From Bacteroidia bacterium (lineage in GTDB: Bacteria > Bacteroidota > Bacteroidia > Palsa-965): a stretch of DNA of 64,000 nucleotides. The stretch is from assembly GCA_044344795.1 (NCBI GenBank), contig JBIJCF010000002.1, positions 98,845 through 162,844 on the forward strand, written 5' to 3'. The notes under the pieces were generated by a model, which made no database searches, was not told the DNA's origin, and saw only the letters and a list, made by a program, of their open reading frames with translations. Both the position numbers and the translations under genes were made by a program. Positions 1 to 64,000 of this stretch are shown piece by piece. Positions within the stretch are counted from its first letter, which is position 1. Every line of letters starts with the position of its first letter.

Positions 1-2283
1 GTGACCCGTGATGCGCAGCTTCCAGGTTGGATGCTTCTTCAACAAGTCCGCCAACTCATCCAACGATGCTAATGAGCCCGGCTGAATGATGTCTTTTCCG
101 GACTGGAATTCCAGGTTATCAAACGCTTTCTTTACAATCTCTTGCTCTTCCTTCGTCAATACTACCGCTACATCTTTGATTTCAACTTTTTGCAATCCGT
201 TACCTGCAGGCTTCGGAATATCGAAGCGGAACAAGCGATCTACCTGACTGCGCAACGCACGTTTGTTAGCACCGTTTACAACCACTTTCACTTCGTTAAC
301 GCCTTCCGTGTTGTCGCCATCCAAACGGAATACGCAAACAGAGTCGCTTGGCAATGATTCGTAAGTGAAGCTGCCATCTTTAGCTTGCTTGGTGCTCTTT
401 AAGCTCTGACCGGCAAGATCAACCAAGTGTAGCTTGATTTCAGGGCAACCTTCATTATCTACAGGGCCCGGCTTATCAGGGCACAAGTCAATCTTGTCCA
501 TTACACCATCACCATCACGATCCGGACATCCTTTGAATTCCAACAAGCCCGCTTCTTCAGGACAATCATCTTCTTTGTCGATGATCTTGTCTCCATCTTT
601 ATCAGGACAACCGTTAAACTCAGGAAGCCCCTTATCATCCGGACATGCATCCTGTTTGTCCATAACTCCATCGCTATCGCGATCCGGACAACCGTTGAAT
701 TGCTTCAATCCCGGCTCATCCGGACAGATATCTTCAGAATCCTGAACATGGTCACCATCGCGATCCGGACAACCCAAGAATTCCCAAACACCCGGTACTT
801 CTTTACACTTATCTCTCTTATCAGAAACTTTGTCCTTGTCCTTGTCTTTTGTTGGGCGATACATGATCGGAATTTTCAATGCGACATGTAAGTCAGCCCC
901 GTAAATAGTTTTCTTTTTGCTGAACCATGGTGCCAGGTTGTTAGTTCCAATAACGATTGGTCCTAAACGAATTCCGGCGCCTGTCTGAAAATTACGGAAT
1001 TGATTGTACGACATCGGCACCCAAATGCCCGCCCATTTCCAGTCGTAACGCGGAGTTAAGCTAAATGTAGTAAGATCGTGTACTTTGTTCGGATTGTTAT
1101 TCCATTGTACAGCCAGGAACGAGGTGAAGTTCAAATAGAAATTATCCCAAATATGATAATCTACCTGCACACTAAATGCTGTTGGAAGATTCATGCGGTA
1201 AAACTGATCAGTAGGTAATGCTGCAAAACGATTACGTAAGGTGTCGTCCAATGCACGAATTGGAATGCTGTCCAATTTTACGTCACGGAAATTCCATTGA
1301 TTAACTTCTGCAACGAAGTTGTTACTAAATTGGCCGCGTTCAAATTTAATTGAGCCAATGTCAGTGATAGAAGCGCCAACACGCAATTTGTATTTGTTTT
1401 TGTAGCGCATCCATAAATCTGTTTCGCCGTCCATGTCGTATTTGAACTTCTGATAATTCGGACGCCATTCGTACACAGCGCCGAGGTCAAGTCCGAATCC
1501 GGGTTTGGAGTCAATTTTATATTTAAAGCCACCTTCAGAAAATTCAAAATTGTTGGAGTGTGAATACTGAACGTCCGTTTTGATGAAAGTTAATTGGCTG
1601 TCATTAACTGTGAGGTATTGTAAATCATTGGCAAAAAAGAAGGCAGAGCCTAAACCCAACAATAACTTTGGTCGCACCCCAACTTTCAGGAAGTGCTCTT
1701 TGTTATCAATTACAGTCATGGCGTAAGTCCCACCAATTTCAGCCCATGTCATGTATTGAACGCTGAGCCTTTTATTAGTGAATGATTGATACAATGTACT
1801 ATCTCCGAAATCAGAGTAAATCAGATTTGCCATTGGATTCTCAACCCCGTCAACGTTAACATACGTACGAATACTTCCCGTTAACGCAAATGCACTTTTG
1901 TCGTTTAATGTTACCATAAACGAAGGCAACATGATACGATTACTTAAGAATACGGAACGAGCTTGGTCGTCTGTTTTACGAATCAGGTACTTATCCGTGA
2001 ACAACGTGTCATCGAATGCAGGAAACTTTAATGAACTCGGATTGGTGAGTTTGCCTTCGTACTTCAAGGCTGCAGTATTCATACCCGTCCAATTGTTTCC
2101 GGCCATGAAATTGGTGCCGAATAGTACGATGTCTACTTTGTAGCGACTATCCGCAATGGAAGCCGGGTTTAGGTCAATGCCGTTAACGCCGGCGTAATTG
2201 CTGTTTGCATATCCCAAAAAATCCTGAGAAAATGCGGAAATGCTGAGCATAACTGCAGTTGCAATATAGAGAATACGTTTCAT
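1..2283 (-). CDS. OmpA-family outer membrane protein with thrombospondin type 3 repeats; the C-terminus runs off the left edge of the window
   Basis: ATG at 2283 gives [21 protein letters not shown], a signal peptide. The frame stays open to position 1, so it is absent from the ORF track. The reverse translation of 1-60 reads [20 protein letters not shown], the start of an OmpA-like domain. CPDxDxDG repeats occupy about 440-860. Confidence 0.85.
440..860 (-). repeat. Coding array of thrombospondin type 3 (Ca-binding) repeats inside the OmpA-family gene
   Basis: Minus-strand translation reads [100 protein letters not shown]. Confidence 0.85.
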
Positions 2284-2321
2284 GCTCAAGGTGTTAGCAC
2301 CGCGAATGTAAGAAAATACTG

Positions 2322-5033
2322 CTATTGTTCGATGATGGAATAGGCCACCAGTCGGTTCTTTGGCAATGTGGTTAACAAAATTGGTTGCTGATTCTGATGC
2401 ATACGCCCAATGCTAAAAATTGAATTTCCCTTAATCGGAAACCCGGCGGCCATAACACCTCCTTTATTGATCAGATAAAGTTCTTCGGAACCTCCTGTCA
2501 CAGCCCCAATGCGGACATCATTGTTGTCGAAGCGATAGAGACCTCCTGTATGTTTCACGGGCTGCTCAAAAGAGAATCGGAATTGGGCGCGTTGGTCATT
2601 GGCATACGTCACCAGCTTTTTCTCATCCATGGCGATATATTCGACTTTACCATCTTGGTCTAAATCTTCGCACATTAACCAATTGACATGACTGAAGTCA
2701 GGAAATCTGGTGCGTTCCAGATTATCACTTAAAGAAAGTTTGTAGAGGTTTCCGGAGGAGTCGATCGTTACAATTTTAGTTTTCACCAGATCTTTACCGG
2801 GCTCCAGGTAAATAAATCGTGAACGCTCCGGTATCTGTTCTTTAAGTTTTAGTCGCACATTGCCTTGTCTGTCGGTGATGGTAATTTTTCCGGATTGATC
2901 AGGCATGATGACGTAATCTTTTCCTTGCACGATGGTGTGTAACACCGGTGATTGCACAACGTCAGCATGTAAAGGGTTCTTCCAGCCTTCTACTGATGTG
3001 CCTTTTACGGTATAATTGTAAGTGCGCTTATCATTGCAGGAAACGAGGAGTCGGTACTCTCGGTTTCTCTCATAATCCATCACGGTTAACGGCGCTGTTG
3101 CCGTTGCTTTAAGTTTAACCGGGAAGCCGGGTAAATAATTACCGTTGCGATCAAGAATATGTAGTGCATTTGCGGTGACGAATGCCATTTGCAACTTGCC
3201 ATTCTTCAAAGCATCTACTTGATGTACGTCTCCGATTATAGCTTCGTTCAATTTTTTCTTCCAGAAAACGCTTCCTGTTCCGGAAATTAAGTACAGTTGA
3301 TGTGCTTCGTCCTGTATGGCAATATCGAGCCCATTTGTATTGTGATTTCGTAGCAACCATGGTTGTTTGAGAAATGCTGTATCTAGTTCGAGTTCCCACA
3401 ACGAAGCTACTTCACTTTTAGTTTGCGGATTGTGACGTAGAAATGCACTTGTATAAAATAGGTTTGGTTTCGTAATCATGTATTGTGTAAAACAACCGTC
3501 AAAACGCTCCATCGTTGTGCGATGTTTGGTGATGATGTCCCTGTGTTCAGGTGCAGTAAGTGCAAGAAGCGGTGAATTATAACGTGTCGGTGAAACGTAC
3601 GAAATGAGGGAGAAGTCTCTGTTCAAGTTACTTATGAAATCGGTATAGTTTGGATTTCGTGTTAAAGTGCGTTTATTCTCGTTTGCCAATAAGAAATTAT
3701 TAAGTGTTGCAGGAGTGGAAGCACAAACAACATAATGCCTGAAAATGGTAAAAAAACAGGTGTCAAGTTTTTCGAAGGAGTTACCCAAGGTCGCAGGTAA
3801 CATACCATCAACAGGAATTCGATAAATCGCCACCCCCGAGTCCTGAGGTGCAAGAATGGTGTCATCTTCTGAAACAAATCCTGTTAGCTTTCGAATAGCG
3901 TCACCGGTATTGGTTGCAGAGATCAGCGTAATGGTTTCGGTTGCTTCACCTGAAGCTAATTCTGCACGAACAATCTCGTTGCCCACCCACGAAGAAAAAT
4001 CTCGGTAAGGATCAAACCCGTGACTTTCCCTTAATCGATTAAGTTGTTCACGGCGCGTCGGCGAGTTATTGGTATTTTCCGTGTATTGGTCGTAAGCCTC
4101 AAGGAAAGTGCGGAAATTGCTAATACCATACGCTACATAAGAAATGGTATTAGCAGGTAATACTTTGTCCGCTTCAAATGTTTGACTTTCTTGATTATTG
4201 AATATTGATAAGAAGCTCATGTTGCTATCAGCACAAATGGTATAACCATTCATCAATAATGCATTTGAACGCCACGAGAGATCAACTTCCGTCCATGCAG
4301 CAAAATTGCCAATTGAAGCAGCATGATCGTGTTCATCCGAGGCAGCGAATGCCGTTAAATCTTTAGCAAGTTTTTGATAGTTTACGTAGAGGTTAATCGT
4401 TGCTTTATTGCCGGCAGTTTCTTTTACACGATTAAATGTCGCATTGCGATTCAGACTTCCTCCTGTACGTTTTGTTTCTAATGCTGTTCGCACTAAATCT
4501 TTATTGTCACTAATCAGAAGAATGCCATTGTCATTGCAAATGGATAAGCTATCATTTTCAAGCAGTATCGCTTCGCCGACAGTAACTTGTTTCGCATTTA
4601 AGGGCTGCCCGATAGCCGTTAATTGTTCAATTAAATGAGCCCCTTGTTGCGGATGATCCATTTCAATACTCAAAACATAACTGAAAGTATTGTTCTGAAC
4701 ACGATGTATGGAAAGCCATGCCGATCTGTCGGACGAAAATTCCGGCCCCGATTTCAATAGTTGCAGAATAGAATCTACTTGTGCAATGGCATTTTGAGAC
4801 TGCGTCCCCCAATCTAAATCTTGCACAGCCTCCCAAATGAGGTTGCCCTGATTCAATTGATTTTGCGCCTGTTTTAGATCATTAATTCGAAATACCAAGG
4901 AAGCCGATTCAGGAATTGCAGTTAATGCATCACCAACAGGCTTTTTGTGGTCGCGAAGTTGAAACCACGCCAGCAGTGCCCCAAGCAGAGCAATTGACAA
5001 AACGCCGATCCAAATAATTCTCCGTGTATTCAC
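2322..5033 (-). CDS. Hypothetical 903-aa membrane-anchored protein; the C-terminal third looks like a beta-propeller (FG-GAP-like)
   Basis: Long ORF with an N-terminal TM segment ([19 protein letters not shown]). The C-terminal region has repeated beta-strand units and a [10 protein letters not shown] Ca-loop-like motif. I recognise no catalytic motif. Confidence 0.6.
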
Positions 5034-5230
5034 AAAGCAGAACTTGATTTTCTTGTGAAGTTACCGGGAGAATGAATGTGATCGTTAGTGCCCTGAAGCA
5101 GTTATGAAAAGGACGTTGTTAGGAAGTACGCAGCGTTCTTCTGCAGCATTGACGTGAGACGTAGAATGACAATAAAAGTTACAAACGGAACGTAAATACA
5201 TGGTACGAGTATTGTAATTTAACCTTACGT

Positions 5231-6619
5231 ATGAAGACCAAAGAACTCCATCATTTACTATACAGGGCAGCCTTCGGACCCACACCGCAGTTGGTGAAGG
5301 AGCTGAAAGGCATGACCCGCGCGCAGGCTGTAAACAAATTGCTTGAAGACGCCGGACGTATTCAGGATTTGTCGATTATTCCGAAGCCGGAAACTAATGA
5401 CAAAGGCGAAGTGGGTCCTTTAAAAACAGTTGGACTTATCCTGAAATCGCAAAAGGAGAAAGATTTATTAAATCTTGCGTGGATTGATAGAATGACAGTA
5501 GCGAAAGCCAGTTTACGCGAAAAAATGATTTTTTTCTGGCACAATCACTTTGCCACAAGTGCTCCGTTCGGGTGGCTTATGCAAATACAGCACAATACGC
5601 TGCGCCGTTTGGCATTAGGAAGTTTTTCTGAAATGTTACATGAGATTTCGAAAGATCCCGCGATGATAATTTGGTTAAACAACCAGCAGAATAAAAAGAA
5701 TGCACCCAATGAAAACTTTGCGCGTGAAGTAATGGAGTTGTTTACACTGGGAGAAGGCAATGGTTATACTGAGCAGGATATTAAAGAAGCCGCGCGAGCA
5801 TTTACAGGTTGGTTTGTGAATCAGAAAGGGGAATTTGAGTTCAACGAAAAACAGCACGACGACGGGAATAAAAGTGTTTTTGGGAACACCGGCAATTGGA
5901 ATGGGAATCACATCATTGATTTTCTGTTGACGAAGCCGGAGACTGCAGCATATTTATGTCGTAAGGTATATAAGGCTTTTGTGAACAATTCTGTTGACGA
6001 GAAGCGTGTCGAAGATTTAGCTGTACGTTTTCGGGCATCGAATTACAATGTTGAAGATTTGATGCGACATATTTTCATGGCGGATTGGTTTTATGACACT
6101 GAAAATATCGGCGCGGTCATTTGTTCACCTGTAGAACTGATAGTTCGTTATAAAAAACTTGTACAGTTTCAAGTGGATGATAAACAACAATTGGCATATC
6201 AGGAGTTACTAGGACAGACGTTGTTTTCGCCACCTAATGTTGCAGGTTGGAAGGGTGGACGTGCATGGATTGATAGTTCGACATTATTGTTCCGACTGAA
6301 TATTCCGGCGACAATTATCAATTCCAATGCCATCAAATTAAATAAGCGACCGGCTTTCGAAGAGAAGAATCGTGGCGAGAAACCGCAAAAAGACCAACAA
6401 GTTGCGGTGAAAAGTGATTGGGGAACGATGGTGAATTATTTCAAAGATGTACCTGCAGAGCAGTTAACGGACGAAGTCATTCAGTTTTTTATAACTGCTC
6501 CTACATTGCGTATTAGCAAAGAAATGATAGAGCAACATGTGGACACTAGTACTCCGCAACGTAGGATAATAACCACTATTGCGGCTGTGATGAAACTGCC
6601 GGAATTTCAATTGATATAG
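5231..6619 (+). CDS. DUF1800 family protein
   Basis: FFWHNHFATS motif and overall length fit the family. It is paired with a DUF1501 gene 8 nt downstream. Confidence 0.8.
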   Translation: MKTKELHHLLYRAAFGPTPQLVKELKGMTRAQAVNKLLEDAGRIQDLSIIPKPETNDKGEVGPLKTVGLILKSQKEKDLLNLAWIDRMTVAKASLREKMIFFWHNHFATSAPFGWLMQIQHNTLRRLALGSFSEMLHEISKDPAMIIWLNNQQNKKNAPNENFAREVMELFTLGEGNGYTEQDIKEAARAFTGWFVNQKGEFEFNEKQHDDGNKSVFGNTGNWNGNHIIDFLLTKPETAAYLCRKVYKAFVNNSVDEKRVEDLAVRFRASNYNVEDLMRHIFMADWFYDTENIGAVICSPVELIVRYKKLVQFQVDDKQQLAYQELLGQTLFSPPNVAGWKGGRAWIDSSTLLFRLNIPATIINSNAIKLNKRPAFEEKNRGEKPQKDQQVAVKSDWGTMVNYFKDVPAEQLTDEVIQFFITAPTLRISKEMIEQHVDTSTPQRRIITTIAAVMKLPEFQLI

Positions 6620-6627
6620 GAGACGAT

Positions 6628-7860
6628 ATGAGCAAGTATTCCAGAAAAGATTTTCTCAAGTTGTCGGGCTTAGCATCGGCATCCTTGTTGTTGCCCAACT
6701 TTTTAAAAGGCATGGGGATAGAAACAGATCCTCGCATGAGTGAGTTATTGCTGCCTGTTACCAATGGCAAGCGCTTGGTGGTAATACAATTAAGCGGTGG
6801 TAATGATGGGTTAAATACTGTCGTGCCTCGTGGTGATGATTTGTATTATAGCAATCGCTCGGGATTAGGATTGAAAGGCGCGGAGTTGATAAACCTCGAT
6901 ACGTATTTTTCCCTCAATGCCAAGTTGAGAGGCCTTGCTGATTTGTATATGAGTGGGGAAGTGACCATCATCAACAGCGTTGGTTATCCTAATCCTAATC
7001 GTTCTCACTTCCGATCATTGGATATTTGGCAAAGTGCTTCCGATGCGGATAAATATGTACAGTCGGGATGGATTGGCCGATGGCTGGACAGCGCCTGTAG
7101 CGGTGGTGATTATAAACCTTATTACGCCTTGGAGTTGGACGATGCCATGAGTTTGGCATTGAAAGGAAATACATTAAGCGGCATCGCGGTTAGTAATCCG
7201 AAGCGTATGAATGCGATGATGCAAGATCCGATGATTTACAAAACGGCAAGAGCATGGACAGCGCACGATGATGATGAACACCATATTGAATATTTGCACA
7301 AAACTTTGGCACAAACAGAAGTGAGCGTTCAGGCGATATATGAAAAATCCGGACGTAAGTTGTCGAAGGCTATTTATCCGCAACACGCATTCGGCAAACA
7401 TTTGAAGATGATTGCCGAGTTGATTATGGCGGATGCAGAAACTTCAGTGTTTTATATTTCACTACCCGGTTTTGATACGCATGCCGGACAGAAGAATCAG
7501 CAAGGTCGATTGCTCAATGTTTATGGTGATGCCTTGAAAGCATTTACACAGGATTTGAAATCGGTAAATCGCTGGAGCGATACATTGGTGATGACATTTT
7601 CGGAATTCGGTCGCCGTGTGAAACAAAATGCGAGTGCCGGCACGGATCATGGAACAGCAAACGTCATGTTGTTGGCCGGTGGCGGGTTGAATAAAAAAGG
7701 TATTTTAAATGAAGCGCCGGATTTGAAAAATCTGGTGGATGGAGATCTACAGTTTAAAGTGGATTTCCGTCGCATTTACGCATCCGTATTAAAAAACTGG
7801 TTGGGAGCTGACGCGAATGGAATTTTGGGTGCATCGTTTGAGACGATGGATTTTGTGTAA
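6628..7860 (+). CDS. DUF1501 family protein (sulfatase/alkaline-phosphatase fold) with a Tat-type signal
   Basis: SRKDFLKLSGLASASLLLP is twin-arginine-like. It also has the GFDTHAGQ, SEFGRR and GTDHGT motifs and the canonical DUF1800-DUF1501 pairing. Confidence 0.8.
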   Translation: MSKYSRKDFLKLSGLASASLLLPNFLKGMGIETDPRMSELLLPVTNGKRLVVIQLSGGNDGLNTVVPRGDDLYYSNRSGLGLKGAELINLDTYFSLNAKLRGLADLYMSGEVTIINSVGYPNPNRSHFRSLDIWQSASDADKYVQSGWIGRWLDSACSGGDYKPYYALELDDAMSLALKGNTLSGIAVSNPKRMNAMMQDPMIYKTARAWTAHDDDEHHIEYLHKTLAQTEVSVQAIYEKSGRKLSKAIYPQHAFGKHLKMIAELIMADAETSVFYISLPGFDTHAGQKNQQGRLLNVYGDALKAFTQDLKSVNRWSDTLVMTFSEFGRRVKQNASAGTDHGTANVMLLAGGGLNKKGILNEAPDLKNLVDGDLQFKVDFRRIYASVLKNWLGADANGILGASFETMDFV

Positions 7861-7904
7861 GGTCAATTCGTCCAATCCAACTGCTCTTCACGAATCGGTT
7901 TCAG

Positions 7905-8231
7905 TTATTTATTTAACGGCAGCAAAGATAATTTCTTAATTAAAAATTTCTTTTGTTCAAACTGCAGATACTTGGTAATCGGCTCCCCGGGTTTACCAAT
8001 TTTTTCAGGCTCTTTGCAAGGAATAGATTGAAGAATTAACGTGTCTTTGCGCACCTTCCATGTTCCTTCCGTGCACGCGTATGGCGTTTCTTTCTTTAAC
8101 GTGTAATAGAATGTACTATCCTAATATACTTGCAATGAAGCAATATAGTCGCCTGCAAATCCCTGATAAGTTTCTGTAAGAACCGATCCGGAAATAAGAT
8201 AAAATGCAAAAACGAGTAACGAGGGATACAT
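7905..8231 (-). pseudogene. Small secreted-protein ORF interrupted by one in-frame TAG (8121-8123)
   Basis: Hand translation from ATG 8231 gives MYPSLLVFAFYLISGSVLTETYQGFAGDYIASLQVY*DSTFYYTLKKETPYACTEGTWKVRKDTLILQSIPCKEPEKIGKPGEPITKYLQFEQKKFLIKKLSLLPLNK*. The same frame stays open for 72 more codons after the stop. Confidence 0.35.
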
Positions 8232-8239
8232 GCTACAAG

Positions 8240-8836
8240 TTAGAAAAGTCGAAGTTGATCGGGAAGTAAGCGGAACGATTTACGATGGTGAATGGTAATT
8301 CCGTGTTGCTTTATGGCTGCGCGATGATCCGCAGTGCCGTAACCTTTATTGCGAATCCACCCGTATTGCGGAAATTCTTCATGCAGTTCATCCATGCGAT
8401 CATCGCGGTATGTTTTCGCTAAAATAGAAGCGGCTGCAATATTTTTCATTTTAGCATCACCACCAATAATACACGTGTGCGGAATTTCAGGAAACGGACG
8501 AAATTTATTGCCGTCAATGAGCAGGTGCTCCGGTGTTGTGGTTAATTGATAAACCGCACGATGCATTGCTTCGAGCGCCGCCTGCAAAATGTTTATTGTA
8601 TCTATTTCTTCTACACTTACTTCAGCAACGCTCCAAGCAATCGCTTCCGATTCAATAATCGGACGTAGCAATTTACGTTGCTTGTCAATAAGTTGTTTGG
8701 AATCGTTCAGCAGCGGATGCTTAAAGGTTTGTGGTAATATAACAGCTGCTGCAAACACAGGGCCTGCAAGGCAACCGCGACCGGCTTCATCACAACCGGC
8801 TTCAATTAAATCTTTATTCCAAAAATTCTTAAGCAC
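8240..8836 (-). CDS. rnhB: Ribonuclease HII
   Basis: [21 protein letters not shown] active-site region; 198 aa. Confidence 0.95.
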
Positions 8837-8841
8837 GCTTA

Positions 8842-9972
8842 TTATTTATTGGGAATACATTTCATCATGCTATTCCAAAGCAAGTCTGCCGCTCTGTCCC
8901 ACGTGTACAATTGGCGGCGCACACGGCCTTTATTGATGAGTTCCTGACGCAGTGTTTCACTCTCTGCAATTTGTTTTAACCCTTTAGCAATACTTGCAAT
9001 CGAAAATGGATCTACATACAACGCAGCGTCACCTGCAACTTCAGGCATTGCAGTTCGGTCGGAAGTTAGCACCGGCACATCACATTGCATGGCTTCAATC
9101 ATGGGAATACCGAATCCCTCGAAGTAAGGAACATATGTTAACGCAAGAGCGCCGGCTGTTAAACCTTGCAAAGCATTATCAGAAACGCGCCCGGTGAAAA
9201 TTACGTCCTTAGAATTCGGTACATGTTTCAACGATTCTTGAAGGGCCGTGTATTTCCAATAATTGCCACCTGCTATCACTAATTTAATATCCGGACCTCC
9301 GTTTTTTCTGAATTCTCCGTACGCTTCAATTAATCGCGGCAAATTTTTACGCGGGTGCAAAGCTCCGATATAAAGGAAATATGGTTTTCCTTGTGCATAG
9401 TGGTTTCGCACGGTAGTGATTTCTGCAGATGGAAGTGGTCGAAATCCTGCACCTGCTCCGTTACACAAAACATCAATCTTATCTCTGTCTATATTGTATT
9501 TCGAAGCAATATCATTGGATGAAAATTCAGAAACGGTTGCAACACGTGTTCCTTTTCGCGCAAACTGCGGAAACTTGTCTTTATACCAACGTGTAATATT
9601 GGCAGGTAAATCTTCCGGATAGTGTTCGAAATTTAGATCATGTATAACCGGCAACATAGGCGTATTGCCTTTCAATGGAAGGAAACCATCGGGAGAAAGA
9701 AATAAATCGGGTTTCAAATCACGAAGAGCGCCATGCACTGAAAAGTTGAGCCAAATGTTAAATAGCCATGTACGACGAGCCGGTGGCATCAATTTAACAG
9801 GAGTAATGTTATCGCTGAAGATAAACTGAGCATCAATAGGACGGTCGAATAAAAAAACGAAATGTGCTTCCGGATGGCGCGTGGTAATTCGGGCCAGCGT
9901 TTCTGCGGTAAATCGTCCAATTCCGTCTAGTTTATTGGGGATGAGCAGTCGCGTGTTAACAACAATAATCAC
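8842..9972 (-). CDS. Glycosyltransferase family 4 (GT-B, group 1)
   Basis: C-terminal [21 protein letters not shown] motif; 376 aa. Confidence 0.85.
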
Positions 9973-10032
9973 AAATCAAAGGTACACATACGCGCGGCAT
10001 TTGATTCGATTGAATAGAAATGAACAGCGACC

Positions 10033-10800
10033 GTGGTTGATAATGCTTATTTTCGCGCGGTGAAAAACAGAATCAAAGCAATCCTTCAGTTTGTTTTCGG
10101 ATACAAAACGTATCTGAAATGGTTTGCGTGGTATAAGGTGCGGAACTTGAAATCGGATGCTCGCGAGAAGGATTTCTTTTATTTTCTTGAATTGTTGCCG
10201 GAAACGGGTATTGTCCTAGACATCGGAGCGAACCTCGGTTTTTTGGCAGCGCATATCGCCATGAAAATGCCGAAAGGGAAAGTGATTGCTTTTGAGCCGA
10301 TGCCCGATAATGTCGAAACACTTAAAAACGTGATTCGAACATTTAAAATTAAAAATATTGAGGTGCAGACTTGTGCTCTTGGCGATGAAAATGGTGAGGC
10401 CGAAATGGTACTTCCTGTAGAAGGCGGATCGCGGCAACAAGGGCTGAGTCATATGGTTCATAAAGAAATTCAGGAGCACAATCACGGAATTCATTTTAAA
10501 GTGCCGGTGCGTCGTTTGGATGATATGGAAACGCTGCGCTCCAACAATGAGCCAGTTGTTGCTATTAAAATGGATGTTGAGAATTTTGAGCAGTTTGTAT
10601 TGCGCGGCGCACAAGAACTATTGAAACAGCATCGACCTCTGATTTACATTGAACTTTGGGATAACGACAATCGAAAAAAATGTTTTGAAATTTTGCGTGC
10701 TTGCGGCTATCATCCGCTCGTTCACGAAAACGGTAAATTGATTGCATTCGATCCCATTCTTCATAAGGAGCGTATTAACTTGTTCTTTCGGGTAGCATAG
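10033..10800 (+). CDS. FkbM-family SAM-dependent methyltransferase
   Basis: LDIGANLGFLAAHIA SAM-binding motif and FkbM-like length and organisation. Confidence 0.75.
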   Translation: MVDNAYFRAVKNRIKAILQFVFGYKTYLKWFAWYKVRNLKSDAREKDFFYFLELLPETGIVLDIGANLGFLAAHIAMKMPKGKVIAFEPMPDNVETLKNVIRTFKIKNIEVQTCALGDENGEAEMVLPVEGGSRQQGLSHMVHKEIQEHNHGIHFKVPVRRLDDMETLRSNNEPVVAIKMDVENFEQFVLRGAQELLKQHRPLIYIELWDNDNRKKCFEILRACGYHPLVHENGKLIAFDPILHKERINLFFRVA

Positions 10801-10838
10801 CCCGATTTTCATTATTTTCGCGACCTTATTACTCCTCT

Positions 10839-12413
10839 GTGCAACGCCAGTTTGTTACCAATCTGATTATACTATTATTCCTGAATCTGCTCATTAAGCC
10901 GTTCTGGATTCTAGTTATTGAACCCAATGTTCAAAATGCTGTGGGTAATGCGGCGTATGGCGAATATTTCGCGCTGTTCAATTTTTCTTTCTTGTTAAAC
11001 ATTCTACTCGATTTCGGGATTACGAATTTTAATAACAAGAATATTGCCCAAAACAATCATCTTCTGACGAAGCATTTTTCGGGATTGTTTGTGTTGAAGC
11101 TGCTTTTAGCTGTATTATATATTATCGTTACGATCATAATCGGACTCACTATCGGTTATGACACGCGTCTTACCAAGTTGTTGTTGGTGTTGGGTTTCAA
11201 TCAGTTTCTTATTTCGCTCGTATTGTACTTGCGATCTAATTTGCAGGCTTTGCACCTATTTAAAACAGACGCATTAATTTCTGTACTGGATCGTATTATC
11301 ATGATAGGAATGGTGTCCGTGTTGTTGTGGACAACTTGGGTAGATAATGTCATGGACATCATGGATTTTGTATACGCGCAAACCATAGGTTATTTCCTGA
11401 CCGCAATAATTGCATTCCTCGCAGTAATCGGCAAAATGGAGCTGATTCGTTTAAAGTGGGATTGGCCGTTTTCGTTGATGATATTGAAAAAGAGCTTTCC
11501 GTTTGCAGTGTTGGTTTTGCTTATGACTTTTTATAACCGAATTGATTCTGTGATGCTGGAACGCCTGATGCCACAAGGAGATCCCGTTGCAGTGGCGCGT
11601 CTGCAAGAATTACGCAAACCTGGGATTGAATTGAACGAAACTCAGAAAATCGAACGTCACCAGCTGGAAGATCAACTGGAGCACACAGGATCGGAGCAAG
11701 CCGGTGTTTATGCTAAAGCATATCGACTATTGGATGCGACGAACATGATAGCGTATTTGTTTTCCGTATTGTTACTTCCTATGTTTTCGAGGATGCTGAA
11801 ATACAAGGAATCGGTAGAGCAATTGGTGAAGCTGGCATTTACATTATTAATAACGTTAGCCGTAATGGTTGCGGTGGGTTGCACATTTTACCGTTTTGAA
11901 ATTATGAAACTGCTCTATGGTGAAAATAGTGCAGGAAGTGTGAATACCGTGTTCCCGCTGCTGATGTCATGCTTTGTTGCTATTTCCACAACTTACGTTT
12001 TTGGTTCGTTGCTGACAGCGAATGGAAATTTGAAAGAATTGAATTGGATGGCATTTTGTGGAATGGTCATCAACATTGGATTAAATGTTGTTTTTATCAC
12101 GGTTTTCGAGTGGGAAGCAATTGGAACGGCGATTTCAAGCCTTGTTACCCAATTGTTAACAGCCGTCGCACAAGTGCTTATTGTGCAACGCAAGTTTAAA
12201 TTCCGTGTCAACTGGAGGTTGTTGACCACCTTGGTGGTGTTTGCGACCGGAGTAATTGCTTTGGCGGATTTCTGTTACGAGTATGTCTATCAACCGGGTA
12301 AGCTGGGTTGGGTAACCGGCTTCATTATATACTGTGCAGGCTCAGTGGCCTGGGCATTTGCAACGCGCCTGATCAGTGTGAAGGGCATGTTCCGTATCCT
12401 GAAGTACGGTTAG
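10839..12413 (+). CDS. Polysaccharide flippase (Wzx/MOP superfamily)
   Basis: Multi-TM protein of 524 aa with a GVYAKAYRLLD motif at the mid-protein loop, in a polysaccharide-locus context. GTG start. Confidence 0.7.
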   Translation: MQRQFVTNLIILLFLNLLIKPFWILVIEPNVQNAVGNAAYGEYFALFNFSFLLNILLDFGITNFNNKNIAQNNHLLTKHFSGLFVLKLLLAVLYIIVTIIIGLTIGYDTRLTKLLLVLGFNQFLISLVLYLRSNLQALHLFKTDALISVLDRIIMIGMVSVLLWTTWVDNVMDIMDFVYAQTIGYFLTAIIAFLAVIGKMELIRLKWDWPFSLMILKKSFPFAVLVLLMTFYNRIDSVMLERLMPQGDPVAVARLQELRKPGIELNETQKIERHQLEDQLEHTGSEQAGVYAKAYRLLDATNMIAYLFSVLLLPMFSRMLKYKESVEQLVKLAFTLLITLAVMVAVGCTFYRFEIMKLLYGENSAGSVNTVFPLLMSCFVAISTTYVFGSLLTANGNLKELNWMAFCGMVINIGLNVVFITVFEWEAIGTAISSLVTQLLTAVAQVLIVQRKFKFRVNWRLLTTLVVFATGVIALADFCYEYVYQPGKLGWVTGFIIYCAGSVAWAFATRLISVKGMFRILKYG

Positions 12414-12466
12414 TAGCGCGTCATTGCTGATTTTTCGTACTTTTAACCCTCTTTAATCGCAAATAC

Positions 12467-13495
12467 ATGAGTAATTCGAACGGGAACGGTAATTATTTCG
12501 ATTCCACCAGTCTTATTGAGTTTTTCTGGAGATGGCGTAAATCACTAATTATCATTGGCGTTGCCGCCGCAGTGGTGTCCTCCGTGGTGTCATTTATAAT
12601 TCGCGAAAAGTATAAATCAACAGTTATTCTTTTCCCGGTTTCTTCTAACTCCATCGCTAAGGCATTATTAACCGAGGATATGTCCGGAAAGCAAGACGTC
12701 TTGCAATTTGGGGAAGAAGAGCAAGCGGAGCAGATGTTGCAAATTTTGAATTCTGATGAAATCAGATCGAGAATTTGTAAGAAATACGATTTGATGAAAC
12801 ACTATCGAATCGACCCTAATGATCGTTATAAGCAAACACGCTTGTTTGAAACTTACAATGAAAATATCGTCTTTAAGCGCACTGAGTTTATGTCCGTAAA
12901 AATTGAGGTGATGGATGAAGATCCGATCCTCGCTGCGAAAATGGCTAACGATATTGCAGAACTCCTGGACTCGACAAAGGCTCGTATGCAGCGTGATCGT
13001 GCGGTTAATGCATTCAATATCGTATCTGCCGAATATTTCCGTAAAAAAGCGGAAGTAGATAAGATGCAGGATTCCTTACGTAAGCTCAACTTACTTGGGA
13101 TGTACGATTATGAATCACAATCGGAAGTAACAACTGAACAATACGCTATTGCAATGTCTAAAGGCGACCAACGCGCCATGGATAAACTGGGAGAACAGTT
13201 ACGGATTATTGGTCAATATGGTTCTGCCTATATGGCTGTGCGCGAAAACTTGTATATACAGCGCGAACAACTGAACTTATTAAAACGGAAATACGAGGAG
13301 GCGAAGGTAGATGCTGAGCAGGTGTTGACGTATAAATTCATTGTAAACAAAGCATTTCCGGCAGAACGAAAGTCATATCCGGTGCGTTGGCTGTTGGTTA
13401 GTGTCAGCACTATAACATCTCTTGTATTAGGAGTTTTGGTGTTGATATTGTTAGATAATCTGAAACAAATCAGAAAACGCGATCTTAAGTCATAA
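12467..13495 (+). CDS. Wzz/GumC-like polysaccharide chain-length determinant (PCP) protein, without a kinase domain
   Basis: It has an N-terminal TM and a C-terminal TM (VRWLLVSVSTITSLVLGVLVLILL) with a long coiled-coil region between them. Confidence 0.6.
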   Translation: MSNSNGNGNYFDSTSLIEFFWRWRKSLIIIGVAAAVVSSVVSFIIREKYKSTVILFPVSSNSIAKALLTEDMSGKQDVLQFGEEEQAEQMLQILNSDEIRSRICKKYDLMKHYRIDPNDRYKQTRLFETYNENIVFKRTEFMSVKIEVMDEDPILAAKMANDIAELLDSTKARMQRDRAVNAFNIVSAEYFRKKAEVDKMQDSLRKLNLLGMYDYESQSEVTTEQYAIAMSKGDQRAMDKLGEQLRIIGQYGSAYMAVRENLYIQREQLNLLKRKYEEAKVDAEQVLTYKFIVNKAFPAERKSYPVRWLLVSVSTITSLVLGVLVLILLDNLKQIRKRDLKS

Positions 13496-13503
13496 CCCCA
13501 ATT

Positions 13504-14478
13504 ATGCTCAGCTTTTCTAATACAGATTTATTGTCTTTGATCATCAAGCGATGGAAGCATGTGGCGATAATTGTGGGTGCTGCATTGATGGGCGCGTTTG
13601 TGGTTTCATCGGAGTGGATTATAAAGCCACGTTACAAATCAATGGCTGTTGTTTATCCGGTAAATATTATTCCGTATTCCGATGAATCACCAACGGAACA
13701 GTTGCTTCAGTTATTCCAGTCGGCTGACGTGCGTGGGATGATGATTAAACGATTTCGATTAGCTGAACATTACAATGTAGACACTACGGCGCGTGCAGGA
13801 AAGTCAAAATTATATCTCACCATTAGCGAGAACATTGACATTCGTAAAACAGAATACGAGTCAGTTAAAATTGAAATTTACGATGTAAATCCCGATACAG
13901 CTTGCAGCATGGTGAATGCACTAATCCATTTTGTGGATATTAAGGCACGTGCATTGCAGCGTGAAAAAACGCAAGAGGTGGTTAATATTTTTCAAGATCA
14001 GTTGAATCATAAAAAAGAGCAACTCGATTCTTTGGAAAAGGTATTAAACATGTTACGTGTGCGTTACGGACTTTTGGATTACAAATCTCAAGCGAAAGAA
14101 GTAACGAAAAGTTATTTGAAGATTGTCGGTGATGGCGGTTCCGGTCAACGCCTTGTTGTTGTTGATTCTTTGATGCGTAATTTGGAACAAAAAGGTGGGG
14201 AATTGTTGACGGCAAGTGAACAATTAAAAAGCACATTGGACGTGTACAACGCCATTCAGGTTGATTACGATCGTGCATTATCGGATTTAAAAAAGGAGTT
14301 AACGTACACGAACGTCATCACTCGCCCACTTCCCGCAGATCAAAAGTCGTATCCTATACGTTGGCTGATTATGGTAATCACGGGAATTTCATCGGTGCTG
14401 GTTGCCATTTTTGTGATTGTTATTTTGGAAGGTCGTTCTAATTTCTTGGCGAATGCCCGAAATCTGCAACAGGAATAG
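13504..14478 (+). CDS. Second Wzz/GumC-like PCP protein, a tandem paralogue
   Basis: Same architecture as the upstream gene. Shared motifs are YKS..V.YPV near the N-terminus and KSYP[IV]RWL before the C-terminal TM. Confidence 0.6.
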   Translation: MLSFSNTDLLSLIIKRWKHVAIIVGAALMGAFVVSSEWIIKPRYKSMAVVYPVNIIPYSDESPTEQLLQLFQSADVRGMMIKRFRLAEHYNVDTTARAGKSKLYLTISENIDIRKTEYESVKIEIYDVNPDTACSMVNALIHFVDIKARALQREKTQEVVNIFQDQLNHKKEQLDSLEKVLNMLRVRYGLLDYKSQAKEVTKSYLKIVGDGGSGQRLVVVDSLMRNLEQKGGELLTASEQLKSTLDVYNAIQVDYDRALSDLKKELTYTNVITRPLPADQKSYPIRWLIMVITGISSVLVAIFVIVILEGRSNFLANARNLQQE

Positions 14479-15922
14479 AGTTTTATGGTGGTTGTACGGA
14501 GCCAGCTTCGTATTCTTAACCATTAATGCGATCTGTATCGCTTATGAATTCTATTGGCTTAATCTGTTGCCGCCAATGCTTTTTGTCATTTTACTGGCTT
14601 TAGTAGCTTTGGATAAGTTATTACTGTTAGCGGTTTTCGTCACTCCTATATCCATCAATCTCGCCGATAACGAAGTTAACATCGGATTGAGTTTGCCTGC
14701 AGAACCTTTACTCATCGGTATTTTGTTCGTTTATGTTTTACGCATGTTACATGATGTGCGTTTTGATACTCGTTTCGTAAGACATCCTGTAACAATTGCT
14801 ATTATTCTGAATTTGCTATGGATGTTTATTACGTCTATAACCAGTGAGCTGCCTCTAGTGTCATTTAAATTCCTCTTGTCTCGTTTGTGGTTTGTGATAC
14901 CCATGTATTTTGTCGGTGTTCACATCTTCCGCGACATTGCAAACGTTAGAAGATTCCTGTGGTTGTACATCATTCCATTAACGATTGTAATAGGTTACAC
15001 GTTATATCAGCACTGGCTTTACGGCTTCGAGGAAGATCCTGCCCATTGGGTGATGTCTCCGTTTTATAATGATCATACCGCATATGGTGCTGCGCTTGCC
15101 ATGTTTTTTCCTGCGCTTGTGGCATTTTCGTGGAGCAAACGATACTCTAGCAATATTCGTATAATTTCGTTGATTCTGTTGGCCATCTTTGCAGTGGCGT
15201 TGGTATTCTCCTATACGCGTGCAGCTTGGTTAAGTCTTGCTGCCGTATTTGTACTGTACTTTATTTTTCTGTTTCGAATACGATTTATTTATTTATTCGT
15301 TCCTACAGCTCTTGCGGCTATAGTCGTCATGTTGTCGTGGACGGAAATACAAATGAAACTGGAGAAAAATCGTCAGGATACTTCTGATGATTTAGCGGAA
15401 CATATTCAATCTATTTCGAACATCAGTACTGATGCCTCCAATCTGGAACGTATTAATAGATGGAATTCTGCGTTCCGTATGTTTGAAGAACGTCCGTTTT
15501 TTGGCTGGGGACCCGGAACATACAGCTTCGTTTATGCGCCGTTTCAATTATCCGGAGAGAAAACGATCATTTCTACTAACGCCGGCGATATGGGTAATGC
15601 ACACTCCGAATACATTGGTCCGTTGTGTGAATCGGGTGTGTTGGGAACATTAACATTTCTGGGTATTGTATTTACCATTATATGGACAGGCTGGCGTTTA
15701 TATTATAAATTGACAGACAAGATTCATCGTGGGTTAATGTTGTCCATCTTGCTGGGAATGGTTACCTATTTCCTCCACGGCGCATTAAATAACTTCCTGG
15801 ATACGGACAAAGCTTCTGTTCCGTTTTGGGGTTTTGCAGCAATGTTGGTTGCAGCAGATTTGTGGTATGAACCGAAAAAGGACGAGCAGAGTAAGGAGAA
15901 GATCAGCAGTGAGCTGAAATAA
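14453..15922 (+). CDS. O-antigen ligase / polymerase family (Wzy_C domain) membrane protein
   Basis: Polytopic membrane protein with SYTRAAWLSLAA followed by a periplasmic loop. The ORF track opens at a TTG at 14417. I prefer the ATG at 14453, but the start is uncertain. Confidence 0.7.
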   Translation: MPEICNRNRVLWWLYGASFVFLTINAICIAYEFYWLNLLPPMLFVILLALVALDKLLLLAVFVTPISINLADNEVNIGLSLPAEPLLIGILFVYVLRMLHDVRFDTRFVRHPVTIAIILNLLWMFITSITSELPLVSFKFLLSRLWFVIPMYFVGVHIFRDIANVRRFLWLYIIPLTIVIGYTLYQHWLYGFEEDPAHWVMSPFYNDHTAYGAALAMFFPALVAFSWSKRYSSNIRIISLILLAIFAVALVFSYTRAAWLSLAAVFVLYFIFLFRIRFIYLFVPTALAAIVVMLSWTEIQMKLEKNRQDTSDDLAEHIQSISNISTDASNLERINRWNSAFRMFEERPFFGWGPGTYSFVYAPFQLSGEKTIISTNAGDMGNAHSEYIGPLCESGVLGTLTFLGIVFTIIWTGWRLYYKLTDKIHRGLMLSILLGMVTYFLHGALNNFLDTDKASVPFWGFAAMLVAADLWYEPKKDEQSKEKISSELK

Positions 15923-15938
15923 GTGCTGGCGGTGGGTC

Positions 15939-17168
15939 CTAAATCATCTTACACGTCACCAGCGCAATATCATCTACATACGATTGTTCGTCGCGATGAC
16001 GATTCAATAACTCTAGCAACAATGCATTGATCCGATTCGGAGACGCCTTTCGGTTTTTCTGCAAGAGTTCGTTCACCGGTTCAAGACCTAATTCCTGTTG
16101 CTCAGCGTTGCGTTGTTCTACTAGTCCATCTGTATAACAGAGTAACAACGTATCCTGATTTACGCTGACAATACCTTCTTTAACGCGTATCAATTCATCC
16201 AACATGCCTAAGCCGGTACAGCCTACTGTAAGCAAGTTATAGCCGTCGGCGTCAATAAGCAATGGAGGATTATGGCCGGCGTTCACATATTGCAAGGTGC
16301 GTGTAACCGTATTGTATTTCGCGATAAATAAGGTGATGAATTTTTCACCTTTCGCATTGTCGTTCACCTTAGTGTTTAATTCAATGACCAAATCACTTAA
16401 CGAAGGAATATGCTGTAATAAAATGCGCAGGTATGCCTGAAAGTTCGACATCAGTAATGCCGCAGGAACACCTTTGCCGGAAACATCAGCAACACAAAAT
16501 GCCAATTCGTTTTCGTTAATCTGAATGAAATCGTAATAATCGCCACCTACTTGCTGATGCGGTAAATACAGCGCATCCATTTCGATGTATTTATTGTGCG
16601 GCAAATGCTCAGGAAACAACATGCGTTGCACTTCCCACGCTAATTCAAGTTCACGGTGCATCGCGGCGCGCTTTAAATTTTCTTTCGCCAAACGTTTGTT
16701 TTCAATCGCCACCATCATAATGTTCGTGAGCGTTTGAATAAATGGCAAGTGTTTCACTGCGCTGCTCATTCCACTTTCGGCTTCATCCAAATCGCCTATT
16801 AATACATAAGCTAACGGAGAACTTTTGTGAAAAACGGGAATTACAATTTCCTGTAAGTTATTGCCCGAATTGCCCGTAATGTCAAGAGTTGTAATTTCTC
16901 GCAACGGCAATAGATGCGTTGTTACGTCAACTCCCGAAAATGCATCTCCCTTGCCAAAAAACAATAACCTTTTCCATCCGTCTGAATCGTGGCTGTACAA
17001 TACAAGTCTCCCTATTTGAAGATTATCACGAACAATAGATTCGTAAATAGTTAAGAGCTCTGCTGTCGAGAAGTTGTTATTGATGGCTTTCGTAATATCC
17101 AAAAGCGCAGTCAATTTGAAGTCTTTCAACCTCCTGCTTCTACGTTGATGTGGCGCTCTCTGACTCAC
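15939..17168 (-). CDS. PP2C/SpoIIE-family serine phosphatase with an N-terminal GAF-like sensor domain
   Basis: GGDYYDF, ADVSGKGVPAAL and YTDGL motifs are typical of RsbU/SpoIIE phosphatases. Confidence 0.8.
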   Translation of the reverse strand: MSQRAPHQRRSRRLKDFKLTALLDITKAINNNFSTAELLTIYESIVRDNLQIGRLVLYSHDSDGWKRLLFFGKGDAFSGVDVTTHLLPLREITTLDITGNSGNNLQEIVIPVFHKSSPLAYVLIGDLDEAESGMSSAVKHLPFIQTLTNIMMVAIENKRLAKENLKRAAMHRELELAWEVQRMLFPEHLPHNKYIEMDALYLPHQQVGGDYYDFIQINENELAFCVADVSGKGVPAALLMSNFQAYLRILLQHIPSLSDLVIELNTKVNDNAKGEKFITLFIAKYNTVTRTLQYVNAGHNPPLLIDADGYNLLTVGCTGLGMLDELIRVKEGIVSVNQDTLLLCYTDGLVEQRNAEQQELGLEPVNELLQKNRKASPNRINALLLELLNRHRDEQSYVDDIALVTCKMI

Positions 17169-17243
17169 GGATCTAAATTACAACTATGATGATGTTATTG
17201 TATCGTGATTAGACCAACGTAGCCCATACAACGACCAATGACT

Positions 17244-18170
17244 TTAACGATTCTTAGAAAGGAAGTCGGGAAGTTGACGCACAGCAGCCAATTCACGCCA
17301 TTTTCCGCGCGCTTCTTCCGCCGGTGCACCGAAGTATGTTTTATTTCCTTCCAGCGATTTTGAAACACCGGAAGTAGCCAGCACAACTGCTCCTGCACCA
17401 ATAACAACGTCACTGGTAATAGATACATTGCCCCACAACGTTACGCGATCTTCGATGGTGGTTACTCCTGCAATGGCAACACCTGCTGCAAACAAACACA
17501 TCGCGCCAATGACTGTATCATGACCTATGTGACAAAGATTATCCATTTTGGTTCCTTTGCCGATGATCGTATCAGCGCTTACGCCGCGGTCAATCGTGCA
17601 GCCTGCACCAATCTCCACATCATCATGAATAATAACACGTCCGCAGGTTAACATTTTATCGAAATATTCAGCACGCTTTTTATAATAGAATGCATCGCCA
17701 CCAACAGTTGTATTTGGATGAATAGTCACATTATTTCCAATGATGGTTTCATCAGCAATAAACACTCCCGGTTTAATCACACAATTTTCTCCAACCACAA
17801 CATTTCTTCCGATGTACACATTTGGATACACAATGGTTCCCTTACCAATTTTTGCATCTGCTGCGTGTAGTTCCGTGGAATGACCGGAAAGCGAAAAGTG
17901 CTTCACAAGTTTATTGTAGTCGTTGAAAGGATCAGTTGAAATCAATAATCCTTTTCCTTCGGGGCATTCTACTTCTTTGTTAATGAGAACTGTCGTAGCA
18001 GCACATTGCAAAGCTTTGTCGTAATATTTCGGATGATCTACAAAAACAATATCACCGGTTTCAACGCGATGAATTTCGTTGAGTCCGGTAATCATATGAT
18101 CAGACGAACCGCTAAACGGCACCCCTAGAATTTCTGCAATCTGCGATAGTGTATGAGGACTAATTTTCAT
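17244..18170 (-). CDS. lpxD: UDP-3-O-acylglucosamine N-acyltransferase, second (shorter) paralogue
   Basis: LpxD-type N-terminal domain (LSQIAEILG...HRVETGDIVFVDHPKYY) followed by left-handed beta-helix hexapeptide repeats; 308 aa. Confidence 0.75.
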   Translation of the reverse strand: MKISPHTLSQIAEILGVPFSGSSDHMITGLNEIHRVETGDIVFVDHPKYYDKALQCAATTVLINKEVECPEGKGLLISTDPFNDYNKLVKHFSLSGHSTELHAADAKIGKGTIVYPNVYIGRNVVVGENCVIKPGVFIADETIIGNNVTIHPNTTVGGDAFYYKKRAEYFDKMLTCGRVIIHDDVEIGAGCTIDRGVSADTIIGKGTKMDNLCHIGHDTVIGAMCLFAAGVAIAGVTTIEDRVTLWGNVSITSDVVIGAGAVVLATSGVSKSLEGNKTYFGAPAEEARGKWRELAAVRQLPDFLSKNR

Positions 18171-18224
18171 CCCGAATGTTTTAAGCGAATTTAATCATTG
18201 CACAAAAGTTAAGTGTGTGCATTC

Positions 18225-18250
18225 AAAAAAAAAGCGGCCATTCGACCGCT
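18225..18250 (-). terminator. Rho-independent terminator downstream of efp
   Basis: The minus strand reads AGCGGTC-GAAT-GGCCGCT followed by a T8 run. Confidence 0.6.
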
Positions 18251-18261
18251 CTCAGTATTCC

Positions 18262-18825
18262 TTATTTTTTCACTCGATCGGTATAAGCACCCGTGCGCGT
18301 GTCAATTCTAATCATATCTCCAACATTGATAAACAATGGAACACGAACTTGTGCTCCTGTTTCAACCGTAGCAGGCTTTAAAGTGTTGGTAGCAGTATCA
18401 CCTTTAACACCGGGTTCGGTGTAGGTAACTTCCAACTCAACACTTGCAGGCGGCTCGGCAGAAATCGGTTGATCGCTTTCAAACCAAACTTTAACTTCCA
18501 TACCTTCTTTCAAATATTGCAATCCATCACCCATCATTTCTTTTGACAAATAAATTTGCTCGAAAGATTCCGGATCCATTACGACGATGTTATTGTCTTC
18601 GGCGTAGATGTATTGTAACATTTTATATTCTACCCAAACGATCTCCATGCCCTCTCCGGAACGGAAACGGTTTTCCATGAGTTTGCCTGTTCTGAGGCTG
18701 CGCATTTTGCCCTGATAAAAAGCGCGCAGGTTGCCCGGTGTACGGTGCTGCCACTCAATTACCTGACATAGTTCGCCATTGTATCGGATAAACGTTCCGA
18801 TGCTGATATCTCCGGTATCTGCCAT
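18262..18825 (-). CDS. efp: Elongation factor P
   Basis: MADTGDISIGTFIRYNGELCQVIEWQH...KPATVETGAQVRVPLFINVGD. The ORF-track start at 18897 adds 24 non-homologous residues, so I use the ATG at 18825. Confidence 0.95.
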   Translation of the reverse strand: MADTGDISIGTFIRYNGELCQVIEWQHRTPGNLRAFYQGKMRSLRTGKLMENRFRSGEGMEIVWVEYKMLQYIYAEDNNIVVMDPESFEQIYLSKEMMGDGLQYLKEGMEVKVWFESDQPISAEPPASVELEVTYTEPGVKGDTATNTLKPATVETGAQVRVPLFINVGDMIRIDTRTGAYTDRVKK

Positions 18826-18923
18826 GATCTTATTGTTTTGATTAAACTTGGGACGGCAAAGATAATATTGTTTACGAGAGTAGCCAATGTTGCCCAAACA
18901 ACCAATATGGTTGTCTTGCGTCT

Positions 18924-19583
18924 ATGCGTTATATGCTGCAGCATCTCGTTTTCTTGGCTGTTGTAATGTTGTCTTCTGTCGCATATTCGCAGAAGACGCG
19001 TCAAGTGACGCTATATTACCGTCTAGACGCTGTGATTCCCGGATTCTATGATGGACAATATACAGGTAGAAGTGCTGCTTCCGGAATGGGTTATCGCGTA
19101 ACAGGACGCGATGCGGCATTTATAGTTGAACCTCGGTTTGGAGTGGTGCATTTTCGATACCATCAAAAAATAGATGAAGGTTTGCGATTGGAACAGCAGC
19201 AGGCGGGGTTGGAATTGGGTTTGCCGGTAAGTGTGAAGTTTTGGCGCGGCATTCGAATACTCGCAGAATTAAATACGGGTTGGTTGCCTTATCAGGAAAT
19301 ACGAGTCCGGCAACGAGTTGGAAATACATTTAGTTACTACAGTGATGATGCGTTGCACACCGGATACGTGCCGAATAAACTATATGCCAATGCCGGCCTT
19401 GGGCTGGGATTTCAATTCACTAAAGCTCCGAAACTTATGGTGAGTGTAATGGTTCGACAACAAGCCAACGGACCGGTGCAGTCGCTTTACGAATGGGAGA
19501 ATTCCTGGATTCCGAAAGTGCGTATTGAGCCGAACTGGAAACCAGTACTTCCCGGAGTCGAGCTTTCGTATGCCATTAAGTAG
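18924..19583 (+). CDS. Hypothetical secreted protein, possibly a small outer-membrane beta-barrel
   Basis: Signal peptide (LVFLAVVMLSSVAYSQ) and an alternating hydrophobic beta-strand pattern. I recognise no family. Confidence 0.45.
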   Translation: MRYMLQHLVFLAVVMLSSVAYSQKTRQVTLYYRLDAVIPGFYDGQYTGRSAASGMGYRVTGRDAAFIVEPRFGVVHFRYHQKIDEGLRLEQQQAGLELGLPVSVKFWRGIRILAELNTGWLPYQEIRVRQRVGNTFSYYSDDALHTGYVPNKLYANAGLGLGFQFTKAPKLMVSVMVRQQANGPVQSLYEWENSWIPKVRIEPNWKPVLPGVELSYAIK

Positions 19584-19591
19584 GTGAAAAA

Positions 19592-20221
19592 TTACGGCCT
19601 TTTTAAGTCGTGAACATTGAGCTCCCGCGTGCAGAAAAAATATTCTTCTTTCTCGCTATTGGAACAAACTACGATAATTCTTCCGTTTCCAAATTGACGT
19701 ATCAAATCGCCGTACCATTTTTTTGCTACGGCATCAAGGTTGGCGCAAGGTTCATCCAAAAACAATAGCGGGGTTTGGGACGCAATAGCCAAGGTGAGCT
19801 TAACACGCTGTCTCATGCCCGAGGAGAAATTCTTCAGTTGTTTTTTTCGCGCATGTTCCAATCCGGATAACGACAGTATATCAGCGTTGCGAAGTTGATT
19901 TTGCCACATTTTGAATCCGGAATGAAAATCAATCATTTCTTCCAGCGTAAATTCTTCCATCAACTCTAAGTACGGCGCAGAGAAAGAAAGGTGATGAAAG
20001 AGATCATCGGTTGCAACACTTTGTTGATTTACAATAAGTGAAGTGCTTCCTTCATTCGGCAAAGTTGCACCGGCTAAAACCTGAAGCAATGTAGATTTAC
20101 CGGAACCGTTTGATCCAAGAATTACGGTAGGTTGTTCGGTTTCAATAACCAGATTGACGTGTCTGAAAATCCATTCCTTTCCGAATTTTTTCCCCAGATC
20201 TGTAGCAACTAATTGATTCAT
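19592..20221 (-). CDS. ABC transporter ATP-binding protein with no adjacent permease
   Basis: Walker A GSNGSGKST, signature FSSGMRQR and Walker B LLFLDEP. Confidence 0.85.
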   Translation of the reverse strand: MNQLVATDLGKKFGKEWIFRHVNLVIETEQPTVILGSNGSGKSTLLQVLAGATLPNEGSTSLIVNQQSVATDDLFHHLSFSAPYLELMEEFTLEEMIDFHSGFKMWQNQLRNADILSLSGLEHARKKQLKNFSSGMRQRVKLTLAIASQTPLLFLDEPCANLDAVAKKWYGDLIRQFGNGRIIVVCSNSEKEEYFFCTRELNVHDLKRP

Positions 20222-20233
20222 GGCACTTGCAGA

Positions 20234-21010
20234 TTAAGCAATCCCACGAATGATGCCGTCTTTAGAGTTACGAATGAACTCGAGGATGGTGTTTTTCTCA
20301 GGCGAATCAGGCGCTTCTTTTTCGATGATGGCAACCGCATTGGAAACGTTGAGTCCTTTCACATAAAGCGTTCTGTAAATATCCTCAATTTGAAGAATGC
20401 TTTCGTTGCTGAAACCGCGACGACGAAGTCCAACAGAGTTTACTCCAACGTATGCCAGTGGTTCGCGGGCAGCTTTTACAAATGGCGGTACGTTTTTACG
20501 AACACCACTTTGTCCTGCAACAAAACTATGCGCACCGATTTTTACAAACTGAGAAACACCAACATAACCTTCTAGAATTGCCCAATCTTCAATTTCCACG
20601 TGTCCTGCGACATTAACCGAGTTCGCAAGAATAACGTTGTTGCCTACTGCACAATCATGTGCAATGTGCACATATGCCATTAGCAGGCAATTAGCGCCTA
20701 CTGTTGTTTTAAAACGATCTTTAGTTCCGCGATTAATCGTAACACATTCACGGATCGTTGTGTTATCACCAATTTCTGTAGTGGTTTGTTCGCCTTCAAA
20801 TTTGAGATCTTGAGGAATCGCACTGATCACCGCGCCCGGAAAAATCCGGCAATCGTTACCGATACGCGCACCGTCCATGATTACTGCATGTGGACCAATC
20901 CAGCAGTTGCTTCCAATCACAACATCTGCAGTAATGTATGCAAACGGTTCAACAACAGTTCCCGCGCCTATTTTGGCGTCAGGATGTATGTGTGCCAGTG
21001 GTGATATCAT
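20234..21010 (-). CDS. lpxA: Acyl-ACP--UDP-N-acetylglucosamine O-acyltransferase
   Basis: [26 protein letters not shown], hexapeptide repeats and an LpxA C-terminal helical domain. Confidence 0.95.
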   Translation of the reverse strand: MISPLAHIHPDAKIGAGTVVEPFAYITADVVIGSNCWIGPHAVIMDGARIGNDCRIFPGAVISAIPQDLKFEGEQTTTEIGDNTTIRECVTINRGTKDRFKTTVGANCLLMAYVHIAHDCAVGNNVILANSVNVAGHVEIEDWAILEGYVGVSQFVKIGAHSFVAGQSGVRKNVPPFVKAAREPLAYVGVNSVGLRRRGFSNESILQIEDIYRTLYVKGLNVSNAVAIIEKEAPDSPEKNTILEFIRNSKDGIIRGIA

Positions 21011-22437
21011 ACTGTTGCTTTTTCGGCTTTAGCGGGTTCATTATTTCTAACTTTCACAATCTGAGCAAGCATGTCGGCTTCCGCTACTACTTTGCCGTTT
21101 ACGTATGTATAACCTTTCATGTGGCACAAGCCGCGTCTGATTGGATCTACTAAATCCAACTTGAAAACGCACGTATCGCCCGGAACAACTTTCTGTTTGA
21201 ATTTTACGCTTTCAATTTTCAGGAAATACGTCTGATAGTTTTCAGGATCAGGAACTGTTTTAAGACACAAGATTCCTCCTGTCTGTGCCATGGCCTCAAC
21301 CAACAATACGCCCGGCATTACAGGTTCGTCAGGGAAATGACCTTGAAACCAATATTCGTTCATGGTTACATTTTTTACACCGATAACATGTTGCGGTGAT
21401 AACTCCATGATCTTATCTACTAACAAGAAAGGGAAACGATGTGGAAGTATTTTCTGAATTTCACGAACATCATACAATGGTGTTTGATTCAGGTCGATAT
21501 GTAACTCGTTTTTCTTCTGCTTCTCTTTTTTAATCAACGCCTTTAACTTTTTCGCAAACTCGACATTTCCTGCATGACCGGGACGTGCAGCAAGAACATG
21601 GATTTTCATATGCATGCCCACCAGCGCCAAATCACCAACAATGTCCAGTAGTTTGTGGCGCGCCGGCTCGTTGTAGAAATGGAGTTGTACGTTATTCAAA
21701 ACCCCTCGTCCTTTAATTTCTACATCCGGCTTGTTGAATACTTTACGCAAATGATCCAATTTCTCGGATGAAACTTCCTTATCCACCAAAACGATCGCAT
21801 TATCCAAATCTCCGCCTTTGATCAGATTATGTTGTAACAAGGCTTCCAATTCGTGAAGAAATACAAATGTTCTGCACGGCGCAATTTGTTCTTTAAACTC
21901 ACTCAACTGATACATGCCGGCATGCTGCGTTCCTAAAACATCACTGTTGTAGTCCACCATCACCGTTACACGAAATTCATCTTGTGGCACTGCGAGCATT
22001 TCTACTTTCTTCACCGGATCTTCATACGTGAGATTCTCTTTCAAAATAAAGTACTCGCGTTCTGCGGACTGTTCTACAAATCCTGCTGACTCTAACGCCA
22101 TCATAAAGGGCATTGAACTGCCATCCATAATTGGTGTTTCAGGCCCCGACAAATCAATTAATACATTGTCTAAATCGCACCCCATCAATGCAGCCAACAC
22201 ATGTTCGGTGGTATAAACGCGCGCACCGTTTTTCTCCAATGTTGTACCACGTGCCGTATCTACGACGTTATCCGCATCAGCATCAATTACCGGTTGTCCG
22301 TCAACATCGGTTCGGCGAAATTTAAATCCGTGATGTTCAGGTGCTGGGTGGAACGTTAATGAAACCGGAGCGCCTGTATGTAAACCTTTGCCGGCAACAG
22401 AAACAGATTCACCAATGGTACGTTGTAATTTGCTCAT
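21007..22437 (-). CDS. lpxC/fabZ: Bifunctional UDP-3-O-acyl-GlcNAc deacetylase / 3-hydroxyacyl-ACP dehydratase
   Basis: N-terminal LpxC ([17 protein letters not shown]...HVLAAL) fused to a C-terminal FabZ hotdog domain ([13 protein letters not shown]...[13 protein letters not shown]). This is the typical Bacteroidota fusion. Confidence 0.95.
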
Positions 22438-23486
22438 GGATGCGTTGAGTTATTCTTAAGCGATTGAATTTCTTTTTCTAAATCTTTGATTTTATTACTC
22501 AGCTGAGGTAAAGCGCGGAACATGACATACGAACGTTTGTAATCGCCAATGCCGAATGCCGGAGAACCTTGCACAATTTCGTTCTCTGCTATGTTCTGAC
22601 CAATTCCGGATTGCGCAGCTATTTTCACTCCATCACCAATTGTTAAGTGACCGATGATACCTACTTGTCCGCCAATCAGACAATTCTTGCCAATTTTTGT
22701 ACTGCCCGCAACGCCCGATTGTGAAGCGATGACTGTATTTTCTCCGATCTCAACATTATGGGCAATCTGAATCAGATTATCCAGTTTTACACCTTTGCGA
22801 ATAATAGTGGAACCTAACGTAGCTTTATCAATGGTGGTGTTTGCGCCTATTTCCACATGATCTTCAATGATCACATTGCCAATATGCGGAACTTTGCTGT
22901 AGTTGTTTTCACTGTTTGGCTGAAACCCAAAACCATCACCGCCAATAACTGCACCGGCTTGGACGATCACATCATTTCCGATCACACAATCGGCGTAAAT
23001 TTTAACACCTGCGTAAACAGTAGTTTTGGCTCCAATTTTCACCATGTCGCCAATAAAGCAGCCGGGGAAGATCTTCGTGTTACTTCCAATTTGCACATGC
23101 TCACCGACATAAGCTCCGGCACCAACATAAACACCTTCACCCAATTTTGCGGTAGCTGCAACAAATGCGCCTTGCTCAACACCGGTTTTATTATTTCTGA
23201 TGTTCATGTATGCTTCCAACAACTTGGCAAATGCCTGTCGTGCGTCAGCAACACGAATTAGTGTTAATGTGGAAGGTAATGCTTGTTCCGGAGTGAAATC
23301 ATTGTTTACGATAGCAACAGTAGCACCTGTAGTGTAGATATACTGGGTGTATGCAGGATTGGATAAAAATGTCAGCGTCCCGGAGACACCCTCCTCAATT
23401 TTCGCAAGTCCGGAAACTTCTGCTTCAGGATTTCCTGCAACAGAACCACCAAGCATGCCTGCAATTTGTTGTGCGGTAAACTTCAT
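22434..23486 (-). CDS. lpxD: UDP-3-O-acylglucosamine N-acyltransferase
   Basis: [14 protein letters not shown]...[14 protein letters not shown] followed by hexapeptide repeats; 350 aa. It overlaps lpxC/fabZ by 4 nt. Confidence 0.95.
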
Positions 23487-23564
23487 CGTCCAAAAATAAC
23501 AAAAATGCAGCCTCGTAATGCGTGTGGTAGTTGATGTCGGTAAGACGTCGTTAAATTGCCATCA

Positions 23565-23598
23565 TTTGTAATGTTAGCGAGGTTAAAACATATATTTG
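23565..23598 (+). promoter_or_regulatory. Possible Bacteroidota sigma-A-type promoter for the radical SAM operon
   Basis: TTTG at 23565-23568 and TATATTTG at 23591-23598 match the -33 TTTG / -7 TAnnTTTG consensus with 22-nt spacing. If real, the true start of the first gene is probably GTG 23608 rather than TTG 23596. Confidence 0.3.
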
Positions 23599-25110
23599 CG
23601 CAAACCCGTGGCTGTGTCGCTGATTCTTTTTAATCCTTTTGCTACTTCTCACAATCCACGCATTCCGAACAGTGTTTTGCAGGTTGCTGCTGCTATTGAC
23701 GGTAAATATGAGTGGGTGATAGTAGATGGCAATAAAGAAAAGGATCCATGGATTGCTATCCGTGAATATCTCAAAACCGGACAATACAAGTTTTTCGGAT
23801 GTACGGTAATGCCCGGTCCGCAATTGCGTCAAGCCATCCCGATAGCTAAAAAGGTTCGTGAAGAATTTCCGGATGTTAAAATTATTTGGGGTGGATATTT
23901 TCCATCTAATCATCCCCGTCCCGTTTTGTTCAGCGGTTATGTGGACGTGATTGTCAACGGAATGGGTGATAAGTGTTTTCCGATGTTGCTGGATGCATTA
24001 CAATCGAATTCAGCATTGGATGAAATTCCCAATTTGATTTTTCGCAAAGGAGAGCAACTGATAACAACCCGTAAAGAAGAAATTCTTGATCAGGAAAATT
24101 TCCCTGATTTGCCGTACGAAAAGCTGAACCGGTTTTACCCCATGAGTCGCTATCTCGTGCGAACATATTTAGGCTCTAAAACTATCGCCTATCATAGTAG
24201 TCACGGTTGTCCGTTTACCTGTTCATTTTGCGCCGTAGTTCCGATCTACAATGCTCGATGGAAGGGCCAGTCGGCAGAAAAAATTTATCGTAATGTTAAA
24301 CGGGTAAAGGAATTGTATGGCGGGAATGCCGTGGAGTTTCACGATAATAACTTCTTCGTTTCTGAAAAACGTACCGTTGACTTTGCGCGGTTAGTGAAAC
24401 CGGATAACATGATCTGGTGGGGAGAAGGGCGGATAGATACAATAGACAAGTATAAAGATGAGTCGCTTAAAATAATGCGTGAGTCGGGTTGTAAGATGAT
24501 CTTTTTCGGCGCTGAAACCGGCAGTGATGCGTTGCTGCAGAAAATGGACAAAGGCGGAACACAATCGCGAGAACAAATTATTCGATTTGCAAAACGCATG
24601 AAGGAAGTGGACATCATTCCGGAATATTCCTTTGTGCTTGGCTTTCCCGCTGATAGCGAAGAAATAGTTGCGCGATTAATACGCGAAGAAATTCAATTTA
24701 TTAAAGAAATTAAACTCGCGAATCCGAATACTGAAATTATAATTTACATTTATTCTCCTGTGCCTACCGAGAACAGCGAGTTGTACAACGAAGTACGTAA
24801 AACAGGATTCCAATTTCCTGAAAAGTTGGAGGACTGGATCAGCCCGCAATGGGAGAATTTTGATTTGAGAAAGAATCCTTTAACACCATGGCTCAAGCCA
24901 TACATGGTGGATCAGATCAAGAATTTTGAAACGGTATTGAATGGTTATTATCCTACTGTTTCCGATGTTCGTTTAAAGCCATGGCAAAAGAAGTTATTGC
25001 GCTTAATTTCGACATGGAGATATAAAATGAATTTGTTCTCCTATCCATACGAAATTAAGGTGCTCCAGAAATTATGGAAATACAGACAACCGGAAACTGA
25101 AGGATTTTGA
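23596..25110 (+). CDS. B12-binding-domain radical SAM protein (paralogue A, divergent)
   Basis: N-terminal Rossmann-like B12-binding region, a GCPFTCSFCAV CxxxCxxC cluster and GAETGSDALLQKMDKG. Start uncertain (TTG 23596 or GTG 23608). Confidence 0.85.
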   Translation: MRKPVAVSLILFNPFATSHNPRIPNSVLQVAAAIDGKYEWVIVDGNKEKDPWIAIREYLKTGQYKFFGCTVMPGPQLRQAIPIAKKVREEFPDVKIIWGGYFPSNHPRPVLFSGYVDVIVNGMGDKCFPMLLDALQSNSALDEIPNLIFRKGEQLITTRKEEILDQENFPDLPYEKLNRFYPMSRYLVRTYLGSKTIAYHSSHGCPFTCSFCAVVPIYNARWKGQSAEKIYRNVKRVKELYGGNAVEFHDNNFFVSEKRTVDFARLVKPDNMIWWGEGRIDTIDKYKDESLKIMRESGCKMIFFGAETGSDALLQKMDKGGTQSREQIIRFAKRMKEVDIIPEYSFVLGFPADSEEIVARLIREEIQFIKEIKLANPNTEIIIYIYSPVPTENSELYNEVRKTGFQFPEKLEDWISPQWENFDLRKNPLTPWLKPYMVDQIKNFETVLNGYYPTVSDVRLKPWQKKLLRLISTWRYKMNLFSYPYEIKVLQKLWKYRQPETEGF

Positions 25111-25796
25111 TTGACAATGTAAAACGAGCTGTTGCCCGCTATGTGGTAAAACCATGGGTTATTCGTTATTTACGAAAGCCGCGTCAATTTCAATTCCACG
25201 AATTGCGATTGCATATTGAGCCCGGTGTATTTCATCCGAGATTTTTTTTCAGTTCCCTGTTTTTTTCTGAATTCGTTCGCGAATTGAATTTGAAAGGCAA
25301 ATGTGTGGGTGAACCATGTTGCGGTAGCGGAATCATTGGCTTAACTGCGGCAATTCAAGGTGCAGAAGTTTTTTGCGGCGATATTGATCAACGTGCCGTA
25401 AAGAGTGTTCAGCGTAGTGTAGAATTGAACGAAGGAATTCTTGAAAAGAAAAATGTTCACATTCTTCATTCTGATGGTTTCGCCCAATTTCCGGACATCA
25501 ACTATGATTATATTTTCGTTAATCCGCCGTATTTTTTTAAGGCGGTGGAAAATCAAGCACAGTTAGCGTGGAATGCCGGAACGGAAGGAGAATTCTTTGT
25601 GCGTTTTTTTAGTGGTGTAGATAAAATTATATCGCCGACTACTAAAACGTACATGGTGCTTGCCGATAATTGTGAGTTGGATAAAATTCAGGCAATAGCA
25701 AAGCAATTCGATTTTTTATTGAAAGAACACCGCCGGAAGAAAATTCACTGGGAGGTTAACTATATCTTTGAAATTGTTAAGCAAGCCCATGAGTAA
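25107..25796 (+). CDS. Class I SAM-dependent methyltransferase of the NPPY (amino-group methylating) type
   Basis: GEPCCGSGIIGL (motif I) and FVNPPYF (motif IV), as in the HemK/PrmC, RsmC/D and N6-adenine methyltransferase families. TTG start overlaps the upstream stop by 4 nt. Confidence 0.7.
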   Translation: MIDNVKRAVARYVVKPWVIRYLRKPRQFQFHELRLHIEPGVFHPRFFFSSLFFSEFVRELNLKGKCVGEPCCGSGIIGLTAAIQGAEVFCGDIDQRAVKSVQRSVELNEGILEKKNVHILHSDGFAQFPDINYDYIFVNPPYFFKAVENQAQLAWNAGTEGEFFVRFFSGVDKIISPTTKTYMVLADNCELDKIQAIAKQFDFLLKEHRRKKIHWEVNYIFEIVKQAHE

Positions 25797-26745
25797 ATTT
25801 TCTGTGCAGGAGTTGGCGGTGTTACGCGCGTTGGCGTACTACGATATTTTTCGATTTCCTTTAACAATCGAAGAGGTGCGTTTAAATGCGGCGTTGTCAA
25901 TGAATCAGGAAGAGACACGTGAAGTGCTGAGAACCTTGTTGGCGAATGGTTGTGTTGAGAGCAACGGCGAATTCTTTGGGCTGCGTGGTTCACTCGAAAA
26001 CAATATTGCACAAAGATATCTAGGAGAACAGCGTAGAGCAGCGGTTGAAGGTAAAGTTCAACGTTACAGTCGTCGTATCATGCGTTTCCCTTTTGTAGAG
26101 GCGGTAGCCATTTCAGGATCTTACTCAAAAGGTGTTCTGTCGGAAGATGGTGATATAGATTACTTCATTATTACAAGTCAGGGTCGATTATGGATTTGCA
26201 GAACGTTGTTGATCTTGTATAAGAAGATTTTTTTGTTGAACTCAAGAAAGTTCTTTTGTGTAAATTATTTCATTGATACGGGTCATTTGTTAATTCCCGA
26301 TCAGAATCTTTTTACCGCGACAGAAGTCAAGTATTTATTGCCGGTTGGCAACTCCAATGCGATGCAGCAGTTCTACGAGGCTAACGACTGGACGAATAAC
26401 TATTTGCCCAACAAGCATACCACAGTGGCCATGCAAACAGACATACATAAAAAATCGATCTTGTCGCAAATGGTTCAGTCGATTTTTACTAAAAATGTAG
26501 GGGATCGGATCGATTATCAATTAATGCGATTAACCTTACGCAGATGGAAGAAGAAGTTTCCGCATTTTGATGAATCTGATTTTGATTTAAATATGAGAAC
26601 TCGGAAAAATGTATCTAAACATCACCCTCAAGGCTTCCAGGAAAAAGTCCTTGACGCATTGGCTGTTAAGATGCAAGAGTTGGAAGCTTTAAATTTGTAC
26701 ACGAGAGAGAATGAAATTCAAACTTCAAATTCTTCGGTTAGGTGA
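25768..26745 (+). CDS. Hypothetical protein with a Pol-beta-type nucleotidyltransferase-fold signature
   Basis: ISGSYSKGVLSEDGDIDYFII fits hG[GS]x9-13Dh[DE]h. The start is either TTG 25768 or, more likely, ATG 25789 (MSKFSVQELAVL), which overlaps the upstream stop as ATGAGTAA. Confidence 0.5.
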   Translation: MKLLSKPMSKFSVQELAVLRALAYYDIFRFPLTIEEVRLNAALSMNQEETREVLRTLLANGCVESNGEFFGLRGSLENNIAQRYLGEQRRAAVEGKVQRYSRRIMRFPFVEAVAISGSYSKGVLSEDGDIDYFIITSQGRLWICRTLLILYKKIFLLNSRKFFCVNYFIDTGHLLIPDQNLFTATEVKYLLPVGNSNAMQQFYEANDWTNNYLPNKHTTVAMQTDIHKKSILSQMVQSIFTKNVGDRIDYQLMRLTLRRWKKKFPHFDESDFDLNMRTRKNVSKHHPQGFQEKVLDALAVKMQELEALNLYTRENEIQTSNSSVR

Positions 26746-28184
26746 AAGTACTTTTAACACATTCCTATTTTTTGCGCTTCGATCCTAAGCAATTGAAAGC
26801 GGGAATGCCCTATCCGCCCTTGGGTACGTTGTTTGCTGCTGCTGTTCTTCGTGAGCGAGGACATGAAGTTAGAGTGCACGATATTCAACTTGCCGCAGGT
26901 CCGGAAGAAGTGCTCACCACGTTACAAAATTTCAAACCTGATGTTTTCGTAATTTATGATGATGGTTTTAATTACCTCACCAAAATGTGTCTTACGAATA
27001 TGCGGGAGGCAGCCTGGAAAATGCAAAATTGGGCTAAAGGACTGGGCTGTAAAGTTGTGGTGAGTAGTTCGGATTCAACGGATCATGCGGAAAAATATTT
27101 AGAGCATGGTGCGGATGTAGTCATTATCGGTGAAGCAGAAACCACCTTATCCGAATTGTTGGAAGCGTGGCAGAAGGATGCGGATATCGGAGTGATAAAG
27201 GGAACTGCCCGCATAGTCGCTGGGGCTGTCGTAAAATCTCCAAAACGCGATGTGTTGAAGGATTTGGACCAACTTCCGGAACCTGCGTGGGATATGTTGG
27301 ATATTGCGCCATACCGCACTATGTGGATGGAAAGGCACGGGTATTTTTCGATTAATATGGTGACCACACGAGGTTGCCCGTATAAGTGCAACTGGTGTGC
27401 AAAACCGATATACGGAAACCGATATAATTCTCATAGCGCACGGCGTGTGGTGAAGCAATTGAAAGCGTTGCAACAGAAATTTCAATTTACGCACGTGTGG
27501 TTTGCTGATGATATTTTTGGGTTGAAGCCCGGTTGGCTGAACGCATTCAGACAGGAGGTTGAGCGCGAAAAATTGAAGATTAAATATAAAATACAATCGC
27601 GTGCTGATTTGTTGTTGGAAGAAAATAATATTCAGGATTTAGCAGCATCGGGATGTGAAGAAGTATGGATGGGAGCGGAGAGTGGATCGCAAAAGATATT
27701 GGATGCAATGGATAAAGGGACGCGTGTAGAGCAAATAGCGGAAGCTTCTGCATTGCTGAAGCGCAATGGTATCCGCCCTGGATTTTTTCTACAGTTTGGA
27801 TATCCGGGAGAAACATTACAAGATATTCGTGCTACCATCGATATGGTGCATCAACTCTTGCCGGCTGATATTGGTGTTTCGGTTTCTTACCCCTTGCCGG
27901 GAACGCCATTTTATGAGCGTGTTAAGGAGGAACTTAAACAGAAATCGAATTGGACAGATAGTGATGAATTGGCATTGATGTTTAAAAATGAATATCCTCC
28001 GCAGTTTTATAAATTGTTACATCGTTATGTTCACCATTCGTACCGAAAGCGCCAATATGCACAAGGTGAAATGCGCAAAAGTGCGATGAAGCGTGTACTT
28101 GGTGAAACCTATCACGGCTATAAATCACAAGCGTTACGAAAACAATTGGCTCGAATAGTACCGGCTGCATATGAGTGGATTTGA
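26742..28184 (+). CDS. B12-binding-domain radical SAM protein (paralogue B)
   Basis: MKVLLTHSYFLRFDPKQ...PYPPLGTLF N-terminus, GCPYKCNWCAK cluster and VWMGAESGSQKILDAMDKG. Confidence 0.85.
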   Translation: MKVLLTHSYFLRFDPKQLKAGMPYPPLGTLFAAAVLRERGHEVRVHDIQLAAGPEEVLTTLQNFKPDVFVIYDDGFNYLTKMCLTNMREAAWKMQNWAKGLGCKVVVSSSDSTDHAEKYLEHGADVVIIGEAETTLSELLEAWQKDADIGVIKGTARIVAGAVVKSPKRDVLKDLDQLPEPAWDMLDIAPYRTMWMERHGYFSINMVTTRGCPYKCNWCAKPIYGNRYNSHSARRVVKQLKALQQKFQFTHVWFADDIFGLKPGWLNAFRQEVEREKLKIKYKIQSRADLLLEENNIQDLAASGCEEVWMGAESGSQKILDAMDKGTRVEQIAEASALLKRNGIRPGFFLQFGYPGETLQDIRATIDMVHQLLPADIGVSVSYPLPGTPFYERVKEELKQKSNWTDSDELALMFKNEYPPQFYKLLHRYVHHSYRKRQYAQGEMRKSAMKRVLGETYHGYKSQALRKQLARIVPAAYEWI

Positions 28185-28947
28185 TCAACATGCATTGGCA
28201 TATGATGCTGAGTTCACGCAAACACTAATTGGTAAAGCGCAACGCGATAGCGTGTATCGTTTTTTAGCAAAACGACTGGGCATGAACAGCACTGTTTTAG
28301 AGTTGAATTGCGGAACCGGTGAAGATGCGTTGTGGTTTGCTCATCGTGGGCATCGCGTTGTAGCTACGGATATTTCGGAGGTGATGTTGAAGCGAGCGCG
28401 GGAGAAAGCCGAACACCTACAACAAATAATTTTTAAACAGGCTGATCTCACTCATCCGGAACAATTACCGGACATCAGTGCAGATTTAATCTTTTCCAAT
28501 TTTGGCGGACTCAATTGTCTTAGCCCGCAGCATTTAACGCGTCTGTCTCCGGCACTGGCAGCGCGTATTGAACCGGGAGGTCGTTTCATTGCAGTGGTGA
28601 TGGGTAAAAGTTGCACATGGGAACAAATTTATTTTTCCCTAAAGGCTAAGCGTGCTTGGTCGCGAAAGTCTGAACAACCTGTTGCCGCGCACGTGGCCGG
28701 TGAGATCGTCAATACTTGGTATTACACTCCTCAGGAGTTTTATGGCTTTTTTAGTGCTAGTTTCCGAATGGGTGCTGTTAAGCCTATAGGCCTTTTTGTT
28801 CCGCCCTCTTACCTTAATCCGTATTTTAAAAATAAGCCCGCAATGTTTGGTGTATTGCGTACATTGGATCGTAGTCTGGCACATTTTAAATTTCAAGCTG
28901 ATTTTGCAGATCATTACATAATTGAATTGATCCCACGTGTATCATGA
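28171..28947 (+). CDS. Class I SAM-dependent methyltransferase (Methyltransf_11/25-like)
   Basis: VLELNCGTGEDALWFA motif I and DLIFSNFGGLNCL. Confidence 0.8.
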   Translation: MSGFDQHALAYDAEFTQTLIGKAQRDSVYRFLAKRLGMNSTVLELNCGTGEDALWFAHRGHRVVATDISEVMLKRAREKAEHLQQIIFKQADLTHPEQLPDISADLIFSNFGGLNCLSPQHLTRLSPALAARIEPGGRFIAVVMGKSCTWEQIYFSLKAKRAWSRKSEQPVAAHVAGEIVNTWYYTPQEFYGFFSASFRMGAVKPIGLFVPPSYLNPYFKNKPAMFGVLRTLDRSLAHFKFQADFADHYIIELIPRVS

Positions 28948-30314
28948 AAGTGTTGTTAACGCATGCGTATTATTTAAATGAAGATCCCAAGGAACAGGCG
29001 ATCATGAAGCCGTATGTTCCACTAGGAATACTTTATTTATCGGCGTATTTGGACGAGCACAAGGTGGAACATGAAGTCTTTGACAGTACCTTTTCGCGAT
29101 TCGATGAGCACTTTGGGCATATTCAGAACAAACAATACGACGTAGTTGCGATTTACACGAATCTAATGACGAAACTGAATGTGCTGAAATTAATCAAAGC
29201 CATAAAAAATGATGGTTCGTTAAAACATTCACGAATTTTACTTGGTGGCCCTGAGGTGCGAAATCATGCTGAAGCTTTTTTAAACTATGGTGCGGACGTG
29301 TTAATTGTCGGGGAAGGTGAAGAAACATTGTTGGAGGTAGTGCAGCACTTACAAACCGGAAGTAGCAAGTGGCCGGAGATTGCAGGAACAATTATTCTGA
29401 AGGAAGGGAAAGTTCATCAGCATCAGGAACGTGCTTTAGTTAAAGATATCAATACGTTGCCTTTTCCTAATAGACATCGTGTAGACTTGACCAAGTATCA
29501 AGATGTATGGAAAAAGTATCACGGGTATAGCATGGTTTCCATGAGCACTATGCGAGGTTGTCCGTACACTTGCAAATGGTGTAGTCGTGCTGTTTACGGC
29601 GGAACATATCGTCGCCGCAGTGCAAAGCTAGTGGTGGATGAAATTGACATTATTAAGCGCGATTATAATCCTGATAAAATTTGGTTTGTTGATGATGTGT
29701 TCACGATTAATCATAAATGGTTACGTGAATTTGCCGATGAGCTGGAGCGAAGAAATGTTTGTGTTTCGTATGAAATCATAACGCGTGCCGATCGCATGAA
29801 TGATGAGGTGATCGAACTGCTGCGAAGAAGTGGTTGTTTTCGCGTGTGGATTGGAGCAGAAAGCGGTTCACAGAAAATAATTGACGCCATGGATCGCCGT
29901 GTTGACGTTATGAAAGTGCGAGAGATGATTAAGAAAAGTCGTCGGGCAGGAATCGAGGCAGGAACATTCATTATGTTGGGATATCCGGGCGAATCACGAA
30001 CGGATATCAAAGAAACCATCGAACATTTGGTGGATGCGGCTCCTGATTTGTACACGATTACCGTCGCTTATCCGATTAAAGGAACACGCTTGTACGAAGA
30101 AGTACAGGACAAATTGACTACGTTTTTGAATTGGGCAGAGTCAACAGATCGGGACTTAGATTTTAAACGCACACATAGCAGAAAATATTACGACTACGCC
30201 GTACGTTGGGTGTATAATGCAGTTGCAGCAAGTAGGACAGATTCGCTTTTCGCAAAAATGAAGTACACGCTCAAAGGTTGGGCGATGCAACTATTTATGC
30301 TCTTTGCATCCTAG
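28944..30314 (+). CDS. B12-binding-domain radical SAM protein (paralogue C, closest to B)
   Basis: MKVLLTHAYYLNEDPKE...PYVPLGILY N-terminus, GCPYTCKWCSR cluster and VWIGAESGSQKIIDAMDRR. Confidence 0.85.
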   Translation: MKVLLTHAYYLNEDPKEQAIMKPYVPLGILYLSAYLDEHKVEHEVFDSTFSRFDEHFGHIQNKQYDVVAIYTNLMTKLNVLKLIKAIKNDGSLKHSRILLGGPEVRNHAEAFLNYGADVLIVGEGEETLLEVVQHLQTGSSKWPEIAGTIILKEGKVHQHQERALVKDINTLPFPNRHRVDLTKYQDVWKKYHGYSMVSMSTMRGCPYTCKWCSRAVYGGTYRRRSAKLVVDEIDIIKRDYNPDKIWFVDDVFTINHKWLREFADELERRNVCVSYEIITRADRMNDEVIELLRRSGCFRVWIGAESGSQKIIDAMDRRVDVMKVREMIKKSRRAGIEAGTFIMLGYPGESRTDIKETIEHLVDAAPDLYTITVAYPIKGTRLYEEVQDKLTTFLNWAESTDRDLDFKRTHSRKYYDYAVRWVYNAVAASRTDSLFAKMKYTLKGWAMQLFMLFAS

Positions 30315-31555
30315 CGAATTTCCTTCGGGAAGCACAGGAAATATTTCTTCACCGGTTGCGCCAGCACAGATATGTTGAACAAGTCTGCAGCTTCGGCAAT
30401 ATCCATCACTTGCCCGTTCTTGAATAAGATATTGATGCGAATCTGATCGCTGCTATAAGCCTTGTTCTGAACGGCACCCGTAAAAACAAAATAATGCAAT
30501 TCATCTTTGCGAATACCCAGTTTTTTCATGGCCGCTTTCCGGCGCTTATCCACATATGCTCCTGCAAAAGGTTTATGCTGAAGTTCTACAGCATACAAAT
30601 TGCGGTTAACCATCCATTGGCACAGCGTCGAAAGTATGGTATCCTCGCATGCTGCCCAAACTTTAATCGACGTCATAATGTCGTAATCGTCCAAAGCAGC
30701 AAAAGTTTCCAATACTTCAGGTCTATTAATGAATGCCGATTTCGTAAAACGGTTGTACAGAAACAAACGTAATGCCGGTGTGCAAAAAAGTTCTTCTCCG
30801 CTTTCCGCCAAATCTTTCGCTCGTTTCAATATGTTCACGAGTAAATGTTCTGCACTTAATACAGTTTTGTGCAAATACACTTGCCAGTACATCAGTCTGC
30901 GAGCAATAATGAATTTCTCGATAGAGTAAATCCCTTTATCCTCTACTACCAATTCGTCATTTACAACATTCAGCATTTTTACAATACGATCGCTGCTTAC
31001 GATGCCTTCAGAAACACCGGTGAAAAAGCTGTCGCGACGTAAATAATCGAGGCGGTCCATATCCAGCTGACTGGATACCAATTGATGTAAGAATTTCTTC
31101 TTGTATTTATTTCTGAAAATTGAAATCGCTGTGGTCAGTTGTCCTTTGAATTCCTTATTTAAGCGATCCATGATCAATCCGGAGATGTCTTCATGGGTAA
31201 TATGATGCACAATGCTGGTTTCAAGTGCATGCGAAAAAGGCCCGTGACCAATGTCATGTAAAAGAATAGCAATAAGTGCCCCTTCCGCTTCTTCGTTTGT
31301 AATGGCGTGACCTTTACTTCGAATAACTTCGATAGTTTCATGCATTAAGTGCATGGCTCCCATGGCGTGATGAAAGCGCGTGTGATTTGCGCCCGGATAT
31401 ACAAGGCTCGTTAAACCAAGCTGGCGGATTCTACGCAATCGCTGAAAATAAGGGTGGCTGATCAATTGAAAAACCAGATCCGAAGGAACGGTAATAAACC
31501 CGTAAACCGGATCGTTGAATATTTTTCTTTTAGGTTGGCTTTTCATCAGCGACAA
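30311..31555 (-). CDS. SAMHD1-like HD-domain phosphohydrolase (putative dNTP triphosphohydrolase)
   Basis: KIFNDPVYGFITVP...YFQRLRRIRQLGL...GANHTRFHHAMGAMHL...LLHDIGHGPFSH closely parallels the SAMHD1/EF1143-type HD core. Confidence 0.8.
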   Translation of the reverse strand: MSLMKSQPKRKIFNDPVYGFITVPSDLVFQLISHPYFQRLRRIRQLGLTSLVYPGANHTRFHHAMGAMHLMHETIEVIRSKGHAITNEEAEGALIAILLHDIGHGPFSHALETSIVHHITHEDISGLIMDRLNKEFKGQLTTAISIFRNKYKKKFLHQLVSSQLDMDRLDYLRRDSFFTGVSEGIVSSDRIVKMLNVVNDELVVEDKGIYSIEKFIIARRLMYWQVYLHKTVLSAEHLLVNILKRAKDLAESGEELFCTPALRLFLYNRFTKSAFINRPEVLETFAALDDYDIMTSIKVWAACEDTILSTLCQWMVNRNLYAVELQHKPFAGAYVDKRRKAAMKKLGIRKDELHYFVFTGAVQNKAYSSDQIRINILFKNGQVMDIAEAADLFNISVLAQPVKKYFLCFPKEIR

Positions 31556-31663
31556 AAGTAAGGCAAGGTTTTCATTTAATCACACCTCCACACGTGGTAA
31601 TAAAAATGAACTCCCCGATAATAAGTATCTTCGTTACACGTTATTGACGTGATACTTCAAACT

Positions 31664-33217
31664 ATGGATAAAATTAAAATTTTGTGGGCGGATGATGAGA
31701 TTGACTTGCTCAAACCGCATATCATGTTTCTGAATGAAAAAGGTTATGCCGTTACTACTGCAACCAGCGGCAATGAGGCAGTTGATATTATCGAGAAAGA
31801 GGAATTTGATATTGTATTTCTGGATGAAAATATGCCGGGTTTATCGGGCCTGGCGGCGTTGACTAAAATCAAGGAGCTGCGGAATGCTGTTCCTGTCGTG
31901 ATGATAACCAAAAGCGAAGAAGAGAATTTGATGGAAGATGCTATCGGCTCTAAAATTGCAGATTACCTGATCAAGCCGGTTAATCCCAATCAGATTTTGC
32001 TTTCGCTGAAAAAAATTCTGGATAACCGACGTATCGTATCTCAAAAAACAACCAGTGGTTATCAGCAGGAATTTCGCTCCATTGGAATGACATTAAACGA
32101 CCGATTGAATCACGCGGAGTGGGCCGACATTTATAAGAAATTAATTTATTGGGAGCTGGAATTGGAGAAGACGCAAGACGACTCCATGCACGAAATTCTT
32201 ACCATGCAAAAACGTGAAGCCAATGTCGCATTCTGCAAGTTTGTAGAGCAGCATTACATCGATTGGTTGAACGGCAAAGACAAGAATCCTCCGGTATTGT
32301 CGCACATGTTATTGAATAAAAAACTAGCGCCGCTGCTGGATAAAGAGGAAGTTGTGTTTTTTGTGTTGATTGACAATTTGCGGTATGATCAATGGAAAGT
32401 GTTGCAACCCGTAATTAGTCAGTACTTCCGTGTAGAGCAGGAGGATATGTTCTATTCGATTTTGCCGACTGCTACACAATATGCGCGAAATGCTTTGTTC
32501 GCCGGGTTATTGCCATCTGAAATGGAGAAGCGTTATCCGAATTTGTGGAAGAATGACGATGATGAAGGTGGAAAGAATTTGCATGAAGACGAATTCCTCG
32601 CGGGGAATCTGAAACGCATAGGTAAGGATGTGAAGTTTTCATACAATAAAATCACCAACTACAATTCCGGGAAGAAGCTCGCGGAAGGCGTTGCTAATTT
32701 GATGCAGAACAAATTGAACGTTATCGTTTATAACTTCGTGGATATGCTTTCACACGCGCGTACGGAAATGGAAGTAATTCGTGAATTGGCAGATGATGAT
32801 GCAGCATATCGTTCACTGACATTATCGTGGTTCGAGCATTCGCCTTTGCACGATATCATTAAACAAGTAGGCGAGCGCAAATGCCGATTGATCATAACGA
32901 CAGATCATGGTACCATCAAGGTAACTGAACCCAGTAAGATTGTTGGCGATCGTAATGTAAATACCAACCTTCGCTACAAGCAAGGCAAAAGTCTTGACTA
33001 TGTTAAACGAGACGTATTTGAAATTAAAAATCCTTCTGATGCGTTCTTGCCAAAAAACAACGTGAGTTCAACTTATGTGTTTGCCAAGCAGGATATGTTT
33101 TTCGCGTATCCGAACAACTATAATCACTACGTCAGCTACTACCGGAATACGTTTCAGCATGGAGGCATTTCGTTAGAAGAAATGATTATTCCGTTTATCT
33201 CTTTAACACCACGATAA
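31664..33217 (+). CDS. porX: PorX-type response regulator (CheY receiver + PglZ/alkaline-phosphatase-superfamily domain)
   Basis: MDKIKILWADDEIDLL...FLDENMPGLSG receiver, then DNLRYDQW and TTDHGT PglZ motifs; about 517 aa. The ORF track opens 5 codons earlier, at 31649. Confidence 0.8.
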   Translation: MDKIKILWADDEIDLLKPHIMFLNEKGYAVTTATSGNEAVDIIEKEEFDIVFLDENMPGLSGLAALTKIKELRNAVPVVMITKSEEENLMEDAIGSKIADYLIKPVNPNQILLSLKKILDNRRIVSQKTTSGYQQEFRSIGMTLNDRLNHAEWADIYKKLIYWELELEKTQDDSMHEILTMQKREANVAFCKFVEQHYIDWLNGKDKNPPVLSHMLLNKKLAPLLDKEEVVFFVLIDNLRYDQWKVLQPVISQYFRVEQEDMFYSILPTATQYARNALFAGLLPSEMEKRYPNLWKNDDDEGGKNLHEDEFLAGNLKRIGKDVKFSYNKITNYNSGKKLAEGVANLMQNKLNVIVYNFVDMLSHARTEMEVIRELADDDAAYRSLTLSWFEHSPLHDIIKQVGERKCRLIITTDHGTIKVTEPSKIVGDRNVNTNLRYKQGKSLDYVKRDVFEIKNPSDAFLPKNNVSSTYVFAKQDMFFAYPNNYNHYVSYYRNTFQHGGISLEEMIIPFISLTPR

Positions 33218-33218
33218 C

Positions 33219-33644
33219 ATGCAATTAAAAGTTCGCGATAAGAAAGAATTACAAGTTGCAGCTGCACACTTGTTGAACGAGTTTCCTGATAGACGGGTGT
33301 TTACTTTTACCGGTGATTTAGGTGCAGGAAAAACTACTTTTATTAAGGCCTTGTGTAAAGAACTGAAAGTAACCGATGCCACTTCAAGCCCGACTTTTGC
33401 CGTAGTTAATGAATACAGGACGGAACAGAATGGCACAATTTATCATTTTGATTTATACCGGATGAAATCACTGAGTGAGGTGTTCGATACGGGTATAGAA
33501 GAATACTTATATAGCGGGAATTATTGTTTCATTGAATGGCCGGATAGAGCAGAGGATTTGATCCCGGGCGACGCTGTTCGTGTGGTAATTAATGTAATTG
33601 ATGATGTCCGTCATATTGGTGCGGAGGCATTCACGCTGAGTTAG
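33219..33644 (+). CDS. tsaE: tRNA t6A37 biosynthesis ATPase TsaE
   Basis: GDLGAGKTTFIKALCKEL P-loop, SPTFAVVNEY and HFDLYR motifs; 141 aa. Confidence 0.9.
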   Translation: MQLKVRDKKELQVAAAHLLNEFPDRRVFTFTGDLGAGKTTFIKALCKELKVTDATSSPTFAVVNEYRTEQNGTIYHFDLYRMKSLSEVFDTGIEEYLYSGNYCFIEWPDRAEDLIPGDAVRVVINVIDDVRHIGAEAFTLS

Positions 33645-33701
33645 CTTGTTCTATCGCCTAAGATCGCGTATCTTTAACGAGTTTACTCAGCCTGCCAAAC
33701 T

Positions 33702-34922
33702 ATGAAAACATCACGCGACGTTCTTTTGTCGCTTACCAAAGGAGCCTTAATGCCTCAGGAGGAAATGCTCGAGGTGGCGAAGCGTAAAGGCCGACTCAAC
33801 ATTGGAATCCCTAAGGAAATCACGTTTCAGGAAAATCGTATACCGTTAGTTCCGGATGATGTGGCTTTGCTCGTTAATCATGGGCACAATGTTTTGGTAG
33901 AAACGGGTTCCGGTAACAGCTCGAATTTTCAGGATCATGATTATTCGGAAGCCGGTGCACAGATCGCATACGGTGCTGAAGAGGTATACAAGAATGCGGA
34001 TACGATTATCAAAGTTGCTCCACCATCGCTGGCAGAAATCGAATTCATGCAGCCTAAGCAAACATTGTTTTCTACGTTGCAACTTCCTGCGCAGCCTGAA
34101 AACTTTTTGCGAAAACTTATTGATAAGAAAGTTTCTGCAATTGCTTATGAATGGATTAAAGACGAAGATGGCGTGTTCCCTGTAATTCGCGCTATGGGAG
34201 AAATTGCGGGTGGAACGTCAATTCTTATCGCAGCAGAATATTTATCGAACACTAATAACGGACAAGGTGCTATTCTGGGCGGAATTTCAGGCGTTGCTCC
34301 TACGGAAGTTGTTATTATTGGTGCAGGAACTGTTGGGGAATATGCTGCACGCGCAGCACTCGGATTAGGTGCAACAGTTAAGGTGTTTGATAATTCTGTT
34401 TATCGATTGCGTCGATTACAAAACGTAATGGGAACACGTATTTTCACTTCTATCATTCAGCCTCGTGTATTGGCCAAACATTTGAAAACAGCAGATGTTG
34501 CCATTGGTGCTTTGCGTGCCAGCGGAGGAAGAACGCCGCTCGTTGTTACTGAGGAAATGGTGCAGGAAATGAAGGCAGGCTCTGTTATTGTTGATGTAAG
34601 CATTGATCAGGGCGGATGCTTCGAAACTTCCCGTGTTACTAATCACACAACTCCTGTATTTCGCAAGCATGGCGTTGTGCATTACTGCGTTCCGAATATT
34701 GCTTCCCGCGTATCACGTACTGCATCGTATGCATTAAGCACCATTTTTACCCCGATTTTGAAGAATATGGGTGACGAAGGGGGACTGTCCAATATGTTAC
34801 GTCATAACATTGGTGTTCGTAACGGTGTTTATGTGTACAATGGTATTTTGACCAATAAGTATTTGGGTGAGTTATTCAATTTACCGTCCAAGGATCTAGA
34901 CTTGTTGGTGGCTGCATTATGA
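33702..34922 (+). CDS. ald: Alanine dehydrogenase / PNT-family NAD-dependent dehydrogenase
   Basis: AlaDH/PNT N-terminal domain (GIPKEITFQENRIPLVPDDV) and Rossmann motif VIIGAGTVGEYAARAA. At 406 aa it is longer than canonical Ald, so the substrate is uncertain. Confidence 0.65.
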   Translation: MKTSRDVLLSLTKGALMPQEEMLEVAKRKGRLNIGIPKEITFQENRIPLVPDDVALLVNHGHNVLVETGSGNSSNFQDHDYSEAGAQIAYGAEEVYKNADTIIKVAPPSLAEIEFMQPKQTLFSTLQLPAQPENFLRKLIDKKVSAIAYEWIKDEDGVFPVIRAMGEIAGGTSILIAAEYLSNTNNGQGAILGGISGVAPTEVVIIGAGTVGEYAARAALGLGATVKVFDNSVYRLRRLQNVMGTRIFTSIIQPRVLAKHLKTADVAIGALRASGGRTPLVVTEEMVQEMKAGSVIVDVSIDQGGCFETSRVTNHTTPVFRKHGVVHYCVPNIASRVSRTASYALSTIFTPILKNMGDEGGLSNMLRHNIGVRNGVYVYNGILTNKYLGELFNLPSKDLDLLVAAL

Positions 34923-35332
34923 CCTGGAAGCGCAGATTTTATCTTTACTTTTTCGGTCTCGGAATCGGCTTGCTCATCACCTGGGTATTTTTCTGGCGTG
35001 ACGGGAAACGCGATATAGGAGGCTGGCTACCCGACAACAGAGTGGTGACGTTTTTAACGGCTGTGCCTGAAATTAAAATGGACTCTTCATTACAGTGTGT
35101 GTTAACCTGTAATGGAATTGATCAAGCCAAGCTTAGAGAAGGTTTACTTACTGCAGAAGTGAACTTTGACAAGAGTCAACCCCAAAAAGAGCCTTGTCGC
35201 GAATATCTGCTAACCCTTACTGCTGCCGGTAAAAGATTGGACGGGTATTTCGAAGCCTGCATGAATGATTCAACGGCGCGATTGTTAAAGGTGCAATTCG
35301 CTCAAGGAGCAGCAACCTGCGACTGTAAATAA
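34919..35332 (+). CDS. Hypothetical small Cys-rich membrane-anchored protein
   Basis: N-terminal TM (FYLYFFGLGIGLLITWVFFW) and 7 Cys. The ATGA overlap with the upstream gene suggests translational coupling. Confidence 0.45.
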   Translation: MTWKRRFYLYFFGLGIGLLITWVFFWRDGKRDIGGWLPDNRVVTFLTAVPEIKMDSSLQCVLTCNGIDQAKLREGLLTAEVNFDKSQPQKEPCREYLLTLTAAGKRLDGYFEACMNDSTARLLKVQFAQGAATCDCK

Positions 35333-35410
35333 TTCTTGCTTTTGTTATTTGATACGTGTACATTGTAGTATCAAAAATTAATCGCACACCTCATTCTCCA
35401 TTCTATTTAC

Positions 35411-38400
35411 ATGAGAAAATCACTACTTACAGCTGTTGTTGTCGGAATTGCTTGTGCTTCAGCATTGATGGCGCAGCAGGAATTTAAAGGCAATGAAGCT
35501 TCTCGCTTATTCCCGGGAAGCAATCGAGTTCTAATTAATGAACAATCACGCGTGCCGTCATTTGTGGTGATGGCGCCCGGTGCTAATGTGAGCAAAGCAA
35601 ACGCCTTGGACGGGTTACGTAACACATTAAAAATGTCGACTGCTGATGGCCTTGTTCCAAAACGTGAAGAAAAAGATAAGCTAGGATTTACACACTCGCG
35701 TTACCGTCAAATGTATGCGGGATTCAATGTAGAAGACGGTGAGTACATCCTTCATGAACGTAACGGACGCGTGGAAACGATGAACGGTATGTGGTTTGAT
35801 CAGATTACCGTTAATACAGCACCATCGTTGACAGAAGCTGCTGCGTTGAGTAAGGCGCTGGAATTTGTCGGCGCAACTACTTACAAGTGGGAAGTTCCGG
35901 GAGAAAACGAATGGCTGCAGATCATCACCAATAATGCAAATGCAACATATTATCCGAAAGGAGAACTTGTTGTAGTTTGCGAGAACGGTGATTATAAGAA
36001 GAAGAACTATCGATTCGCGTACAAGTTCGATGTTTATGCCAGTGAACCAATGTCACGTCAATGGATTTTTGTGGATGCACACTCCGGGGCAATCGTTAAT
36101 ACGAAAAACAGAATTCATACGATCGATACACCGGGTACAGGTTTAACCATGTACAGCGGAACACAAAACATTACCGTAGATAGTTTCAATGGTCAGTATC
36201 GTTTGCGCGAATCTGGTCGTGGGCAAGGTGTTCAGACCTTCGATTTGAATAATGGAACCAACACTGCTAACGCAGTTGATTTTATCAGCGCAACAACAGC
36301 ATTTACAACAACTACCAATGATGATCATTGTGCTAACGATGCGCATTGGGGCGCAGAAGGAACTTACGATTTCTACATGACTGAAATGGGTCGAAATGGT
36401 ATTGATAATAATGGGATGTTGATGGTGTCATATGTGCATTATGGAAATAATTACAACAACGCATTCTGGAATGGCACCGAAATGACCTATGGCGATGGAA
36501 GCGGCCAGCCCGGAGGATTTAATCCTTTAACCGCTATTGATGTGTGTGCGCATGAATTTACTCACGGGGTGACTGAGTTCTCTGCAAATCTTGTATATCA
36601 AGATGAGCCGGGAGCTTTAAACGAATCGTTCTCTGATATTTTCGGTGCAGCCATTGAGTGGTATAAAAAGCCTGCACAAGGCGACTGGCTGATGGGTGAG
36701 GAGATTACTGTAAATGCGAATTCTGCATTGCGTAGCATGAGTAATCCAAATCAATTCGGAGATCCGGATTGTTACACCGGAACCAATTGGTATGTGGGTA
36801 CGAACGATAATGGAGGTGTACACACTAACAGTGGGGTTCAGAATTATTGGTACTATTTGTTAAGCGTTGGAGGTTCGGGTACCAATGATTTAAATGACGC
36901 CTTTAGTGTTACGGGAATCGGTTACATGCCGGCTGCAGATATCGCATTCAGAAATCTTACTGTGTACCTCACAAGTTCTTCTCAATACGCGGATGCGCGC
37001 ACGTATGCCATTCAATCTGCACAAGATTTGTTCGGCGCATGTACTCCGGAAGTTGAAGCGACCACTAATGCATGGTATGCTTGTGGTGTTGGCGGACCTT
37101 ACAATCCTACTGTTACAGCAGCATTTGCGGCTAATCTAACTTCATCTTGTTCTGTGCCTGCAACAGTAACCTTCACCAACAACAGCACGAATACCAACAC
37201 AGCAGTTTGGGATTTTGGTGATAATTCTACATCAACCAACTACAACCCTACACATGTATACAACACTCCCGGCACCTACAACGTACAGTTAATTGGTAGC
37301 AGTGCTTGTGGTATTGATACAGTGCTGCAATCTTCGTTTATTACAATTAACACCCCTCCGGCTGCAACAGGAACAGGTGCTTCAAGTTGTACTCCCGCCA
37401 GCATGACATTATCTGCAACGGGCAGCGGAAACTTATCGTGGTTCGCTCAACCAACCGGTGGAACCGCGCTTGCAACCGGCAATTCTTATACAACTCCTGT
37501 TTTGAATAATACCACTACATACTACGTGGAAAATCAAGTTCCACAAACACCGGGTAATGTGGGTCCTGCTAACACCACGTTCGGAACAGGCGGGCAGCAC
37601 AATAATACTTCAACGCAATATCTTGAATTTACCGTCTTGCAGCCTTGTACATTAGGTACTGCATTGGTGAATGCAGGTTCTTCCGGTAATAAGACATTTG
37701 TGTTGTGGGATAATACAGGCAATCAAATTAGTACATACCAAGTGAATGTTCCTGCAACAGGAGTACAAACTATAACACTTAATATTCCTTTGAATCCGGG
37801 TTCATACAGAATAGGTGGAACACAAATGAATCTCTATCGTCATAATGGCGGTGTGAATTATCCCTACACCTTGAGTAATCTCTTAAGTATTACCGGTTCT
37901 TCCGCAGGCTCAGGTTTTTATTATTATTTGTACAACTGGCAAATTATTCCGCAGCCATGCACAGCGCCACGTACACCTGTTATTGCAACAATCGGTGTCA
38001 ATAACGTTACGTTAGATGTAAGTTCATACGACACTTTGTGTACGACAATACCATCTATCAACTTATCCGGTGGTAGTCCTGCGGGAGGAACATATTCAGG
38101 TCCCGGCATTGCGAACGGAGTGTTCGATCCGGCAATTGCCGGTCCCGGAGTGCACATAATTACATACACATACACAGATCAGAATAATTGCACCGGCACC
38201 TCATCTCAATCTGTGTTTGTAGATGTATGTTCCGGAATTGATGCAGGTTCGTATGATAACTACGTTTCTATTTATCCAAATCCTTCAGAGGGCGCATTTA
38301 CTATTGAAATTACATCGTCATCAAACGATCAACGCGCAACATTAGAATTGATGAATGCTTTAGGTCAGATCGTAATGAGTGATCGTGTGGTCACTACTGC

Positions 38401-38509
38401 AGGATTAAACCGTTATGAGTGGAATGGAGCGCTATTGCCGAAAGGCGTGTATTTCATGCGTGTTAAAAACGGAAATACAATTACCGTGAAGAAATTAGAG
38501 ATTCTGTAA
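35411..38509 (+). CDS. Secreted M4 (thermolysin-family) metalloprotease with a PKD domain and a type A T9SS C-terminal sorting domain
   Basis: Signal peptide, HEFTHGV zinc motif plus NESFSDIFG, a PKD domain (VWDFGDNSTSTNYNPTHVYNTPGTYNV), and a C-terminus of VSIYPNPSEGAFTIEI...GVYFMRVKNGN...KKLEIL. Confidence 0.9.
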   Translation: MRKSLLTAVVVGIACASALMAQQEFKGNEASRLFPGSNRVLINEQSRVPSFVVMAPGANVSKANALDGLRNTLKMSTADGLVPKREEKDKLGFTHSRYRQMYAGFNVEDGEYILHERNGRVETMNGMWFDQITVNTAPSLTEAAALSKALEFVGATTYKWEVPGENEWLQIITNNANATYYPKGELVVVCENGDYKKKNYRFAYKFDVYASEPMSRQWIFVDAHSGAIVNTKNRIHTIDTPGTGLTMYSGTQNITVDSFNGQYRLRESGRGQGVQTFDLNNGTNTANAVDFISATTAFTTTTNDDHCANDAHWGAEGTYDFYMTEMGRNGIDNNGMLMVSYVHYGNNYNNAFWNGTEMTYGDGSGQPGGFNPLTAIDVCAHEFTHGVTEFSANLVYQDEPGALNESFSDIFGAAIEWYKKPAQGDWLMGEEITVNANSALRSMSNPNQFGDPDCYTGTNWYVGTNDNGGVHTNSGVQNYWYYLLSVGGSGTNDLNDAFSVTGIGYMPAADIAFRNLTVYLTSSSQYADARTYAIQSAQDLFGACTPEVEATTNAWYACGVGGPYNPTVTAAFAANLTSSCSVPATVTFTNNSTNTNTAVWDFGDNSTSTNYNPTHVYNTPGTYNVQLIGSSACGIDTVLQSSFITINTPPAATGTGASSCTPASMTLSATGSGNLSWFAQPTGGTALATGNSYTTPVLNNTTTYYVENQVPQTPGNVGPANTTFGTGGQHNNTSTQYLEFTVLQPCTLGTALVNAGSSGNKTFVLWDNTGNQISTYQVNVPATGVQTITLNIPLNPGSYRIGGTQMNLYRHNGGVNYPYTLSNLLSITGSSAGSGFYYYLYNWQIIPQPCTAPRTPVIATIGVNNVTLDVSSYDTLCTTIPSINLSGGSPAGGTYSGPGIANGVFDPAIAGPGVHIITYTYTDQNNCTGTSSQSVFVDVCSGIDAGSYDNYVSIYPNPSEGAFTIEITSSSNDQRATLELMNALGQIVMSDRVVTTAGLNRYEWNGALLPKGVYFMRVKNGNTITVKKLEIL

Positions 38510-38527
38510 AAGAAAAACTACAGCAAT

Positions 38528-38561
38528 AAAAAAGGCGATTCTTACTGAATCGCCTTTTTTA
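38528..38561. terminator. Bidirectional rho-independent terminator between convergent genes
   Basis: AAAAAA-GGCGATTC-TTACT-GAATCGCC-TTTTTT: a perfect 8-bp stem flanked by A and T runs. Confidence 0.75.
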
Positions 38562-38562
38562 T

Positions 38563-39726
38563 TTAGTGTTTGCGTCGTTGTTTCTCTTTAATAATCAAAC
38601 TGAGCTCACGACCTGTTTGTCCTTTTACAGAAGTATTTTCCTGCGCTCGACGAATCAGGTAGGGCAATACTTCTCGCACGGGACCGTAAGGAACATACTT
38701 CACTACGTTGTATCCCGCATTGGACAAGTTAAAACTGATGTGGTCACTCATTCCGAATAACTGGGAAAAATAAATGTGCGAATGTGCCGGCAGAATGTTG
38801 TATTGCTGCATAAGGTCAACCAACAATTTGGAACTGCTTTCATTGTGTGTTCCTGCACAGATGGCAATCTTACTGATTTGCTCTAAACAGAACCGCAATG
38901 TTTCGTCGTATAATTTGTCGGTAGCTTCTTTGGTTGGATTTATTGGTGATGGATATCCAAGTTGCGCAGCACGATCCCGTTCTTTCTCCATATAAGCACC
39001 ACGCACCAGTTTTGCACCTAAAAAGTAATTGCCGTTAGCAGCTTTGTCAAATGATACTTTCAAGAAATTCAAGCGATCGTGACGGTACAACTGAAATGTA
39101 TTATACACAAGACATTTTTGCTTGTTGTAGCGCTGCATCATGGTGTCAGCTAATTCATCAATAGCAGTTTGAATCCAACTTTCTTCCGCATCAATAAAAA
39201 TAGGCTGCCCGTAACTGTGAGCGGTGCTGCAAATCTTGTCCACGCGATCCTGTACGCGCTGATATTCTTCTGTTTCGCTTTGTGTTAAAGCTGCGCCGGA
39301 GCTAACTTTTTCAAGCAAAGCAAACCGAGCGAGTCCTGTTACTTTAAACACGCAGAATGGAATGTTGTTATCTGTCTTGGCGCGCTCAATTGTAGCAATA
39401 GTTTCTGCCACACAATGGTCAAAGTCGTTTTCTGACTCTTTGCCTTCAACAGAATAGTCAAGGATGGTTCCAATTCGGAACTTACCCAATTCAGTGATTG
39501 TCTTCGCGCACTCTTCAATAGTTTCACCTCCTACAAATTGTTTGAAGATGGTTGCCTTTATAATGCCTTTAATTGGCAAGTTAGTTTTGAGTGCAAACTC
39601 TGTTAACCCTTTTCCAATGCTTACAAAAGTCGGGCTGCCGATCATTTTGAATAACCAATAAGATCTGCGTAAATCACTGTCCGTTTTTCCGGAAAACGCT
39701 ACTGCTGTATTGTCAAATGAAACCAT
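38563..39726 (-). CDS. Proline dehydrogenase (stand-alone)
   Basis: PRODH TIM-barrel family pattern with C-terminal PYLIRRAQENTSV; 387 aa. Confidence 0.85.
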   Translation of the reverse strand: MVSFDNTAVAFSGKTDSDLRRSYWLFKMIGSPTFVSIGKGLTEFALKTNLPIKGIIKATIFKQFVGGETIEECAKTITELGKFRIGTILDYSVEGKESENDFDHCVAETIATIERAKTDNNIPFCVFKVTGLARFALLEKVSSGAALTQSETEEYQRVQDRVDKICSTAHSYGQPIFIDAEESWIQTAIDELADTMMQRYNKQKCLVYNTFQLYRHDRLNFLKVSFDKAANGNYFLGAKLVRGAYMEKERDRAAQLGYPSPINPTKEATDKLYDETLRFCLEQISKIAICAGTHNESSSKLLVDLMQQYNILPAHSHIYFSQLFGMSDHISFNLSNAGYNVVKYVPYGPVREVLPYLIRRAQENTSVKGQTGRELSLIIKEKQRRKH

Positions 39727-39823
39727 AGGTGTGTTGAGTGTAACAAAGTTATCGGAATTTATGTTCAGGAATTCAATTTTAAGCTATACATATCGATTAG
39801 TTCTTTTGTAACTTTCAGCACCT

Positions 39824-40912
39824 ATGAAAGCACTGCCGGATATACTTGACACCGGATCTCATCGTATCTATTGCGGAGGATATGCATTCGAGTCGCTGGC
39901 ATTGCGCATTGGTCAGCTCAAACCTTCAAGCATTTTTATTCTCGTTGATGAAAATTCAGCGCAACACTGTTTGCCTTCATTATTGTCGGATATAGATGCT
40001 TTGAATGAAGCGGAGATCATTGAAATTGAATCCGGAGAAAGTCAAAAGAACATTGAAACTTGTATCGAGTTGTGGCGAGTGTTAGGTGAGCTCGGCGCAG
40101 ATCGAAAATCACTACTACTAAATGTTGGCGGCGGTGTGATAACAGATCTTGGTGCCTTTGTGGCCTCAACTTTTAAGCGTGGAATTGCCTATATCAATAT
40201 TCCGACAACGTTATTGGCACAAGTGGATGCTTCTATAGGTGGCAAGACCGGTGTCGATCTGGGTGTTTTGAAAAACGAAATCGGCACGTTCTCTCAACCG
40301 GATTCAGTGTTCATCTTACCGGATTTTCTCCGAACGCTGCCCGGACGCCAACTGTTATCAGGTTACGCAGAATGTTTAAAACACGCGTTAATCGCTGATG
40401 ATGGATATTGGGATGAGCTATCTAACTTAAATATAGCTGACCCTAAAAACTGGGAAGCAGTTATTTTTCGTTCGCTCGAAATAAAACTTAAAATTGTCCG
40501 TGAAGATCCTTTAGAATCAGGAATGCGCAAAGTGCTCAATTTTGGTCATACTGTCGGACATGCACTGGAATCCTATTATCTTGAAGATCCGCAGCGCTCT
40601 TTGTTGCATGGGGAAGCGGTTATTGTAGGGATGATTTGCGAGGCCTGGTTGTCTGTAGAAAAAGGTTTACTTGGTGCGCGTCAGTTTAATGAAATTGTAA
40701 CCCAACTGCTTGCTTTGTATGGTGTATTGGAGTTGCCTTCCGGATGCGAAGATCGTATCATTGAATTGATGCGCGGTGACAAGAAGAATGAAAAAGGTGC
40801 ATTTCGTTTTACCTTGTTAACGAAGATTGGTGAAGCAGTGTATAATAAATCCATGACACCCGAAGAAGTGCTTGCGGCAATTAGTTTCTACAGAACTTTA
40901 AAAGTGAAGTAA
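39824..40912 (+). CDS. aroB: 3-dehydroquinate synthase
   Basis: GGGVITDLGAFVASTFKRGI, DASIGGKTG and HTVGHALE motifs. Confidence 0.9.
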   Translation: MKALPDILDTGSHRIYCGGYAFESLALRIGQLKPSSIFILVDENSAQHCLPSLLSDIDALNEAEIIEIESGESQKNIETCIELWRVLGELGADRKSLLLNVGGGVITDLGAFVASTFKRGIAYINIPTTLLAQVDASIGGKTGVDLGVLKNEIGTFSQPDSVFILPDFLRTLPGRQLLSGYAECLKHALIADDGYWDELSNLNIADPKNWEAVIFRSLEIKLKIVREDPLESGMRKVLNFGHTVGHALESYYLEDPQRSLLHGEAVIVGMICEAWLSVEKGLLGARQFNEIVTQLLALYGVLELPSGCEDRIIELMRGDKKNEKGAFRFTLLTKIGEAVYNKSMTPEEVLAAISFYRTLKVK

Positions 40913-40913
40913 T

Positions 40914-42146
40914 ATGAATGTTCTAATTAGCTTTCCTAAAAAGGTTTCCGGGACAATTCAGTTGCCGCTATCCAAGAGCGAATGCAATCGAATGTTGATC
41001 ATTGAAGCTTTGATGGACAAACAAGCAGATGTAACGCGTTTGTCCGATGCTGAGGACACGCAATCGCTGGCCACCGCGTTAACACATCTTCATGATTTAA
41101 ATTACGTTTATGATATTGGTCCTGCAGGAACAAGTATGCGTTTTCTTACTGCACTGTTTGCAGTAACTCCCGGTGAACGCGTTTTAACCGGATCTGCGCG
41201 AATGCACAAGCGACCTATTTCAATTTTGGTGAAAGCATTGCGTGAATTGGGAGCGGATATCGAGTTTGTTGATGCTGAGGGGTTTCCTCCGCTCCGCATT
41301 AAGGGTGGAAAATTACAGGGCGGTGAGATTGCAGTAGACGGCAGTGTAAGTAGTCAGTTTATTTCTGCGTTGCTAATGATTGCACCTACATTGCACAATG
41401 GTTTGGTGATCAACTTTAATGGTCCGATTGTGTCAAGGCCATACATAAACATGACATTACGTATCATGGAACGCTATGGTGTATTTGCGATTTGGGAGGG
41501 ACAACGATTGTCGGTAAGTCCTCAGTTATATGTCATTGAAGAATCAGGTTCAGGTTGTATTGCAGAGGCCGACTGGAGCGCAGCATCGTATTGGTATAGT
41601 GTTGCAGCGCTTGCAGATGAAGCAGATCTGTTTTTGGAGGGATTAAAGGCTGAAAGCCTGCAGGCCGACGCCGTTACTGCACGCATTTACCCGTTCTTAG
41701 GTGTAAGTACAACGTACGAATCGGGTGGAGTGCGTATTACAAAAAATCATTACCGTCCCAAAGCCTTTGCTTTCGATTTTGAAGATTGTCCGGACATTGT
41801 TCAGACGGTAGCGGTAACGGCGGCGGCTTTGCAAATACCGTTGCTTATGCGTGGCCTGAATACCTTAAGAGTTAAGGAAACGGATCGTATTCATGCGTTG
41901 ATCACTGAATTAAGTAAAATCGGTGTAACCTGTAAGGAGAGCGCACCCGGTATCCTGGAATTAGTTACGTTTAAATCATTGCCGGATCAATTAAGTTTTG
42001 AAACGTACGATGATCATCGCATGGCCATGTCATTTGCTCCATTAGGTTGTCTACGACCAACATTGATCAGCAATCATGAAGTAGTGCGCAAGTCTTATCC
42101 CGCGTTTTGGGACGAGTGCAAAAAGATTGGTGCACAAATTCAATAG
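40914..42146 (+). CDS. aroA: 3-phosphoshikimate 1-carboxyvinyltransferase (EPSP synthase)
   Basis: LPLSKSECNRMLII, GPAGTSMRFLTA and DHRMAMSFA motifs. Confidence 0.9.
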   Translation: MNVLISFPKKVSGTIQLPLSKSECNRMLIIEALMDKQADVTRLSDAEDTQSLATALTHLHDLNYVYDIGPAGTSMRFLTALFAVTPGERVLTGSARMHKRPISILVKALRELGADIEFVDAEGFPPLRIKGGKLQGGEIAVDGSVSSQFISALLMIAPTLHNGLVINFNGPIVSRPYINMTLRIMERYGVFAIWEGQRLSVSPQLYVIEESGSGCIAEADWSAASYWYSVAALADEADLFLEGLKAESLQADAVTARIYPFLGVSTTYESGGVRITKNHYRPKAFAFDFEDCPDIVQTVAVTAAALQIPLLMRGLNTLRVKETDRIHALITELSKIGVTCKESAPGILELVTFKSLPDQLSFETYDDHRMAMSFAPLGCLRPTLISNHEVVRKSYPAFWDECKKIGAQIQ

Positions 42147-43153
42147 ATGTTCACTTCGCGTTCTAGTGTGATCCCGAATTTTTCCTGTACCGACTGAATA
42201 ATATCGCTGCTTAGTTGATGCACTTCGCTCCCGGATGCTCCTCCGTAATTCACCAATACCAATGCTTGCAATGCATGAACTCCATGCGTTCCACGTGAAT
42301 GTCCTTTCCAGCCTGCTTTTTCAATTAACCATCCCGCGGCAACTTTTACTGACGCGCCGGAGGGATACCCGACAATGTCAGAATACTCTTGTTGAAGTGT
42401 TTTAAATTGTGATTCGCTTATCACCGGATTCTTAAAGAAACTGCCGGCATTTCCGATCTGCGCAGGATCCGGAAGTTTGCTGCGTCGGATGCGAATAACA
42501 GCATCACTGATGTCCAGGATAGTTGGTGTAACAACTCCGGCTTTATTTAATTCTTTTTCTATTGCTCCGTATGAAGTATTCAATACAGGATTTTTATTCA
42601 ACTTAAATGTAACCGCGGTTATAATAAACTGGTTTTTGTGTTTCCGCTTAAATGTACTTTCCCGATATCCGAATTCACAATCTGCTGAATTGAAAGGAAC
42701 GATCGCGCGGTCGTTAATATGCCATGCGTCAAGTGAATGAAAAACATCTTTCAACTCTACACCATAGGCTCCGATGTTCTGCATTGGCCCGGCACCAACA
42801 CTTCCGGGAATTAATGATAAATTTTCTACGCCGCCCCAGTTGTGTGCAATGCAATGTCGCACAAAATCGTGCCATACAACGCCTGATCCAACTTTCACCC
42901 AAACATGATCAGGAGTTTCTTCCATCACTGCAATTCCGGGTATCAAATTTCTGATTACCACTGCATTTGCGTCTTGGGTAAATAAGATATTACTTCCGCC
43001 TCCCAAAATCAGCAAGGGTAATTCGCATTGTTTGCTGAATTGCGCAAATTCATCAAATACTTCTTCGTCACTGAATTCTCCGAAATATCGTCCGGTAACA
43101 TCAATTCCGAAGGTATTGTACGGACGCAGTGAAACATTTTCTTTCAAAAGCAT
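42140..43153 (-). CDS. murB: UDP-N-acetylenolpyruvoylglucosamine reductase
   Basis: LRPYNTFGI, LILGGGSNILF, and C-terminal GSFFKNP and SxxHALVLVN motifs. Confidence 0.95.
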   Translation of the reverse strand: MLLKENVSLRPYNTFGIDVTGRYFGEFSDEEVFDEFAQFSKQCELPLLILGGGSNILFTQDANAVVIRNLIPGIAVMEETPDHVWVKVGSGVVWHDFVRHCIAHNWGGVENLSLIPGSVGAGPMQNIGAYGVELKDVFHSLDAWHINDRAIVPFNSADCEFGYRESTFKRKHKNQFIITAVTFKLNKNPVLNTSYGAIEKELNKAGVVTPTILDISDAVIRIRRSKLPDPAQIGNAGSFFKNPVISESQFKTLQQEYSDIVGYPSGASVKVAAGWLIEKAGWKGHSRGTHGVHALQALVLVNYGGASGSEVHQLSSDIIQSVQEKFGITLEREVNIY

Positions 43154-43220
43154 GGGATAAATGTAATCCTAAAATTAACCTGATTCCTTTTTCCTAATTT
43201 CGGGACTTCAACACTATACT

Positions 43221-44351
43221 GTGCAAAAAGCTATTGTTTCTGTCATTAATGATCTTGTAACCGATCAGCGGGTGCATAAAACCTGTATGTATTTGCACGA
43301 GCGCGGTGTTGAGGTGACGTTGGTGGGACGTGTAAAAGCGGACAGTTTGCCAATGCCGGAGCGCCCTTATAAAACCGTGAGGATGAAATTGAATAGGGAA
43401 CGCGGTCCTTCGTTTTATCTGGAGTTTCAGTGGCGGTTGAGGAGTTTTTTAAATGAAAATCCCGCAGATATTTTAGTAGCCAACGACTTGGATGCATTGT
43501 GGCCGAATTTCAGTATTGCCCGACAACGAAAGATCCCGCTCGTGTATGATGCACATGAGATATTTACGGAAGTTCCGGAGTTAATTCATCGTCGTTTCAA
43601 GCAGCGCATATGGAAGAGGTTAGAGCAAAAATTGCTACCGCAAATCAAACACATGATAACCGTTAACGATTCCATTGCAAATTGGTATCATGAAAAGTAT
43701 GGCATACTGCCGGTTGTAGTGCGCAATATTCCTGATAAACCGTCAGTGCTGATTCAGAAAACCCGAGAAGATGTCGAGTGGCCGTTGGATAAGAAAATCA
43801 TTGTGTTGCAAGGCGCCGGAATTAATATTGATCGGGGATCTGAAGAATTAGTGGAAGCGATGCAATTTCTTCATGGTGCCGTTCTGATGATTATCGGTAG
43901 TGGTGATGTGCTTCCGAAATTGAAGCAGATGGTAATGGAATTGAAATTGGCGGATCGCGTTTGTTTTTTAGGCAAAGTACCTCCGGATGAATTGAAAGCA
44001 TTAACACGTTTGGCGGATGTAGGTGTTACGTTAGATAAAGACACTAACATCAATTACCGTTACAGTTTGCCGAACAAAATTTTTGACTATATCCAAGCCG
44101 GCGTGCCGGTTCTGAGCAGCAAGCTTCCGGAATTGGAACGAATCATTACAAATTATAATATTGGGGTGATTTCTGAATCTCATGTGCCTGAAATGTTGGC
44201 GAAAGAGATTCAACAGATGCTTGAAAGTCAACAGTATCAAATTTGGAAATCAAATACTGCAAGGGCTTCACAAGAATTAAGTTGGTATAACGAGAAACGT
44301 AGGCTAGATATTGTGTTTGACGAAATTTTATCTAAAAGTGGCGTGAAATAG
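43221..44351 (+). CDS. Glycosyltransferase family 4
   Basis: GT-B fold pattern with an ...NKIFDYIQAGVPVLSS... C-terminal region; 376 aa; GTG start. Confidence 0.75.
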   Translation: MQKAIVSVINDLVTDQRVHKTCMYLHERGVEVTLVGRVKADSLPMPERPYKTVRMKLNRERGPSFYLEFQWRLRSFLNENPADILVANDLDALWPNFSIARQRKIPLVYDAHEIFTEVPELIHRRFKQRIWKRLEQKLLPQIKHMITVNDSIANWYHEKYGILPVVVRNIPDKPSVLIQKTREDVEWPLDKKIIVLQGAGINIDRGSEELVEAMQFLHGAVLMIIGSGDVLPKLKQMVMELKLADRVCFLGKVPPDELKALTRLADVGVTLDKDTNINYRYSLPNKIFDYIQAGVPVLSSKLPELERIITNYNIGVISESHVPEMLAKEIQQMLESQQYQIWKSNTARASQELSWYNEKRRLDIVFDEILSKSGVK

Positions 44352-44381
44352 GCGAACAAACACGAAATTCGCGCCCGACGC

Positions 44382-45497
44382 ATGAGCGCACCTCAATTGC
44401 ATATCATTTCTTTCGATGTTCCTTTACCCGCCAATTATGGTGGTGTAATAGACGTGTGGTATAAAATCAAAGCATTGCGTGAACTTGGAGTTGAAATCAC
44501 GCTACATGCGTTTACGTACGGTAGAGCTCCGGTTCAGGAACTAAATCACTATTGCAAAGAGGTTCATTATTACGAAAGATCTTCATCGTGGTTGAACGGC
44601 TTAGCTTCCAAACCATATATCGTGTTGTCACGTGCAAATCCTCTAATACTTGAAAATTTGCAGAAAGACGAAGCTCCAATTTTATTCGAAGGGTTGCACA
44701 GTTGCGCATTTCTGGATGCGCCGGAATTAAAGCACCGTGTAAAAATTGTACGCACTCATAACATCGAACACGACTATTACAACGCTTTAGCAAGTGTTGA
44801 ATCGAATTGGCTAAAGAGTCTTTATTTCAAGCGTGAAGCCAAGAAACTTCGGGCGTTCGAGTCGGTGTTGAATAATGCCCAACATATCATCGCAATTTCA
44901 CCTGCTGATACAGCACAATTGCAAACGCGATACTCCAATGTACAGCATGTTATGGCATTTCATGCGTATAACGAAGTTGCGGTTCAAGAAGGTAGCGGTG
45001 ATTATTGTTTGTATCACGGGAATTTAGCGGTAGGCGAGAATAATGAAGCTGCATTGTTTCTTGTTCGTGAAGTATTTGCTTCCGGTAATTATCGATTGAT
45101 TGTTGCCGGAAATAACCCAAGTGCTGCGTTAAAGAGTGCGATGGCGGAATACAAGAATATGGAATTGCGTTCGGATATTTCAACTGCTGAAATAGACCAT
45201 TTAATTGCTAACGCTCAAATTAATGTCTTACCTACATTTCAAGCAACAGGGATCAAGTTAAAATTATTGGCGGCGTTGTTTCAAGGGAGGCATTGTTTAG
45301 TCAATGATCAGATGGTAGCGAATACAGGACTGGAAAGCATCTGCGAACATGCTAATAACGCTGAAGAGTGGAGATTGGCGGTGGATCGCTTAATGAAGAA
45401 GGCGTATGGAATTGAGGCGATGCAAGTGCGTCAGGCCGTCTTGAAGGGTTCTTTCAGCAATTTGGAGAATGCGCGGAAGATAAAAGCGTTACTGTAA
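44382..45497 (+). CDS. Glycosyltransferase (GT-B, group 1-like)
   Basis: [18 protein letters not shown]-terminus and a [20 protein letters not shown]-terminal motif. Assignment rests on architecture only. Confidence 0.6.
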
Positions 45498-46175
45498 ACT
45501 ATCCTTTATTTCGCCTTGAACGCAGGTTAATGTGCGTGAAGGAAACAACTCGGTAACAATTCTATCATGCGTTGCAATAAGAACCGCAGTGCCGGTTTCG
45601 CTTATTTCCTTTAGCAACCGGATAATTCCTTCCGATGTTTTCGGATCTAAGTTTCCCGTAGGTTCGTCAGCAAGTATAACTTCAGGTTTGTTCAATAGCG
45701 CGCGCGCAATAGCAACACGCTGTTGTTCGCCCCCGGAAAGTTCATGTGGCATTTTGTGCCCTTTGGTAACTAAACCCACTTTATCTAAAACTTCGTTGGC
45801 GCGATCTTGTATTTCTTTTTTGTTTTTCCAGCCCGTCGCCTTTAAAACGAAATAAAGATTTTCATTTACAGAACGGTCGTATAGTAACTGGAAATCCTGA
45901 AAGACAATTCCTAGTTTACGTCGAAGTAGCGGCACTTGTTTGCTTTTCACTTTGGCAATATCATATCCCACAATTACCGCTTCTCCTTGCGCCAACGGAA
46001 CATCAACATAAAGCATTTTTAGTAGTGAACTTTTTCCGCTTCCCGTTTCACCAACAAGATACACCAGTTCACCTTTGTTGATGGTGAAGCTAACATTCGA
46101 CAAAACAAGATTGTGCTTCTGAAAAACAGAAACCTTGTTCAAGTGTATAATGGCGTCGGTACTCATTGCGAACAA
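45489..46175 (-). CDS. ftsE: Cell-division ABC ATPase FtsE
   Basis: [12 protein letters not shown] Walker [27 protein letters not shown]; about 225 aa. The start may be the ATG at 46166. Confidence 0.8.
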
Positions 46176-46320
46176 AAGTAGAAGAAATCAAAATCTTTGC
46201 TGTGGCAATAAGGCGATTGATTCGCAATAATTTCAACACGATCGCGTTAATAACTTGAACCAACGTAATCCTTGATGCGGCTGAGGACAATCTACTTTTA
46301 TACGTTGATATTTCTAGCAA

Positions 46321-49300
46321 ATGAGGCGTTACCTATTTTGTCTTCTTCTAATCTGTTCTGCATCTGCCGCTCTTCGTGTTCAGGCACAGCAAACGCAAGT
46401 GCACATTGCTCCGGATGCTGAGTTCAATCAGGCGTTGGACTTCTTTACTAAACAAAAGTATGCTGAAGCTTTAGATCGCTTTGATGCTATTGTTAAAAAT
46501 GCTGTAGACAAAAAATCCTTCTATGCGATAGATGCACAATACTATGCTGCTGTTTGTGCTACTGAATTGTTTCACAAAGATGCTGAAATTCGCCTGCAAA
46601 AATTCTTAACCGATCATCCTGAAAGCGCGCGCAAGAACCGTGTTTACTACCATTTGGGGAGATATAATTTCCGCAAAAAGGACTATAAAGAAACCCTGGA
46701 TTGGTTTCGTGAAATAGATGTGTACGATTTGCAAAAGGAGGAACTGTCAGAATATTATTTCAAGCGTGGTTATTCGCATTATGAACTTGGTCACACGGAT
46801 TCTGCATCGAAGGACTTCTTTGAAATCAAGGACATTGATACCAAATATTCTCCTGCTGCAAATTATTACTATTCGCACATTGCGTACACGCATGGAAACT
46901 ACGAAACGGCTTTACAGGGTTTCAAACGGCTTACAGGGAATGAAACGTTCGGACCATTAGTCCCTTATTACATCGTTCAGATTTATTACCTGCAAAAGCG
47001 TTATGAGGAAGTTATCGGTTATGCGCCGGCTATGTTAGATTCCGCGGAACCGAAAAAACGTTTTGAAATTGCGCATATTGTTGGTGCTTCGTATTTCCGT
47101 GTAGGGAAATATCGTGAATCCATTCCGTATTACCAGTTGTTCCGAAAGGGCGCGGCATACTTGAACGAACAAGAAGGTTATGAATTAGGTTATGCGTATT
47201 ATAAGTCCGACAGTTGTGAACAAGCACTCACGTATTTTCAGTTGGCGCTAACCGATTCGTTCACGCCACTCAATCAAAATATTTGGTATCACGTAGCAGA
47301 TTGTTACATCAAAACCGGAGATAAACATCTGGCGCGATCTGCATTCGGTAAAGCCGCAAGTATGCGCTTTGATCCTGTGGTACGTGAAGATGCTTTGTTC
47401 AACTATGCGCGTCTCAGTTACGAATTGTCTTTCGATCCATTTAATGAGGCTATCATTGCGTTAAACGAATATTTGTTAGAATACCCCGAGAGTCCGCGTC
47501 GTGATGAGGCGTATGGCTTATTCACAAATATTTATCTCATTACCAGAAATTACAAAGAAGCGTTATCGTCAATTGAGAAAATCAAAATGCTCTCGCCTCA
47601 GATGCAGCCTACGTATCAAATGATTGCATACAATCGTGGTGTGGAGTTGTTGAAGGCAAAGAAATACGATGATGCCGTGGCGCACTTCAACAAATCACTG
47701 ATATATCCAATAAACATGGAAATGAGTGCGATGGCACGTTACTGGAAGGGCGAAGCGTATTATGCAAAGGCAGAATTTGAACGCGATACGACAGGATACG
47801 TGAAGGCAATTGATGAATACAAGGCATTTCAGAATACACCCGGATCAGCAAACTACGGTTACTTTAACACAGCGAACTACAATACAGGATATTGCTATTT
47901 CGAGATGAAAAATTGGAATGCTGCAGCAGTGGCATTTCGTAAATATGTTTCGCTAAAAGGCAAGTCCGATCCTCTTTCCCGTGTTTACGATTCATATTTG
48001 CGATTGGGCGATGCGTATTTCCGTGTCGGAGACTTTGTTAATGCCAACGATTTTTACGGACAAGCAGTTGCACTCGCAACACCGGACGCTCGCTTTAAAG
48101 ATTATGCCATGTATCAACAAGCCATGGCGTTAGGGTATTTAGGAAAGAAGAAAGAAAAGGCTGATTTATTACGCAACATGCGCGAGACTTATCCTAATTC
48201 ACAATACCTCGCAAGCTCAAGATATCAGGAAGCAAAAACTTTGCACGATTTAAGAATGTATGATGAAGCGCTTGCTGCATATAGTAAGTTATACAACGAT
48301 TTGCCGCAAAGTGAATATGCCGTGCCTTGCCTGATGAACATGGGATTAATATACCGCGCAAAGAACGATAATGACAATGCATTGGTGCAATACAAAAAGG
48401 CAGTGGAGGCGGTTAAAGGAAAGGGAACTTCGTTGTTCGGTGATCTGATGCGTGAAATAAAAGACATCTATGTTTTAAAGGGACAACTTGATCAATGGGA
48501 GCAGTATGCTGAAAGTGTTGGGTATTTAGAAAGTGCTGCGGTTGCTGATAGTACAACGTATGCAGTTGCAACGAAGTTCTATAAGGAAGGAAACTGTGCG
48601 GAAGTGTTGAAACAATGCAACAAGTATATCTCCAAATATCCGGGAGGAATGTACATCACCGACATTCATCACATGCGTGCAGAATGCGCATTTAAAGCCA
48701 ATGATCTGACCACCGCGTTAGGTAGTTACAATGCTGTAATTGCTAAAGGAACTACGAAGTATACGCAACGTGCAATTGCGCAAGCAGCACTCATTTACAA
48801 TAAGCAAGGCGATTATGCGAATGCTGTGAAGTTATACCGTCGTGTAGAAATAGAAGCGACAGCACAAGGTGAACGCGATAATGCAAAAGTGAATTTGATG
48901 GTGTGTTATAATTATTTGAAAGTTGCGGACTCTGCCGCGTATTATGCGGGGCAGGTTCTGACATTGAAAGGACTGCCGTCTGACATTATAGGGCAGGCTA
49001 ACTTCTTAAAAGGCAATGATGCATTAGCGAAGAATGATAAAATCCAAGCGGATAAATACTTTAAGGAAGCGAAGAAATTGTTGCAGGGTATGGAAGCCGG
49101 AGCTGAAGCAAGTTACCGCCTTTGCTGGATCAAGTATGATAACAAAGAACATAAAACCGCTAAGCAAGCAATTCTGGATCATATCAAAGAGAACGCAGGA
49201 TTTTCACAATGGAGTGGAAAAGGTTGGTTGTTGTTATCTGATAATTATCTCGCGATGAAGGATACGATTAATGCACGGAAGATTCTTGAATATTATATCG

Positions 49301-49485
49301 CGAATGGTGATGTGCCGGAGTTAGTTACCGAAGCACAACAGAAGTTGAATATACTGGATGCGTTAAAACCAAAACCAAGTGATCGCATTCGACAAGATTT
49401 GATCATTCCAATGGGTGAGCCAAAAGATGAAGGACTCTTTCAGAATGAAGCAGCTCCTCAACCTAACAATGGAGGTGGACAATGA
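46321..49485 (+). CDS. Large secreted tetratricopeptide-repeat (TPR) protein
   Basis: Signal peptide (LLLICSASAALRVQAQQ) and many TPR-like helical hairpins (Y..A...Y..g.Y..A) along 1054 aa. Confidence 0.75.
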   Translation: MRRYLFCLLLICSASAALRVQAQQTQVHIAPDAEFNQALDFFTKQKYAEALDRFDAIVKNAVDKKSFYAIDAQYYAAVCATELFHKDAEIRLQKFLTDHPESARKNRVYYHLGRYNFRKKDYKETLDWFREIDVYDLQKEELSEYYFKRGYSHYELGHTDSASKDFFEIKDIDTKYSPAANYYYSHIAYTHGNYETALQGFKRLTGNETFGPLVPYYIVQIYYLQKRYEEVIGYAPAMLDSAEPKKRFEIAHIVGASYFRVGKYRESIPYYQLFRKGAAYLNEQEGYELGYAYYKSDSCEQALTYFQLALTDSFTPLNQNIWYHVADCYIKTGDKHLARSAFGKAASMRFDPVVREDALFNYARLSYELSFDPFNEAIIALNEYLLEYPESPRRDEAYGLFTNIYLITRNYKEALSSIEKIKMLSPQMQPTYQMIAYNRGVELLKAKKYDDAVAHFNKSLIYPINMEMSAMARYWKGEAYYAKAEFERDTTGYVKAIDEYKAFQNTPGSANYGYFNTANYNTGYCYFEMKNWNAAAVAFRKYVSLKGKSDPLSRVYDSYLRLGDAYFRVGDFVNANDFYGQAVALATPDARFKDYAMYQQAMALGYLGKKKEKADLLRNMRETYPNSQYLASSRYQEAKTLHDLRMYDEALAAYSKLYNDLPQSEYAVPCLMNMGLIYRAKNDNDNALVQYKKAVEAVKGKGTSLFGDLMREIKDIYVLKGQLDQWEQYAESVGYLESAAVADSTTYAVATKFYKEGNCAEVLKQCNKYISKYPGGMYITDIHHMRAECAFKANDLTTALGSYNAVIAKGTTKYTQRAIAQAALIYNKQGDYANAVKLYRRVEIEATAQGERDNAKVNLMVCYNYLKVADSAAYYAGQVLTLKGLPSDIIGQANFLKGNDALAKNDKIQADKYFKEAKKLLQGMEAGAEASYRLCWIKYDNKEHKTAKQAILDHIKENAGFSQWSGKGWLLLSDNYLAMKDTINARKILEYYIANGDVPELVTEAQQKLNILDALKPKPSDRIRQDLIIPMGEPKDEGLFQNEAAPQPNNGGGQ

Positions 49486-51122
49486 AAAAGTTATTGATCA
49501 TATTAAGTTGTTCCATTAGCGTAACAATTTTCGCGCAAATCGGCTTTACAATTGATGCGGAGGGAAGTGCGTCTCCGATTATTTTAGATGAAGTCAGGAA
49601 GTTGCCGGAAGAGGTGCTGTTCAAAGACACAACACTGAAGAAGCCCGACTTTCAATACAATCTGCCGACAAAACGTTATGTCACTTCTTTCGTTCCGGAT
49701 ACCATCAATCCCGCAAAGTTATCTAGTGAACCACTAACGAAATTGTACAGAACGTATGCGCGTGTTGGAGTTGGAAATTACGGCACCTTATACGGGCAGA
49801 TTAATGTAATGAGTTTGCGTTCGAAAAAAGGCGCATATGGTTTAAGACTGCAACATCATTCTGCAAAAGGCCCTGAGGAAGTGCAGAGTGAGTACTCCGG
49901 ATTTTCAACACAAAAGGCGAATATTTGGGGAACAACATTTTTCGGAAAACACTCGTTGTCCGCCGGTTTTGATTATAATCGTCGCAAGGTGTCGTACTTC
50001 GGAAGCGTTAATCCTGAAAACATTTTCACCGAGAACTTTTCTTCGCAATGGTATAATCTGTATCAGGCAGAAACAAAATTGAAAAGTTATTATCGCGATT
50101 CCTCTGCTATTAATCATCAAATTGATGCTCACTATTACTTCATGAATGATCGATATAAGGTAGGCGAGAATAATTTTCTTTTAACTGCTAATGCAGGTCG
50201 TTACCTGAATAAGGAATACATCGATGCCTTGTTCGAAACCGATTATAACAGAACACACGGAGAGCAGGATACGGTTGTAAATTCTATTATCCGTTTCACC
50301 CCAAGATTTACAGTGCACACTCCAAAGTTTGATGCACGAATTGGTGTTGGATTGCACTTTCAAGCAGGTGATGAAAAGTTGACACTCGTTTATCCTCAAG
50401 CGTATTTCAGCTATAATATCATCAACAATATCATTACGCCGTACGTTGCATTGTCAGGAGGTCTTGAACGTAATTCGTATCGGTCATTTACCGAAATCAA
50501 CCCTTTCATCATTAACTCTTCGGCATTCGGTTTGCGCAATACACAACGTCGTTATGAGCTTTCTGCCGGTATTCGCGGAAGCCTTTCTTCCGAAATAAGT
50601 TATGATGCTAAAGTGAAGTTGTATGAATTACGTAATGCGCCGTTCTTCGTAAATACTTCTGAGCCGGTTGATATTTTCAGAAACAAGTTCATGATCGTTT
50701 ACGATGATGTAGAAGTGGTGCAGGTTCATGGCGAATTGAGCTGGCAACGTTTCGAAAAAATTCGGGTTTTAGCAGTCGGTGATTATTTTAAATACTCCAT
50801 GACCAATGAAGCACGACCATGGCATACCCCGGCGTTGCGCTTGGCATTGACAAGCCAATATAATTTGCGCGATAAAATATTAGCCGGAGCCAGTGTCTAT
50901 TATTTAAGCGGACAATATGCTAAGCTGATTAATGGTTCACAGTTTAGCGAAGTAACATTAGACGGTCTTGTAGATGTTAATTTGAATTTTGAATACCGCT
51001 ACACGAAGTTCTTATCGCTGTATGCTAATTTCAATAACATCGCAGCGCAACGATATCAGCGCTGGTATGGTTATCCTACGCAGCGATTTAACTTTGTTGC
51101 CGGGTTATCTTATACGTTTTGA
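49482..51122 (+). CDS. Putative outer-membrane beta-barrel protein
   Basis: Signal peptide (LIILSCSISVTIFAQ), alternating beta-strand pattern and a terminal ...GLSYTF with C-terminal Phe. ATGA overlap with the TPR gene. Confidence 0.6.
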   Translation: MKKLLIILSCSISVTIFAQIGFTIDAEGSASPIILDEVRKLPEEVLFKDTTLKKPDFQYNLPTKRYVTSFVPDTINPAKLSSEPLTKLYRTYARVGVGNYGTLYGQINVMSLRSKKGAYGLRLQHHSAKGPEEVQSEYSGFSTQKANIWGTTFFGKHSLSAGFDYNRRKVSYFGSVNPENIFTENFSSQWYNLYQAETKLKSYYRDSSAINHQIDAHYYFMNDRYKVGENNFLLTANAGRYLNKEYIDALFETDYNRTHGEQDTVVNSIIRFTPRFTVHTPKFDARIGVGLHFQAGDEKLTLVYPQAYFSYNIINNIITPYVALSGGLERNSYRSFTEINPFIINSSAFGLRNTQRRYELSAGIRGSLSSEISYDAKVKLYELRNAPFFVNTSEPVDIFRNKFMIVYDDVEVVQVHGELSWQRFEKIRVLAVGDYFKYSMTNEARPWHTPALRLALTSQYNLRDKILAGASVYYLSGQYAKLINGSQFSEVTLDGLVDVNLNFEYRYTKFLSLYANFNNIAAQRYQRWYGYPTQRFNFVAGLSYTF

Positions 51123-51290
51123 ACGCGTAAGAAAAACGCTTAAATAGCCATATCCTAATTCTCCAAATTTTTGGCGTAACAAGTTCTCGACAATTTGTTG
51201 ATAAGCCTCAATGTTTTCAAGGGTTTAAGGTCATTCGTGACGGCATTTTTCGTAACTTTACAACACATTAAAAAATCGAAAAAATCCTGA

Positions 51291-53255
<1,965 letters not shown>

Positions 53256-53279
53256 TAACATCTTCCATAGATATAAAAA

Positions 53280-53304
53280 GGACAGCCTATTGGTTGTCCT
53301 TTTT
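53280..53304 (+). terminator. Rho-independent terminator after gyrB
   Basis: GGACAGCC-TATT-GGTTGTCC (8-bp stem with one G-U pair) followed by TTTTT. Confidence 0.6.
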
Positions 53305-53328
53305 ATTGTTATGTCAATAATTGGAAAT

Positions 53329-53360
53329 AAAAAATGCTACTCATTTGAGTAGCATTTTTT
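53329..53360 (-). terminator. Rho-independent terminator after the first collagen-like gene (symmetrical)
   Basis: AAAAA-ATGCTACTCA-TT-TGAGTAGCAT-TTTTT: a perfect 10-nt inverted repeat flanked by A and T runs. Confidence 0.65.
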
Positions 53361-53376
53361 ACGTTTTGTTTTATGT

Positions 53377-55389
53377 CTATCGCTTGCTTCCGCCTTTACC
53401 TGCAGGGGCAGGAGTTGCAGGAGCAGCTTCAACTTGAGCAGGTTGGGCTTGAGTGGATTGAACTCGTTGCGGTCCAACCGGGAAACGAGCGTCAGCATAC
53501 TGTGAAGTAGCTGTGTTCGCACGGTTGCCTACAATTTGCCAAGTAAACTTCGTGTTGGAATTGCCGTTGTTTAATTCTACAACGGCAAATCCATTTATTG
53601 ATTTATTCTCAACGTAAACGCCTTGGCAATTTCCTTCCAACTGAATAAATACTTTCACCGGCTTATTTGGATCCATGTTCATTGCTAAAACAGGATCAAT
53701 AGTAACATGTGCTTTGCCATTTACTAGCTGACCTTCACCAAAATCCTGAAACAATACTTCAGGCGCTTCCGTGCAGAACATCACCCGGTTTTGTCCGGAT
53801 TGATCCTGAATCATAGTCGATTTAGTACCGGCTGAAAGAATCGCGTAATCAATATTTCCGGTACGTCCGCCAACATATGCAAATCCATTCACGGAATTCA
53901 AGAAGTCGAAGTAACCACCCCAGCGGTCATTACTTAAGGCTGCTGCAGCAAATCCTGTTGTTCCAAATGAAGTACCGTTACCTACAACACCTTCACCTGT
54001 TCCTGTGTTAGTAATCCCGGTGATGTTATTACCACCACCCATTACACCAATACCTGTCGCTGTATTGGTTCCAATAGCATACACACCGTTTGCTGTTCCA
54101 TTCGCAGATAGTCCGGATCCATTTGCAAGTACAGAACCTGCAGCAATATTAGTTCCTAAGGCGATAATACCTGTACCTGTTGCATTTTGGTTAAAGCCAC
54201 GTACACCTGTTACCAATGCTCCATTTGCTACACCATTAACACCAAATCCGGTTGTTGATAAACCTCCTACACCAATACCACCTGCAGTGTTATTGCCAAA
54301 TACGCCCACACCGGCATTGTTCCCATTTTGTCCGAATACACCAACACCATTAGCTGCGTTTATACCTAAAACACCCTGACCATTACCTGTATTTTCACCG
54401 TACAAGCCTGCAAATGCCCCTGCACTGTAACCGCTGATTGGATAATCGGTTTGATTCGCTACGGTATTTGTCGCTCCCGGATAGTTACTGCCATATACAG
54501 CAAACAAATCTCCCGCAAATGTGGTAGTTGAGTTAATAGTAGCTTGTGGTGTCGTATAGAATCGCATGCGCTCATTTCCTGCCGCAGCACCATTCGTTTT
54601 AACAACGAATGCTTGTGCATCAGTAGTGCCAATGAAGTTCGTACCCGCTGTTGTTCCACTATTACCTGTTGTTAACCAAGCAGCAGTTGTAGAGGTTATT
54701 GGACCTCCGGAACCTGCAGTTCCGTTAACAGTAACAGTTCCATTGGCATTGTATGTAATTGCAGATAAAGTCCATGTAGGACCTGTAGGACCTGCACTAC
54801 CTGTCGGGCCTTGTGGACCTGTTGCTCCATTAGCGCCGGCAACCCCGGTCGCGCCTGTCAATCCTGTCGGACCGGTAGATCCGTTCGCTCCATTTGTTCC
54901 TGTCGCCCCGGTTGGCCCTGTTGGTCCAATTCCAATGCCTGTTGGTCCAGTCGGTCCTGTAGTTCCTGCAGCACCTGTTGGACCCGGATCGCCTGATGGT
55001 CCCGTTGGTCCTGTAACACCATTAGATCCGGCAACGCCTGTTGGTCCTGTAGCACCTGTAACGCCGTTTGATCCTGCAGGTCCTGTTGGCCCTGTAGGTC
55101 CTGTTGATGATGTTGAAGTACACATGTTTTGCCACGTTGTAGTCGCAGCAATGTAGTAGAAGAAACAATCAAAGTTGGTATCATAAACTAAAAGACCATT
55201 TGCCGGCGTAGTAATTGCCAAACGTTGAGCAGTGGTCATGCGTGGTACCAATACACCTTGAGATGTAGACTGGACATCAAGCATTGAAGAGGCATCTGGA
55301 GTGTTAGTGCCTATACCTACGTTGTTCTGGGCAAATGCAACAAAACTCGCTAATGCAGTGAATCCGAGTACTACAGCTATTTTTTTCAT
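53377..55389 (-). CDS. Secreted collagen-like (Gly-X-Y) repeat protein with a conserved N-terminal head and a Gly-rich C-terminal region
   Basis: Signal peptide, then the head [18 protein letters not shown]...[18 protein letters not shown], then [19 protein letters not shown]... triplets, then a Gly/Asn/Thr-rich region. No T9SS CTD is recognisable. Confidence 0.8.
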
Positions 55390-55558
55390 ATAAAATTTTC
55401 TCGACGGGAATTGAAAGATAATTCAAACAGTAAGATAAAAAAATCGGCTGACGAAGAACCATCAAATCTTTATTGAACAAAAATTGGGACCCGCGGGCAT
55501 TAAAAAAAAGTCTTTTTATACAAGAAGGCTCTTTCAAAACACGATGAATTTTAGAAAC

Positions 55559-58018
55559 TTATCTCGAACGAGGAGTTACTTGAGGAACCGCATTCCTATT
55601 TTGAAAAGTTGACGTCGAACTACCCATCCGGTTAGCTTCAACTGCAGGAATTGCTCCTGATTTCACAGGCGGGTTTGTTCCAAATTGAACTGACGATCCG
55701 TTCCACCAAATAGATGTTGGCTGATCAATAGTGTTGTTATCATTAAACATTACTGATCGCATGTTTAAATCGAAATTATCATCCAACACCTCAGTTGGAA
55801 TGACAGGGTTTTCATTACCCTTTACAGTCGCGGTTGCAGTCCAATTAATCACAACATTACTTGAACCGTTATTATTCTCCCTAACAGAAAAGCCTGCGGC
55901 GGTAATAGAATGCACGTACACACCATTAGTATTTCCGCCGGGAGTAACATTGATTACTAAATCATTCGGATCAGAAATTGCCGCTACAAAGTTCACATCA
56001 AACGGAATAAAAACTTCACCGTTATTCAGCTGTGCTTTTCCACGTGAACTAACGTCTGATGTCATTGCAGCTGAGCTGTACACAGGGACGCGAACTCCAC
56101 TACCATCTTGTTTACTCACCAACTGAGCTGTTGGACCGTTGGTTAACGATAAACCATCCACATACATGGAGTATCTTGTACCGTGCATGTTTAAACCATA
56201 TGCCATACCACGTACCCATCCGCCCATAACACCTCCATAAATGCCAAGACCGATGTGTGTATTGGCTTCCCCATTCCACTGTTCTGCTGCGCTCTGGGTA
56301 TTAGGGTTAATACGTCCGCCGGCAACACCAACTTGATATGCCTGTCCGAATCCATAAACTCCATAATCAATACCTGAATTAGAATAATAACCCAAAGCTC
56401 CAGTTGCAAGTCCAAAATCATAACCCATAACACCACCACTTCTTAAACTGGCTCCTCCAGAGCCATAGACACCAAACTTATAAGATCCATTAGTGGTTGC
56501 TTGTCCATTCACTCCGGTTGCTACAGCATTAAAGCCCGTCCCGGCAGTTGTAGTAAGGAAGGAGCCTCTAACCCCTGCACCTTGCGCATTAGTTCCAGAG
56601 TATTCTCCTTGCACAGCAGCGTAAATCGTAGTGCCCGCTTGGATAGCCCCATACACGCCACTACCGTTAAATGATGAATAACCGTTGACAGCCCATGGGA
56701 ATGTGGCGTTTGATACACCATTCAGCAAGTCTCCGGGCAAAGCCGTAACAGTTGTACCAATGAAAAACTCGCCAAGATTTGAAAGTCGTCCACGTACGAT
56801 GTTATTACTTACCAAATCCATATGGTTGTTTGAGCTGGTTCCTAAAAATCCGGTTGCGGTTAATGCATTCGTCCCGGCAGTATTAGGGGCTGCAATCCAA
56901 AATTGTCCGACTGTTGTTACCGGTCCACCTGATCCTGCTGTTCCATTAACAGTTAAAGTTCCGGAAGCATTTACTGTTGGTGTAGTTAGTGTCCAAGTTG
57001 GTCCGGTTGGTCCTGTAGCTCCATTTGCACCGGTTGGTCCTGTAGCTCCATTAGCTCCTGCAGGTCCTGTAGCACCAGTTAATCCTGTGGGTCCTGTTGC
57101 CCCATTGGCACCGGCCGCTCCTGTTGGTCCTGCAGGTCCTGTTGCTCCATTAGCTCCTGCAGGTCCTGTAGCACCTGTTAATCCTGTGGGTCCTGTTGCC
57201 CCATTAGCACCGGCCGCTCCTGTTGGTCCGGCCGCTCCTGTAGCTCCATTAGCACCGGCCGCTCCTGTTGGTCCTGCCGGTCCTATTGCCCCAGTTAAAC
57301 CTGTCGGACCGGGATCTCCTGAAGGACCTGTCGGACCTGTTGTTCCCGCAACACCTGTCGGACCTGTCGGACCTGTCGCTCCGTTAGCACCTGTCGCTCC
57401 ATTAGCACCATTAATGCCTGTGGGACCTGTTGGTCCCGTTGGTCCGATACCAAATCCTGTAGGTCCAGTCGGTCCGGTAGGGCCGATTAGTCCTTGCACA
57501 CCGGTAGGACCGGGATCTCCTGAAGGACCTGTTGGGCCAGCAACACCGGCCGGTCCTTGTGGACCAATTGCCCCGGCGCAATCTAACGCATCCCAAAAGC
57601 CATCAGTATTTACGTCTTCGGCAGGATCGCTAACGCCGTTACCATTTAAATCCCAGCAACTAATTCCATTATTCCCGGATGTTCCATTAGCTCCGGTTGC
57701 ACCGGTTGGACCAGTTGGGCCTGTAGTAGCAGAGCTCGTACACATGTTTTGCCACGTTGTAGTTGCTGCTATGTAATAGAAGAAGCAATCGAAGTTGGTG
57801 TCATAAACAAGCAAGCCGTTGGCAGGAGTGGTAATTGCCAAACGCTGCGCGGTAGTCATTCTTGGAACCAATACACCTTGTGTAGACGATTGCATTTCTA
57901 AAACCGATGATGCATCAGGTGTGCTTGTTCCTATGCCGACATTGTTCTGCGCACTTATGGAAAGCGAACAAAACGTAATCGCGCTTAGTATTCCAATCTT
58001 TGTAAAGTTAATGGCCAT
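55559..58018 (-). CDS. Secreted collagen-like (Gly-X-Y) repeat protein, a longer tandem paralogue
   Basis: Same head domain (49 consecutive identical residues with the neighbour), a longer GXY tract interrupted by a Cys-flanked Asp-rich insert, and a homologous C-terminal module. Confidence 0.8.
57036..57233 (-). repeat. Tandem 99-bp (33-aa, 11 GXY triplets) duplication inside the collagen tract
   Basis: By hand alignment, copy 1 (57036-57134) and copy 2 (57135-57233) differ at 5 of 99 positions. A partial third copy follows. Confidence 0.8.
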
Positions 58019-58046
58019 ATGCAGGGAAAATGGTTACAATGAAATT

Positions 58047-61000
58047 TTAACGAATCAAGTTAACAGCACCAATATACTGCCTTCTCGATCCATCAGGTGA
58101 AACGGTACTTATTTTATACACATAAGTGTCAATTTGACAAACTCTACTTGAGCCTTGAACGGTTCCATCCCATCCACCAGGCCAAGTTGTTGTCTGATAA
58201 ATCATATTTCCCCAACGATCAAAAATGTACATGCTGTATTTGTCAGGATTAATTCCAATGCCTTGCGGGAAGAATAATTCATTCAAGCCATCCCCATTTG
58301 GCGTAAATGCATTTGGAATGTAAATCGCGTAATCTTCACGAATCAAAATCGGCAATGTAATGGAGTCCGTACATCCGTATTGATTTGCGACGATCAACTG
58401 TACCATCACAGTACCTGAATCATTGAATTGGTAACTTGGATTTTGTAACACAGATGCAGAATCGTCTTGACCAAAACTCCATAACCAAGTGGTTGCGCCG
58501 AAAGATTGATCGGTGAACTGAACTGTGTTGTTCAGTAACGTCGCCGGATTTGGAGTGGCCGAAAAGTCTGCTACTGGATTCGGATAAACGGTAACGTAGT
58601 TGGTTAATGTTAATGTAGATGTACATCCGATTACATCAGTAACTGTAGCAGTAACGTCATACGATCCTGGTGTTGAGAAACAAAAAGTAGGCGTGGCAGA
58701 AGATGACGTGCCTAAATTATTTCCAAACGCCCAAGTTACTGTTTGCGTATTAGGCGTGTTGTTTATAAATGAAACACAATGGGTCGCACAGTCTTCAAGA
58801 TCTGATGTTGCAGCAAACGTAACAATAGGCGCAGGATTGATAGTCACTGTAATGGAATCAATTGTTGCAGGACTACCACAGCCATCCGTAAGAACAACAG
58901 TATAGGTTGTAGTTGTTTGTACGGTAGTTGTTTGTGATGAACCGTTGGTGTTTAAGGGTAACCATGTATACGTCAAATTGCCATCACCACCTGAACCGTT
59001 AGCACTAAATGTTACCTGCGTGCCCTGACAAACGATTTGATCTGCACTAGCGGTTACTTGAAGTGGAGGATTAACAGTTACAGTGACAACCGCAGGTTGA
59101 GATACACAACCGTTAGCGTCTGTAACGGTAACAGTATATGTTGTTGTTACAATAGGATTCACAATCCATGTCTGCCCCTGAGATGCATTCGTGCCATCAG
59201 TCCAATCATACGTATAAGGCGCTGTTCCTCCTGCTGCAGTTGCAGACACGTTGTATGTTTGACCAATACAAATTGTCCCATTAGCACCACCGGCAACAGT
59301 TAATAATGAAGGTTGAATGATTGTTGCAATTGCCGTATCCTGACATCCATTAGCATCAGTCATTGTTACAGTGTAAGTTCCTGGGCATAACAAAGAAGCA
59401 GAGGCTGTATTACCACCGGAAGGCGACCAACTGTACGAGTATGGTCCGGTACCTCCAATAGTTGCTGTAATGAGTTGTCCTTCGCATGATCCAAAACAAG
59501 GAGTAGGAGTATTGCTCACTATCGAGACATCTGCACCGGGTGTATTTGGAACGGTTAGACACAAGGTATCACCACATCCATTAACGTCATAGGCGTATAC
59601 ACAAACCTGTCCTGACGCTAAATTATTTTCAGTCAAGCCACTGTTACCGGAAGGCCATTGCACAGTGTAAGGCCCATTTCCGCCGATTACAGTAATCGTC
59701 ACGCTTCCATCATTTAATCCACAATTGGCGCTTAGGATTGAAGTTGCTTGGATGTCAACAGGAGTAGGTTCTGTAACAAAAATATTTGCTGTTGCGGTGC
59801 AGCCAATAGCGTCCGTAACAGTTATGTTGTATGCACTCGCACACAAACCATTAATGGAACTCGTTGTGGCTGCATTGCTCCAGGCAAATGTGTATGGAGG
59901 ATAACCTCCCGTGACATTTGTCGTAATGCTGCCATCACAAGAGCCAAAACATGTTGCATTGGTTGCATTTAATGTTACTCCTAGCTGTTGGGCTGCAACG
60001 TGCACGGTCACTTGATCTGTTCCGGTACAACCATTCGCATCCGTAACAGTAACAGTGTATGTTGTAGTTGCAGTGGGACAAACTTGAGGGTTTGGAATTA
60101 ATGTGCTACCAACAATACTTGGGTCGGCATTCCAAACATAAGATACACCTCCACTTGCATTTAAATTGATGCACGTTCCTGTACAAACTGTGTCATCAAT
60201 TCCTGCATCAGCTGTTGTCATTGGAGTAACGTTCACTGTAACCTGTGCGGTTCCGGAGCATCCGCTTGCATCTGTTGCTGTTACTGTGTAAGTGGTTGTT
60301 ACTGTTGGCGAAGCTACAGGGTTCGAAATATTAGTAGCGCTCAAACCTATTGCAGGAGACCACGACCAACTTGTTGCTCCGGCTGCGTTAGCTGATAATT
60401 GTGTGTTACCGCCAGTACAAATGTTTGCGGTAGTTGGGATCGCCGTTACCGTCAATGAACTAACGTTTACAATTACCTGGTCACTAACAGTAACTGTTTG
60501 GTTATTGCAGTTGGTATATGTTGCTTGAAAAGTGTAGGTAGTTGTAACAGTAGGGCAAACATTAATGGCAGCAGTATTACCAACTTGAGTAGGTCCAACG
60601 AACCAACCAATAGTATACGTGTTAGCTCCACTAGGTGTCCAACGTCGACCTTCTGGTGCATTGATTGTCCATTGCAAAGGACTATTTCTTCCAGCCTGCA
60701 CAACGGCTTGTGTGCCATTTTGATTGTGTACCGCCTGAATTGCTCTACCAGAGTTCCAAGAGCAGATAGGTTTGGTTTGAATAAAGTTGTCAATTATATT
60801 GGTTGTTTCATACAATACCAATTGCTGAGTAACAGGCGTACCACAAGAATACATTGGTACGGCATTCCAACTCACAACAAACCTTCTGCATGGTGCAGTA
60901 CCATAAGTTGCATATCGCACACTTCCGCCCAAGCCCGGGTTTAAGTCGTGCCAAGGCCCCATGATTGTGTTCATAGGATTAGCAGCCGTAGGAACTGCAG

Positions 61001-61397
61001 CATTAATGGGCCACTGGCAATAACCTCCGGCTTGTGCAACATTGAAAGATACTAAGCCATTAGATCCAATTACAAGGTTGTTGTAGGCTGTTCCATAAAA
61101 ACAAAATGTAAATGGTAATGCAATATTTTGCGACCACTGGTCATCAAACAACGTTACCGCAGTTCCGGCATTAAACGGATCTGGTGCGTACGGAATAACA
61201 CTCGTAGTGTAGTTTGTGGTTTGGTTTGTCGGTACAAACGTTCCCGTCAAGTTGGCACAGTTGGGTACGCAAATAGTTTGGTCAGCACCGGCAGATATTG
61301 GACACACAACCGTTGATTGCCCTACAGCTGTGTGTGACAATGCCATTGTCACACACAATACTATTAGGAACGAGTATGTGAAGAAGTATTGTTTCAT
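58047..61397 (-). CDS. Large adhesin-like protein with SprB repeats, Ig-like and PKD domains and a type B T9SS sorting domain (gliding-motility-associated C-terminal domain)
   Basis: Signal peptide; SprB-repeat motifs (NATCFGSCDGSITTNVTGGYPPYTFAWS, TPCFGSCEGQLITATIGGTGPYSYSWS); recurrent TTTYTVTVTDANGC modules; C-terminus YIPNAFTPNGDGLNELF...FDRWGNMIY...WDG...YVYKI. Confidence 0.85.
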   Translation of the reverse strand: MKQYFFTYSFLIVLCVTMALSHTAVGQSTVVCPISAGADQTICVPNCANLTGTFVPTNQTTNYTTSVIPYAPDPFNAGTAVTLFDDQWSQNIALPFTFCFYGTAYNNLVIGSNGLVSFNVAQAGGYCQWPINAAVPTAANPMNTIMGPWHDLNPGLGGSVRYATYGTAPCRRFVVSWNAVPMYSCGTPVTQQLVLYETTNIIDNFIQTKPICSWNSGRAIQAVHNQNGTQAVVQAGRNSPLQWTINAPEGRRWTPSGANTYTIGWFVGPTQVGNTAAINVCPTVTTTYTFQATYTNCNNQTVTVSDQVIVNVSSLTVTAIPTTANICTGGNTQLSANAAGATSWSWSPAIGLSATNISNPVASPTVTTTYTVTATDASGCSGTAQVTVNVTPMTTADAGIDDTVCTGTCINLNASGGVSYVWNADPSIVGSTLIPNPQVCPTATTTYTVTVTDANGCTGTDQVTVHVAAQQLGVTLNATNATCFGSCDGSITTNVTGGYPPYTFAWSNAATTSSINGLCASAYNITVTDAIGCTATANIFVTEPTPVDIQATSILSANCGLNDGSVTITVIGGNGPYTVQWPSGNSGLTENNLASGQVCVYAYDVNGCGDTLCLTVPNTPGADVSIVSNTPTPCFGSCEGQLITATIGGTGPYSYSWSPSGGNTASASLLCPGTYTVTMTDANGCQDTAIATIIQPSLLTVAGGANGTICIGQTYNVSATAAGGTAPYTYDWTDGTNASQGQTWIVNPIVTTTYTVTVTDANGCVSQPAVVTVTVNPPLQVTASADQIVCQGTQVTFSANGSGGDGNLTYTWLPLNTNGSSQTTTVQTTTTYTVVLTDGCGSPATIDSITVTINPAPIVTFAATSDLEDCATHCVSFINNTPNTQTVTWAFGNNLGTSSSATPTFCFSTPGSYDVTATVTDVIGCTSTLTLTNYVTVYPNPVADFSATPNPATLLNNTVQFTDQSFGATTWLWSFGQDDSASVLQNPSYQFNDSGTVMVQLIVANQYGCTDSITLPILIREDYAIYIPNAFTPNGDGLNELFFPQGIGINPDKYSMYIFDRWGNMIYQTTTWPGGWDGTVQGSSRVCQIDTYVYKISTVSPDGSRRQYIGAVNLIR

Positions 61398-61481
61398 GTT
61401 GCTGAATTACAGGGATTTGCCGCACCCTAAACAAATGTAATTCAGTTTCGCTTAAAAATAAAATTGAACCAAATCTTTTAT

Positions 61482-63089
61482 TTATTTGATAATCAGTTTT
61501 TTGAGTCCTAATGGAGAGTTGTTGCCGTTTAAGACACGCGCAAAATATACTCCGGAAGGAAGCGTATTTAGGTTTAATTCTATTCGATCAGCTGAAGAGA
61601 ATCGATTTGAAAAAACAACTTGTCCAATTGAATTCAAGACTTCAATCACCACATCTTCTTGTGATTTAGTTGATATGTCAATAAAAAATTCGCCATTGTT
61701 TGGGTTTGGATACATTTCAAATGCATTAGCCGAATAAACGTCTTCTATGCCAACTGCAGCATAACTGTATTTGATGGTTAAAAAATCGTCATTTGTATTA
61801 TTCGCGGACTTTCCTGTTATATAGACATCGCCGTTAGTAGAATTTACAGCCATAGCTGCAGCTTGATCCGAATTACCTGCAGGTCCGTCATAACGCATGT
61901 TCCAGATCATGTTGCCTTGGTTGTTATATTTAATGGTGACATAATCGCTGGTTGTATTTGCAATGCTGTATCCGGTAACATACACGTTTAATGAGTCGTC
62001 TAGCGCAATAGCGTATGCGCGGTCATCTGCATTAACGCCACCATCGTATCGTGAAATCCATAGTTGAGTTCCTGTTGCATCATATTTAACTGTTGCATAA
62101 TCAGCGGGAGTGCTATTGTTCCCGATTGCTTGACTCTGCCCTGTAACATAGACGTTTCCGGATGGATCAGTGACAATATCATTTGCTTCTTCGTATCTGT
62201 TGGCTGCATTATTGTAGCGTGCTGTCCAATTCAGAACACCGGCAGTTGTATATTTAAGGGTTAAGAAATCAAACCAATTGTTAGTTTGAAAACTATATCC
62301 CGTAACTAAAATATTGCTTGACGCATCTAATGTTATGGCTTTGCCAAAATCATTGTCATTACTTGGTCCGTTGTAAAATTGCAACCACTGTTGACTGCCC
62401 GCACTATTGTATTTGAATATCGCGTAGTCGCTGTTGTTAGTGGCATTCTGCACAGAACCGACAACATAAACATTTCCTTGTGAGTCCGTTGTTAAATCAT
62501 TTGCAACATCTTCTCCGCTCGCTTGACCATTGTAAACAACATTCCAAAGCTGTGTTCCGTTGTTGTCGTATTTGATGATAACGAGATCGGTTGTGAAATT
62601 AGAGGTGGTCTCGTAACCGCAAACGATGACATTATTGCTTGCGTCTAATACGATCGCGTTTCCCTGATCAAGTGAGTTTCCCGCTCCATTATGATGTGCA
62701 ACCCATTGTAAACTTCCTTGTGTGTCGTACTTGATAGTAGTGATGTCGGGTCCGTTATTTCCTTTGGAATATCCTGTTACATAAACATTGCCGGACGGAT
62801 CAACGACCAGCTTAAATGCCTCATCGTTGTCATTACCACGATCATAGTTTTGTACCCATTGAAACTGGCCTGTAGCAGAATATTTTACAGTAACCATATC
62901 GAGATTACCATTCGAATTGAATGCGCTACCAGTCACATAGACGTTGCCAGAGCCATCTAATGCAATCGAGCGAGCTTCATCAGCATTGTCCGGAGGTGCG
63001 TTATAACGCTGTGCCCATGCAACAGGAATTTGGGCAAGTAACGAATTAACAAACAGTAAAGGCAATGCGACTAGTGTAGAATATTTCAT
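61482..63089 (-). CDS. SBBP-repeat beta-propeller protein with a type A T9SS C-terminal sorting domain
   Basis: Repeated D.SGNVYVTGYS units and a C-terminus of FEMYPNPNNGEFFIDIS...GVYFARVLNGN...KKLIIK. I prefer ATG 63089 (MKYSTLVALPLLFVNSLLAQ), because the ORF-track start at 63161 would cover the neighbour's terminator. Confidence 0.85.
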   Translation of the reverse strand: MKYSTLVALPLLFVNSLLAQIPVAWAQRYNAPPDNADEARSIALDGSGNVYVTGSAFNSNGNLDMVTVKYSATGQFQWVQNYDRGNDNDEAFKLVVDPSGNVYVTGYSKGNNGPDITTIKYDTQGSLQWVAHHNGAGNSLDQGNAIVLDASNNVIVCGYETTSNFTTDLVIIKYDNNGTQLWNVVYNGQASGEDVANDLTTDSQGNVYVVGSVQNATNNSDYAIFKYNSAGSQQWLQFYNGPSNDNDFGKAITLDASSNILVTGYSFQTNNWFDFLTLKYTTAGVLNWTARYNNAANRYEEANDIVTDPSGNVYVTGQSQAIGNNSTPADYATVKYDATGTQLWISRYDGGVNADDRAYAIALDDSLNVYVTGYSIANTTSDYVTIKYNNQGNMIWNMRYDGPAGNSDQAAAMAVNSTNGDVYITGKSANNTNDDFLTIKYSYAAVGIEDVYSANAFEMYPNPNNGEFFIDISTKSQEDVVIEVLNSIGQVVFSNRFSSADRIELNLNTLPSGVYFARVLNGNNSPLGLKKLIIK

Positions 63090-63125
63090 GGTAATTTTAA
63101 TTGAGCTATAAATATACATGACAAC

Positions 63126-63150
63126 AAAAAAGCCCCGACATAAATCGGGG
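63126..63150 (-). terminator. Rho-independent terminator after the right-edge PKD/T9SS gene
   Basis: The minus strand reads CCCCGA-TTTATG-TCGGGG-C-TTTTTT. Confidence 0.6.
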
Positions 63151-63175
63151 CAATTTTGCAAATAGTTTTTGTGAT

Positions 63176-64000
63176 TTATTTGATGAGGTTGACATGTCCA
63201 GTGAGGTCGTGTTTTTTACCCAGGATGTCTTTAGCTTTAATTTTCCAGACGTAAGTGTCGATTTGTGCGATGTCTGAAGCACCTTGCACGCGACCGTCCC
63301 AACCATCGTTGATGTCATTGGTGTAATAGATCATGTTACCCCAACGATCGAAGATCCACATTTCGAAGTGGTTAGGATCGATTCCGATTGCGACAGGGAA
63401 GAACACATCGTTAAGTCCATCCTCGTTAGGAGTGAAGGTGTTAGGTACGTAGATGGATACATCAGGATCGATGCAGACGATTTGCGAAGCCGTATCGATA
63501 CATCCGTCAGCAGAAGTGACAGTGAGTAAAACACTGTAGCAAGTCGGATCGGGATAAGTGAACTGAGGGTTTTGATCGGAAGAAGCGGAGTTCGCCAGAT
63601 CCCCGAACGACCAGTTCCACTGCACGGCGTTGGAAGAAGAGTCGGTGAAGGATATGGTAGGGTTAAGGATGGTAGTTGGCTGCGGAGACGCTCCGAAGGC
63701 CGCTACCGGATTAGCGAATACACTGATGTAGTTAGCCATAGTGATGTTAGCGCTACATCCTGCGCCGGTAGTTACGTTGAGCGTAACGGTATAGTTGCCT
63801 GGATCATCAAAGCAGTGTGAAGGGTTTTGTTGGTTGGACGTGTTACCATCACCAAAGTCCCATAGCCATCCTGTGATTACCGCCGGAGCTAAAGCAGAAG
63901 ATAAGTCGGAGAAGTTAACGCACAGCGGTGCACAACCACTGGTGATATCAGTGGACAGATTAGCCGTAGGCATAGGATTTACGGTGATGTTGACAACAGT
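63176..64000 (-). CDS. PKD-domain protein with a type B T9SS sorting domain; the N-terminus lies beyond the right edge
   Basis: The frame stays open upstream of Met 63973 (TVVNITVNP-M...). Two PKD modules (WDFGDGNTSNQQNPSHCF, WSFGDLANSASSDQNPQFTY) and a C-terminus of YVPNTFTPNEDGLNDVF...FDRWGNMIY...WDG...YVWKI. Confidence 0.85.
   Translation of the reverse strand, partial: TVVNITVNPMPTANLSTDITSGCAPLCVNFSDLSSALAPAVITGWLWDFGDGNTSNQQNPSHCFDDPGNYTVTLNVTTGAGCSANITMANYISVFANPVAAFGASPQPTTILNPTISFTDSSSNAVQWNWSFGDLANSASSDQNPQFTYPDPTCYSVLLTVTSADGCIDTASQIVCIDPDVSIYVPNTFTPNEDGLNDVFFPVAIGIDPNHFEMWIFDRWGNMIYYTNDINDGWDGRVQGASDIAQIDTYVWKIKAKDILGKKHDLTGHVNLIK

What the first reader, a model, noticed from the sequence alone, without database searches (positions are those of the whole stretch)
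23596..30314. Six-gene overlapping operon: three B12-binding radical SAM enzymes, two SAM methyltransferases and a nucleotidyltransferase-fold protein, with no assignable pathway
**Seen directly**
- Six same-strand ORFs are joined by overlaps of 4, 8-29, 4, 14 and 4 nt, so they look like one translationally coupled operon.
- Three products carry an N-terminal B12-binding-like domain plus a CxxxCxxC cluster: GCPFTCSFCAV, GCPYKCNWCAK and GCPYTCKWCSR.
- Paralogues B and C are close. Both start MKVLLTH.Y.L..DPK and share VW.GAESGSQKI.DAMD. Paralogue A is divergent.
- One NPPY-type methyltransferase, one Methyltransf_11-like methyltransferase and a GS...DxD nucleotidyltransferase-fold protein are interleaved with them.

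**Established knowledge**
- Class B radical SAM enzymes methylate unactivated C or P centres. Examples are Fom3, GenK, TsrM, PoyB/C and hopanoid HpnP/HpnR.
- B12-radical SAM relatives also do lipid-tail chemistry, for example archaeal GDGT ring synthases and tetraether synthase.

**Inference**
- The operon probably performs several sequential radical alkylations or rearrangements plus two conventional methylations on one substrate, and the nucleotidyltransferase may activate that substrate.
- I see no precursor-peptide ORF, PKS/NRPS, terpene cyclase, glycosyltransferase or transporter inside the operon. The substrate could therefore be a lipid, lipid A, a polysaccharide, a nucleotide or a protein.
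- I cannot match this gene combination to any characterised cluster.
Basis: partly seen in the sequence, partly recalled or inferred. Interest (0 to 1): 0.8.

Follow-up and report, generated by a model that had tools for sequence, protein, structure and literature searches.

The report
B12 radical-SAM glycan-tailoring gene cassette
This is a real, intact six-gene operon of an uncultured Bacteroidota bacterium, found in hundreds of Bacteroidota species, that most likely uses three vitamin-B12-dependent radical enzymes, two methyltransferases and a nucleotidyltransferase to decorate a cell-surface sugar polymer, although its product has never been described.

Summary
**Observation: confirmed.**
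- Six overlapping + strand ORFs (23596-30314) encode three B12-binding radical SAM proteins (A, D, F), a HemK-like NPPY methyltransferase (B), a winged-helix/Pol-beta nucleotidyltransferase (C) and a class I methyltransferase (E).
- No curated NCBIfam equivalog reaches its cut-off. C matches no NCBIfam family at all.

**What I added.**
- The C family is large: at least 534 species genomes, almost all Bacteroidota.
- The cassette is modular. C-D is the near-invariant core (adjacent in 51 of 54 loci). A-B and E-F are frequent add-on pairs. All six genes occur together in 23 of 54 loci, 19 of them in the window's order.
- Adjacency to lpxD is limited to the window's own lineage.
- Elsewhere the cassette sits in or beside surface-polysaccharide loci: GT87, GT4, GT9, Bac_transf, Wzx-like, EpsG, Wzy_C and Wzz genes.
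- Natural fusions join C to a GT4 glycosyltransferase and to a polyprenyl-phosphate sugar phosphotransferase.
- I found no adjacent precursor peptide and no lipid genes. C has no plasmid or viral copies, and no anti-phage defence system is matched.

**Best reading (about 0.55).** It is a cytoplasmic tailoring module for a lipid-linked surface glycan: nucleotidylation plus radical C-methylation or rearrangement plus N/O-methylation.

**Limits.** The chemistry and the product are unknown. I found no publication describing the cassette.

The parts
23590..23597 (+). TATATTTG, a possible Bacteroidota-type -7 promoter box (TAnnTTTG) in the 109-bp divergent intergenic region between lpxD and gene A
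   Evidence: - Read directly from the sequence.
- The consensus is recalled from my own knowledge.
- The sigma-70 scan found nothing above chance.
- The box overlaps the TTG start of A, so the exact start of A is uncertain by about 12-18 nt.
23596..25110 (+). Gene A: B12-binding radical SAM protein (504 aa), the divergent paralogue; usually paired with B
   Evidence: - Pfam Radical_SAM 52.5 bits and B12-binding 34.3 bits.
- CPFTCSFC is present in 44 of 48 orthologues.
- Best NCBIfam hits are PhpK at 110.6 bits (cut-off 600) and ApyD at 104 bits (cut-off 750), so it is not a member of either.
- Orthologues are 58-71% identical.
- A-B are adjacent in 30 of 34 loci that hold A.
25107..25796 (+). 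Gene B: HemK-like (NPPY) class I SAM methyltransferase, predicted N-methyltransferase (229 aa)
   Evidence: - Pfam MTS 41.6 bits.
- NCBIfam PRK14968.1-3 scores 71 bits (cut-off 162) and PrmC 52.7 bits (cut-off 199).
- N139, P140 and P141 are conserved at 95% or more, and Y142 and the following AW..G at 90% or more, in 60 sequences.
25768..26745 (+). Gene C: winged-helix + Pol-beta-type nucleotidyltransferase + basic helical C-terminal domain (325 aa; likely true start ATG 25789, 318 aa). Core of the cassette together with D
   Evidence: - Pfam NTP_transf_2 24.4 bits. No NCBIfam family matches.
- S116, G117, S118, K121, D129, D131 and the SKHHP motif are invariant, and D170 is conserved in at least 90%, in 21 sequences.
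- AlphaFold model pLDDT 84.6 shows a winged helix, an NTase core and a helical domain.
- Foldseek gives only weak hits: DrrA, MntA, AadA, HalB.
- 6182 cluster representatives match the family profile.
- Fusions exist with GT4, Bac_transf and a methyltransferase.
26742..28184 (+). Gene D: B12-binding radical SAM protein (480 aa), the constant partner of C
   Evidence: - Pfam Radical_SAM 71.2 bits and B12-binding 42.2 bits.
- CP[YF]KCNWC is present in 71 of 76 orthologues.
- Best NCBIfam hit is HpnJ at 124 bits (cut-off 578).
- D is adjacent to C in 51 of 54 loci.
28171..28947 (+). Gene E: class I SAM methyltransferase (Methyltransf_25/11; 258 aa), usually paired with F
   Evidence: - Pfam hits.
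- Best NCBIfam hit is CpaM at 53 bits (cut-off 180).
- Best PDB match is plant phosphoethanolamine N-methyltransferase, E 4e-12, which is only generic similarity.
- Motifs LE.NCGTG.DA and FS.FGGLNC are conserved.
- In loci without F its place is taken by a methyltransferase only 25-31% identical.
28944..30314 (+). Gene F: B12-binding radical SAM protein (456 aa), paralogue of D (36% identity)
   Evidence: - Pfam Radical_SAM 81.8 bits and B12-binding 50.5 bits.
- CPYTCKWC is present in 44 of 48 orthologues.
- Best NCBIfam hit is PhpK at 158 bits (cut-off 600).
- Nearest PDB sequences are AprD4 (6fd2) and MgmA (9ccb), E about 1e-16.
- E-F are adjacent in 36 of 38 loci that hold F.
8842..15922 (.). 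Possibly associated surface-polysaccharide genes about 7.7 kb upstream: GT4 (8842-9972, -), FkbM-type methyltransferase (10033-10800), Wzx-like flippase (10839-12413), two Wzz (12467-13495, 13504-14478) and Wzy_C (14417-15922)
   Evidence: - Pfam assignments (and for the L003 orthologue of Wzy_C).
- The Wzz and Wzy_C proteins belong to the same families that lie directly beside the cassette in other lineages.
- The link to the cassette in this window is inferred, not shown.

Best explanation
The operon is a cytoplasmic tailoring module for a polyprenyl-phosphate-linked (or otherwise activated) sugar of a surface glycan. That glycan could be O-antigen or LPS, exopolysaccharide or capsule, or the protein O-glycan of Bacteroidota.

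**Proposed order of events**
1. A phosphoglycosyltransferase and glycosyltransferases encoded elsewhere build the repeat unit on undecaprenyl phosphate.
2. C uses an NTP to put a nucleotidyl (or phospho-linked) group on a hydroxyl or phosphate of that intermediate. C is a winged-helix plus Pol-beta nucleotidyltransferase whose layout resembles antibiotic O-nucleotidyltransferases (ANT type). The added group would give a handle or an activated position.
3. D, the constant partner of C, performs radical chemistry at an unactivated carbon of the sugar or its side chain. It would use a reduced [4Fe-4S] cluster, SAM and cobalamin. C-methylation is the most likely reaction. Dehydration, ring contraction or cyclisation cannot be excluded.
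4. The optional pairs add further decorations. F and A would each carry out another radical step. B would N-methylate an amino or amide nitrogen (NPPY motif). E would O- or N-methylate.
5. The finished unit is flipped, polymerised or ligated by Wzx, Wzy/EpsG, Wzz, Wzy_C or GT87-type enzymes.

**Shown:** the domains, the conserved catalytic motifs, the modular co-conservation, the glycan-gene neighbourhood and the fusions of C.

**Inferred:** the substrate, every chemical step and their order.
For: **Enzyme identities and conserved catalytic motifs**
-.

**Core pairing**
- C and D are adjacent in 51 of 54 loci. A-B and E-F travel as pairs.

**Context across lineages**
- GT87 lies in 24 loci, GT4 in 12, Wzy_C in 10 and Wzz in 9.
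- Bac_transf lies divergently next to C in the Crocinitomicaceae clade, which includes Crocinitomix catalasitica ATCC 23190.
- EpsG, GT9, FkbM methyltransferase, polysaccharide deacetylase and SGNH/AlgX acyltransferases also occur.
- 39 of 56 long loci, and 20 of 28 lineages, have such a gene within 10 kb.

**Less biased tally, one locus per lineage**
- 19 of the 104 ORFs flanking the cassette are glycan-assembly genes, against 6 of the 87 outermost ORFs. One-sided Fisher p = 0.016.

**Fusion ('Rosetta stone') proteins, each with all C motifs intact**
- GT4+C: P0126, found in two independent sources. It sits in locus L088 between Wzy_C and a D-type radical SAM gene.
- Bac_transf+C: P0128, in locus L089.
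- Methyltransferase+C: P0133.
-.

**The window itself**
- A Wzx/Wzz/Wzy_C/GT4/FkbM locus lies about 7.7 kb upstream. Its Wzz and Wzy_C belong to the families seen beside the cassette elsewhere.

**Precedents, from established knowledge and not tested here**
- Fom1 cytidylylates the substrate of the B12 radical SAM methylase Fom3.
- GenK and GenD1 are B12 radical SAM C-methylases that act on sugars.
- AprD4, the nearest solved relative, acts on an aminoglycoside sugar.
Against: - No glycan gene lies inside the operon or directly next to it in this window. Its immediate neighbours are lpxD and an HD-domain gene.
- In about 8 of 28 lineages the cassette stands among housekeeping genes.
- The near/far enrichment is modest, about 3-fold. 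Glycan genes are common in Bacteroidota genomes, so some association is expected by chance.
- Two of the three fusions are single observations and could be assembly or gene-calling artefacts.
- An MFS transporter follows F in several lineages, which would also fit a small exported metabolite.
- To my knowledge no B12 radical SAM enzyme has been shown to act on a lipid-linked surface glycan.
- C has no convincing structural relative, so its activity as a nucleotidyltransferase, and its acceptor, are unproven.
Confidence: 0.55

Rival explanations
1. The cassette makes or modifies a small soluble metabolite, such as a modified nucleoside, sugar, cofactor-like molecule or secondary metabolite. The product is exported or imported by the MFS transporter often found next to gene F. 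The glycan genes nearby would then be neighbours by chance.
For: - Orthologous MFS genes (48-53% identical) lie directly after F in two lineages, in different orientations. A second MFS family occupies that position in other lineages.
- MFS_1 is found in 3 of 104 flanking ORFs and is not among the families listed for the outermost ORFs.
- The cassette stands alone among housekeeping genes in about 8 of 28 lineages.
- Known multi-enzyme B12 radical SAM sets (thienamycin ThnK/L/P, the bza operon BzaC/D/E) make small molecules (established knowledge).
- The best NCBIfam hit of E is the corrinoid-protein-associated methyltransferase CpaM. D hits BzaD at 106 bits. Both are far below their cut-offs.
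Against: - No scaffold-forming enzyme (PKS, NRPS, terpene cyclase, ThiC/BzaF, PEP mutase) appears in or near the cassette.
- The window has no MFS gene next to the operon.
- The fusions of C to GT4 and Bac_transf point to membrane-bound lipid-linked intermediates.
Confidence: 0.2
2. The cassette modifies a ribosomally made peptide or a protein, in the manner of proteusin or bottromycin maturation or of the modifications of methyl-coenzyme M reductase. The B12 radical SAM enzymes would C-methylate side chains. The HemK-like B would N-methylate Gln or Asn amides. The winged helix of C would act as a peptide-recognition element.
For: - HemK family enzymes methylate glutamine amides, and B has the NPPY motif.
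- MgmA, a protein glutamine C-methylase, is among the nearest solved relatives of F and A.
- A hits the RiPP radical SAM enzyme ApyD at 104 bits, and the best hits of D and F also include RiPP C-methylases. All are far below cut-off.
- Bottromycin and polytheonamide clusters also hold several B12 radical SAM genes (established knowledge).
Against: - No small ORF is conserved next to the cassette across lineages. The only recurrent one is a lineage-specific 75-aa lipoprotein with a metal-binding Cys motif.
- C gives no PqqD/RRE hit.
- No leader peptidase or ABC exporter is among the recurrent neighbours.
- The intergenic space in the window is about 109 bp upstream and none downstream.
Confidence: 0.08
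3. The cassette modifies a membrane lipid or lipid A, for example by methyl-branching or cross-linking acyl or isoprenoid chains. Hopanoid HpnP/HpnR/HpnJ, the archaeal GDGT ring synthases and the ladderane-associated B12 radical SAM enzymes would be the models.
For: - In this window the operon is transcribed divergently from lpxD-lpxC/fabZ-lpxA.
- D and F hit HpnJ at 124-137 bits and the ladderane-type lipid radical SAM family at 112-134 bits.
Against: - These scores are 3-5 times below the curated cut-offs and no better than hits to unrelated subfamilies.
- Adjacency to lpxD is seen only in the window's own lineage (L003, L004, L008) and in none of the other lineages.
- No fatty-acid, isoprenoid, squalene-hopene cyclase or ether-lipid gene recurs near the cassette.
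- phmmer found no match to the solved tetraether synthase at E <= 1e-3.
Confidence: 0.07
4. The cassette modifies RNA or nucleotides, or is an anti-phage defence system built on a nucleotidyltransferase and methyltransferases.
For: - NPPY methyltransferases also include rRNA and tRNA m2G/m6A enzymes. B hits Cons_hypoth95/RsmD weakly.
- Pol-beta nucleotidyltransferases often act on RNA.
- Foldseek lists MntA and HalB, which are defence or toxin-antitoxin nucleotidyltransferases, among its weak hits.
Against: - PADLOC gives only generic domain-level hits.
- There are no viral or plasmid copies.
- The genes look vertically inherited, are strongly conserved, and show no compositional anomaly.
- No RNA gene or RNA motif is nearby.
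- Three B12 radical SAM enzymes are not a known feature of any RNA-modification or defence system.
Confidence: 0.04

Closest known systems
Class B (cobalamin-dependent) radical SAM enzymes that act on sugars: GenK and GenD1 (gentamicin C-methylases) and AprD4 (apramycin C3' dehydratase, PDB 6fd2)
   Same: - An N-terminal B12-binding-type Rossmann domain and a CxxxCxxC radical SAM barrel.
- AprD4 is the best PDB sequence match of A and F.
- These enzymes act on unactivated carbons of carbohydrates, which fits the glycan context found here.
   Different: - Similarity is only distant: E 1e-10 to 1e-16, and 57-88 bits against the AprD4 family cut-off of 500.
- The known enzymes sit in actinobacterial aminoglycoside clusters and act on soluble pseudo-oligosaccharides.
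- This cassette is a widespread Bacteroidota chromosomal module beside Wzx/Wzy-type loci.
- AprD4 does not methylate, so methylase chemistry cannot be assumed here.
Fom1 (cytidylyltransferase domain) and Fom3 (B12 radical SAM C-methylase) of fosfomycin biosynthesis
   Same: The logic is the same. A nucleotidyltransferase puts a nucleotide handle on the substrate, which a B12 radical SAM enzyme then modifies. C and D are an almost obligatory adjacent pair.
   Different: - The Fom1 cytidylyltransferase has a different fold (MobA/GT-A-like) from the Pol-beta fold of C (my recollection, not tested).
- Its substrate is a phosphonate, but no PEP mutase is found in any locus.
- The resemblance is functional analogy only.
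MgmA (PDB 9ccb), the B12 radical SAM glutamine C-methyltransferase of methyl-coenzyme M reductase
   Same: It is the second-best solved sequence relative of F and A. Its identity comes from PMC11796369.
   Different: - F scores 104 bits, D 99.6 and A 69 against the family cut-off of 360.
- It is an archaeal protein-modifying enzyme, and no protein substrate is indicated here.
ANT-type O-nucleotidyltransferases (AadA, kanamycin nucleotidyltransferase, Lnu) and minimal nucleotidyltransferases (MntA, HalB)
   Same: - An hG[GS]...DxD...D catalytic core followed by a helical domain.
- They appear as weak Foldseek hits.
- ANT enzymes nucleotidylate sugar hydroxyls.
   Different: - No sequence similarity to any PDB chain is detectable.
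- Foldseek TM-scores are only 0.21-0.25.
- C has an extra N-terminal winged helix and a unique basic C-terminal motif (RWKKKFPHF ... NVSKHHPxGFQ).
HemK/PrmC/PrmB/MTQ2 N5-glutamine methyltransferases
   Same: An NPPY motif with the following AW..G..G segment, and a class I fold.
   Different: - B scores 52.7 bits against the PrmC cut-off of 199, and 71 bits against 162 for its best archaeal relative.
- It is shorter than PrmC: the 229 aa of B align only with positions 51-173 of the 253-position PrmC model.
- It is encoded in a biosynthetic operon rather than with release factors.

Membership tests
Class B (cobalamin-dependent) radical SAM superfamily | CxxxCxxC motif for the [4Fe-4S] cluster within a Radical_SAM (PF04055) domain | tested here: met
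   - A, D and F all score above the Pfam gathering score.
- The Cys triad is conserved in 44 of 48, 75 of 76 and 48 of 48 orthologues.
Class B (cobalamin-dependent) radical SAM superfamily | N-terminal cobalamin-binding Rossmann domain (PF02310) | tested here: met
   - Scores are 34.3, 42.2 and 50.5 bits against a cut-off of 32.1.
- A is marginal.
- AprD4, the nearest solved relative, shows that such a domain does not guarantee use of cobalamin (my recollection).
Class B (cobalamin-dependent) radical SAM superfamily | Binds cobalamin and transfers a methyl group from methylcobalamin | not testable with these tools
   This needs purified, reconstituted enzyme and a substrate.
Named B12 radical SAM equivalogs (PhpK, HpnJ, HpnR, BchE, ladderane-type lipid rSAM, BzaD, MgmA, AprD4, ApyD, TsrM-type) | Score at or above the curated NCBIfam cut-off | tested here: not met
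   - Best scores are 110.6 bits for A, 124.3 for D and 157.8 for F.
- The cut-offs of those best-hit models are 578-600 bits, and those of the named models range from 360 to 750 bits.
HemK/PrmC protein N5-glutamine methyltransferases | NPPY catalytic motif | tested here: met
   FVNPPYF is present. N139, P140 and P141 are conserved at 95% or more, and Y142 at 90% or more, in 60 sequences.
HemK/PrmC protein N5-glutamine methyltransferases | Family-level score (TIGR03534, TIGR00536, TIGR00537) | tested here: not met
   Scores are 52.7 against 199.1, 46.3 against 115.5 and 41.9 against 87.
Pol-beta-type nucleotidyltransferase superfamily | hG[GS] and DxD motifs plus a third acidic residue on a beta strand, and a Pfam NTP_transf_2 score above the gathering score | tested here: met
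   - S116, G117 and S118 are invariant, as are D129 and D131. D170 is conserved in at least 90%.
- PF01909 scores 24.4 bits against 21.
- The model places these residues on strands 110-116, 131-136 and 164-170.
Pol-beta-type nucleotidyltransferase superfamily | Structural match to solved members | tested here: inconclusive
   Foldseek lists DrrA (E 9e-4, TM 0.24), MntA, AadA and HalB at probability 0.9 or higher but with low TM-scores.
Wzx/Wzy-dependent surface-polysaccharide gene cluster (cassette as a tailoring module) | Co-location with an initiating phosphoglycosyltransferase, glycosyltransferases, a flippase, a polymerase or ligase, and a chain-length regulator | tested here: inconclusive
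   - Met in many other lineages.
- In the window itself these genes lie about 7.7-15 kb upstream, separated from the operon by the lpx/efp block.
- They are absent from about 8 of 28 lineages within 10 kb.
RiPP biosynthetic gene cluster | A precursor-peptide gene and a recognition element (RRE/PqqD), peptidase or exporter next to the modifying enzymes | tested here: not met
   - No conserved small ORF.
- No PqqD/RRE hit.
- No peptidase or ABC exporter among the recurrent neighbours.
Known anti-phage defence systems (PADLOC) | System-specific protein models | tested here: not met
   Only generic methyltransferase and radical SAM domain matches.

The most novel reading that the evidence does not exclude
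The C-D pair, with its optional A-B and E-F modules, is the first cobalamin-dependent radical SAM system that remodels sugars of a lipid-linked cell-surface glycan. It would be primed by a new kind of winged-helix nucleotidyltransferase. Many environmental Bacteroidota would then carry C-methylated or carbon-skeleton-rearranged sugars on their envelope. Their surface structure, and hence phage and grazer recognition, would depend on the supply of vitamin B12.
Probability: 0.4. Interest if true: 0.75.

Novelty: new variant of a known kind. Interest (0 to 1): 0.6.

Why it matters
- B12-dependent radical SAM enzymes are known mostly from antibiotic, cofactor, bacteriochlorophyll, hopanoid and peptide pathways.
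- A module of up to three of them, conserved in at least 534 Bacteroidota species genomes and tied to surface-glycan loci, would open a new substrate class for this chemistry.
- It would predict unknown C-branched or rearranged sugars in abundant lake, soil, marine and wastewater bacteria.
- It would also link cell-surface structure to the availability of cobalamin, a vitamin many Bacteroidota cannot make.
- Protein C defines a large family (6182 cluster representatives) with no curated NCBIfam family and no solved relative.
- Cultured carriers exist: Crocinitomix catalasitica ATCC 23190 and Acidiluteibacter ferrifornacis S-15. The question is therefore directly testable.

Tried and rejected
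- **Curated family assignment.** NCBIfam and Pfam gave only superfamily-level hits.
- **Solved structures.** By sequence only distant relatives appeared (AprD4, MgmA, TokK, CysS, RimO), and none for C. Foldseek with the model of C gave nothing convincing.
- **Lipid A link.** Rejected as a general explanation, because lpxD adjacency is confined to the window's lineage.
- **HD-domain gene as an OxsA-like partner of a B12 radical SAM enzyme.** Considered. The adjacency is limited to the window's lineage and its nearest sister lineage and is absent elsewhere. I did not include the gene.
- **RiPP precursor search.** A search of small ORFs in 84 loci found nothing general.
- **Phosphonate hypothesis** (raised by the PhpK-like hits). 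A PEP-mutase motif scan found only one chance match.
- **Defence system.** The PADLOC scan was negative.
- **Mobile element.** No plasmid or viral copies of C and no GC anomaly.
- **Riboswitch or RNA elements.** None in the window.
- **Promoters and terminators.** Sigma-70 promoter and terminator scans were at chance level, so they say nothing about operon boundaries. A two-box Bacteroidota promoter pattern was not found upstream of A.
- **Literature.** Eight of my ten allowed literature searches were run; none returned a paper on this cassette, and one identified 9ccb as MgmA.
- **Not possible or not done.**
  - Structure prediction of the unknown neighbour families c5, c6 and c7 was not possible, because only window proteins and returned homologues may be submitted.
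  - I ran no further search on A, D or F, because the top hits would only have been orthologues.

Full report
**1. The observation**

The region 23596-30314 holds six + strand ORFs:

| Gene | Coordinates | Length |
|---|---|---|
| A | 23596-25110 | 504 aa |
| B | 25107-25796 | 229 aa |
| C | 25768-26745 | 325 aa |
| D | 26742-28184 | 480 aa |
| E | 28171-28947 | 258 aa |
| F | 28944-30314 | 456 aa |

- The junctions overlap by 4, 29 (or 8), 4, 14 and 4 nt.
- The 8-nt value applies if C starts at ATG 25789. That start matches the N-terminus of its 80%-identical homologue P0003.
- Pfam confirms Radical_SAM plus B12-binding domains above the gathering score in A, D and F. It also confirms an MTS methyltransferase domain in B, NTP_transf_2 in C and Methyltransf_25/11 in E.
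- D and F are 36% identical. A is 23-26% identical to either.
- GC content (0.41-0.43) does not differ from the surroundings.
- The start of A is slightly uncertain. Its TTG lies inside TATATTTG (23590-23597), which resembles the Bacteroidota -7 promoter box as I recall it. However, similarity to orthologues begins at about residue 3.
- Sigma-70 promoter and terminator scans are at chance level and uninformative.
- Gene F and the convergent HD-domain gene (30311-31555, - strand) overlap by 4 nt at their 3' ends.

**2. No characterised family fits**

- Against NCBIfam, A, D and F hit many B12 radical SAM models: PhpK, HpnJ, BchE, the ladderane-type lipid rSAM, BzaD, ApyD, MgmA, HpnR and AprD4. 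The best scores are 110.6 (A), 124.3 (D) and 157.8 (F) bits. The cut-offs of these named models range from 360 to 750 bits, and no one family stands out.
- B resembles HemK-family enzymes: 71 bits against 162 for its best archaeal relative, and 53 against 199 for PrmC. E is a generic class I methyltransferase whose best hit is CpaM at 53 bits against 180.
- C matches no NCBIfam family.
- The nearest solved sequences for A and F are AprD4 (6fd2) and 9ccb, at E 1e-8 to 1e-16. A paper identifies 9ccb as MgmA, the glutamine C-methylase of methyl-coenzyme M reductase (PMC11796369).
- A profile of the C family finds nothing in the PDB by sequence.
- An AlphaFold model of C has mean pLDDT 84.6. It shows:
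  - a winged helix at residues 13-72;
  - a nucleotidyltransferase core, with the conserved SGS, DxD and D170 on consecutive strands;
  - a helical C-terminal domain.
- Foldseek gives only weak matches (DrrA, MntA, AadA, HalB) at TM 0.21-0.25.
- The C family alignment shows conserved catalytic-type residues. It also shows two strongly basic conserved motifs, RWKKKFPHF and NVSKHHPxGFQ. I take these, by inference, as a phosphate- or membrane-binding surface.

**3. Distribution and modularity**

- C has 1932 detectable homologues in the 90%-clustered database.
- In the exhaustive search it has 6182 representatives at 50% clustering, 1044 of them at E <= 1e-30.
- A scan of one genome per species found at least 534 genomes with a relative. 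Almost all are Bacteroidota: Bacteroidia and Flavobacteriales MAGs and Crocinitomicaceae. Cultured carriers are Crocinitomix catalasitica ATCC 23190, Acidiluteibacter ferrifornacis S-15 and Flavobacteriaceae RhTr2.
- The window's nearest relatives are uncultured Bacteroidota (L003, L004, L008). They show the same gene order, with LpxD and the HD protein 96-97% identical.
- I mapped the six proteins onto the 89 loci fetched, 85 of which carry C after removing redundant copies. Counts below are for the 54 loci with at least 6 kb on both sides of C:

| Feature | Loci (of 54) |
|---|---|
| D present | 53 |
| D adjacent to C | 51 |
| E present | 46 |
| B present | 40 |
| F present | 38 |
| A present | 34 |
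| All six present | 23 |
| Window's order (ABCDEF) | 19 |

- A-B are adjacent in 30 loci and E-F in 36.
- Other arrangements are BCDEF, CDEF, ABCDE, CD followed by B-A on the other strand, and ABDEFC.
- The unit is therefore a C-D core with two optional radical SAM plus methyltransferase pairs.
- The radical SAM proteins are well conserved (53-71% identity). B, C and E evolve faster (25-50%).
- The Cys triads are conserved within each orthogroup.

**4. Context points to surface glycans, not lipid A**

In the window:
- The operon is divergent from lpxD-lpxC/fabZ-lpxA and convergent with an HD/HD_assoc_2 gene.
- The lpxD adjacency occurs only in the window's own lineage.
- The HD adjacency occurs in that lineage and in one sister lineage.

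Recurrent neighbours elsewhere:
- a GT87-type GT-C glycosyltransferase (24 loci);
- a 377-aa protein of unknown function (19 loci);
- a multi-pass membrane protein (18 loci);
- a 242-aa membrane protein (17 loci);
- an outer-membrane beta-barrel protein (13 loci);
- GT4 (12 loci), Wzy_C (10) and Wzz (9);
- EpsG-like polymerase, FkbM methyltransferase, polysaccharide deacetylase, SGNH/AlgX and MBOAT acyltransferases, GT9, a SPASM radical SAM protein and extra methyltransferases;
- in the Crocinitomicaceae, a WcaJ-type polyprenyl-phosphate sugar phosphotransferase lying divergently next to C.

Counts:
- 39 of 56 loci of at least 15 kb have such a gene within 10 kb.
- So do 20 of 28 lineages, defined by C at 60% identity or more.

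A less biased test:
- Glycan genes are common, so I took one locus per lineage and scanned two sets of ORFs with Pfam: the two ORFs on each side of the cassette (104 ORFs) and the outermost ORFs (87).
- The flanking set gave Wzy_C 5, GT87 4, GT4 4, Wzz 4 and Bac_transf 2, a total of 19.
- The outermost set gave 6.
- One-sided Fisher p = 0.016. The enrichment is real but modest, and only the 25 most frequent families per set are visible.

The strongest evidence is fusion proteins from the exhaustive search:
- P0126 (681 aa) is GT4+C. It is seen in two independent sources. Its locus L088 reads Bac_transf, DUF1972, Wzy_C-TPR, RgpF, Wzy_C, GT4-C, a D-type radical SAM gene, carbamoyltransferase and a B12 radical SAM gene.
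- P0128 (533 aa) is a small Bac_transf phosphoglycosyltransferase fused to C. Its locus L089 holds two GT4 genes, Wzy_C and an epimerase.
- P0133 is a class I methyltransferase fused to C.
- All three keep the winged helix, SGS/DxD, NSxKYFCVNY and SKHHP motifs.

In the window itself, a GT4, an FkbM methyltransferase, a Wzx-like flippase, two Wzz and a Wzy_C lie at 8842-15922. The Wzz and Wzy_C proteins belong to the same families that flank the cassette elsewhere.

**5. Mechanism proposed**

- Shown: the enzyme classes, the conserved catalytic motifs, the pairings and the glycan association.
- Inferred: C nucleotidylates, or adds a phospho-linked group to, a sugar of a polyprenyl-PP-linked or otherwise activated intermediate at the cytoplasmic face of the membrane.
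- Inferred: D then performs cobalamin-dependent radical chemistry on it. C-methylation is most likely. AprD4-type dehydration, HpnJ/OxsB-type ring contraction or BchE-type cyclisation cannot be excluded.
- Inferred: F and A add further radical steps. B N-methylates an amine or amide. E adds an O- or N-methyl group.
- Inferred: the unit is then flipped and polymerised or ligated.
- The Fom1/Fom3 pair of fosfomycin biosynthesis is a precedent for a nucleotide handle that serves a B12 radical SAM methylase. GenK, GenD1 and AprD4 are precedents for sugar substrates. These precedents come from established knowledge and were not tested here.
- I put the glycan-tailoring reading at about 0.55. Confidence in any particular chemical step is much lower.

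**6. Rival explanations**

- **Small exported or imported metabolite (0.2).** This is the main rival. Orthologous MFS genes follow F in several lineages, and the cassette stands alone among housekeeping genes in about 8 of 28 lineages. No scaffold-forming enzyme is present.
- **Peptide or protein substrate (0.08).** This fits the HemK-like B and the MgmA similarity. But there is no conserved precursor ORF, no RRE, no peptidase and no exporter.
- **Lipid or lipid A (0.07).** This rests only on the window's lpxD neighbourhood and on sub-threshold HpnJ and ladderane hits.
- **RNA modification or defence (0.04).** PADLOC, plasmid, viral and Rfam searches give no support.

**7. Novelty**

- No curated family fits, no solved structure is close, and none of the literature searches found a paper describing this cassette.
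- The enzyme superfamilies are known. The combination, the C family and the apparent glycan context are not.
- I therefore rate it a new variant of a known kind, with interest 0.6. It is a solid, testable lead with cultured carriers. Its function still rests on genomic association alone.

Noticed in passing
window 17244-23486 (- strand): - A typical Bacteroidota lipid A block reads lpxD (22434-23486), fused lpxC/fabZ (21007-22437) and lpxA (20234-21010).
- It continues with an ABC ATPase (19592-20221), efp (18262-18897) and a second, divergent lpxD paralogue (17244-18170, about 31% identical to the first).
- A 219-aa secreted protein with no Pfam hit lies on the + strand at 18924-19583.
   Followed up: partly
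window 30311-31555 (- strand): - An HD/HD_assoc_2 gene converges on gene F, and the two overlap by 4 nt at their 3' ends, leaving no room for a terminator.
- The gene is about 80% identical in a sister lineage (L001, L005), where it also lies near the cassette.
- An OxsA/OxsB-like partnership was considered, but the adjacency is absent in all other lineages.
   Followed up: partly
window 5231-7860: A DUF1800/DUF1501 gene pair of unknown function lies upstream of the polysaccharide genes. A 903-aa protein with a weak beta-propeller hit lies at 2322-5033 (- strand).
   Followed up: no
window 31649-38509: By synteny with L003, this stretch holds a response regulator with a PglZ domain, TsaE, alanine dehydrogenase, a 137-aa ORF and a 1032-aa M4 peptidase with PKD domains and a type IX secretion (Por_Secre_tail) signal.
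   Followed up: no
window 56001-58000: GC content rises to 0.50, against 0.41-0.45 elsewhere, inside an 819-aa - strand ORF (55559-58018). It was not examined.
   Followed up: no
L023 8918-9187, L025 9030-9257, and six other loci: In one group of lineages a 75-aa lipoprotein lies between a ROK sugar kinase and gene B. It has a duplicated Cys motif (YQCPMKCEG...GKCPMCQMDMKE), which suggests a heavy-metal-binding domain.
   Followed up: no
L072 16963-18375, L086 15284-16699, L087 18462-19910, L061 6288-7751, L057 18783-20213: - Some loci carry a fourth radical SAM paralogue, only 20-27% identical to A, D or F.
- The two scanned against NCBIfam (L072, L086) have HpnJ as best hit, at about 150 bits and far below cut-off.
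- In L072 no B12-binding domain is detected by Pfam.
- Seven loci also hold a SPASM-domain radical SAM gene.
   Followed up: partly
L082 593-1726 (family c5, 19 loci); L065 6553-7728 (c6, 18 loci); L027 15234-15962 (c7, 17 loci): - Three families with no Pfam or NCBIfam hit travel with GT87 and the cassette.
- c5 has a CxWCH motif in the sequence examined (L082 593-1726).
- c6 is a multi-pass membrane protein, possibly a flippase.
- c7 is a 242-aa membrane protein.
   Followed up: partly
L007, L021, L024, L031, L041 and other loci without F: Where F is missing, the methyltransferase in the E position is only 25-31% identical to the window's E, against 38-50% elsewhere. It is probably a non-orthologous replacement.
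   Followed up: no
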